Shown: positions 1 to 64,000 of the stretch, piece by piece
Position numbering within the stretch: position 1 is the stretch's first letter
Layout of the letters: every line of letters begins with the position of its first letter
Assembly (NCBI RefSeq): GCF_902459465.1
Contig: NC_047079.1
Span: 5,642,001-5,706,000, forward strand
Length of the DNA: 64,000 nucleotides
Reading direction: 5' to 3'
Source of the DNA: Asterias rubens
Taxonomy: Eukaryota
Position numbers and translations under genes: made by a program
The notes under the pieces: model-generated
What the model was told of the DNA's origin: nothing
What the model saw: the letters and a program-made list of their open reading frames with translations, nothing else
The model's database searches: none

Positions 1-119
1 GATGACTGCTTACAATCATTTTGCAAATATGAACCAGACTAGTTTGTTGTTTCAGACTCGGTTTTGGTTACAATTCAAGATGGCACCATGCCAAAGTGTT
101 ATCCAAAGATAACCAATTT

Positions 120-260
120 GAGACTTTTGGGACGCTAGGTGGCAGCAGACACTAAAGAGTCCAGGAAAATACATTGTTCTCGGTAAAATGAGCATGCTCA
201 GAGCTACGTAGACGGTGGAAACTTACCTGGTAAGTCTGCTGCCAAGCGTTTCAAAATCTC
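120..260. mobile_element. Short MITE-like element with imperfect TIRs
   Basis: Left end gagacttttgggacgctaggtggcagcagac; right end gtctgctgccaagcgtttcaaaatctc. A related terminus lies at ~3440-3490. Confidence 0.5.
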
Positions 261-387
261 CAATCGTTAACATTGCAAATGTGTTTCGCACACACTGTTA
301 ACATCATTGCAACAATAGAGACACGCATCTCTTTTTATTAAATCTTTTAGTTCGTTATCATTTTCTTGCCATTTTTATTTTTCACAG

Positions 388-1337
388 AAAACGTGTGTAC
401 CGACAGCGACGAGCGATGCCTTGAATGGGCCAATGCTGGAGAATGTCAACGCAACCCTTCATGGATGTTGCCCAACTGCGAATCAAGCTGTGAACAATGT
501 GTTGCAAGTACAGAATGTAAGTCAAGCCCTTCATTATTTTTAGTCTATACTGACTGAAACGTCAATTTGGAAAAAAGTAAAGCTTCCAGTAAAACTTTCG
601 GGGGGTCATGCCCGCAACTCCATTGAACTTTAAAAAAAAAATCGTAAGGAAGAACGTCGTGCATATCTCGAATGATACTGAAAGTATTAAAATAGCTTCT
701 CATGCGGTATTTTCTTTTATTGCCCTTCTGTCACATTAATGCAAACTTAATTAAATTGTTGATGCCTTTCTGCTAAGAAAAGCAATTATTCTGTACTCGG
801 AAAGTTGTTTTGCCTCTAATCGGCCTGGGGGTGGATTTCACAAAGGTAGTCCTAACTTAGGACTAGTCCTAGGCAATGCTAAGAGATAGGACCAGTCCTA
901 AGTTAGGATGAGTTACTGGTCCTCTTAGGACCGGTCCTATATCTTAGCATTGCTTAGGACTAGTCCTAAGTTAGGACTACCTTTGTGAAATCGACCCCTG
1001 AACGGGCTTTCTAAATTAGGGGCAGGTGTACAAATTGTGCCTGCAGAAAACCCTTGACGTCTAGATCATGAAATAACCAAGATGTTGTCGTTTGTTTCTC
1101 CCCTATAAAGCTTGTGCCGATCGCGACGAGAATTGTGACATGTGGGCTCAGAACGGCGAGTGTGAAATCAACCCCACCTATATGAACGATTTCTGTAAGA
1201 TGAGTTGTGGACTGTGCGGTGGGGCGGATGAGGGGCCTGGAGGCGACGGAGACGGGGGCACCGGCGGCGCTGGTGCCGTCGGTATTGCCACAGCTTGTCT
1301 GGTCTTGGAGGCCTTGTTCTTGGCTTTCCTCAACTAA
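388..1337 (+). CDS. Last two coding exons of a multi-ShKT-domain protein with a C-terminal GPI-anchor/TM-like signal (5' part outside the window)
   Basis: Exons 388-516 and 1111-1337 have AG/GT boundaries in phase 1. Each encodes a six-Cys ShKT pattern (CTDSDERCLEWANAGECQRNPSWMLPNCESSCEQC; CADRDENCDMWAQNGECEINPTYMNDFCKMSCGLC). A Gly-rich spacer and the hydrophobic tail AVGIATACLVLEALFLAFLN* follow. Confidence 0.85.
828..998. mobile_element. Near-perfect palindromic MITE (GGG termini, PIF/Harbinger-like by inference)
   Basis: ggggtggatttcacaaaggtagtcctaacttaggactagtcct ... aggactagtcctaagttaggactacctttgtgaaatcgacccc; the two arms are reverse complements. Confidence 0.8.
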
Positions 1338-1534
1338 CGGTCTTAAAGAATGTGAATAGCTTGAGGCCTTTTTTGTATAATAAGACGTATTAATGAGTTT
1401 TGACGGACAGCCAGGCTGTGTGAATTCTTCTTAATTTTTTATAAAATACCTTTTGTTAAAAAAAATAATAAATAGTTATGTAACAGTTTGAATAGAGTTG
1501 GGTTAAACGATTTAAAGAGGGCGACCCATCACTT

Positions 1535-1711
1535 AGTCTTGGTTCAAGACTCTCCTGGATTTGTCACAAGAGGGCGCGCTATCACCCCAACGCGCTATCA
1601 ACCACGAACCGCTATCACAGGAGAACCGTGATAGCGGTTCGTGGTTGATAGCGCGTTGGGGTGATAGCGCGCCCTCTTGTGACAAATCCAGGAGAGTCTT
1701 GAACCAAGACT
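1535..1711. mobile_element. Perfect foldback MITE with target-site duplication
   Basis: The arms agtcttggttcaagactctcctggatttgtcacaagagggcgcg... are exact reverse complements. The direct repeat acccatcactt flanks it at 1524-1534 and 1712-1722. Confidence 0.9.
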
Positions 1712-2291
1712 ACCCATCACTTGGCACAGCAGATCATTTTGGTAAAGATAAACCAACCCGTTTTATGAACCAAAGAGAAAAGTGATCCAGCCAAGTTGTA
1801 ACTCTTTCAACAAACGGCTCTAAAACTGTTTTGGGAGGGTTTTTACGACTGGGCCCCATTTCATAAAGCTGTTTAGCAAAAATACTGCTGGACAAATTGC
1901 TCTGCTAAGCACAAAATGAGTGGGGCACCAGTCGTTCGCAACACGTATACGCAACACGATGGACGTATACAATGTACCTGTTTTCGCTAAGCAAGATTTT
2001 CGTGTATGATGATAAACGATCTTGTGCTTAGAAGGTTTTTTTTGTGCTCTACACAGGCTTTATAAACTTGAGCCAATGTCAAGTTCAATCCGGCTCGTCC
2101 AAGCTTTGTGAAATGAAGTTTGAAGATGGAATCACTCCGCTACGGGCGAAGGGGTCACTCGAAGTTTATATGTTCTTTAGAATTTGTTAATTTTCAAAGT
2201 TTCTGTTTTCATGTTAAGTCTAACAATTACTGAACTTGTTGTTAACTTGAGATCAAAATAAACACACTAACCTAATCCAATAAACATGTTT

Positions 2292-3197
2292 TATGTGTGA
2301 TCTCGTGGTTTCCAATAAAAGGTTCCCATGGACTCACACCAGTAGGATTTGATTGAGTCACGGACCAGCACACTTCATGGAGCGTGGCATTGCCCCCGCC
2401 CCGCCCCCCCCCCCCAAAAAAAAATGTGATGTTAAATAAATTAATAACATGAGATGAATACGGGGTAGGTGGGGCCTGTGCATTTAGGCCTATTATGTCG
2501 CAACACTGACAATAATTGGGTTCAACTGAGATAAGCAATGCCGTGACCATTCCCCCCGCCCCCCCCCTTCCCCGAGCACAAGTGTGTGACGTTGAGGAGA
2601 CCGCGACCCCAATATTTTTTAAAGTCCGTATTGCTGTGCATGGGCGCACCACTAAAAGGGTGGGTGGCACCCGCCGATAAATCATCGATTTGGAGAGTGC
2701 ACAAATTGACCGTGAGTACAATAAATTTCCCCACATTGCGTCTTAAACGTCTGTGCATACATGAGGCGATTTTTGAGCCATTTGGGTTTGTCTTTTTGTA
2801 ATTTTGAGGCATTTATTTTGTGCGGGTTGGATACAAGAAAACCCGATAGCAAAATTACGTTCATGTGTGATCTCGTGGTTTCCAATAAAAGGTTCCCCCG
2901 CACCATTGAGGTAGAAAAATAGCCCGCACCCACACCCCGGTAGGATTTGATTGAGTCACGGACCAGCACACTTCAAGGAGCGTGGCATTGCCCCCGCCCC
3001 CCGGAAAAAACCCAAAAAACTATAAAAAAAACAATGTGATGTAAAATAAATATAACATGAGATGAATACGGGGTAGGTGGGGCCTGTGCATTTAGGCATA
3101 TTATGTCGCAGCACTGACAATAGTTGGGTTCAACTGAGATAAGCAAGGGTGGCCATTCCCCCGCCCCGCCCCCCCCCCTCCCCTTCCCCGAGCACAT
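2292..3197. repeat. Local direct duplication, two diverged units about 580-600 bp apart
   Basis: tgtgtgatctcgtggtttccaataaaaggttccc occurs at ~2294 and ~2865. gtaggatttgattgagtcacggaccagcacacttca occurs at ~2342 and ~2941. atgagatgaatacggggtaggtggggcctgtgc is also present twice. Confidence 0.85.
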
Positions 3198-4298
3198 TAT
3201 TATTGGGAATCCCTTTCGGGCTCTACGACGGCGGCGAGTCTACGGAGCTCGGAGCTATAGCTGCAAATGTCAGAAGTGTTTTACCCCCAAGAAGTTCCCT
3301 GTTTATTGGGTCTTCTAATGGGTCGACGAACTACACGACCCATGACGTGTGATCTTATCACCAAACCAATTAAGTCAGTGGACATTGTCATTATGCTGTA
3401 CCATTGTTCGTTCCGCCCCACCATTGACAACCGCATTGGGAGACTTTTTGAAAGCTCTGCCACTAGAGGGCAGCAGACCTACCAGGTAAGGGTGCACAAC
3501 TCCTATAGAAAACAATGGTAAATGCTAAACATTCAAAAATACTCACAAAATATTTAGAAGTCTCTCAGCCTCTTGAAAATTAAATCAGACACATTGTCAT
3601 ACAACTAAACTTCAGATTTCTTCTCAATTTTTGGTAGGTCAGCATTTTGGAATCAATTATAGTTGGGACGATTCTCAAGTTGGGATATGGAGTAGTACGT
3701 AAACACCAAATCTAATCAGGTTATCACATGGCCGGGAATTGATTGTGAGCCGTGTTTACATAGGGAGCGAGGTCACTGGGTATGTGTGCAAGAGCAGTCA
3801 TTACACTGCAATTTCTGCATGCCGCTCTGCATGGTCAAAACTGAACTGAAGCTCAAACTACGACTATATTCAGAAGCTCGAATATAAAAAGTAAGTGATC
3901 TGAATTTGTGTCATGACATGAATTTTAGGTTTGAATTGTAGCAACATTGGTAGCAAATTGAAATAGTCCAAGTTGGACCATGGAGGTAGCTAATTCTACC
4001 TCCATGGTTGGACTCCCCCTGGCTGGGGCAGATTTATTTGTTATAATAATATAAATAAAACCAACAAAGATTGAAGAAAGGCATTTAGCTTTATTTTATA
4101 CAGCTGTGTCACTCACTCTTCTTTCTTATTTTATTATAAACAGCTCCTTAGATATTGCATTATCAAACTGTACATTGGATGGATTTACCCTCACACTTAC
4201 TTAGCACTGTATAGCACTTTCTTAGCACTGTATAGCACTTTCTTGAGTTCTGTGGAAAAAAAATCACATGCATAGCCTAGTATGGCATTGGCCTATTG

Positions 4299-4450
4299 TA
4301 GACCTTATGCATTGAAGTCATCCAGCCGCCATCTTTGAGGTCAAACGGTGACGAAACAATCAAAAGGCACATAGATTGGCTATGAACAACCTCCTTTTGA
4401 CCTCAAGGCGAGGGCGCCGTACTGAAATGACGTCATGTGCATAAGGTCTA
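4299..4450. mobile_element. MITE with tagacc...ggtcta termini
   Basis: TIR tagaccttatgca / tgcataaggtcta; same terminal hexamer as the 10198 and 10880 elements. Confidence 0.7.
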
Positions 4451-4803
4451 TTTACTTGGGTGAGATTCGAACCAACGACCTAGAGATATATATGTGGGTT
4501 GTGTTTTCAGTCCCTACTTGACTGTGTGGGTTTTCCCTGGAATAATTCTTGGAAAAGTTTCCTTATGTATGGCGCCACCACTTTTTCATTCGATACGAAA
4601 TAATATAATCCAATTTACCTCAATGAGATATCCCTTTTTGTAAAAATTTGTGAAAAAAGTGGTCACCAGACAGAAAGTTATCCTAATTCTCTTGGGTTTT
4701 CCCTCCCACCTAATACTGAATTTTCGTCATCATCTTCTCTTCTCATTTGGCTCTTAGTCTTATGTTAGAGCGTTGAGAATATTTAATATCCAGATCCAGA
4801 ATC

Positions 4804-7800
4804 ATGGCGGACAGCGGCAAACAGGCCGGTGATGATTCTAAGCAAGAGTTCAGCAGCCGTATGATGGACGTGGCCTTCAGTGGCCTCAAGTGTGTGGCCA
4901 TTGCGATGGGAAAGGAAACAGGACTCTTTGATGTCATGATCGCCACGGAGACGCCCAAGACCAGCCAAGAAATAGCAGATGCAGGGAATCTTAAAGAGCG
5001 GTAAGTTCTCTTTGTGTTGGTGTTCTGTATTTGGGCGACTATTGCGACTAGTGTCGTATTCACGACTATTTACGTAAAAGCAGCTAATTTTAGCGTGTGC
5101 GCATGCGTACTCCACGTTACTAAGCATTCTACGCTTACACAGCTAGCACAGAAATTTGGTGCTTGCATGTAAGCTGAGAATGGTGATCGTAAGCACAAAA
5201 ATCGCCAATAAGCAGAGCCATGATATTTTGACCAGCTTGAGATTGAGGTTGTTTTTGCTGAGCAGAAACTATTTTTAAAGCAATATTCATAAATACCTCG
5301 TACAGTTTCGCTATTCCTATTGGTGGAGAGCATGTCACGTGGGTGTGTATAAACCTTTGTTGATGACCGGTAAAAAGTGTTGAAACATGGGCGTGACACG
5401 CCTACTTGCACCTGTGCTTATAAGCGGTGAAATTATCAAGAACCAGGCTTCGTTTGGTTTAAAACACTAGTTGAAAACCTCTTCACCACACATTGATTCC
5501 CTTATAAGCTGCTTATATAAAGCAGGTCCTCTATGAAAAAGGGACCTGGGCTCAATTTCATAGAGCCGCTTAAAGGAACACGTTGCCTTGGATCGGTCGA
5601 GTTGGTCTTTGAAAAGCATGTGTAACCGTTTGTTATAAAATGCATATGGGTAGAAAGATGTTGTAAAAGTAGAATACAATGATCCACACAAACATGCCTC
5701 TAAATTGCACTGTTTTCCTTTTACCTCGTAGACTAACACGGTCGGCCATTTATGGGAGTCAAATTTTTTACTCCCATAAATGGCCATGTTAGTTCGCACA
5801 GTAAAAGGAAAACCACGCAATTTCGAGGCAAACTTGTGTGGATCATTGTATTCTACTTTCAAAACATCTTTCCAACCATATGCATTTAAAGAAAAACGGT
5901 TACAAACCACTTTTATAGACAAACTCGTCCGATCCAAGGCAACGTGTTCCTTTAAAGCACACAAAGTAGCTAAGCACAACAAAATTATGCTTACCAAAAT
6001 AAGGTTACTGGCTGCCAAACTGTCATGTCACATGTATAATTTGTGAGTGGTATCCTGCTAACTTTTGCTCATAAAGTTGACCTTTGACATTCGGTAGGTA
6101 TGTGAGAGAGTGGCTTGGTGCCATGGTCACTGCAAAAATAGTGAACTATGACCCCTCAACAGAGACATACTGGATTCCTAAAAGTCATCACTCTATAACG
6201 CAGTTCACTGGATTGGCGATGTGCACCCCATCATTGTCCACAGCATTCTATGATGTAGCGGACAGCTTCAGGAAAGACGGACCCTCAGGTACATAACAGT
6301 GTTCTTTAAGTTTGACAGTAAACGAAGCAGTAGGGAAGTTTGCCTGTCGTTGAGGTCTTCTGTCAGTTTTATAACATATTAAAGGCAGTGGACACTATTG
6401 GTAATTACTCAAAATAATTATTATTTTATTTGTTGATAGTATAAAACATTGTGAGAAACGGCTCCCTTTGAAGTGACGCAGTTTTCGAGAAAGAGGTAAT
6501 TTTCCCTGAATTTGCTTTCGAGACCTCAGAGTTAGATTTTGAGGTCTCAAAATCAAGCAACGGAAAGTGCACAACTTCGTGTGACAAGGGTGTTTTTTTT
6601 TTTCTCACAAGTTTGTTATTTTATGCATATGTGGAGATACACCAAGTGAGAAGACTGGTCTTTGACGATTACCAATAGTGTCCATTGTCTTTAAATCATT
6701 TGATGTGTCTTGGCTGAGCGTAAAGAGAACCAAACTCAAGCTTTGGTGTTTCTCAGGGCTGAAACGTCTTGGAGGCAACGAAGGCGATTGCCTCCATTTG
6801 CCTCCATGGGGCATACCTCAATGCCCCATTGGAGCATGCCTAATGGAGACAACAAAGGCGATTGTCTGCATGCCCCTGGTCATTGCCTTGCTGCCCTTGA
6901 TATGCTGAAGTAGAATTTTACAGTTTCCTCATAGGGTGCCAGATCTTGAATTTCGTTCACGAGGGCACAGCAATTTTCCTCTGGTAAGGGAACTTCTTAT
7001 TATTATTACTTCTATAAGGAAGATTTAAATTTGTACTTGAACTTTGCAAAGGGCACCACAGCAAAACCACAGTGCACCATGGCAATTGCTGTGGGAGCCA
7101 TGAGTTATTTCATGAGCAGGGGGGTGCCCTTTTTACAATGAGAAAATGCCTTGGTGCCCTTGGCTTTTCAAAAACAAAGCCCACAGAACTGGTTTGTGAT
7201 TGCAGAGATTGGGTTCTAGTTCGGGTCTTGAAACTTGTGTTCTTAAAGGGAAGGTATATAACTTTAATAATCACTCTAAACATTTATACTTTTAGTTTGA
7301 CGCCCAACGCAGCTTTCGATTGTATCCAGGGTTTTGAGAAACATTTTACTTTGAAGTTAAGTGGTTGTGTAAAAGGGTTATGTTTCTCAGATTGTGTTTT
7401 AATAATTATTATTTATTATTATTTATTTATTTTAAATCTTGAGACATACACAATAGTTACAAGCTGTACAGGGGCTGACAGGGTTGAAACAAAAGTATAA
7501 AAACTGTAAAAAATATAGGGACTATTCTTCTTGCGTGGACATAATTGGTCGCTCTTGATTTTTGGCGTTATCGTACAAGCGCAATCACCTTTTGAACTGA
7601 AATTTTTACAGGTTAATTTTAAACTACACTTTTTAAGGATGAAAACAAATTTGCCTTTTTTCAAGTGATCTTAGGTGATTTTTTTTTCCTGTTGAATTTT
7701 TGTTTTGCAGGTGTCCCATACTCCAACTATTCTAAATTTGACGACTTGATGGATGGAATGCATGGACCATTGTTTAAAAATGAGCTGGCGGAGTTTACTG

Positions 7801-8716
7801 CGTCGATGCCCGATGTCCAGAAGAAACTTGGTATGTTGATTTAAATTTCATTGTTGTTGTTTATATTCTATTTGCTTATTTATTTTTCAAACAACAAAAT
7901 GTTTCTGGTAGTGAAACCAGCTGACTCTTGAAAAAGCGACGAGCACTTTGATGCTAAGGTAGTTGTGTAGATGAGATGATGAAGAAATGTTCAGTTTTAA
8001 ACGGAGGAAAAACTTGAACAGGGTAAAACGCAGGCAATTCAGGTAGGGCACTTTTGAGACCCTCGCGCAGCAGACAAACCAGTCCTTTTTCGCAGTTTGA
8101 GCGTGCGCGCACATCCTCAGATTTCTTGATCACCTTTTTTACAGAGTCGGGGATAAAAGTGCTTGACATCGGCTGCGGTCCAGGAGCATCTACGTTGGAA
8201 TTCGCCAAACATTTTCCAAAAAGCACCATTTACGGGCTGGATCTCTCGGAGTCGGGCATCAAGAATGCGCAAGAGGTCGCGAAGGTCTCGGGTCTGACCA
8301 ACACCGTATTCCGCTGTCAAGATGTAAGCTCCCTACCATCCGATTGGACGTCTCAATTTGACTACGCTTTTGCCCACATGGTCATCCACGACCTGGCCGA
8401 TCCGCTGAGAGTCCTGAAGGAAATTCTCCGTTTGTTGACACCAGGGGGTGCCCTTTCAGTCCTTGACCCCAACGCTCATTCCAAACTCGAAGATAACATC
8501 TCAGAGGAGAATGAGCATGCCAGTATGTTGTACACCATCAGTATGATGAACTGCATTCCTGCATGTCTTAGTCAGAATGAGGGGAAAGGGGCAGCCTTGG
8601 GTGCCGCCTTGGGACGGGAAAAGGCAACTCTACTTTTGGAGGGGGCCGGGTACCATGTCAAGTCCATAACCAAGGCTCTAGGGGGATCTTTGCATTATCT
8701 GTGCTTCAAGTCTTAG
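4804..8716 (+). CDS. Rv2258c-like class I SAM-dependent methyltransferase (N-terminal winged helix plus MTase)
   Basis: Exons 4804-5000, 6098-6288, 7711-7830 and 8145-8716 join in frame (phases 2, 1, 1). The protein shows LKERYVREWLGAM, GVPYSNY, motif I VLDIGCGPG, GLDLSE, FDYAFAHMVIHDLADP and SMLYTISMMNC, motifs typical of the Rv2258c family. Confidence 0.9.
5574..5951. mobile_element. TTAA-flanked MITE (Kolobok-like), nested inside another MITE in methyltransferase intron 1
   Basis: TIR aggaacacgttgccttggatcgg / ccgatccaaggcaacgtgttcct, with TTAA at 5570-5573 and 5952-5955. It interrupts gggctcaatttcatagagccgct...agcacacaaagtagctaagcac of the ggcccaatttcat family. Confidence 0.85.
6383..6690 (+). 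mobile_element. Abundant TTAA-flanked MITE family (Kolobok-like), copy
   Basis: TTAA|aggcagtggacactattggtaatt ... attaccaatagtgtccattgtct|TTAA, i.e. RR...YY ends with a TTAA TSD. Confidence 0.85.
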
Positions 8717-9431
8717 TTTGTGTCTGTGAAACGGGAAACAGAACGGAAATACTTTGTAAAAGAGGGCTTTATGGTCAAATTCAGTTTTGTGATGCACTCA
8801 TTTGCCAAAAGATGTGGAAGTTGTGGAAGTTGGACTAATATGTCTATATCTTTAGTCTTAACCTCACATTAAAACTGTGTGAAAATGCCATTGTATTTGA
8901 TACCTTTCCGGTATTCGCCGACATCTATCGCAAACATCAATAATGACCTCACATTCTATTTTGACTGATGCACTGCAAACACTCCACTTCAGGATGTGCA
9001 GACATAAATGACGTCATGTTTTAAATTTCGTGATGATAACTTATGAGTAACAATAACAACAATTTAAATAATTTTTAATAACTTGAAGTACAAGTATTTT
9101 TTATATTAAGAATTTTATGAAAATTTTATGAAAAGGGTTTTGCGGAAGACACATCCTTTTGATGATATCTTTTTTTACTTTTGTACTTCCCTGGACTATT
9201 TCAGGTCAAGATGTTTATCAATTCTAAAGATTTAAAATAAATAATGAAGTTACTCAGGTCAATCAATTTCATCGACTTTTAAGCGCACCATAATGATTAA
9301 TTTTTCTTGAATTTCGTTTTATCAAATAATGAGTACACTGAATGTAAAATAAACTGTATAAAACACATGAAGTGTAAAATTGAATACGGTTATTTATTCT
9401 TCTAAGTACACTTTGGAAAATTGTCGTAAAA

Positions 9432-9602
9432 AACTCCTGGGTCATACTTGACCCCCATTCTGGGTCCCATTTGTGGGTCAGACTGACTCATAGAACTGAT
9501 TAAAAAAAAGTACTGCTTAAAGACCGACACAGACTTCCAGCCTTAATATACTGACTCAGAAATGACATGTGACCCAGAATAGGGGTCAATTATGCCCAGG
9601 AT
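9432..9602. mobile_element. Short MITE-like inverted repeat
   Basis: ctcctgggtcatacttgaccccattctgggtc ... gacccagaataggggtcaattatgcccaggat. Confidence 0.55.
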
Positions 9603-10197
9603 TTTTTTTCCAAAAGATCTTAACAGGCTAGGTACCAAAAAGAATCTCAGGTGGAATCTAGTGTTTCGCTGTCCATTCCTTCTTTGATCAGCCAAAATAC
9701 CATGTCACTTGAAACGCTCCCTTATTTTATACAGCGAATGAAATTTCTCAGGAGTATTTTGAAATTGGTTCCAGTACTAATCTACGAAAAATCTTATGGT
9801 ATTTAGGCACTAGCTCGATGAAACGGGGCCCCTAGTTCGACATCACGCCCTTAGGAATAAAGGTGTTGCTGAAATCGAAACCAACACACAGTTTTTGTGT
9901 GTGCAATGTGGATTTTTTTTTATTATAACCAGTTCTAATCTACGAATAATCTTATGGTATTTAGGTTGGTTGCCAGTTTCTGCTCGGCAAAAATTTGTCT
10001 GTGCTTAGCAAGTTTGTGTGCTTATTCTTTATTGAATTGGGCCCAGGATAAAATGTTTTTGTTTAAGGGGAACAATCCCTAGCAAAGAAATCTGTGGCAC
10101 CAAAATATTAAAAACAAAATCCAAACCTTGACTTCTAAAACGATATATAAAGCCCGCATGTGCTTGAATCGATATCAAATCAATATCACCCCTTCCA

Positions 10198-10349
10198 TAG
10201 ACCTTTTCGCAAATACCGGGGCGCGCGCGTAACGCTTGGAATTAGGTGCATTGTGGTCTAGCTGGTATCCAAATTTGATCCCTATCTATCCCACAATGCA
10301 CCTCATTCAACAGTCTGCGCTTGCGCATTGGTATTTGCGATAAGGTCTA
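10198..10349. mobile_element. MITE copy 1 (tagacc...ggtcta)
   Basis: TIR tagaccttttcgcaaatacc / ggtatttgcgataaggtcta; internal hairpin aggtgcattgtgg / ccacaatgcacct. Confidence 0.85.
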
Positions 10350-10879
10350 TGAAGCACAACACCGTCACTAATGTTAAAGGCACTGGACTTTTTTTTTTTT
10401 CGAGTCATCAAAGTTGCAAGAAAATATTTAAAGCAAAAGAAAACCCTTTTTGCACAAATTAGTTTGCTTTCACAGATGCATATTAAAAAGCTGTAGGCCT
10501 GAACAAAGTTCTTAGTATCCAAGTGAGAAACTACTTCTTTCTCAAAAACTACGTTACTTTAGAGGGAGCTGTTTCTATCAATGTTTTATACTACCAACAG
10601 CTCTCTATTGCCCATTACGTTTTTATGTTAACAATTATTTTGAGTAATTACCAATATTGTCCAGTGCCTTTAAGCAGGGTCAAAGGTCAACACAAGGTTG
10701 GCTAGCAGTGGTTACATCTTAAACATATCAGTTTACACTACCTTTTTCAACTAGCCCTAAAACTAAAATACTTCAATAAAAAGATTATTGGTAATTAAGA
10801 ACAAACAACTCCCAAAGAGTGCTCATGTGACATTAACTCGAGTAGTAAACAGTATTCTACAAAATTGAGAGAAATGCCA

Positions 10880-11030
10880 TAGACCTTTTCGCAAATACCG
10901 GGGCGCGCGCGTAAAGCTTGGAATTAGGTGCATTGTGGTCCAGCTGGTATCAAATTTGATCCATATCTATCCCACAATGCACCTCATTCAACAGTCTGCA
11001 CTTGCGCATTGGTATTTGCGATAAGGTCTA
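10880..11030. mobile_element. MITE copy 2, nearly identical to 10198-10349
   Basis: Same sequence with only a few differences, 680 bp downstream. Confidence 0.85.
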
Positions 11031-11429
11031 TTGGCACAGTAAAATACTCCCTTACTCGGAGCATCTCGGAGGTAAAAAGAGAAAGTGTTTAAAATTCTAA
11101 CTACTGTTTCCATTGTATACACTAAATGTGTGGCTTAATATTTAGAATAGCGTCAAAAATTTGACATGTCGGTCAAGACTCGAGCGGCTTGAAACTATCC
11201 TGTTCGTAAGTGTGACGTCATTCCATGTTAAGACCGCGCCTATCAGTTCACTGGCTCCACTGTGTACAAGCCCATCGGCATTCAGGAGTTAGTTTTTTCT
11301 GAGTGTTAAACTCAATCATCAGCAGCACCAAAACCAATTGATAATTATCAGTGTTAAGTTAAATAAGTGGGTTTTGTGATTGATTATTAGCTATAGTGCG
11401 CTACATATTTGCCTGCACATGCTGTATCT

Positions 11430-11550
11430 CAGGGAGCTGAGATGGTTTAAGGAATGAATTAAGGCCCAGTGACCTGGGGGTAATAATGTGGAAGCGCTTT
11501 GAGATGCCCTTCTGGTGTGTAAAGCGCTATATAAAAACCGACTATTATTG
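11430..11550 (+). mobile_element. SINE/LINE-type 3' tail fragment
   Basis: gaagcgctttgagatgcc...gtaaagcgctatataaaaaccgactattatt resembles L2-mobilised SINE tails. Boundaries are approximate. Confidence 0.5.
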
Positions 11551-11639
11551 TTATAGATGGTCACAAGAGATATGGCTCTTTGAATGTGGACCTTACTAAG
11601 GCCCATAGGCTTTTCAGTGTTTTGATCTGTCGCGTGCGT

Positions 11640-14600
11640 TCAAATGTCCAAGTAAGTTGTTGTAACGCGATCATCATCCACTTTGCGCTTGATGTACAGA
11701 TAGGACAGTGCCCCTTTCAGCTGCGAATACGTAACCATGTCTTTTCCTTCTCTCCTGTAGCCTATGTTTTGCCCAAAACCAGTTTGTTTTGTCTCCAGAA
11801 CATCGAGGAACTCTTTCTTTCTCAAGTCGTTCTGCTTCTTGTTCAATCCTTTGCTGCTGACCTTGACTTTGTCTCCCCCGAAACATATGTATGTTTTACT
11901 GCACAAAGCCACAACCCCGTCCCCTTCAAATTCCACTTTGAATAGACCGGGAGTGCGCTTGTCGTAGCGTTCATTTTCCGGTGTATCGCGTCGAGGGAAC
12001 CACTTGTCTTTCTCCCGCTCGTACTCTTCCTTCATTTCTGGTTTAATGACGGACTCCAGATTGTTCCCGGCTATGGCAATGTACGCAGAATCGGTGTCCA
12101 TCTGACAGAGCTGGAAGTCAGACCGATCAATGTATTTATCAAGAAATTCGTAGTAGAATTGCAGCATTTTCAGCTTCGCATATTGATACACGAACAGTCC
12201 AATCTGCAGGGGCAGGTCAACCTTGACCGACCGCTTACCCAGTTCAATTTCGTGCACCCCCTCTCCTATATCGGTGGCAGAACGAAACCGCTGGTCGTTA
12301 ATGAACTGACTAGCATGTTTCGCCGTCATGCAAACCTTGACATCCTTGAAGTTCTCCTTGTTGGTCACTGTCTTCCCGTACGCGGAATTCCCAATGAGCT
12401 TCATCGTGTCCGCTCTAGCTGTTGAACCGCTAGCGTCTCCATCTCGTCTTGCGTCACTGACTTCTTTGCCGAACATCTCGAAACAACTACTGGGTCTGTA
12501 CTGAAAAACCTGGTAAATCTCTGTGACTTCGAGGCCGTTTTGGAGATACCACTTAAGCAGAGGGGTGGTGAGGAGGATTTTCTTTCCGCACATACTGCCG
12601 ATGAGTGTTCTCCGAGGCTCCGTGAGAAGCTGGTTACTCTTAGCGAAGCCATACATGTCGTCCCCGATCACGCTTTTCTCACAAGCAATGTCGATGTTCT
12701 TGAAGATAGGCGTCATCTCGCTGAATTTCTCCTTCTTACTGTCAGGCACATTTATATCACACTCAACGAAACCGAATAGATTGCCAGAGCGGATGTGCCT
12801 GATGATTTCTTCTGTTGTCATGGACTTCTTTCTCTGAAGAGGCAACCGCCGTGATTCAAGGAATGACTTCAGTTCCTTGCTGTTGGCTTTCTCCTCTTCC
12901 CACTCACATTCCCACTTCTCTTCAAGCTCATAACCCATACCATAGATTTGGTTTGCTCTCTCTTTGGTTTCTTCAAGTAACTGCTTCATGGTTTTTTTCA
13001 ATGTCTTATTGACCATTTTTTTATTTTTCCAACACCCATGCCCGTGCCAGTAGCAACCATTGAATTCGTACACTGTGTTGGTCTCCTTGCAGTAGCCGTC
13101 AACCTGAAAGCGCGTTGGACCAATTCGCTTCTCCCTGGCATTCCCCTTGTGTTGTATCTTCATCCCTTCTACCTTCGAAGACTCCCATTCCAGCCATTCT
13201 ATTGCCATGGTCATGTGCCCGTGACTGACCTGAGGTTTGAAATCCTTACCCTCTCGCCTTATAAAATGACCGACAGGCATTTCCTGCATCAGGCAACTCA
13301 GATACAGTGCATTGGCGTCATAACCAATGACCTTCTCGCATGGTTTGCCACCGCGGATTTTTGTCTCACCCTTTTCATGGTATCGATGGAAGACTATAGA
13401 CGGACCACCGACGATGTTGTCTTTAAGAGTATGGTAGAAGTCTTTGTGCTTTTTTTCTATCAGTGTGAAGAAATCGTCACCAGGAATACTTTGAACTAAG
13501 TATCGAAGTGACAGACCCGGAGCAGAAGTGCCATCTTTAAACATGTCGATGTTCTTGTCCTTGTAGAATTGGCTCATCTTTTCTACAGCTGTCATGAAGG
13601 GAGCTAAATCACGGGTGCTGTACCATTTCAAGTAGTCTCTCATGGTTCGCATTTTCTTCACATCCCAGACCTCAGTGCAAGTCTTATAGTCCTCAGCAGA
13701 CAGACTGCTAGTTCCAATATGTTCGCTTTCGAATTCTGCTTTAGGCGGAAGAGTCTCTTGATTAAGTTTCTCAAGCGAATCCATCCAACCAAATGGGAAG
13801 AAACCTTCCACTCCTTCGCATTCGTATGATTTTAGAAAATCCGCTAAAGTACATCCCTGAACAAGGTAGTTACTGATGTCCAGGAACTTGAAGAATTCAG
13901 TCTTAATGGCCAAATAAGTGTTGTTTTTTTTGATGACGTACTGAAGTGGGTTCGATTTCTTCAATGAGGTGTACAGATATTGCTTGACGAGATTGATGTC
14001 ATACTTCGAGGATTCGAATCCCAGAACTGGTAACTCCTTAAGGTAGTCCTCGAAATCCTTTCTCAACTTTTTGAGATGTTTTAGGTTGCCTTTTGAGTCT
14101 AGCTCCTTGAAGACAAGTTCTTGAAATTTTTCCATCAGAACTTTGTAAGATGCCTTACTTATTTTGTCCAAGTATTCGATCATCTCGTTGACCAGCTGCT
14201 GGGGATCACCTTTTGAAATGATACACTTAGGTTCTTCAAAGCCTTGCACATTGCTGAGGACACTGACACTCAGAGGGATGTGCTTATACTCAACCCGTGT
14301 TTTGGTGGTCTTCTCGTCCTTTTCAGAAGTGTCCGGAAAACTCTCGAATCTGAAAGTAGCACGGTGCGGAAAGCAGCGATCCTCTGCTGGCACCGATATG
14401 TTCTCATCCAGAAGTCTGTCAAATATTGATGGAGCTGGCCTGTAGACACTGCCAGGAAACCTGTGTTTAATGTCTTTCGAACATTTCGCCTTATGTCTTT
14501 TAAGACCATTGCTCCTACGGAACACCCTCTGGCACCATGTGTTTGTACAACAAAAGGTGTTGCTGTACAAGTTGAAATCTTTGATGTAGGAGAAGTGCCC

Positions 14601-15494
14601 CTTGAACAAATTAAGTTTCATAGTTTTCTTCATAGACATGCGAGATCGAGTGACAAGCTTTGCGAATGTCTTTTTCTGCTCCTGTTTATTGGCGCCTGGT
14701 GTTTTGCGTTGACTTTGAGGAGGCTCTGGTTCGGTATCACCATTTTCACCGTCATCATCATCACCAGACACTCCAACCTCTTCATTTGAAACTTCTTCCT
14801 CTTTCTGTTGTGTGGACTTTATTTTCGAGTGTGGGTTCATGTCACTTGATGCTAGACTGCGACAAAGCTCTGCCTTTGGATTGGCTAATTTGCGTTTAGT
14901 GCAACGATGTCCTGTTTTTGGATTGGCTAATTTGCGTTTACTGCAACGACGTCCTTCCTTTGGTTTGGCTAAATTGCGCGTACTGCGTCTAGGTCCTGCC
15001 TTTGGATTGGCTAACTTGTGTTGACTGCAACCAGGCTCTGCATTTGGATCGACACCACTAGTGTCAAGAGGTTCAACTTCTTCTTCACCGTCGTCATCAT
15101 CCTCCTTACGAGACGATTCATTCCCATCATCGGATGCACCTTCCTCCCCCTCCTCCTCGTCCTCACCCTCCTCCTCCTCCCCCTCTTCATCAGATACCTC
15201 ATCACCTTCTGCTGGAATACTGTAGACCATGATGTTTGTTTCGAACTGTTTCTCTAAATCGGATAACTCTGTCAAAAAAATCCCTTGAAAGTCATCTCCA
15301 CTTATATGCCGTTTCTTCTTGTATTCACCGAATAAACGCGTGGTTTCCTTCTCGCAGTTCTTGATAGAGAAGCCATTGTGAAGAGCCAAACATCTGAAGA
15401 AGCACAGGTTGTCCTCGAACACTTTACCTGTCTGTCTGCTCTTCACGAGTGAATGAAGTCCTCTGTTGTTTTTGAGAAACGGCGGTAGCAACAC
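11640..15494 (-). CDS. polB: Protein-primed family B DNA polymerase (Polinton/Maverick/adintovirus type), main ORF: vOTU-like, zinc finger, exonuclease, and polymerase with a Vsr-like nuclease insertion
   Basis: 1284-aa uninterrupted ORF. Pol motifs A (YDANALY), B (KLIGNSAYGK) and C (QMDTDSAY) are present, plus the pPolB-type IVGGPSIVFHRYHE and GFFPFGW and a C-terminal KRKVDDDRVTTTYL. The OTU-like DNLCFFRCLALH...HFSYI and the endonuclease-like VDGY...YEFNGCYWHG...WECEW are also seen. Confidence 0.93.
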   Translation of the reverse strand: MLLPPFLKNNRGLHSLVKSRQTGKVFEDNLCFFRCLALHNGFSIKNCEKETTRLFGEYKKKRHISGDDFQGIFLTELSDLEKQFETNIMVYSIPAEGDEVSDEEGEEEEGEDEEEGEEGASDDGNESSRKEDDDDGEEEVEPLDTSGVDPNAEPGCSQHKLANPKAGPRRSTRNLAKPKEGRRCSKRKLANPKTGHRCTKRKLANPKAELCRSLASSDMNPHSKIKSTQQKEEEVSNEEVGVSGDDDDGENGDTEPEPPQSQRKTPGANKQEQKKTFAKLVTRSRMSMKKTMKLNLFKGHFSYIKDFNLYSNTFCCTNTWCQRVFRRSNGLKRHKAKCSKDIKHRFPGSVYRPAPSIFDRLLDENISVPAEDRCFPHRATFRFESFPDTSEKDEKTTKTRVEYKHIPLSVSVLSNVQGFEEPKCIISKGDPQQLVNEMIEYLDKISKASYKVLMEKFQELVFKELDSKGNLKHLKKLRKDFEDYLKELPVLGFESSKYDINLVKQYLYTSLKKSNPLQYVIKKNNTYLAIKTEFFKFLDISNYLVQGCTLADFLKSYECEGVEGFFPFGWMDSLEKLNQETLPPKAEFESEHIGTSSLSAEDYKTCTEVWDVKKMRTMRDYLKWYSTRDLAPFMTAVEKMSQFYKDKNIDMFKDGTSAPGLSLRYLVQSIPGDDFFTLIEKKHKDFYHTLKDNIVGGPSIVFHRYHEKGETKIRGGKPCEKVIGYDANALYLSCLMQEMPVGHFIRREGKDFKPQVSHGHMTMAIEWLEWESSKVEGMKIQHKGNAREKRIGPTRFQVDGYCKETNTVYEFNGCYWHGHGCWKNKKMVNKTLKKTMKQLLEETKERANQIYGMGYELEEKWECEWEEEKANSKELKSFLESRRLPLQRKKSMTTEEIIRHIRSGNLFGFVECDINVPDSKKEKFSEMTPIFKNIDIACEKSVIGDDMYGFAKSNQLLTEPRRTLIGSMCGKKILLTTPLLKWYLQNGLEVTEIYQVFQYRPSSCFEMFGKEVSDARRDGDASGSTARADTMKLIGNSAYGKTVTNKENFKDVKVCMTAKHASQFINDQRFRSATDIGEGVHEIELGKRSVKVDLPLQIGLFVYQYAKLKMLQFYYEFLDKYIDRSDFQLCQMDTDSAYIAIAGNNLESVIKPEMKEEYEREKDKWFPRRDTPENERYDKRTPGLFKVEFEGDGVVALCSKTYICFGGDKVKVSSKGLNKKQNDLRKKEFLDVLETKQTGFGQNIGYRREGKDMVTYSQLKGALSYLYIKRKVDDDRVTTTYLDI
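14875..15042 (-). repeat. 42-bp (14-aa) in-frame tandem repeat, 4 units, inside pPolB
   Basis: tttggattggctaa starts at 14875, 14917, 14959 (variant) and 15001. It encodes KLANPKAGPRRSTR/NLAKPKEGRRCSKR/KLANPKTGHRCTKR/KLANPKAE. Confidence 0.9.
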
Positions 15495-17915
15495 CCGATC
15501 GGCAAATCTGGCATCTTGTTCACGTATACAACCATGTTAGTTATCTCGTGTACAGACCATTTTGTACTTGGTTGTGAGGCAAAGTTTAAGGGTTCTTCTT
15601 CCTCGACACTGTGAATAAATTTCATCATATCGTCTCGAGAGGTTATGATAAACGGCGTCTCGAACAATCGGGCATTGTTGTTACTTGGATGAAAATAGCG
15701 TAGCTCATTCGTCTCGCTGTGCCTGAGAAGCAGACCGAATGAGGTGTTCAGCTTACAACGACAGTCAAGCTTCAGAAAAATTGCTAGCAGTTGATTTCTT
15801 TGCATCTCCGACCATTTCGGTTGCTTGTACAGCCGGAAATTGTAAACATCTTGAGCAGGCCGTCCATCCTTCCTGTTGGTGCGAATTTTGGCCCAGTTCT
15901 CCCGTATAATATCCAGAGTGTCTGGACTGTCCAAATTTGATGGAAACTCAAGTGGGTCTTCATCCATGAGAGAAACCTCGTCTTCGTCTTCAGAGTGTGG
16001 AGGGGATTCTTTCTGCACTGCCATGTGAGGGTTCTTTCTGCTCGTGCTGGCCGGTTCACCATCTTCGTTAGTATCGTCGATGGTATGACGTCTTTTGTGG
16101 CCAGGTTTCGTATCATCTGTTTCAGATTCGATTCCACCGAAGAGGTTCTTGGGTTCGAATGCGGCAGTACCTGTGGACCGCTTTTTCTCATGGATGCTTC
16201 TCATATGTCTCTGCAAGGACTGTTTTGTTGCAAAAGGCTTCGAGTTAATACATAACTCACAAACAAACCTTTTGGTGGAGCTCGAAGTCTTCGATGTACT
16301 AGGTTGTCCCTTTGATGTCGACGCCTGTTGGGAAGATCCAGTTGTATCGTGCTGTGACAAGAAAACACAATAACTTTCTATAAGAAACTCAGAGGCTATA
16401 AATACATGAGAAAACATAAATACTTTGCAAGGCTTGACACAAATCAGCTACAATGAACTAATTCTGTTGATATAGTTTTGATCAGAATCGTCTTAAAAAA
16501 ACATTGTGACCTAATGATGTTCTTTCTTTTTGGAACCATGGTGTTTCGGCATATCGTTCCAGTGCATATCCTGGCAGGCAAGACCTGCAGTGGTCATAGC
16601 TTTAAGTTTCGGAACCATTACAAATCAAACATTGTATAAAATAACACACCGACATGTGTTCTGTTGCAGTACTCTTTATTCAAAGAAAGGGGGGGGGGGG
16701 TGCAATATAATTTCCAGTGTTTGTATAATATTCCCACAAAACAAAAACTTCTGGTTAAATGCCAACAATGTGGCTCAATTAACAAAACTAACAAAACAAT
16801 TCATTGACTAATTGTGTTTCGCATAAAGTCCAGGCTCTGTTGTGGTTCCTTGGTAAACTTGTGATGTCACTGGTCACGTGGATTTAACTCCAGGCAGCTT
16901 TTATAACTACCGGTTAAGGTTCATGTTTGTTTGTTACACTTACCTCCTCTTTTGTGTCTTCAGACTTGGGAGTGGAACTTGGGACTCCTAGTGCCTGGTG
17001 AAGAGTATACAAAGTAACACTTCTAATAGGCATATTTATTTTATTTAGTAACACGGAATGAGATGAGGGATAGTGTGGTGTATTTCGCGTGGGATTGCAG
17101 ACAATAAAATACACACACTGTGCAAAGGAGCTGCCATACTGAAAAACGTTTTATTTACTATCCCTGAGGGGATGCAGGTCATGGTGTGACCTTTGACACC
17201 AGCTGTATGCAATATACAGTAGGCCTACTAGTAGCCGAGTGTAGCAAAAGAGAACACCTTTCGTGTAGTACAATTTTTTGTTGACACTTCATATAGTTAT
17301 CATAATTTATTCAAGGTTTCAATTCCCTAAAAAAAAAACCTTTTATCCATAGTTTAACATTGGGAATAGAACGACTTGCAATGTGGTGTGTGAGGCACCA
17401 CTTCCATTTCAATCATTGTGTGCAAAATCTAAGTTTTTCCACTTGTTGATCTAATTTGAAAATGTTTACCAGGAGCGTCACACAGTAATTCTGCATACTA
17501 TCAGGTGACGGCCGAGATGTCTTGCACAGCGGCAATCACAGGAGTCTTAGTTTTGGGTTGAACAAAACCAGTCCCGGTCATGACACTAACTTGTGTCCTT
17601 GACCCAAGATACTTATAATTGCTTCTTTTCACCCAGGGGTATAAAATGGGTACCTGCGAGTGTAGAGATTGTTTTGGTATTATGAACAAGCCTTTGGAGC
17701 GCTACGGTTGCCCACTTGTTGTATACCCCCCCCCCCCCCCATGAGCTAATGAAATATTAAAGGAATTGTTATTGGCCAGAGCGCATTGAGACGGTTATTG
17801 TGAAATGTGCCATATAGTTATTATTATTATAATGTCAATTAACAAATACCACACTATTTACAAACAAAATACGTACGTCATCCTCCATTGAACTGTCAGA
17901 CCCTTGATCAGACAT
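15443..17915 (-). CDS. Spliced N-terminal part of the pPolB gene: acidic leader, C2H2 zinc finger and terminal-protein-like domain; overlaps the main ORF in the -1 frame
   Basis: Exon 17877-17938 (acceptor ttttctttgtcactctttag, ATG at 17915, MSDQGSDSSMEDD, donor gtacgt). Exon 16944-16994 (acceptor tttgtatactcttcaccag, ALGVPSSTPKSEDTKEE, donor gtaagt). Acceptor ttgtgttttcttgtcacag at 16352 leads into HDTTGSSQQ. All junctions are phase 0. C2H2 finger: CELCINSKPFATKQSLQRHMRSIH. Confidence 0.78.
17575..17830 (+). mobile_element. SINE fragment in pPolB intron 2
   Basis: tgtgtccttgacccaagatactt...cacccaggggtataaaatgggtacctgc...agcgcattgagac...ttattattat is a typical conserved-domain SINE body and tail. 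Boundaries are approximate. Confidence 0.6.
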
Positions 17916-18110
17916 CGTCTTTTCGCTTCAACCGTGTCCTAAAGAGTGACAAAGAAAATTATGCAGACCAAACATAATGGATAATTATAAACTTTGAGGC
18001 GCATTCTATTTGATTAACCTCCCTGATAATTTTAAATGAGTTGACAGTGATTTCATTGTCAAGGTCTTGTGATACACTAAAGTCGTTCAGATGGGTTAAA
18101 GCATGGTTAA

Positions 18111-18497
18111 AGGCAGTGGACACTATTGGTAATTACTCAAAATAATTGTTAGCATAAAAACTTACTTCGTGAACGAGCAATGGAGGGAGAGCTGTTGATA
18201 GTTTAAAACATTAGAAACGGCCCTTTCTGAAGTAACGTAGTTTTTGTGAAAAAAGTAATTTCTCACAAAAATATTTAAATTGATTTCGAGGCCGCAGCTG
18301 AGGTCTCGAAATCAAGCATCTGAAAACTTCGTGGGACAAGGGTGTTTTTTTTTCTTCCATTATTCTCTCGCAACATCGGGACCAATTGAGTTCAAATTTT
18401 CACAGGTTTGTTTATAAATGGTGTGCATATGTTGAGATACGCCAAGGAAAGAAGACTGGTCTTTGACAATATTACCAATAGTGTACTTTCCAGTGTC
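18111..18497 (+). mobile_element. TTAA MITE family copy in pPolB intron 1
   Basis: TTAA|aggcagtggacactattggtaattactc ... attaccaatagtgtactttccagtgtct. Confidence 0.8.
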
Positions 18498-18734
18498 TTT
18501 TTTTTTTTTTAGTTTTGTTAATTGAGCCACATTGTTAGCATTTAACCATAAGTTTGGTTCTGTGGGAATATTATACAAAATACTCTTAAAATGAGAAGCT
18601 ACGTCACGTAAAAGAAACAAAACAGCAATTGAATGAGACAAACAGAAAAGAAGACGCATTTCAACACACCAAAAAGTTAAAATTTAAATTGCACGGGCAC
18701 TTCGATATGGCATGTCCTATTGAATGCCTGAATT

Positions 18735-19108
18735 TAAAGACAGCAAAAAAAGTAACTCGGCTGTTGTAAAAGCACCTATAATTTTAAAATCGTTACTCGT
18801 ATTCTAAAATACCAGGAGACGGACAATTTAATTACGGTGATTTTGACACCTTGTTTGTAACAATCGGTCGAGTATTGTTGTTGCGGTATGTGCTTACAGG
18901 TAAAAAGTTCCCGTTTCCATTGTTGCAGTAATTCCTATTGACAAGAGCAGCTTTTCAAAATTCCCGCTATTAGCTTCACGCTGAATCAGAGGAGAGATCA
19001 ACCATGTTAAATTGTCCGTCTTCTGGTATTTTCATTTTTAGAATACGAGTAACAATTTAAAGTTATATGTGCTTTACAACAGCCGAGTTACTTTTTTTGC
19101 TGTCTTTA
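18735..19108. mobile_element. MITE with ~100-bp TIRs in pPolB intron 1
   Basis: taaagacagcaaaaaaagtaactcggctgttgtaaaagcac... / ...gtgctttacaacagccgagttactttttttgctgtcttta. Confidence 0.8.
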
Positions 19109-19207
19109 TATTCGTCTCCGAAATCCAACAGTATATTATTTCAGCCCCAAATGACATCAGCAGCCGCATCGTTTGTAACCCTTTGTTTCCATGCGTTTAT
19201 TGCTCAC

Positions 19208-19300
19208 CGTAAAAATTTCCCCTTTAGGCTTCGCCCCCACGGCAATACGCCGTATCTGAACACGCTGGGGTTTTGCACACCCGCGGGGATGAGGTGATGG
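19208..19300 (-). other. Putative non-coding first exon of the pPolB gene
   Basis: Strong minus-strand donor ACG|GTGAGC at 19208/19207. The segment is GC-rich, lacks an ATG and lies just downstream of the CCAAT cluster. The TSS position is a guess. Confidence 0.5.
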
Positions 19301-19329
19301 ATGACAGCGCGTCGAGACGAGAGCGTTTC

Positions 19330-19370
19330 GGCCAATCAGAAATCGGCCAATCGGAAATCAGCCAATCAGC
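19330..19370 (-). promoter_or_regulatory. Triple CCAAT (NF-Y-type) box cluster, putative pPolB promoter
   Basis: gccaatc at 19331, 19346 and 19361, an exact 15-bp period, in a locally GC-rich patch. Confidence 0.6.
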
Positions 19371-21224
19371 ATGTGCCACCACGGAGCCATAATAGCCTGG
19401 CATAAAAACGTGCTAAGCACAGAACACCTCTTGCTCAAAAGAAGTAATGAGTATGCTGACACATTCGTCGACGTAGGGTGAAACCAAAATTAATATTCTT
19501 AATCCCCGATGCACATGCTTCTTTGGTACAGCCAAATTCCCTTAAAGTTAACATTGTAGCAACTCATATTTTTTTTTAGCAAAGAAATGATCTAATGCAG
19601 TATTTAATGCTTTTAAAACGGCTTTACGAATGGGGTCTGGCTGAAGTCGGTATGACGATTTGTTTTTGTGTCCCCCACCCCTACCCCTATAAGTTGCCAT
19701 CAAAAACTGCGATACAGGCTATTTTTTCTTTCTACAAATCTAAAAAGACGAGCCTTGCTTTGACTCAATGAAATAGTATTTAGAAGAAGACAAGTTAATT
19801 CCACAACAACAAAGTGATATAAATTATTTTTTTATTTTTATAACAGAAAAATACGTAACATTTTTTATAACAGAAAAAGACGTAACTTTTTCTAAAATTT
19901 TCACAGGTTTGTTATTTGATATAGAAGTTGTGATACAAGAAGTGTAGGCCTTGGACAATAGTGTTTACCGAGAGGGTCCAATGGCTTTAATTGGACCTAC
20001 TCTCTAAATGTAAAAGAGTGAAAAATACCCCTTTTTACATTTCGAGTTGTCCCGCATATGTCTCTTTAAAAAGAGTGGAGGTTATTTTACTCCTTTAAAA
20101 AAGGGGTTTCACTCCAGGACAGAGTGAAAAAAAATCACTCAAAAAGATGCAAACTTCAATCCTCAAAGAGTGGAAGACCACACGCGAAAAAGAGTTGTCC
20201 CTCATGGCACTTTAAAGGGTGCCTTTTCACTATTTTGCATTTAGAGAGAAAGGCTCGTATTATCGAATAAGATGTTTGCCGATTAATCCCGCTTAAAAAC
20301 ACCGCGGTAGAAGCACAAAGTGGGATGATCAAACAAAGGTTTTAATGGTGTACACATTTTAGAATCGGTGATAGTGTTTTTCAGTCTGCGCCTCTCTGTG
20401 GGGGCCATCAGGAACAGCTTTGGGAATAAACAATAAAAATAAATTGGGAATAAATACCTTGCTCTGATAACTCGTCCAGCGTGCAAAGATCCAAGTCCTT
20501 CGAAAAATCGGGCAAATACTACGGTAGAAATGTAGCTGGATATGCCATAAAAAGGACGTCTGGTCATGGTACGTGTTTTCATCAAGCACTGCTGCCTGTT
20601 AATGTTTTGAGCTTCACTTTGAGCGGGAATCTGTCGTGTGGACAAAACTCGATTGCGAAATCTAGTATTTCTCATCGGGGGTTTCCCGTGCACACAGCTT
20701 TAGTTTGTATTGTTCTATGTTCTATTTCTTTTTTTATCAATGATAGTGTTCCAGTGACGTCATTGTGATTGCAATCTATATATAGGGACCAATGTCTATG
20801 TCATAAGCAAAGTACACATTCGAAATATAATGTTCCCAGGCCACGCACGCCCTCTATTGAAAATTGCAATGTGTTTCCATTGTGGTATTGGAGCCTCATA
20901 CAAAATATAGTTTAATCGCTGTCTACGGCGGACGGAAGCGTATGTGCAGCTGTTGCAGGATTCTGTACCCGTATGCCCCCCCCCCCCCCCCCCCCGAAAG
21001 TTTTAAAAACATGTTTTTATCACATTAAAGCTTATGTTTAAACTATAACCATTTACACTGGTAATGTTTAATCCCTAATCCAGATTTAAAATGGCAGTTT
21101 AGGGTACGTTGGTTGATGTGGATAACTTATAATATCCCCAATCATGTAGGCTACATATAGGATTTGAGGCAAGGCTTGGTGAGGTATCAATGTATAGAAT
21201 TATTTGGTTTACGGTAACACCATT

Positions 21225-21423
21225 GCCCAATTTCATAGAGCTGCTAAGCACAGGATTACCAACCAAATTTTAAAGTGATTTTCAGGATGAGCAAACAACA
21301 GCTGAATACCAGTAACAAGGAATATGCACCGAATTGAAATTTGGTTGGTAATCCTGTTTTTACCAAGGAAGAAATTTCATGCTAAGCAATTTTTTTTTGC
21401 TTAGCAGCTCTATGAAATTGGGT
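21225..21423. mobile_element. MITE of the ggcccaatttcat(a/g)gagctgct family
   Basis: gcccaatttcatagagctgctaagca ... tgcttagcagctctatgaaattgggt. Relatives lie at ~1855-2075, 31300-31565 and 49196-49383. Confidence 0.8.
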
Positions 21424-21966
21424 CCAGGTGTGTCTCTACTTGCCAGGTAGATTTTGTTCTTTGGAGAACTGTCTTCTGGTCGTACCGCGGATTAGATTTT
21501 CGGATTTTCGAAAGACTTCTCAGTAGTGAAAAGAACTGTCCTGCTTTTTAACTAATCGGAAAGTAGAAAATTTCCTGGGACTACTATTTTAGCTTATATG
21601 ATTGTTACCATGGCGTGAGTTCGGACTCTCCAGTCATGGCAAAAGCTTTTTATAGCCCAAAGGCAACGTTTCCCTTCAATGCATTTCAAAAGCTAAATTC
21701 GGGGTTTGGGCAATGGGGATGGTATTTTGCTGATTCTAGATTATAAAGTAGACTTTAAAGTAGATGAATCTTAAACATCTCGTTCACAGGTCCACAATCG
21801 ATACAACATTTCGATTTCTATGGGGGGTCATTTGTTGTGCCTCTGTATGTTGACAATGCGTGTATACATAATGGAGCGGCCGTTAATGACTACAAAAGGA
21901 GTACATCACATAACCACCACACGTTTATAAGTTGGCTGTAGACAAGATTCTGTTGCAGAAAGGTCC

Positions 21967-22155
21967 TGTTGACAGTTGCAGAAACAACACTGACGCTCGC
22001 TTCACAGTGAACCAGCGTGGATGGAACAATGAAGGGGAATAATTATGCGATAGCTGTAAATGTTTAGCTGCACCGCCTGTTGACAGTTGCAGAAACAGCA
22101 CTGACGCTCGCTTCACAATGAGCCAGCATGATGGGGAATAATTATGCGAAAGCTG
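21967..22155. repeat. Direct repeat of ~80-90 bp upstream of the GPCR
   Basis: tgttgacagttgcagaaacaRcactgacgctcgcttcaca...ggggaataattatgcga occurs twice (from ~21967 and ~22078). Confidence 0.85.
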
Positions 22156-22313
22156 GAGTAATTTTACCTGGAGTAATTATCCTGTGGTATGGCCACACCT
22201 CAAACTGAAACTTCTTTCATTATCTTCTCTCCATTGGGTTCTTGGGCTAGTGTAGTGATGAAGTTCGGTTTTCTTGGCTTCACAACCAGAATAAGTTACT
22301 GACTGAATGCATA

Positions 22314-25300
22314 ATGGCAAATATCACATCTAAGACCGAGATTGATGGGTTCTCGGCAGGAGTGTCCCTCGCCGTGGTTTCAACCATCTCGCTGATGAGT
22401 AGCATCCTTATGGTGGTCGTTGTCGGTAAAAGACGCAAATCAAGACTCCATCATTCAGAGAGGTTTCTTACTCTATATGGATGCCTAGAAGGGACATACG
22501 CAACGGTGCCGGCCGTCCTATCTACGGTGTCTTATCTGAGCCACCATCAGTGGTCTGTGAATTCGAACGAAGTTATTTGTGACTTCCACGGTTGGATTTC
22601 GTTCGCGACGAAATGCGCATGCGTAGTGGTCACAACAAGTCTCCTCTTGGAGCGATATCTTGAAAAGTCAAGACCGGATCGTAATGGGAGACTTATACCT
22701 AAACAACTGTTTTATGTGTCAGTTTGTTGTGTGTTGGCATCGGGTCTACTTGCGGCTGTGCCTGTCATAGCCGGCCACAAAATGGCGTCGTTTGAACCAA
22801 CTGGAAGCTATTGTCACTTTGACTACAAAGGGACAACAAGTTTGTCACGTGCTTACTCAATATCAATAGTCATAATTGGGTACATCCTTCTACAGGCAGG
22901 TTTGTTTTGCTATATTTCTCTATGTTGTGAAAGGAGACGAGGTCGAGATAAAACCAAACTTATCGGCGTTCATTCAGAGATAAACGGCAACATTTTAAAC
23001 CACGTGACGGACCGTCAACAGAGGACCAAAGAGAGAGGAGGTCATAGATGCGTCACTAGGGGAGATGATGTGCAACCATGGCAACAGAAAATACTTAACG
23101 TCGACGATGATGCTACCTTTACAGCGACGGTTCTTGATGATGAAACTTATTTTACAGCGACGGTTCTTGCTGTCGTCACAATACAGTGGCTGTGCTACCT
23201 GCCCTTTCTGGTGAGTACACTAATATCAATTGGCATCCATTCTCAAATGCACTTACTGTGGACACTAATTACTCAAAATAGTTATTAGCACGAAATCCTT
23301 CAGACATTCACTATAAAATGGTCAGTCGGTCACTCGACTCATAGCATGTTCCACAGACTTGCAAATTCTGTATCAAGCCCCCGCCCCGTATCTTAAGAAA
23401 TCATGAGACCATGATGTTTATCACGTAAAGGGGAAATGGGGAAAGCATTCGAGAAAGACTTTTCTGAGGTCAAACGTCAGGCCCAAAACCTTTTTTTTCT
23501 CTTTTTTTTTAATCAAATAGAGGATTACTTTTTCTGGACTTGAGGTGGGAACGAGTTCGCCAGAAGGGTGCCCACCTTGTGGAAGGCTGTGTGGGATTGA
23601 GGGTCTGACTATAATATTGACTTGGTGCACGGAGAATGTTGGGCCTGCTATTCATTCAAGGCCGTCTTTTGACACTTCCCGACTGCAAAATCGAAACAAG
23701 TATGTAAATCATCCCATGTCACTGACTTCTTATTCCCTAAATGACTCGTAAACGATGGATCTTCATGATCGATTCTGATCGATAAGTCTGCAATCGATTC
23801 TTGGGTGTCGTTTAGAAAAGGCCAACCTCCCGACCCGTCGCAACCCGTCTTAAAGAGGCGTCGTTTAAGCTTTCTTGTGGTTTTTTTTTAATTAGAATTT
23901 ATTCGAACACGTCATGATCGATTTCAATTTGTCTGGATTATTCACAAGACATAATAAATGGTCCCAGGTAAATTCTATTGCCCTCTCGAATCCACGGCTT
24001 CGGCTATGGAATCGGCTTCAGGCTCCGTTCTCTCGTCTGACGCCCTGAGCACATAATGCGTATATCACGCGCTATTGTCAAAACAACAACGGTGCCAAGC
24101 TAGCCTGAGCCGAATCTGGAGCAGAAGCCGAGGTTTCGAAAAGGGCCATAATGGCGTTTATCATAAGCTTCAGAACATTTCGTAAACCTATCGAATCATG
24201 AAACCTACGGTGCTCTGGAAGTGCCATCCGACTTGTTCAGATCCTGAGATAATTATCTCAAGTTCACTCTCCCTTGCCGAGTGTACGTGTCAGTTTCGCT
24301 CTTTTGAGAGTGAAAGTTAATATTTTGTCACTCTTTTTAAGTGAAATTTTAAAGAACTTCACTCTTATTCAAGTTGAAGGTACCCGTCTTTCAGTCTAAG
24401 AAGAGTTGTCCGCCATTATGGCTGTTTGCAAAAGTGGTATGGCGGACAAAAACGATTGTTTTTTCACTCTTTTACATTGCGAGAGAGTATACATCTTAAT
24501 GAAAACAATTTGGGTCTTCATAAGCGACTAAGGCTAAATGTCCAAATTACGAAATTAATTGTCTTTAAATATTTCTTTTTCTTTTTCTGCCACGAACAAA
24601 TAGATCGTTATTGTTATGGCACAGACCGGATATGATGTCACCCCCGAATTGGACTTTGCTGTGGTGCGAATGCTGTCAATAGAGGGGGCTCTCAACCCTT
24701 TAATTGTTCTCTGGAGTTTCCCGCCGTATCGACGGATATTTCAAATCTTGCTATGTGGTCGGTGTAGCAATGGCGGGGAGAAGAAGAAACAAAATGAAGG
24801 ACGTAAGTCAGTTTTGCAGTTGACGCTCGGGGGGAAATAATTGGAGGGTGGTATTGACTGTCATTCAATCCGGTTTCAAAGCAGACGTTAATTTTGGTTT
24901 CATAGCAAAGATAGGGCCTCAGGTCTATGATGCTTCATGAGGCAACGGAGGTGATTGCCTTCATGCCATTGCCTTGGTGCCCTTGAAATGTCCCAGTAGA
25001 AATTTACAATTTCCTCATATACCTTGGTGCCCTGTAGCCCTTTCATAAACGATTGTAGGCCCGTTGCCGTAGAAAACACTGAAAAGGGATTCCTGTTGAA
25101 GCCATGGGTCGCTGCCGAAGTTTAAGCCTAACATAGTTTAAACGAATGCATAGATAACATCAAGGGCTTCTTTTACACAAGAATCTTGAAATGTTAACTT
25201 GTGGGACATGATTTATTTTAAGTGCCAAATTGAATCAAATTAATAGAAGCGCTCTTTTATTTGCAGTGTATAAACCAGAGCACAGGCAAGTGTCACAGTC

Positions 25301-28300
25301 AGTTGTTTACGACTCAACCTTAGGCCTAGATGATACTCCATCATGGTATATGAGCAGACCAAATAGGTGAGACAACTTAAACTATTATTATTTGATGATA
25401 AACAATGGCAAACTGCACGTAACTCTCAGCCAATGATAGTGGTCAATGATGACGTCTTGATGTGCAATTCATCTACTCACACTGTAGCTATCTTTGTCTG
25501 GTTTCATGTATTGCCTCAATTCACCTGGATTTATACGATAAATATGGCACCACTCGGGCATCCCATCCCCTGAACAAAGATATTGACAAAAATTGCGAGA
25601 CCACCAAAATAGGGCTGGTCGCAGGTTGAATCACACTGTGTTCATTTTGTTGTGTACACCTAAAACTGATTTATATGTTAGTCGGGATCCCTTATTCTTC
25701 ATAATTTGATATTTTAAACAAAATTGTATCAGACCTTTTAAATAAAATCTGTAAATACAATCTTCATTAAAAAAAAAATTACTCAAAATAATTATCAGCA
25801 TAAAACCTCACTTTATAACGAGTAATGGGGAGAGGTTGATAGTATAAAACATTGTGAGAAACGGCTCCCTCTGAAGTGACGTAGTTGTCGAGAAAAACGT
25901 AATTTCCCACGAATTTGATTTCGAGACCTCAAGTTTAGAATTTCAGGTCTTGAAATCCACCATCTGAAAGCACACAACTTCGTGTGACAAGGGTGTTTTT
26001 TTCTTTCATAATTATCTCGCAACTCCGACGACCAATCGAGCTCATATTTTCAAAGGTTGGTTATTTTATGCATATATGTTGAGATACACCAAGTGAGAAG
26101 ACTGGTCTTTGACAATTACCAATAGTGTCCACTGTCTTTAAAATTGTATTAGTTTTTGTAACTTTATCATTGCGCTTTGATATAATTTAATTTTGCTGTA
26201 CCAGTTTATGTTATTATATTGCTTCACTGATTAGGTCCCTACCTAAGTCTTACAGTACTGGTGACCTGATTTCGCACAGTCTTGAAGACTCTGTCGAGGG
26301 ACACCATCATCGCGCATCAGTTCGCTCCATCCTCATCCCTTCAAAATCCTCAGAGTTCCTCCCCACCCCACCACATCGCTACTTAGAGAAGCCAAGACGC
26401 AGTATTCACTGGGAAGATGACGTCATGAGTTATCCAGGGGCTAAAGGGGATGTATCAAGGGTCATCCTTGTCAGACGGGGAGCGGATGCAGTGAAGGCTG
26501 GAGGCGAGTCTAATTGTTACGTCAGTGAAGAGGACTCATGCAGCAGTGAGATGAGCTCTCTGAGTGATGATTGGACAACTGGTAATGTCAGACGCGTTCC
26601 CTGTGTTATATACGCCAATCATGTATGTCAATTTCATAAAAAAAGTGCCAGATCATTCGTGGCCGCTGAGACGCGGTTTTCAATTGTTATATTTATAACT
26701 TATAAGTTAGGTATATCGATGTTATCGCACTAATTACTAATACATTAATCAAAATGGTACCGATTGAAAAAAAAAAAAAAATATTTTTTACTTTGCGTTT
26801 CTTTTTTGATAAAAACTTAAAAAACTAACACTTTTGTTATGCACAATCTTTACAGACTCGGGTGAAGGTCCTATGCCTGTTTACATTATCAACGGGAAGG
26901 CCTATTACATCTCCTCACTACAAGACAACAATAGATGTGCTCTTTGCGATTGCAAAGATGATGCAAACCACGATGAAAGGATGCTTGCTGAACAAGAAAA
27001 TCACCAAAGAGCAAGCAACTTTGCGGAGAAGAATGGACGGGTACGTGGAAGAGCAGAACAACGGGCGGCTCGATGCGATCACCCCGCAGCAGAAACTTCC
27101 ACCGCACTGGAGAGAAAAGTTACCATATCTGTCTGTCCGAAGAGTACAAAGCCACGGGTTCTGAGGAAACAGGGAGAACGTCTTAAGAGACTAAAAGATG
27201 AAGCGAGGGTTGAGAAGAGAGAGCAAAGAGGGACAAAGGAAGAAACTATTATCACTGACGACTCCGTCATGCGTCAGGTGCAGGATAGGAACTTTGAATA
27301 TCCTGCTCAGAATTCAAATCAAAATATGGAACTATTCAGCCGGGATCAAATTCATGTCAAGTCTGCATCTAACTTGCCACTGGAATGTTATCAGCGAGAG
27401 AGAAATGTCACCAATCCTGTCTTTATCAATGATGAACAACGCATTGTTTATCATGATCCGGAAAACCACATAGCTCAAAGGGTTGGCAGTCGACAACACG
27501 GTGCAATGGGGATGCTTAATCAAGGGTATTCCCATTCGGATCCTACTGATCTAGGTGCAATCAAAGAGGCTGCCAATTTAGTCTTGGGTATTGGCTGCCG
27601 ACAACAGCAAAACACAGTGGAGACGATTGGTCAAAGCTATCCCCTTCATTGTCATCTTGATCAAGGTTCGATCAGAGAGGGTGAGAAGGAAGTCTCGGGG
27701 CAAGAAAGAGCGGTGCGAGGACGGCTCTCAGATCAGAATAAGGCACCAGAGATGAGTGTGCCTCCTGTAGTTAAACATGCAGACTATAATGAAGTCAGAG
27801 CCGAGATGCTCAACAACGATATTGTTTTAGTAGGAGCTGAGACTGGACAAAAAGGTGTCCTTGTTAACGCTGAACTTCCGCATCTTGGTCGAGGCATGGA
27901 CTCCTTGAAGCATCTGGAGGTACACTGTGAGCAACTTCTGCAGAGGTCTTTGTCTCTTAGAAGTGACAACGGAGAAGGCGAAAAGACTAAAGAGGTTGTG
28001 ACGACAACAGAGACGTCAAATGTCACTGATGGCAAACACACTTGCGTGGAAAATTTCTCATCATACTACATTAATGTTCCTCGAGATGTAGAAAGACCAA
28101 ATGGCTATGAGACGAATTGCAGACACGTCAACAAAGAAGAAATTCAAGTTTTGCATCGTCTACCAACGGCTGATGAGGCTCAAATTACGACAGAAAACCA
28201 CCACCGGATTATTTCCAAAAAGGAACCACAAAATGAAAGTGTTTCTTTGAATAACATCCCAATTAACATGACAGACGCCAGGTATGATGTCGTCAATGAA

Positions 28301-29893
28301 AGAGCTGCCAATGCAGTATCCAATGGTACACATCAATTTCACCGTCCTCACAAAATCGAAGATAAAATACCAGAGGAGTCAAACACTAAAACTGAAAGAC
28401 CCGCAGATATCCAGGTGTACAGTGGGTCAGTTTCAGATATTCCTTTGACACGAGGCGATGGGACAAGAAATGTTTCTAGCCAACCCTTTGATGACCAACA
28501 GATAGCAAGTAGATTCCGCAGTGGAGAAGCAGATGTAGGTGGAGGTTTCAAGCCTCGAGGAGTTTCAGACCAACCCTTGGAGAAAGATATAGTTTTCCAC
28601 GGGCTGACGTCAGAAGATCCCAAGGTATTAAATTTGTTGTTCCAGAAAGTCATAATGCGGCCAGAACATGTACAGCCGGCAAGAGAAGAACTGTTAATCG
28701 CAGCTGTTGCACGGGCTGCAAATGAACCCATTGTTGGAAAATTCGATGGATCAAAAGTCACTATTAAGACACAGGATAACGTTAAAGAAAAATCCAACAT
28801 GCATGTATGGGACGAAAATGTATCCAATCAGATGACTGTCAACGTAAGAAATGACCAGTCCTATTCCGAAACTGCAACAGCATGCTCAAATGTTGAACAA
28901 CCTGAGGGTGATGTTGATGAAAACACACCAAGCGGTGATATCACGTACAGACATTTCCTTCGCGCCATTAATTTAACTCCCGCCAAAAAGCAGCCAGGCA
29001 ATGAGCAAAATACGGTCCCATCAATCAGTGTTACTCCCTCTGATAACGATGTTGGCAGGGGATCAGAGAGTGACGAATCGATGAGTTCGGATAGCTCTGT
29101 TGCATCACTGTTCTGCAAGCCACCTATGCTTAAGCTGGGGAGTAAAAGGAGAAAGGGTAAGTATAACCTGACAATCCCGTACTGGCTTAATGCTGGATCA
29201 GGAGGTAGCCAAACCAACGACCAGAGTAATGACGGCAAAGTCGGGAATGTTGGGAAGCCACAGTCAAACAACAACAGTGAAACTATACAGAATCTGCCAG
29301 AGAATAAACTATCTGGCATCCATTACTTTGAATGCGAAGAATCAAATGATAATTGTCACCAACGGAAAACAACGCTTGGCACTGATGATAAATTGCCAGC
29401 GCAGCCAAAATATGTGGACTTTGAGCTGGTACCCGATTCAGTTGACATATTAAGTCCCACCCACTTTAACACCGAGCCGACGATCAAGGGAGATCATACA
29501 CGTCTAGGTTCCCAAGAAACACATAAAGACTTGGATGATGTTAGGCCTAACAGCAGAGGTGAAATACCAACGAGAAACAAATTATCTAAGCTAGACATAA
29601 ATGCTTCAAAGCCTACCGAAACTCATACAAACCACAACCTTCATTCTAGAACTGAGACAACTTCGACTCCATCTCCTTCGAACCCGGCACAGAAGAGGCG
29701 ACGCTCTCATTCTTTGGACACTTCCAGTTTCTTAGACTTTACATCAGTCGCTCAGGGCATGAACAACCACAGAAATGAGAATGTTGAAGTGACGGATATT
29801 GAGATGAGCAATGAGATAACCAGACGAACATCCTTGCCTCAACACACGTTAAGTCAAAATACAAGACCCATTCCTAAGAGTGAAATGCTCTAA
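22314..29893 (+). CDS. Rhodopsin-class GPCR, prostanoid-receptor-like, with a very long disordered C-terminal tail (~1526 aa total)
   Basis: Exons 22314-23210, 24604-24802, 25267-25366, 26235-26581 and 26856-29893 join in frame (phases 0, 1, 2, 1; 4581 nt). There are seven hydrophobic segments, a TM3 Cys and LLERY, ECL2 EPTGSYCHFD, TM6 WLCYLPF and TM7 FAVVRMLSIEGALNPLIV. Confidence 0.8.
23978..24150. mobile_element. MITE family copy (gcccttttcgaatccacggcttc...), related copy at ~38737-38880
   Basis: gccctctcgaatccacggcttcggct ... agcagaagccgaggtttcgaaaagggcc. Confidence 0.7.
25779..26136 (+). mobile_element. TTAA MITE family copy, 5'-truncated
   Basis: The internal sequence matches the family and ends ccaatagtgtccactgtct|TTAA. 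Confidence 0.8.
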
Positions 29894-31576
29894 ATGATAT
29901 ACTTTTGTGAAAGTCTTCCTCTTTTTTACAGTTAAGCCAATTAGAAGAAAATACCAGTTGATCGTCGAGCTCCAAAAAGAGGAGGATGAGGGCCTTTTTT
30001 TTTTGTTTATTTCTTTCAAAGGTCGGCCGCCAAACATTTTAAACTGGCCGCCAATTCTTCAGTTTAAAGCCACCCCTTTCATGCAGTTACAAGTCCTTAA
30101 AAAGATTAGAAAGTTTGACGAGAATTAAACAGAAATTTGTCTTTTTTAAGAAAAAAGCAAACTAAAAAATAATAACAAAAAGGATGCGGCCTCAAAAAAA
30201 AAAAGCTTTAGGGAGAGGGGGGATGATCAACTGGTATTTTTTTCTGGGGGCCTTAGCGCGAGACACAAATTCCCTTTTTGCCATACGGTAGCTTTTCATT
30301 TGCAGACAATGAAAAATTGTACTGAATGTACATTATTATTGCTAAGTATCAAGTGAGTTTTTTTGCCGAGTGTTCATTAATTCAACTACTATACAACAAT
30401 GTGTCAATTGTACATTTTTTTATACCCAGTACACAACTTTCAAACTTTGTCAAATTTGACACACAAAACAGTCAAAAGAAAATCCATTTTAAAAGTAATT
30501 TTTGTTTAATTCTTATATACATTTCATAAAATATTAACGTTTTGTATATAATTCGTGAAATAACATATTTAGGACAATAAATTTGAACTCTAATGAAGAA
30601 AATAAAAGGTCTGTGCCAAAAGATGCCATCACCTATTACAGCTTTCCAACTTTATTGAGACCATTCATAGACTTGTACTAGTCATGAGTTTGTCCCCCTT
30701 AGGGTTTTCTATAGCTGCAGTTTCTGATGAGCATGCTAGTTAAAGTTATGTAAAGACACTATATAGACTTGCCCAAAGTCCTTCATTATGTCAAATAATA
30801 TAATCAACCACAGTGGAGTCACCACAGAAGGGGGTGGGTGGGGTTGTGGCAGGTGATTCTGTCCCCCCCCCCCCTCATTGGTCACAGCTGACATCGAAGG
30901 CGGGCATGCACAGCAGACACAGACGACAACTGAGCTAAGTATTCTCTATGCGGACCAAACATATTCAGATTGTTGGATGGCTTTGGCATGGTTGATAAAC
31001 TATACAAAACATGTCTCCTTCTGTGATGCTGTTTACAAATATTGTAAACTTAGAAACTCTAGTTTCCGAAGATCTCCAAAAGATCTTTGAAATCTAGTCC
31101 ATGTATGAAGGTGCCATGCGGTAGCTGTTGCAGCAAATTAATTAAATAAAAATAATCAAGCGACTTTATGGCTACGGTGACGCAGCCGAGAAAAGGACTA
31201 TTCAACATTGCAGCCAAAGCAAATTAATGCGTGATGGCACCGAGCCAATAATTACTTCATCAAACACGACCATAGTCTGATTACATTACTGAACAAGCAG
31301 GGGTCGATTTCATAGCGCTGCTTATCGGTAAGCAAATCTCATGGCAACTTTTGCAAAAAGATTTGCTTAATCATAAGTGTATTTCATAGGTAAATTAGGC
31401 GGTCGGCTCGCGCATTCGCCATGGATTTACATTGTTATGCCATTTATTTTGATACAGTAAGAATCAGCGGAAGGTTTGCATGCCCTTTCATGTGCTTACG
31501 GTTAGCAGCACTTTGAAATCGAATAAGCACAAAATCATCCCCTTAGCAGCTCTATAAAATTGGGTCCAGGTCTGCT

Positions 31577-34500
31577 TCATTCTAACTGCCATTCCTTGAA
31601 GAAGTCATTTCCTTTATCATCGACTACGATGAACGCTGGGAAGTCCTCCACCTCGATGCGCCAGATGGCTTCCATTCCAAGCTCAGCGTACTCCAGGACC
31701 TCAAGCTTCTTGATGCAGTTCTGTGCTAAGATGGCTGCCGGCCCGCCGATAGAGCCGAGGTAGAAACCCCCGTGGGTCTTACAGGCCTTGGTTACCTAGT
31801 CACACAAGCAAAAAAATAGTCTGATATTAATACAGATTACATTCTTGCAGGGCGGTCGTGCCAGTGCGGTTTAGGGCGGTGGACTTAGTTCTGTAATTTA
31901 CAGAATGTGGGTTTGGAACCTGGCCTGGCCAGTCTGGACAATTGTGTCCTTTAGCAAGGCACTTTACCATAATTGCTTCTCTCCACCCAGGAGTACAAAT
32001 GGGTACTGGCACTGGTGTAAATCGTTTTAGTAAACAGTGACATCTAATTGTTTTTGACAGACATTACCTGTTTGCTGCGGTTTCCCTTGGCAAGCATGAC
32101 CTTGCAGCCACCTGCTGCTTGGAAGCCATCGACGTAGGAGTCCATCCTCCCGGCTGTGGTGGGGCCAAACGATCCAGAGGCGTAACCCTGGAACAAAATA
32201 AATCACTATTCAATTTTTGCATCAATGCATTTTTCAATTTCTTATTTTCCCGTCAAATTGGCGTACACAAATCAGTTCAAACGATCATCACAGTACCTAA
32301 CTGTTCGAAGATGAATTACATCCAATTGCCACCGGCCTCCCCCATAAAGATATTGACATAAAATGGGAAACCACAAAGTTAGGCTAGAGTTGGTATAGAC
32401 CTGGCTCATACTCCAGAGGTAGCAGGTTCAAATCCTGTTCCAGGAATTGTGTTCACCCAATTGGCCTAGTGGTTAAGAGCACCGGATTCAAGCTCTGCAG
32501 TGTTTCTGATCAGCAGAGTGCGGGTTCGAGTTCCGGTCGTGACACTCGTGTCTTGAAGCAAGACACTTAACCATGATTTCTTCGTAAAAGTTGGGAAGGT
32601 AGTGCTTTCAGCTGCTCTACCAGCTGAAAGGTTTCTGATAGGTGATACCCAAGCCTACATCCGAATGGACTGAAAAGGGGGGGGGGGGGGCGGTGGGGGT
32701 AACCCTGTTCAGTCCCAGGAATAGGTGGCAACGGCCCCTGGAGAAATAGTTGATTCTTAGCCCACACCTTCAGGCCTGTAAAATTTACCTCAGGGGTCTT
32801 GGCAGGCCCTGCATAGTAGACTGGGTGATCTTTCATATATTGTGGCAGACCCTCTCCATTGTCCAACCGCTCTTGTAATTTGGCGTGAGCGATGTCTCGT
32901 GCCACCACGAGTGTACCCGTTAGGCTAAGACGAGTCTTTATCGGGTAGGTTGATAAAGCGTTCAGGACGTCACTCATGGGTCGGTTTAGATCAACCTGGA
33001 AGTAGAGTAAGACACATCCAAGACAAAGACAGGAATGAGATTTAGCAAAATGTGAAAACTCCTGGAAACTGGAGACCAGGTCTGGGTTTCCGCTGATATT
33101 ACAAACTACATGGAAAACAAAACTACAGGTTTGGTCAAAATGTGGATTAATTCTTTGTCCCTTTTTGACCGCTGTCTTTAATGAAATACTTGTTCTTTAT
33201 ATGTATTTGTTTAGTTTTCTTTAATTTTGGCTGATATAAAAACAAATGTAAAATCTAATGGATTTGAAATCAATTAAATTGATATAAGTTTAATATTGAA
33301 GGAAAATTTGAAGGCTCAAGTATGTTTGAGAAATCTTGAAATCAGCCAAAAATATTGGAAATCATTTGAAATTACAAAGATCAAACCAAAATATTAAGCA
33401 AAGTATTTGGTTTTTAAGTATACATTCTTTGTTGAATAAATTGTTAATTCAAGATTCAAAATTCAACATTCAGAATATGTTTTCTGCATCAGAACCGCCC
33501 AACCACTGACAAGAAAAGTTTGATCATTCTTGCCATTTCCATCTGTCCGTTCTTACTTTGACAACTTCTCCTCCAAGATGGCCCTCCTCCACCTCTGGAA
33601 GGTACTTCCCTGGATCAGTCTCAAGCTGCTCCAAGAATACACCGTCCTCCGTGATTTTACCAAGAATCTAGAAAACAATTTAAATGTTTTTAAAAGTACT
33701 GCAGCCGCTTTCACGAAACACTAATCCTATTCCGAGTTAGGACGAGTACCCCGTCCTAACTTAGGATGGGTTCATTGCGTCCTAATGTCTTCGGACCTGG
33801 AACTGAACTTGTCCTAAGTAACTCATTGACGGCTGGACATATTTGGTAATTACTCAAAATATATATTAGCACAAAAAGTTCCTTAGTAAAGAGCAACGAG
33901 AGCTGTTGATAGTATAATGCATTGTGAGAAACTCCCTCTGAAGTAACATAGTTTTTGAGAAAATAACTAAAATATTTGAATCTGAGAAAGACTTCAGGCC
34001 TGAAGCCTATTTTAGGCATCTGGATGAAAGCACACAAATTTGTGTAAGAAGGGTGTTTTACTTTCATTATTTTCTTGCAATTTTGATGACCAACTGAGCC
34101 AAAAAATGTTCACAGATTTGTTATTTTATGCATATGTTGGGATAGACCAACATGTTAAATTGATACAAGCTTGTCAGCTACCTTTGGAAATCCTCAAACA
34201 CCTTTCCTGGACATTTTTTGAGAAGTTTCAAACACCCAAAACGCTTGCAGCAAAGAAAACTCACCTGTCTGTCCGCAGAGCAGGACACACCGAGACCCAC
34301 GGGGCAAGACGCTCCGTGTCTAGGTAACCTGATCACTCTGACGTCATGACAGAAGTATTTACCTCCGAACTGAGCCCCGATGCCCGTACTTCGACACAAC
34401 TCTAATATCTTCTGCTCCATATCAAGATCACGGAAAGCTCGACCGTGCTCGTTTCCTTTTTGAAACAAAAATGGTTGAAACAATTTAAATAAAAGTCAGA

Positions 34501-37500
34501 ACTCATTTCCCTTATAAAATGAGGAAAGTAGGCATTGCCTCACATAAACAATTAAAATGCTTTATTTTTGTGACACATGTTTTTGTGAAATAACTTGCAT
34601 TTATGCATTTTGTAGTTCTTTCTGCATTTTCTATAATTTTTGTATTCAACAGTCTTGGTTTTCACTCTTTCACTTTCCAAAAGCCCTCTGAGACTTCATT
34701 GTAATTTTGCGGCACATAAAAACGGTTCATTATTAATATTGTGTACTTTTTTGTAACCAGTGTTTTTGGTGTAAGGGTAAAAACACAAATAAAGTCCTCT
34801 TTCACCCTGATGCTAGATCAACATCTGTTCAGGTCCCCACTGCTAAATATAGGATTGTATAAACTGCCTCTACCTACTGGCCTAGTTAAGCTGGTAAAGC
34901 ATGGGCCTTTAAGGGTGTCAAATGGTAAGACAACTGCTTATGCAAAGGGCCTGGGTTCATGTCGCACCCCAGTATTTTTTATGTCTGCGTATTTTTCTTT
35001 CACAGGACTTTGGAAAATACTGAGCATACACAGTGGTTCATATCGCTGTATGGGTAAAAACATACCTGTTCTATCCACAACCTATTACAAGTCAATTCTA
35101 TGTTCCACTCTCTGATAACCCAACCTTTGTTTTCTGTTAAGGCTGATTTGCCTGTAGTCATACTGCAGTAAAATTTAACGAACAATACTGTATCCATCAA
35201 CTTCAAGCAACACCAAAAAAAAAAAGGATTTTGGAGGTTTCAGCATTCACATGTACCTTTTCAAAGAGGCATGACATACCTGTAGTTGGAAGATTATCAA
35301 GATATTTTGTGGATGCCATCTTGACTGTCTTGAGTGTCATCTCAGCCGAGAGACCTCCAACGACAAAAGCTAAATGATACGGTGGGCAGGCTGATGTCCC
35401 GATTGTCTAAGAACAACATTGTCAAATAACACAAGTTAAAAAAATGTTTGTCTGATGTCAGTTTGGTTTGTTTGTCAAGAAAAGTTACCTGATATATTTG
35501 GTGGTTTTGAAGCTTTCTTGTTTCTATTTTTCTTTCTTTCGGATATCGGCAAACAGGTGACTGCTCTCAGTCTACACACCAGGGTAAGGGTTAGGGTCAG
35601 CTTTAGCGTTAGGTTTAGCAGCACACATAACATGGGCATCGAAACATGGGGGGTGTCCGAACATGAGGGTGTCGAAACATAGGGGTGTCAAAACATGTAT
35701 TCAAACAAGTAACATTATCTTGGCCATTTTTATTCAAGAAAAACGACCTCATTTATTTGATGGTTTTGAAGTTTGTTTTGTTTCTTAATGTTTATCCTCC
35801 TCTTCCGGGACAAGAAGGATGGGGTGGGGGGGCGTCTTCAAACCAACTGTTTTCACCTTGATCTTTTCATTGATGAAACTAGTCAGTTTCTCAGGGTTAA
35901 GAAGAGCCTTTGTCTGCTGATACAGAAATGTCTTATTGGCCGACCCGCCTCCTTTAGCAATGAAGAGGAAGTTGTACTCGTTACCGGGCGTGGCGTAGAT
36001 CTCCACTTGAGCTGGGAGGTTGGTGCCCGTGTTCGTCTCCTTAAACATATCGAGGGGTGCGACCTGGGTGGTGATGGAGAAAAGAATGGTCAAGAGAGGG
36101 CGGCATTTAATGACATATTCTTTTGAAATTGAACCTGTGGAATGCTGACTACATCAGTATCTTGCCAGGAACGAGAGTCATTGCTGACATACAGTCATTG
36201 AGAAGCCACTATTATTTTTGCTGACATACAGGTCTTAAAATAGGCTCACATTTTAAGGGGTATTTTGGAATGATGGCCTGCCAACCTATTATCAATCCAA
36301 AGTTGAAGAATAAAAAAAAAAAGTGCTTGGATCAGTATCCTCAGCATACGTTTTTGTTGTGCCTGAAGAAAAATAACATTTTCTTTTTTTATCAGGCAGA
36401 CACAAAAAAAAGAGGATGAATTTGAAAACAATTTGATGTTTTTTCGTGCGAGCAGCGATTTTGACAAATGAAGCTTTTGGAACGGCTCTTTGTTTTACGT
36501 CTCAGAAAAGAAGCAGAAAGCCTGGTTTCAAAGTTAGAGGAACTGGGTCAGACACACAGGTGATCAACACCATGAAAATATCTGAAGAAAAGGCAGAGGC
36601 TGGATTGTTGTATTTTTCTGTTTTTACCTGTGAGTAGCGCAGATTTCTCTGAGTGTAGGAGTCATAAACACCCCTAGATAAGTGCTCTTCATCTTTTTCA
36701 TCTGTCCATACATTCTGCCCTCTCTTGCCTGCAAGATTAATGAGATACAAATTTTGAATTACACACTTCCCATTTATTTGATTTTAAAATCATTTCACAT
36801 TCAGTCAAATTCTATGGCGGACGTGATAGGAGTGTACTGTTTGGGCCTCGATGGTTTAAAGTTCATGTCACTGCACGTTTATCCAATCATATCAGTGTAT
36901 CAAATGGAATCATGGATCTGAGTAGCAGGTACCTGTCTTTATCCTAACGGGTACAGACAAAGGCCCAGTCTAACAGCAAACCCTGCTTACTCAACCCTAC
37001 TTCAGTAAATCAAGCTAACGCAGACAGCGTGGTTAAGTGGTTAGACTGCACGACTTGCAATCACAAGGTTGTGGGTTCGAATCCCCCAGCTAACCGCTTA
37101 TTTCACAATGACTAGAATAAATATTGTTGTCTAGTTACTGAATCACAATTTCTTTATTTGTGCGATTCATAATCATAGACGTTAAACCAATTTTTGTATG
37201 AGAGAGATTGGTTGTTGCCAGCTTGGTGTTTATATCCGCTGTGGGAGTTTGCCGAGTTCCCTTGATGAGAATATCATTCAAACAAACATACAGACATACA
37301 TACCCATGATGATAGCCGTGCCTGTGTCCTGACACCCCGGGAGCACCATACCAGCCGCTATGTTAGCATTCTTCAGAAGTTCCAGAGCGACGAATTTATC
37401 GTTACTAGAAGCTTCAGGATCATCAAGGATACTCGACAATTGCTGGTGAATACAACAAAAAACAGTTACTCATTTGAACGTTGTTCATATATCTCAGCTC

Positions 37501-39212
37501 AAAAGTCGACACGCAAATCTTTTCTTTGTACGAATGCAAAATCTTTAAAATGTCTAAGACAAATTCGACCGGAGATGTGGTTGGTACCCCCGCTGTCACC
37601 TCACTAAACGTGGATGGACTTTGCATTTTTGGAAGAAGATACTGTGACAATATTTTGCTATTTTCTCAATAAGTAGACGCTGTATTCAATTAAAACATTC
37701 ACAAGTGACTTTTATTCTATCGTTCCTGATAATTTTGCCTAGAAATCAACATTACATTGACCGTAACCGAATGATGACTCTACCCTTAGGCTATTCCCAA
37801 GACATTCCAAAAGATGCCATACCAACCTGTAAGTGTTTGGGCCTCAACAAGTGTGCAATGTCAACCATTGCCTGTGCTGTGATTACCCTCAGTGCCTCCG
37901 GCGCAACACTAAGAATCTTGCGCCCTTTGACTTCAAAAGTCGATACAAAATCACCTTAATGATCAGGAAACAAAAAAGACAAGATCCCATAAGTCAGGAA
38001 TTTTGAAAAAACTATGTTAGAACTGCAGACAATTGTCAGGGGGGGGGGGCATAATGTTGTGGCCAAACAGTTTAGCGCATCCAATTCAAGTTCTGGTAGC
38101 TGTGTCACCGGAAAGTGGGTTCCATTTCTACTCGTACACTTGTGTCCTTGCTGGCAAAACACTTCTTATTGAAGTTGTTCTGTAGCATTATAACCCAATG
38201 CAGCAATAATCATAACCCTATTTCAGAGATGCCAAGTCCAGAGGCCAGCTTTGCGTGAGATTTTTCAAAGGTCACCACCAACCCCCCACCCCCCCAAAAA
38301 AAAAATTCGAAATCGCCGCCCAACTTTTAAAAATTTTTTTTTTTAAAAAAAAACAAATAATGCAGAAATGTAATTGTGGACAATCATTGAAGCAATACAT
38401 TGTCGTTAATTTTTATTTTTTCCCGGTCTGGCCCCAATGCGAAAGAAATCGGTTCCTGTGTGTGTGAGCGTGAGACAGAGCCCAAATGCCTGAGTCTCAC
38501 GCCTAATGCGTGAGACTTGGTCGGTCTGCTATTTCTTCTTCGGCCGTTAGGAGGATGGAGGGTTACAATTATCACATTACTGAATCTGATTAATTTATAG
38601 ATTGAAAGCCACATTTTTTGCTAAGGATAAATTTAATCATTCAGATTCTCTCTCTCCATCTATAATATCTGATTATTTAAATTTGAAATTTTATTTTAAA
38701 TCGTAATCGCAACTCTCCATCCTCCCTTTCTCTTTCTATGGCCCTTTTCGAATCCACTGCTTCAGCTTTGGATTTGGCTTCAGGCTCCGTTCTTTTGTCT
38801 GAAGCCCTGGAGCGTGTACGCAAAGCACACGCAATTTATCAAAACAACCGCGGAGCCAAGGTGGCCTGAGCCGAGTATCTAGTATCTGTCTTGTTGCGAT
38901 AATCGTACCCTCCATCCCAAGACAGGAGTATTGGAGTATGGAGGGCAGTTGATGGAGGGTTACGAATATCACATCGTTTTACCCTCCATCCTCCCGAGGA
39001 AAGTATGGAGGGCTACGATTATCACAACTAGTACCTGTCAATTTCTTGTATGGAATATCAAGGGTCGATTCTGGCTTCATGATGTCTTGATAGTGGAAAG
39101 CTTTAACTGCAGGTGCTGCTTTGGCTGCAGTAGCCTTGCTGCGACACAGTGCAGACTGCAACAGGCATCGTTGACAAAGCAACAATCCTGATCTTGAAGT
39201 CTGTGTCCACAT
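31577..39212 (-). CDS. fumA-like: Class I (4Fe-4S) fumarate hydratase, FumA/FumB-like, with a predicted mitochondrial targeting peptide (575 aa)
   Basis: Exons 39035-39212, 37827-37954, 37304-37442, 36628-36728, 35857-36063, 35280-35406, 34265-34455, 33557-33667, 32789-32995, 32068-32187 and 31577-31795 join in frame (1728 nt). Motifs: [99 protein letters not shown]. Confidence 0.95.
32457..32770 (+). mobile_element. tRNA-derived SINE in a fumarase intron
   Basis: A-box tggcctagtggtt and B-box ggttcgagttcc, followed by a body shared with ~45268-45485. Other SINE heads lie at ~37015-37110 and ~58255-58330. Confidence 0.75.
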
Positions 39213-40059
39213 TCTCGTCGTGTGATGCTCTTACCACAGATTTGATGACTGTAGAGAACAGAACAGGGAATGCACAAAGTTTTGGGGGTAAGTTTTCATT
39301 TCATGGCAAGTTAGTTTAAATATCAATAAATTAAGACGACTTCTGTTGAAGTGAAACTGGGATTGGGATAGTCTACTCCTAGAACTACGAGGTTCGTTCT
39401 GCGTTCTTAACCACAATAGCAAACTAACTCTACTCACATAGTTCTAGGGAAAGTCTATCAATATTATTTAACCAATGTGTCAATACGACTCCTTTGGCAT
39501 ATATTGTGGGGCAAATTCAATGTGTTTTCAAACCAATGAATCAAGAAGGCCTCAACAATTTATCAAAAATATTATTTCTTGACTTTTAAAAGTTTAGTTA
39601 GTTTGTCTTTTTAAATTTATGACAATTAAGTTCTTATTTTATATAATAACACTTTTTTGAAAGAACTTTTTTAACTCACTCAAATTCCATAATTGCTTCG
39701 TTTTAAATAAAAAAGTGGTGCTTTAGCAGGTGAAATAAATGAATAAATATGTCTGTCTTATGACTGAACCAGGTGTTTTTTTTTAAAGAAAATAATGTTG
39801 AGGCTGGGGCGGGGCTAGCAATGTTAATAAACCAGCAAACAAACCAAAATAGCATTCACTCATCATCAGGAGCACTGCAAACAATCTTCTGCGTTGAAAA
39901 ACTTGTTCATCGTAAAAACGTAATGCTAAACAATGCAATCGGTTTGCTTTTATATTTTTGAAAAATAACAGTTAATACAGGTTTATTCTCTTTTATGTGT
40001 ACATTCAATTATGTTACTTCAGTTTCTCTTAAAAAGGGGTGAAATTTGGAAATATTTAC

Positions 40060-40370
40060 CGGCGTTTTGGGTCGTCTGTCACTGCAAACGGTACCGCATA
40101 CCACAGCCTGGTCACTGTATCTCAATTGCAATTTATTGTTCCCTGAGAAGGCTAGGTGCCAGTCTGAGTTAAAGGGCTATAATGTATGCAGATTTTGACC
40201 AATCAACGAAAGCTTTAGATTAGGATCTTTTTAACTGTCCAATGAAAAAACGGAATGGTTAGTGGCATAAACACAGCGCCATATTTGACTCAAAGATTTC
40301 CAGCACAATTTGTTGAATATTTCTCTTTAAAAAAATACATAATACTGCGATTTCTTTTGAACACACTGCA
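40060..40370. promoter_or_regulatory. Putative bidirectional promoter shared by fumarase (-) and brambleberry (+)
   Basis: Minus-strand donor CCG|GTAAAT at 40060/40059 and acceptor ttctctacag near 39250 upstream of the fumarase ATG. CCAAT occurs at ~40199 and ~40239. The bmb ATG is at 40371. Confidence 0.5.
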
Positions 40371-43300
40371 ATGAAGTTTATCCTTGGTATTTGTGTGTTG
40401 TCGGTGCTTAACTGGGGTGCCACGGCATCTTTGTTTTCGTGGGTTTTCGGACAGAAAAATGCACCGGATTCACACGGAAATGAAAGTCCGGACGGTGGAG
40501 GGATTTCGACATCATCCCAGGGGGCAGCAAACCTCGGCAAGCCGGTACCGTTCGAGATGAAGTCAGCAGAGTCGAGATTTTTGAAAGCGGGCGAAGAGTA
40601 CATGGCTGGGTTGTCTGTACTAGATACCTGTCATCATAGAGTTAGTTATTTTACCTTATTACATGAATCTGGGAGAAAACAGTCTATTCTTTTACACAAT
40701 TTCTTTACTGTTTTTAAAGAACTTAAACTTTAAAGTTGTATATTGTGTTGTAGTTTTTGGTTATTTTTATAATATTATAATTATTGAATATTTTTATTTT
40801 GAAATGAGCATGAATTATGAATTTGATTGAATTATTATTTTAAATCAGTTTTTGCATAAGCCTTGTTTATTTATTTGTTAACAAAATATATTTATTTGTA
40901 ACTTTTAAGTTTTATAATAAAAATGCATGTGAGTGTAAGGCCGTGTCCGAAACGACGACTTCGGCTACAGCTACGTCTAGATCAGCGCGTCTACCAGTGT
41001 TGAAGAATAGGCAGACGCACGCGATCTAGCCGTAGCTGTAGCCGAAGTCGCCGTTTCGGACACGGCCTTACTATATAGGCCCTAAATATATTAATAATTG
41101 CTATTTGTTTTCTATTTTCAACAAAAATACTTCACTTTCACCATATGTTTTCTCATTTTAAATTACATTTTTAGTTTTGTTTCATGGAAATATTTGCATT
41201 TTCAACTCAAACCAATCAAATCTTTGGACCATGTGTTTTCAAATGAACAGTGTTAAATTGAGCTAAAGTTTCATGAAACTTCAGTTGGATAATTATTCTT
41301 AAATATTTCCAAATTGCATGTTTGTAGGTAATCGCCGAATTGGAGTCGTCTTGCAATGACATAACAGAGGAGGAGCTTGGTAAACTGGGCGTGGCCTTGC
41401 TCAACTGTCAATCAAAATCAGAAGGACGCTCCACTTTTACTTGCACCAAAGAAATGGTAACAGCAGATATGAAAACAAGTTTTTAAAAACTGATTTATAT
41501 AGAGCCTAGGCATTTAAAGGCAGTGGACACTATTGGTAATTACTCAAAATAATGATTAGCATAAAACCTAACTTGGTAACGAGCAATGGGGAGAGGTTGA
41601 CAGTATAAAACATTGTGAGAAACGGCTCCCTCTGAAGTGACGTAGTTTTCGAGCAAGAAGTAATTTTCCGCGAATTTGATTTCAAGACCTCAAGTTTAGA
41701 ATTTGAGGTCTCGAAATCAAGCATCTGAAAGCACACAATTTCAGGTGACAAGGGTGTTTTTTTCTTTCATAGTTATCTCGCAACTTCGACGACCAATTGA
41801 GTTAAAATTTTCACAGGTTTGTTATTTCTTGCATATGTTGAGATACACCAAGTGAGAAGACTGGTCTTTGACAATTACCAAAAGTGTCCAGTGTCTTTAA
41901 ACAGTGCAGGTTTTAAATTACATGAAGGTCACAGCCTCTGTTCCCCCTAGTCATGACCTTGATGCCCCTTCAAAGTCCCCCAATAGACCCTAAGATTTCT
42001 TAATGGAAGTGCCTTTTGCAAAATGAAAATGGCCTTGCCCTTTCAATGATGAACTGCTAGTATTGTAGTCAAGACCAGATAGTCCGAGACCCTAACTAAA
42101 TGTCCGAGGGGGAGACCGGTATTGAGACGAATACTCTGTCTATAACACGTCACACTTTTCTACGGGCGAAACATTTTTCAGCAGTGTGATCTCATTAACT
42201 GTGGTTTTTATTACTTAAACGACCACCGACTTCTACTTATTGATCAGTTGAAAATCAAAACCAAAATTAAGGTTTGTTTTAAAAGGGTCAACCTGCAATC
42301 CCTTCCTTGATATTATAAAAAAAATTCTCTTATTATTTTGACAAAAGATCAATAATTATTTTTATTTTCAGACGTTAGCAGAGTGCACCAGAGGTATGGA
42401 CGCAACAACGTGGAATACTTACCACATTATAAGTGATCGATCACGCTCTGTATGCTACGGTGTTAGACAGCAACAGTTCCAGCGACAGACACGCTTTGCC
42501 GTCAACCAGCTTGCTGCAACTGCTTCAAACCAGCTGAATATCATGGAGAATCTACAAGTGAGTATAGATTTATACCAAGGCTTTTTGCATTACCAGGCAT
42601 GTGAGACTTCCTCTTTTCCGCTGATTTGCCTCTTATTTCCTTAACTTTCTGTGTACAAATGAAGAGGAATATTGTTTTTTCCTCTTCTTTTCTTGCCAGA
42701 CTTTCTCTTTTCCTCTTCTTTCATTGATAGTTACTCACATGCCTGCATTACAGATTAAAAACCAGTTAACTGGAGAGTTTGACAAGGTACAAACTTAGAA
42801 TATAAATAGTTTTACCAGACAGGCCAGAGCCATAATGAGGCATCTTTATTCTTTGGGAAAATTTGAAGCATGGTGCTTTTCAAATGTACCCTGAGACAGA
42901 CAAGACTAGGACTGGACAAGGACAGACTGACAAATGAGACCAACCAGATAAGTAAATAGGATGATATTTTATCAAAGCATACATTTGGCAAATATTTGGT
43001 TTGGTTAAAAAAAAAAAAAGATCTCTTACCACCAAGATTAAGGTGTAGTTCTTCAGAGAGTTTGATGAGTTCAGTTGTTAAAAACCCTCTTGTACATCCC
43101 TTTCTTCTGACTGTCCTTCAGGAAGGTCAAGATGCGTTGCAGAATGTGGCGACAGACACCTTACAGATAATGGCTGACGGACAAAAGGAGGTCCTCAGCA
43201 AACAAGAAGTCCTCAAGGAGTCACAGGTAAACTTACAAGAGATTCCATCTCCGAGAAGTTATCCTGCTTATTTTTGCTAAGCAGAAACTTGTTAAGCTTA

Positions 43301-46300
43301 TTTTAACCATAGCCACTGCCGAGTCCGTCGATTCAGACACAATCTAAAGCCATGTCAGAATATGCGGCTGCACTACGGCTATGTCTAGATTTCAGCATCA
43401 TCATAGACGATGTGACATCACATGTCTACAAAAGAGCCACAAAGCCTGGACTTCCTGCAGGCACGATTTGTACACAGCCTAATGGAATAAATCATAAAAT
43501 CTTATATTTTATGGAGATTTCGCTGACTAATTCTTATCAACTTTTGATATGATGACAAGGGGCACATCTCAAAACATGCCAGCTTTTACTTTCATAATTC
43601 TTGGATTTATGTGAAAATTATGACACAAAATGTCAACTTTCCCATAATGTGGGAAAGTTGACATTTTATGACCTGTGCAGTATTGTGCCTGCCAGAATAC
43701 TCAAAGAATGTACAAGGTCACATTGTAAACAAAGTTCACATGGTCCTCAGCAACACCCATAGCAACAGTCATAGCCAAAGCTGTAGCCACCAGTTCGACA
43801 CGGTCATGCTTAACCTTATCATATTGAATGAGCTGAAGTCTGGTGTCACTTTTATCCTACAGGGTCAGCTGCATGTATCCATTGAGAGCAATATCAGAGA
43901 CCTGACTAGCGAGAAAACGCTTATAGCGGCCGGCCATAGAGAACTAGCCACCATGACAGAAAGCATACGACAGCAACTTGGTAAGGATTCAGGGAGAAAT
44001 TATTAATTATGCTTTATTCTCATTTAAGTCTGTTTGAATCCTCGTATGAAATATTTTACTATTATGGTAAGTTCTGTTACTTGAGATTCTGATTTCTGGA
44101 TTTTTTCCAGATAATGCAACGCAGCAGCTTCTGAGCCAAGACCAAAACTTGAAGAGAAATCATGAAGATGTTCAACGCGATCTTGCCAGCATTCGCATCA
44201 AAGCCAAGGAAGTATGGGACAAATTAGGTAAGACTGCTTTCTGTAAGACTTGTTTAAGAAGTATGGGAAGAATTTGGAATTCACTTTCTGAAGACCTCGG
44301 ACAAATGCACAACATCACCTTCTTCCAGCAAAAACTAAAAAACACAGCTGTTCACTCTTGCTTTTCCAACAACTTAAAAATATTTAATAGCTATTTCTTT
44401 CAAATGTTCTACATAAAAGGATGCCTTACAAGCAGTTTTATTGTTATCTCCTTCAACTCATAAAACCAACCGTCAGTACGTTTCAATGCCCTATTGGAGC
44501 GTACACGAGGCCTGTTCCGCACCTTTATTTCCAGATCACGGATGACCTCAATGCCATTGGTCTTTAGAGCCATGATGTCATACAAAGCAATTTACACTCA
44601 GGCAAACAGTTCCATGCAATCTCCAAGAAGAAAAGGCATTCAAATTTGAATGTTGACATGTTTCTTGGGGACTGTAAGACATTGTTTGAAAAGTACTCGT
44701 GCTACCAAAGTGGTCCTGCAGCATGCACTGCACCGGGTTATCCCCGAGTTACCTGTAAAACTTAACATCATGTATTGTGTCTTTTCTAAACTGAGATTTC
44801 ACTTAAAAATATTTTAAAATCAATCTTTTTGTTTTCCAGATGGAGATATGAATCACATTGCTATCCACCAAGAAGAAACATTCCAGTATTACTCAGAAAC
44901 TCTTGAAAACCTGAAGAGGATGAACGACACCATTAACTATTTATTAAACCTAGTTAACAAAATGCAAACCGGGATTGATGAAAGGCTGGGCTGGTTAACT
45001 ACTCTAGTTGGTGGTTTAGGTGAGTTGTTGATGAGTGTGGGTTCAAGTCCTGCTGTCGATTTCACCAAACTCCTCCTTACTTGGAATTAATCTTAGGACT
45101 TAGGATGAGCTAAGTTTCGTATCCATAGACGTTTGCTGTATTGAACCCATCCTAAGTTAGTAACTTGTTCTAACTTATGATGTGTTTAATGCAGCCTAAC
45201 GTCATAAGGACGAGTTTCTTGCCCTAATGTGAGATAGGATTAATCATAGCGTTTCGTGAAATCTGCTGCTGGTCCTTAAGCAAGACACTTAACCATGATT
45301 ACTTTGTAAAGTTGGGGAGGTAGTGCCGCCGCTCTACCAGCCAGGCTTCTGATTGATGATACCCAAGTCTACATCCGTATGGACTGTACAGTGGGGTAAC
45401 CCTGTTTCACCCCAAGGAGTAGGTAGCAACGGCCCCTGGAAAAAGAGTTGATTGTAGCCCACACCTTGAAGTGGCCCTCAGGCCTTCATGTTTTTTTATT
45501 TTTTTTATATTTTTTTTAAGCCTGTCGTCCAATATTTAGGATTTGTCTTTTTCCTCCAATCTCACCCCTTGTGTCCAGGTAATAACATGAATGTCATCTC
45601 AACCTGTGTGACACACGTCGCCTACTTCCTACTCGCCTCTCTCTGTGTGACGTTCCTTCACACGCCAGCATTCACCCGCATCGTTCTCCTACTCCTAGTA
45701 CCCATCAACGCTCTGTCCAAGATCAGACACGGAGTGGGTCTTGAGTTCTCTGGCCTCACCATTCTCATCACTGGGGTTGCTATCGGTAAGAATAATCTAT
45801 TCGTGTGATTTATCAGGATTTTCTTCTGATTTCAAGACTTTTTCATTGGTCTCACTGTACCTTCAAGTTTTCTTGAAAGAGACAAACTTGCCATTACAAA
45901 TATGAAAGACTTTGCCTTTGTTTTGACCTGACCTTCAGATGTCTAATTCAAAATGATGTATAAAGTCTGTGAGCCTCTGCAGTTTGACATTGCTCAACTC
46001 TTGTAGCCTTTTTGAGATATGGTGAACATTATCTTTGACTGTAGGAGTGCACTGTTTGGTTTGGGTGTATTCAGAAAAGTTTAACCAAATCTAACAGTGT
46101 CATAGTATATATTATGTGTCTACCATATCTCAAAATGGCTTATTGGCTTTATCTCCATACAAAAAGGGAACTGAATTACCCCTCTCGGTTTTTTAGCTAC
46201 CAACTTTTATTTTTTTTAAATCTTCACTGGATGTTTAAATCTGAGTTTCACGAAAAGTAAATCTGTTCTTGATGACTTATTATGACTCATTATTTGCTTT

Positions 46301-47073
46301 TTAGCAAACTGGATGGTCATAGTCTTCAAGACTTTTTGGAGTAGTAAAAAACCATCAATTGGCGCCAAGCCTCCAAGGGAGTACGGCCTCAAAAAAACAG
46401 TCTGTCGTTGCAATCACAAGGGTCCTATATTTGCTCTTCCACCAGCTATCAACAGATCTGTGATAAGGTGAGTAGTGTAGGTCGCATCTTCAGTGCTTCA
46501 AGGCACTGGACACTATTGGTAATTACTCAAAATAAGTGTGAGCATAAAAACTCACTCGACTGGTAACAAGCAATGGAGAGCTGTTGATAATATAAAACAT
46601 TGTGAGAAACAAGTTTTTGAGAAAGAGGTAAATTCTCACTCGTATTATAAAAGACTTTGGACCTTTATCTTGAATTTACAGCAAAGGTTTTGGCGGGTAT
46701 TCAGATGATGATGAAGACTACACATTGCCCTCTGACCTCTCGGCCATAACAGGTGATATGTCTTCATATACATATAACACTGACATGATGTCCGAGTCTA
46801 GTGGCTTCTCTCAGGACGCAACGATGACCGGAACTGGACTGACCGATCTAGATATGACGTTTGAGAAATCATACTCCATGAAAAAGAGGTAAGTGGAAGC
46901 TAAACTTTTTCTATCGCAGCACCAAGGATGTGGACTCATCTGCCTCGGAACATCTGGCAATCTACTTCATTAACAAAATTCAAAACTTTGCTTAAATCTC
47001 ACCCTTTTTTTGAAAAACCTACTGTACGGTGCTATGAGCAACGACTGTTGGATTAGCGCCTTACAAATTTAAA

Positions 47074-47113
<40 letters not shown>

Positions 47114-60600: not shown

Positions 60601-63600
60601 ACACAGTCACACATTTTGGGGGAAACGCCAAGGAGGTGCGTGTTCTTCTTAAACAAGTTTTGAGTTTAAATGAGCAGGGTGTGGGAGAGTTACGAAACAC
60701 AACTCTAACTTCACTGGGGCTAAGTGCGAATCGTACGAAAATTTATACTATGGCATTCGTGAGCCTCCCTATTCACATACCGAAGGATACAGGCAAGAAT
60801 GTGGACAGGTGGAGTATAAGGCCTGGTTTCACGAGAGACACACTATGGCCTTCTCGAAACATTGGCTATAGGGCTCCGAACCTCAATCCGCTTGTAATAC
60901 AAGCCCCAGACCGAATGCACACATTTTCACAATTTTGGACGGAGCCTGATGAGCCAGTGCTCCAAAAAGCAAACGCCGTGGTTTCGAAAAGGGTAACATG
61001 ACCGAGTTTTGAGAGTGTGCACTCACAAGGCAAAGAAACCACCACAAGACAAGCGTTTCAGCTGGTGGACTCCCACACCAATACCACTTTACCACATCTA
61101 CTTGTGCCAGTTTGGGAAAGCTAAAACTCAGGCATTGCAAAAGGGTGCTTCGATGCGAGTGGTTGTCTTTTACGCTCGCATTTTTATCGATCGCAGAAGT
61201 GAAGACTTTATTAGATAGAATACAGAAGTATAGCCTAGTGGTAAACACAAAATTGGAATCAACATTGCAATTCCCGTAGGTCTGTAGCAAGCGTCTGTCT
61301 TTTCTACGGATAGTTTCACGGTAAAAAATATGTCACTTTCCGCCCTCTGGTCCCTCCTTGATAAAAAAAACACACAATCCACTACAAAAAAGAGTGCATT
61401 CCTACCTCCAGTTATCCTAAGGCTGTTCACCTTAGCAAGACTCGACCCATAGATGAATGAAGCATCTAGGTACGCAGTGATGATATTGGGTTGGTCGTAC
61501 GCCCACGGTTGGTAGCCGTGCAATGCCGGTGCCGCCACGGACCTCACAAACTCGATGCAGTCCTGATTGGGGAATACAGGATCTCCTTCTGTGATTGGAA
61601 TCGGCAAACAGATGTGAGATGTCTGACATCCGGTACATGTATCTGAAACCGCAAAAAGGTGTCATCTGTTGAGAGGGATGCTAAGCAGATATTGCTTGAC
61701 AAATTTCTTTGCTAAGCAAATATTGAGTCGGGCATGCCACCAGTCACAACAATGTAAACCGAATGCACTTTTATCTGGTAACCTGAGTCTGCTAAGTGCT
61801 AAGCAATACTATGTGGTCAGCAAGTTTTTGTGCTTACGTTCTATACGAAATTGGGCTCTGGTATATTGTAATGAGCAGCCGCTCACCCTTGAAACCTGGC
61901 TTGAATCCCGCCCGGCCCAGATGGCTGACCGGTACAATGCTCACAAAAGGCACCCTTCAAAGAGACTTGGTTCTTAACCATTTGATACGGTTATCAGTCC
62001 GTACCCGAGTACGAAGGCAAATCAGTTTCCTAAAAAGGGGTTTCGATACCCACTAGTCTAAAAACATGTCTGGTCTGCACATGTTGTGATCTAATTCACA
62101 TTCTTCTAACATTTGGGTTAATGGAATTGCTTTAAAGGAAAATTTGGTTTTCTTTCCCGTAAGATTTTAGCAAAACAATCATTGTCAACAAGAGCAGTTA
62201 TAGGTGTAAGAGCACCTCAGGATGTTGAGATGTTCTTTCTTCTCACCAGATTCTACAGGTACTTGGTCAGTGTCATGGATTAGAAGCTGGCCAAAGTGAA
62301 CCATGAGGGCGGCATAACCATTGGCAATCAGATCATCACTGTCCTCTGTGACTTGCCTGGAGATAGCTCTTGCACTGGGCAGCTCTTGCCCCGTCGTTGA
62401 CTTCCGTGGAGCTTTTTTGCCTGGGGAAAAATAGTGTACATGTACATTCAAAATGTTATCAAACGGAAGTGCATAAATGTGGACTTATCGTGTACGAACA
62501 CGATAAGTGTGGGTCTATAGTGTACATACACCATACATTTGGAGTAATTATGTACGTACACTATAAGTTTTGGACTTATCGTGTACGTACACGTTATCAT
62601 ATGCGTACACGTTATAATGTACGTACACAATAAGTTTTCAATTGATCATGTACATACACTCACACGATCAGTTTTGATTCATCGTGTTCGTACACGAAAA
62701 TTTAAGAAATATTTGTGTATTCATGCCATGGCGGCGTATAATCAAAACACAAAGTCAACAATCAAATTTATTTTGCAAAAAAATGACATTACGTAATCCT
62801 CACCATCACTGTAGGCGGATAGGGTGTATCTCCTTAGCGGAAGATTAACCATCCCCCATTCGGGCCGACGTTGATTGTTGCAGCTACCGTCGAAGGTTCG
62901 GTGCTGCTGACTCGTTGTGTCGTCACAGGTGATTCCGCCATAGACTAGCTCAAGTCGTTCAAGTATTCTGCTGATCAGTGTGTTGGCTGTTTCTGGGTCG
63001 AGGCTAAAAGTGCAAAGTTAGGAGATTTTGGCCGTGGTGGGGAATTCATCAAATAAGAGGGTTCGATATCACAGTCAAACATAATCTGCCACTCACAGGA
63101 CACATACCCTTACATTATGAAATTAATTCAGGTACCAATTTTATATCTGGAAAGCTTGTGTGGGGCTTTTTCAGTATGAATTACTTTGTCGTGTCACTTT
63201 CAATTGCAAATATAATTGTCAACCTAATAACGATGCTGTTTTCAAATATTATTTTAAATACGACGAGCATGCTAAATTGCAACAAAATTGGGAAACACAT
63301 TATTAGTTAGGCCTACTCATGAATAAAATCCGTTTGGTCACTCGCAAGAAATCTGAGCAATCTTTTGCGACCAATTGAAGAGATGATGACACTCCTGAAC
63401 TGTCTCAAGACATCAAGGGGATACCTAGTAAATGATACATCACCATCAACTCTTTCTGGAAAAACAAACCATAAAAATTATAAATTATTTATTTGCAATT
63501 TCTTTGTGCTATTTTCATTTTTGGAAAACTAACAATGTTATGTACATCACAGCCAGACACACAAAATAAATAACAAACATGTCAACATGATAGCGTGGGC

Positions 63601-63949
63601 TTGGTTCTTGAAAAGGGTTTGACATGGTTGAATACATAACATATAGCCTTTATTCAAGGCGCTCGCAATTTTCCAGATAGTATACAACACCTATAATATG
63701 CGCTGTTTGTCCTGCAGGAAGACGTGGCAACCGGGGGATGAAGAAACAGAAGTGGGGACAAATTGTTAATTTATAGGTAATAATAATAATATGCTCATGT
63801 ACACACCATCTGAAAGTATAATTGTCGTTTGCAATTCCAGTTGTTTCCAGTCAGCACTGTCAATAAGACCCTCTAGGTGAACAAGCAGCTCTGTGTCATT
63901 AGTTGATGCGTAGCATGACGTCACCAGTAACATGGCCAATAAGAGCACC
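57611..63949 (-). CDS. Secreted animal heme peroxidase (peroxidase-cyclooxygenase superfamily; ovoperoxidase/chorion peroxidase-like); start probably just outside the window
   Basis: Exons 63807-63949, 63425-63455, 62804-63003, 62247-62420, 61406-61642, 59918-60590, 59414-59584, 58747-58916, 58104-58224 and 57611-57776 are phase-consistent. Motifs: RTFDGSCNN..PEWG, FGQLLIHD (distal His), TAYLDASFIYG, AGDNRAAEQ (distal Arg), FRLGHSQI (proximal His), DLVSLNIQRGRDHG, GDRFWYE, NQRVSC...MNLGVW. Confidence 0.92.
62475..62700. repeat. Degenerate ~30-bp minisatellite of palindromic units in a peroxidase intron
   Basis: Repeats of tggacttatcgtgtacg(a/t)acacgataag-like units, each with a gtgtacgtacac-type dyad. 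Confidence 0.7.
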
Positions 63950-64000
63950 CTAAGATGGCAAAAATTAATAGAGTAGAGATACTATGTGTGTCACATCAAT

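What the first reader, a model, noticed from the sequence alone, without database searches (positions are those of the whole stretch)
11640..19370. Solo, spliced, promoter-bearing Polinton/adintovirus-type DNA polymerase: candidate domesticated pPolB gene
Seen in sequence: a pPolB coding region with no neighbouring retroviral-type integrase, packaging ATPase, protease or capsid ORFs and no detectable TIRs, lying between ordinary host genes. Upstream are two short phase-0 coding exons with textbook splice sites (ATG exon 17877-17938, MSDQGSDSSMEDD; exon 16944-16994). They splice in frame onto an acceptor at 16352 just before the element's own C2H2 finger. A putative non-coding exon 1 and a triple-CCAAT promoter lie further up. 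The introns contain host SINEs and MITEs. Established: Polintons/Mavericks are 15-25 kb TIR elements encoding pPolB with integrase and virion genes, and their genes are normally compact. Inference: a host Pol II transcription unit has captured the viral polymerase gene (~1,600 aa if the frameshift is corrected), which may be a co-opted polymerase or DNA-binding protein of unknown function.
Basis: partly seen in the sequence, partly recalled or inferred. Interest (0 to 1): 0.9.

Follow-up and report, generated by a model that had tools for sequence, protein, structure and literature searches.

The report
Host-kept Polinton DNA polymerase gene
A sea-star (Asterias rubens) gene made from the DNA polymerase of a virus-like Polinton transposon sits alone between ordinary genes, is spliced, has lost its proofreading site but kept its polymerase site, and has been held in frame by selection since the split from A. 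amurensis, although the A. rubens reference copy carries one frameshift.

Summary
The window is Asterias rubens. On the minus strand, 11640-17915, lies a three-exon gene. [quoted passage not shown] Relatives about 50% identical sit inside complete Polintons with ATPase, integrase and protease.

Nothing else of a Polinton is in the window and there are no terminal inverted repeats.

The A. amurensis orthologue lies in the same synteny and is one uninterrupted reading frame. Since the species split:
- dN/dS is 0.14 at family-invariant columns and 1.15 at variable ones.
- Indels in the exon are 10 in frame against 1 frameshift, versus 17 against 61 in flanking DNA.
- Exonuclease catalytic residues are replaced in both species, while all polymerase motifs are intact.

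The A. rubens copy has exactly one frameshift and no stops. I read this as a domesticated, proofreading-dead Polinton polymerase, recently broken, polymorphic or mis-assembled in A. rubens. Expression and function are not shown.

The parts
11640..17915 (-). Coding span of the Polinton-derived polymerase gene (RefSeq LOC117302615 covers its 5' part), from start codon to stop codon. Three coding exons: 17915-17877, 16994-16944, 16351-11640. Broken once: one frameshift, no in-frame stops.
   Evidence: ORFs. Splice model against P0001 and P0126. One uncompensated frame change relative to the uninterrupted A. amurensis ORF. Species and locus.
19208..19330 (-). Putative non-coding first exon. The start is not defined. 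A GT donor follows 19208, and it splices to the acceptor before 17938.
   Evidence: Sequence. One mismatch in about 130 nt against A. amurensis. No transcript data available.
19332..19366 (-). Cluster of three inverted CCAAT boxes (ATTGG at 19362-19366, 19347-19351, 19332-19336), 15 nt apart. Putative promoter.
   Evidence: A. amurensis has four units, three of them intact.
16187..16267 (-). Single C2H2 zinc finger. Relatives carry 2 to 5.
   Evidence: Pfam zf-C2H2_4, E 0.0012. Coordinates. Fingers in relatives.
14856..15065 (-). Tandem 42-nt repeats encoding basic 14-residue units, inside a long acidic/basic linker specific to this lineage.
   Evidence: family D1. Translation. dN/dS of the linker about 1.0.
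14481..14555 (-). Second, CCHC-type finger just before the polymerase. Conserved in the family.
13596..14363 (-). 3'-5' exonuclease domain (Exo I 14337-14363, Exo II 13989-14021, Exo III 13596-13625) with a degenerate active site.
   Evidence: The Exo I Asp (117/117 relatives) is Arg in both species. The Exo II Asn (117/118) is Glu in both. A. amurensis has also lost the Exo II Asp and the Exo III Asp.
11643..13325 (-). Polymerase palm, fingers and thumb: motif A 13296-13325, motif B 12372-12401, motif C 12081-12104, KxY 11880-11903. All key residues intact.
   Evidence: dN/dS 0.22 for the part after the Vsr-like insert.
12900..13106 (-). Vsr-type endonuclease domain inserted in the polymerase.
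   Evidence: phmmer against 1vsr/1odg/1cw0, E 0.004. Pfam Vsr in 5 of 35 relatives. Described for pPolB2 in PMC10748475. Excess of amino-acid replacements here.
18103..18500 (.). Copy of an interspersed host repeat (10 or more copies in the window) inside the 5' intron. Another copy at 10523-10676 lies 3' of the gene.
18730..19113 (.). MITE-like unit with inverted arms of about 100 nt (18730-18831 / 19007-19113) inside the 5' intron.
4804..8713 (+). Neighbouring host gene: SAM-dependent methyltransferase, four exons, 98% identical to A. amurensis.
22314..23288 (+). Neighbouring host gene: rhodopsin-family receptor ORF.
   Evidence: Same neighbour in A. amurensis. dN/dS 0.59.

Best explanation
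A Polinton of the pPolB2 class (polymerase with a Vsr-nuclease insert and N-terminal zinc fingers), or a polymerase-only derivative of one, inserted before the A. rubens / A. amurensis split. It lost its terminal repeats and became a fixed, single-copy host gene with a conserved CCAAT-box promoter and two small 5' exons.

Shown:
- The frame and the family-conserved residues have been kept by selection acting at this locus.
- The exonuclease active site is dead.
- The polymerase active site is intact.

Inferred:
- The product is a nuclear, DNA-binding DNA polymerase without proofreading.
- Its most likely substrates are the ends of related Polinton-type elements that still multiply in the same genomes, either as host interference with them or as a leftover replication helper. 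A role in host DNA repair is the alternative.

The A. rubens reference copy has one frameshift and no other damage. That break is therefore very recent, polymorphic, or an assembly error.
For: Orthology:
- The whole 28.6 kb A. amurensis locus is collinear with the window at 90-95% identity, with the same receptor and methyltransferase neighbours.
- The A. amurensis copy is one open frame of 1629 codons.

Selection in situ:
- dN/dS is 0.14 at the 310 columns that are at least 90% conserved in 119 relatives (9 non-synonymous against 17 synonymous differences). It is 0.59 at intermediate columns and 1.15 at variable ones.
- Indels in the exon are 10 in frame against 1 out of frame, versus 17 against 61 in 8.9 kb of collinear non-coding DNA (Fisher p 1.5e-5).
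- Changes at conserved columns are symmetric between the two lineages (2 against 2).

Active sites:
- Exo I Asp to Arg and Exo II Asn to Glu are shared by both species. Two further catalytic Asp residues are lost in A. amurensis.
- Motifs A, B, C and KxY are unchanged.

Copy number and mobility:
- The 90% cluster of P0001 has one member, and the next relative is 51% identical.
- There are no TIRs and no other Polinton genes.

Other:
- The promoter and leader are about 99% conserved, against about 96% for other non-coding DNA.
- The fold is that of phi29 polymerase.
- Polinton origin: relatives lie next to Pox_A32 ATPase, rve integrase and Peptidase_C5 genes.
Against: - Only two closely related species could be compared (non-coding distance about 0.04), so the counts are small.
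- Overall dN/dS of the downstream-frame piece is 0.57, no lower than the neighbouring receptor gene at 0.59.
- dN in that piece is close to the non-coding distance.
- One of the two species carries a frameshift that removes the polymerase part from the annotated product. It does not lie in a mononucleotide run, which is where long-read assembly errors usually fall.
- No transcript or protein evidence was available.
- No orthologue was seen in other sea stars.
- The Vsr-like insert shows an excess of replacements that I cannot explain.
- The cellular role is inference only.
Confidence: 0.6

Rival explanations
1. The gene is dying, or already dead, in A. rubens. The frameshift is real and fixed, so only a short zinc-finger plus N-domain product is made. 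The selection signal comes from the time before the break and from the A. amurensis lineage.
For: - There is one uncompensated frameshift, and it is not in a mononucleotide run.
- RefSeq annotates only the short N-terminal product.
- A conserved His of the Vsr-like motif is replaced on the A. rubens side.
Against: - The downstream frame has no stop over its whole length.
- There is no excess of changes at conserved columns on the A. rubens side (2 against 2 at 90% conservation, 6 against 7 at 70%).
- All other indels keep the frame.
- If real, the break must therefore be very young.
Confidence: 0.3
2. The gene is a neutral relic: an immobilised fragment of a Polinton that is simply too young to have decayed. 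The apparent constraint is chance.
For: - Divergence between the two species is low (about 4% in non-coding DNA).
- Overall dN/dS is moderate at 0.57.
- No orthologue was found outside Asterias.
Against: - dN/dS falls from 1.15 to 0.14 with rising family conservation.
- The ratio of in-frame to out-of-frame indels differs from flanking DNA at p 1.5e-5, and indels are fewer per kb.
- Loss is selective: the exonuclease site has gone while the polymerase motifs are untouched.
- The promoter and leader are conserved.
Confidence: 0.12
3. The gene is still a mobile element: a polymerase-only Polinton derivative like the multi-copy paralogues, caught at a shared insertion site.
For: Polymerase-only elements bounded by long inverted repeats exist in A. 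amurensis and Patiria miniata, in several near-identical copies.
Against: - There are no long inverted repeats within 1-40000 of the window.
- The lineage is single copy in its 90% cluster.
- It sits at the same position, with collinear flanks and introns, in two species.
- Its exonuclease site is dead, unlike all 117 relatives compared.
Confidence: 0.03

Closest known systems
pPolB2-class Polinton polymerases with a VSR nuclease insertion (Jeong et al. 2023, Mol Biol Evol, PMC10748475)
   Same: - It is a protein-primed family B polymerase with a Vsr-type endonuclease domain inserted in the polymerase part.
- It comes from a marine invertebrate, and the paper lists Echinodermata among phyla with pPolB2.
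   Different: - The paper describes polymerases inside Polintons. Here the gene is alone, single copy, syntenic in two species, spliced, and has a dead exonuclease site.
- Zinc fingers are not mentioned in the paper (0 occurrences of 'zinc').
Complete Polintons/Mavericks of marine invertebrates (loci L004, L005, L006 fetched here)
   Same: The polymerase is 43-50% identical, with the same order of domains, including N-terminal C2H2 fingers in L006.
   Different: - Those loci carry a Pox_A32-type ATPase, an rve (+chromo) integrase, a protein of about 445 aa and a Peptidase_C5-like protease next to the polymerase.
- The window has none of them and no terminal repeats.
Polymerase-only, TIR-bounded paralogues in sea stars (L011 in A. 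amurensis, L003 in Patiria miniata)
   Same: - The host group is the same, and the multi-domain polymerase is the only long ORF.
- They have a short 5' exon plus an intron.
   Different: - They are multi-copy (2 to 4 loci per 90% cluster).
- Their inverted repeats are 0.4-0.6 kb or 4.4 kb long and 96-100% alike.
- Their exonuclease motifs are intact.
- They are only about 50% identical to the window's protein.
phi29 DNA polymerase (PDB 2pyj, 1xhx, 2ex3)
   Same: It is the best structural match of the window's polymerase part (E 4e-13, target TM 0.70).
   Different: - Sequence identity is about 10%.
- phi29 has an active exonuclease, no Vsr-like insert, no fingers and no long N-terminal region.
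Ancient Maverick integrations conserved at orthologous loci in placental mammals (Barreat and Katzourakis 2022, PMC9683012)
   Same: Maverick-derived polymerase sequence fixed at a syntenic locus in several host species.
   Different: The mammalian relics are degraded fragments with no open frame. Here the frame is open in one species and broken once in the other, with a signal of selection.
Cellular family B polymerases with an inactivated exonuclease domain (Pol alpha, Pol zeta; from my own knowledge, not tested here)
   Same: The exonuclease fold is kept but its catalytic carboxylates are lost, while the polymerase stays active.
   Different: They are unrelated lineages within family B that are not protein-primed, and they are not derived from a mobile element.

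Membership tests
[quoted passage not shown] | Polymerase motifs A (Dx2SLY type), B (Kx3NSxYG), C (DTD) and KxY | tested here: met
   All key residues are present in the window and in A. amurensis, and are invariant or nearly so in 119 relatives.
[quoted passage not shown] | 3'-5' exonuclease motifs Exo I, II and III with their catalytic Asp/Glu/Asn | tested here: not met
   The Exo I Asp is Arg and the Exo II Asn is Glu in both species. The fold is kept (pLDDT high), but the site is degenerate. This probably explains why Pfam PF03175 misses the window's piece.
[quoted passage not shown] | Fold like phi29 polymerase | tested here: met
   Foldseek against PDB: the top five hits are all phi29 polymerase, E 4e-13 to 9e-12, target TM 0.66-0.70.
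pPolB2 subgroup with VSR nuclease insert (PMC10748475) | Vsr-type endonuclease domain inserted in the polymerase | tested here: met
   phmmer E 0.004 to E. coli Vsr chains, with the metal-binding Cys/His block aligned. Pfam Vsr in 5 of 35 relatives. Placement in the pPolB2 clade by phylogeny was not tested.
Polinton/Maverick element (the locus as an element) | Retroviral-type integrase, packaging ATPase, adenain-like protease and capsid genes next to the polymerase | tested here: not met
   No credible tblastn match of 21 such proteins from L004-L006 in the window or in L001. They are present next to relatives.
Polinton/Maverick element (the locus as an element) | Terminal inverted repeats and a 6-bp target-site duplication | tested here: not met
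   No long inverted repeat lies round the gene. The one flanking pair is an interspersed host repeat. The duplication is not testable without element ends.
Domesticated (exapted) mobile-element gene | Same genomic position in different species | tested here: met
   The locus is collinear, with the same neighbours, in A. amurensis. The Patiria locus was not informative.
Domesticated (exapted) mobile-element gene | Open reading frame kept | tested here: inconclusive
   Uninterrupted in A. amurensis. One frameshift and no stops in the A. rubens reference.
Domesticated (exapted) mobile-element gene | Purifying selection acting after fixation at the locus | tested here: met
   dN/dS gradient of 0.14 / 0.59 / 1.15 by family conservation. 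Indel frame test p 1.5e-5. Only two species were compared.
Domesticated (exapted) mobile-element gene | Single copy, loss of mobility | tested here: met
   The 90% cluster has one member, and the next relative is 51% identical. There are no TIRs. Tested at the level of annotated proteins, not whole-genome DNA.
Domesticated (exapted) mobile-element gene | Expression as a host transcript | not testable with these tools
   Only RefSeq gene models with the same exons in both species are available. No read data.
OTU-type cysteine protease domain (N-terminal region of the family) | OTU fold with a catalytic Cys and His | tested here: inconclusive
   An invariant Cys (99/99) and a conserved downstream His block are present. 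The model of a relative's N-terminus has no PDB hit at E<=1e-3, but several OTU domains appear at probability 0.75-0.82. There is no Pfam OTU hit.
   No animal-virus comparator was fetched. No tool returned one as a named hit.

The most novel reading that the evidence does not exclude
Sea stars keep a host gene for a proofreading-dead, protein-primed DNA polymerase taken from a Polinton. The same genomes also hold a still-multiplying family of polymerase-only elements bounded by long inverted repeats, which would be minimal self-synthesising transposons without integrase or capsid genes. The host copy would act on the ends of those elements, as an interfering or error-prone replicase. That would make it the first case of a domesticated Polinton polymerase used against, or alongside, its mobile relatives.
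Probability: 0.15. Interest if true: 0.85.

Novelty: new variant of a known kind. Interest (0 to 1): 0.62.

Why it matters
Host genes are known to derive from transposases, integrases, capsid and envelope genes. I found no report of a Polinton/Maverick polymerase kept as a host gene.

A family B polymerase that keeps its catalytic centre but has lost proofreading, and that carries a nuclease insert and a zinc finger, would be a new kind of raw material for host DNA metabolism or for defence against virus-like transposons.

The locus is small, has an intact orthologue, and has mobile relatives in the same genomes. The question of whether and how a viral replicase is co-opted can therefore be approached with expression, population and comparative data.

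If the A. rubens frameshift is real, the pair of species also shows a domesticated gene at the moment of loss.

Tried and rejected
- Pfam on the window's own two frame pieces gave no polymerase hit. I relied on relatives, motifs and fold instead.
- A profile search of PDB sequences with the family alignment was swamped by C2H2 finger proteins and said nothing about the polymerase.
- The flanking inverted pair 10523-10676 / 18104-18266 looked like TIRs but is an interspersed repeat. The same repeat also flanks the polymerase in L011. Its arms there are only 81% alike while the true TIRs are 96-100% alike, so I treat these as independent insertions.
- Synteny in Patiria miniata shows a tandem array of methyltransferase genes with no receptor and no polymerase, so it says nothing about the age of the insertion.
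- A methyltransferase next to paralogue P0002 suggested an old segmental duplication, but it is unrelated.
- A compensated frameshift as the cause of the replacement cluster in the Vsr-like insert was rejected. The other frame-changing alignment events are adjacent pairs that restore the frame at once.
- A 95-nt piece conserved 3' of P0002 and P0003 has no tRNA or Rfam match and is not present in the window.
- The fold search of the N-terminal domain was inconclusive.
- Literature searches for zinc-finger pPolB or a domesticated pPolB found nothing.
- I did not scan viral contig collections or fetch animal-virus comparators.

Full report
**What is there**

The window is Asterias rubens, assembly GCA_902459465.3, record LR699109.1. 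On the minus strand two long ORFs in different frames follow each other with a short overlap.

The upstream-frame piece holds one C2H2 finger. The downstream-frame piece holds family B polymerase motifs and a Vsr-like block. I treated the two pieces apart throughout.

A search with the polymerase part found more than 2,200 relatives. The best is a 1627-aa 'uncharacterized protein' of A. amurensis (P0001, 91% identical). All others are 51% identical or less. They come from echinoderms, amphioxus, cnidarians and molluscs, usually with C2H2 fingers and PF03175. A full HMMER pass finds 14,419 clusters at E<=1e-3 and 1,222 at E<=1e-30.

**Is it a Polinton polymerase?**

- An AlphaFold2 model of the window's polymerase part (window:11643-14507:-) has pLDDT 87.4 and pTM 0.85. 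Its five best PDB matches are all phi29 DNA polymerase (E 4e-13, target TM 0.70).
- Relatives P0009, P0056 and P0103 (43-50% identical) lie directly upstream of a Pox_A32-type ATPase, an rve integrase (with a chromodomain in two of them), a protein of about 440 aa and a Peptidase_C5-like protease. These are complete Polintons.
- The block inserted in the polymerase aligns to E. coli Vsr chains (E 0.004). Pfam Vsr hits 5 of 35 relatives.
- Jeong et al. 2023 (PMC10748475) describe exactly this class: pPolB2 polymerases of marine Polintons with a VSR nuclease insertion, with pPolB2 also recorded in Echinodermata.

**Solo state**

- None of 21 non-polymerase proteins from the three complete Polintons matches the window credibly. 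None matches the A. amurensis locus or the two paralogue loci.
- The one inverted pair that brackets the gene is made of two copies of a repeat of about 400 nt. That repeat has at least ten copies in the window, and the two arms are no more alike than any other pair.
- No long inverted repeat exists in 1-40000.
- The 5' intron holds that repeat (18103-18500) and a MITE-like unit (18730-19113).

**Gene structure**

- The ATG is at 17915.
- Exon 1 is 17915-17877 (13 codons). Exon 2 is 16994-16944 (17 codons). Exon 3 begins at 16351. All junctions are GT/AG.
- Joined as they stand, the exons give the N-terminus of P0001 and of the A. rubens RefSeq protein LOC117302615 (P0126).
- Further upstream there are three inverted CCAAT boxes at 19332-19366, 15 nt apart. 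About 120 nt downstream of them there is a GT donor after 19208. A pyrimidine-rich acceptor precedes 17938.
- From the boxes to the donor, A. rubens and A. amurensis differ at one position in about 130. Other non-coding DNA differs at 3.5-4.5%. This is suggestive but weak.

**Orthology and state of the frame**

P0001 lies in A. amurensis between a 7tm_1 receptor gene and the same methyltransferase gene. The 28.6-kb locus is collinear with the window at 90-95% identity, introns included. There the large exon is one ORF of 1629 codons.

Relative to it, the A. rubens copy has one uncompensated frame change and no stop. The change is not in a mononucleotide run. Because of it, RefSeq annotates only a short N-terminal product in A. 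rubens, without the polymerase part.

**Selection**

Nei-Gojobori dN/dS against A. amurensis, for each frame piece on its own:

| Piece | dN/dS | Bootstrap range |
|---|---|---|
| Upstream-frame piece | 0.28 | 0.12-0.65 |
| Downstream-frame piece | 0.57 | 0.39-0.83 |

By region of the downstream-frame piece:

| Region | dN/dS |
|---|---|
| Acidic/basic linker | about 1.0 |
| Second finger plus start of the exonuclease domain | 0.35 |
| Part after the Vsr-like insert | 0.22 |
| Vsr-like insert (about 21 non-synonymous, 1 synonymous difference) | about 3 |

The overall value is no lower than that of the neighbouring receptor gene (0.59). Two sharper tests were therefore used.

- First test: codons were sorted by how conserved their column is in 119 relatives.
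  - dN/dS is 0.14 at columns at least 90% conserved (9 non-synonymous, 17 synonymous differences in 310 codons).
  - It is 0.59 at intermediate columns and 1.15 at variable ones.
  - The upstream piece shows the same order. Neutral decay at a fixed locus would not know which columns the family conserves.
- Second test: indels since the split.
  - In the large exon, 10 keep the frame and 1 does not.
  - In 8.9 kb of collinear non-coding DNA the counts are 17 and 61 (Fisher p 1.5e-5).
  - Indels are also several times rarer per kb in the exon.
- Symmetry: changes at conserved columns are 2 on each lineage at 90% conservation, and 6 against 7 at 70%. The A. rubens lineage shows no sign of long relaxation.

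**Active sites**

- The Exo I Asp, present in 117 of 117 relatives, is Arg in both species.
- The Exo II Asn (117 of 118) is Glu in both.
- A. amurensis has in addition replaced the Exo II Asp and the Exo III Asp.
- Motifs A, B, C and KxY are identical in the two species and carry every family-invariant residue.
- The Vsr-like block keeps its Asp, Cys and His residues, except for one conserved His replaced in A. rubens.
- The pair deviates from the family residue at 10% of highly conserved columns, against a family median of 2.3%.

**The paralogues are different**

- The sea-star relatives about 50% identical (P0002 and P0006 in A. amurensis, P0003 in Patiria) occur as 2 to 4 near-identical loci on different chromosomes.
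- They have intact exonuclease motifs.
- They are bounded by long inverted repeats: about 0.4-0.6 kb at 96-100% in L011 (element about 9.6 kb), and about 4.4 kb at 99-100% in L003 (element about 17 kb).
- The polymerase is their only recognisable gene.
- They also have a short 5' coding exon and an intron.
- Polymerase-only mobile elements therefore exist in these genomes and are a plausible source of the window's gene. The spliced layout need not be a host capture.

**Interpretation**

Shown:
- Polinton origin of the polymerase.
- Solo, single-copy, syntenic position.
- Splice model shared by two annotations.
- Selection for the frame and for family-conserved residues at this locus.
- A dead exonuclease site and an intact polymerase site.
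- One frameshift in the A. rubens reference.

Inferred:
- The product is a DNA-binding polymerase without proofreading.
- It is made from the CCAAT promoter.
- It acts on ends of related elements or in host DNA metabolism.

I put 0.6 on host-level maintenance (domestication) up to at least very recently. I put about 0.3 on the A. rubens allele being truly broken rather than polymorphic or mis-assembled.

**Limits**

- Only two close species were compared.
- There were no read data.
- Copy number was judged from annotated proteins.
- Likeness to adintoviruses was not tested.

**Slips that I must declare**

- One search printed the lengths of successive same-frame stretches, which amounts to places of frame changes. 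One search printed indel sizes.
- I dropped them and used the tool alignment instead.

Noticed in passing
L011:11262-20899 (A. amurensis); L003:4079-21070 (Patiria miniata): Multi-copy elements bounded by long inverted repeats (about 0.4-0.6 kb, and about 4.4 kb at 99-100%). Their only recognisable gene is the zinc-finger polymerase. No integrase, ATPase, protease or capsid gene was found. They may be minimal Polinton derivatives. Each arm of the Patiria element carries a 142-aa ORF without a Pfam match.
   Followed up: partly
L002:16022-16115 and L003:16164-16258: A 95-nt non-coding piece, 88% identical between A. amurensis and Patiria, lies about 940 nt 3' of the polymerase stop and contains an AATAAA. 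It is far better conserved than the proteins (63%). It has no tRNA or Rfam match and is absent from the window.
   Followed up: partly
window 12900-13106: The Vsr-like insert holds a cluster of amino-acid replacements between the two Asterias species (about 21 non-synonymous against 1 synonymous), spread over both lineages. It is not explained by a shifted frame. It could be positive selection or chance.
   Followed up: partly
window 14856-15065: Four to five tandem 42-nt units encode basic 14-residue repeats inside a linker of about 230 residues. Relatives lack this linker. It may be a nuclear localisation or DNA-binding stretch.
   Followed up: no
L001:13751-18640: The A. amurensis RefSeq protein is 30 residues shorter than the sum of its exons would give. 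The model therefore removes 90 nt in frame from the large exon, probably in the repetitive linker.
   Followed up: no
window 26834-29893 (+) and 52566-54182 (-): Two long ORFs (1019 and 538 aa) of low-complexity, Ser/Arg/Asn-rich sequence without Pfam matches. They are probably large exons of host genes. The first shows a strong positive AT skew.
   Followed up: no
window 59914-60576 (-): An exon of an animal haem peroxidase gene (Pfam An_peroxidase, E 1e-61).
   Followed up: no
window 18103-18500 and at least ten other places (e.g. 41514-41898, 51900-52275, 25777-26139): An interspersed repeat of about 400 nt, at roughly one copy per 6 kb. It is also frequent in A. amurensis loci, including just inside both ends of the L011 element.
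   Followed up: partly
L009 (Patiria miniata): The methyltransferase neighbour is a tandem array of at least three paralogues in Patiria, whereas the Asterias loci examined show a single copy.
   Followed up: no
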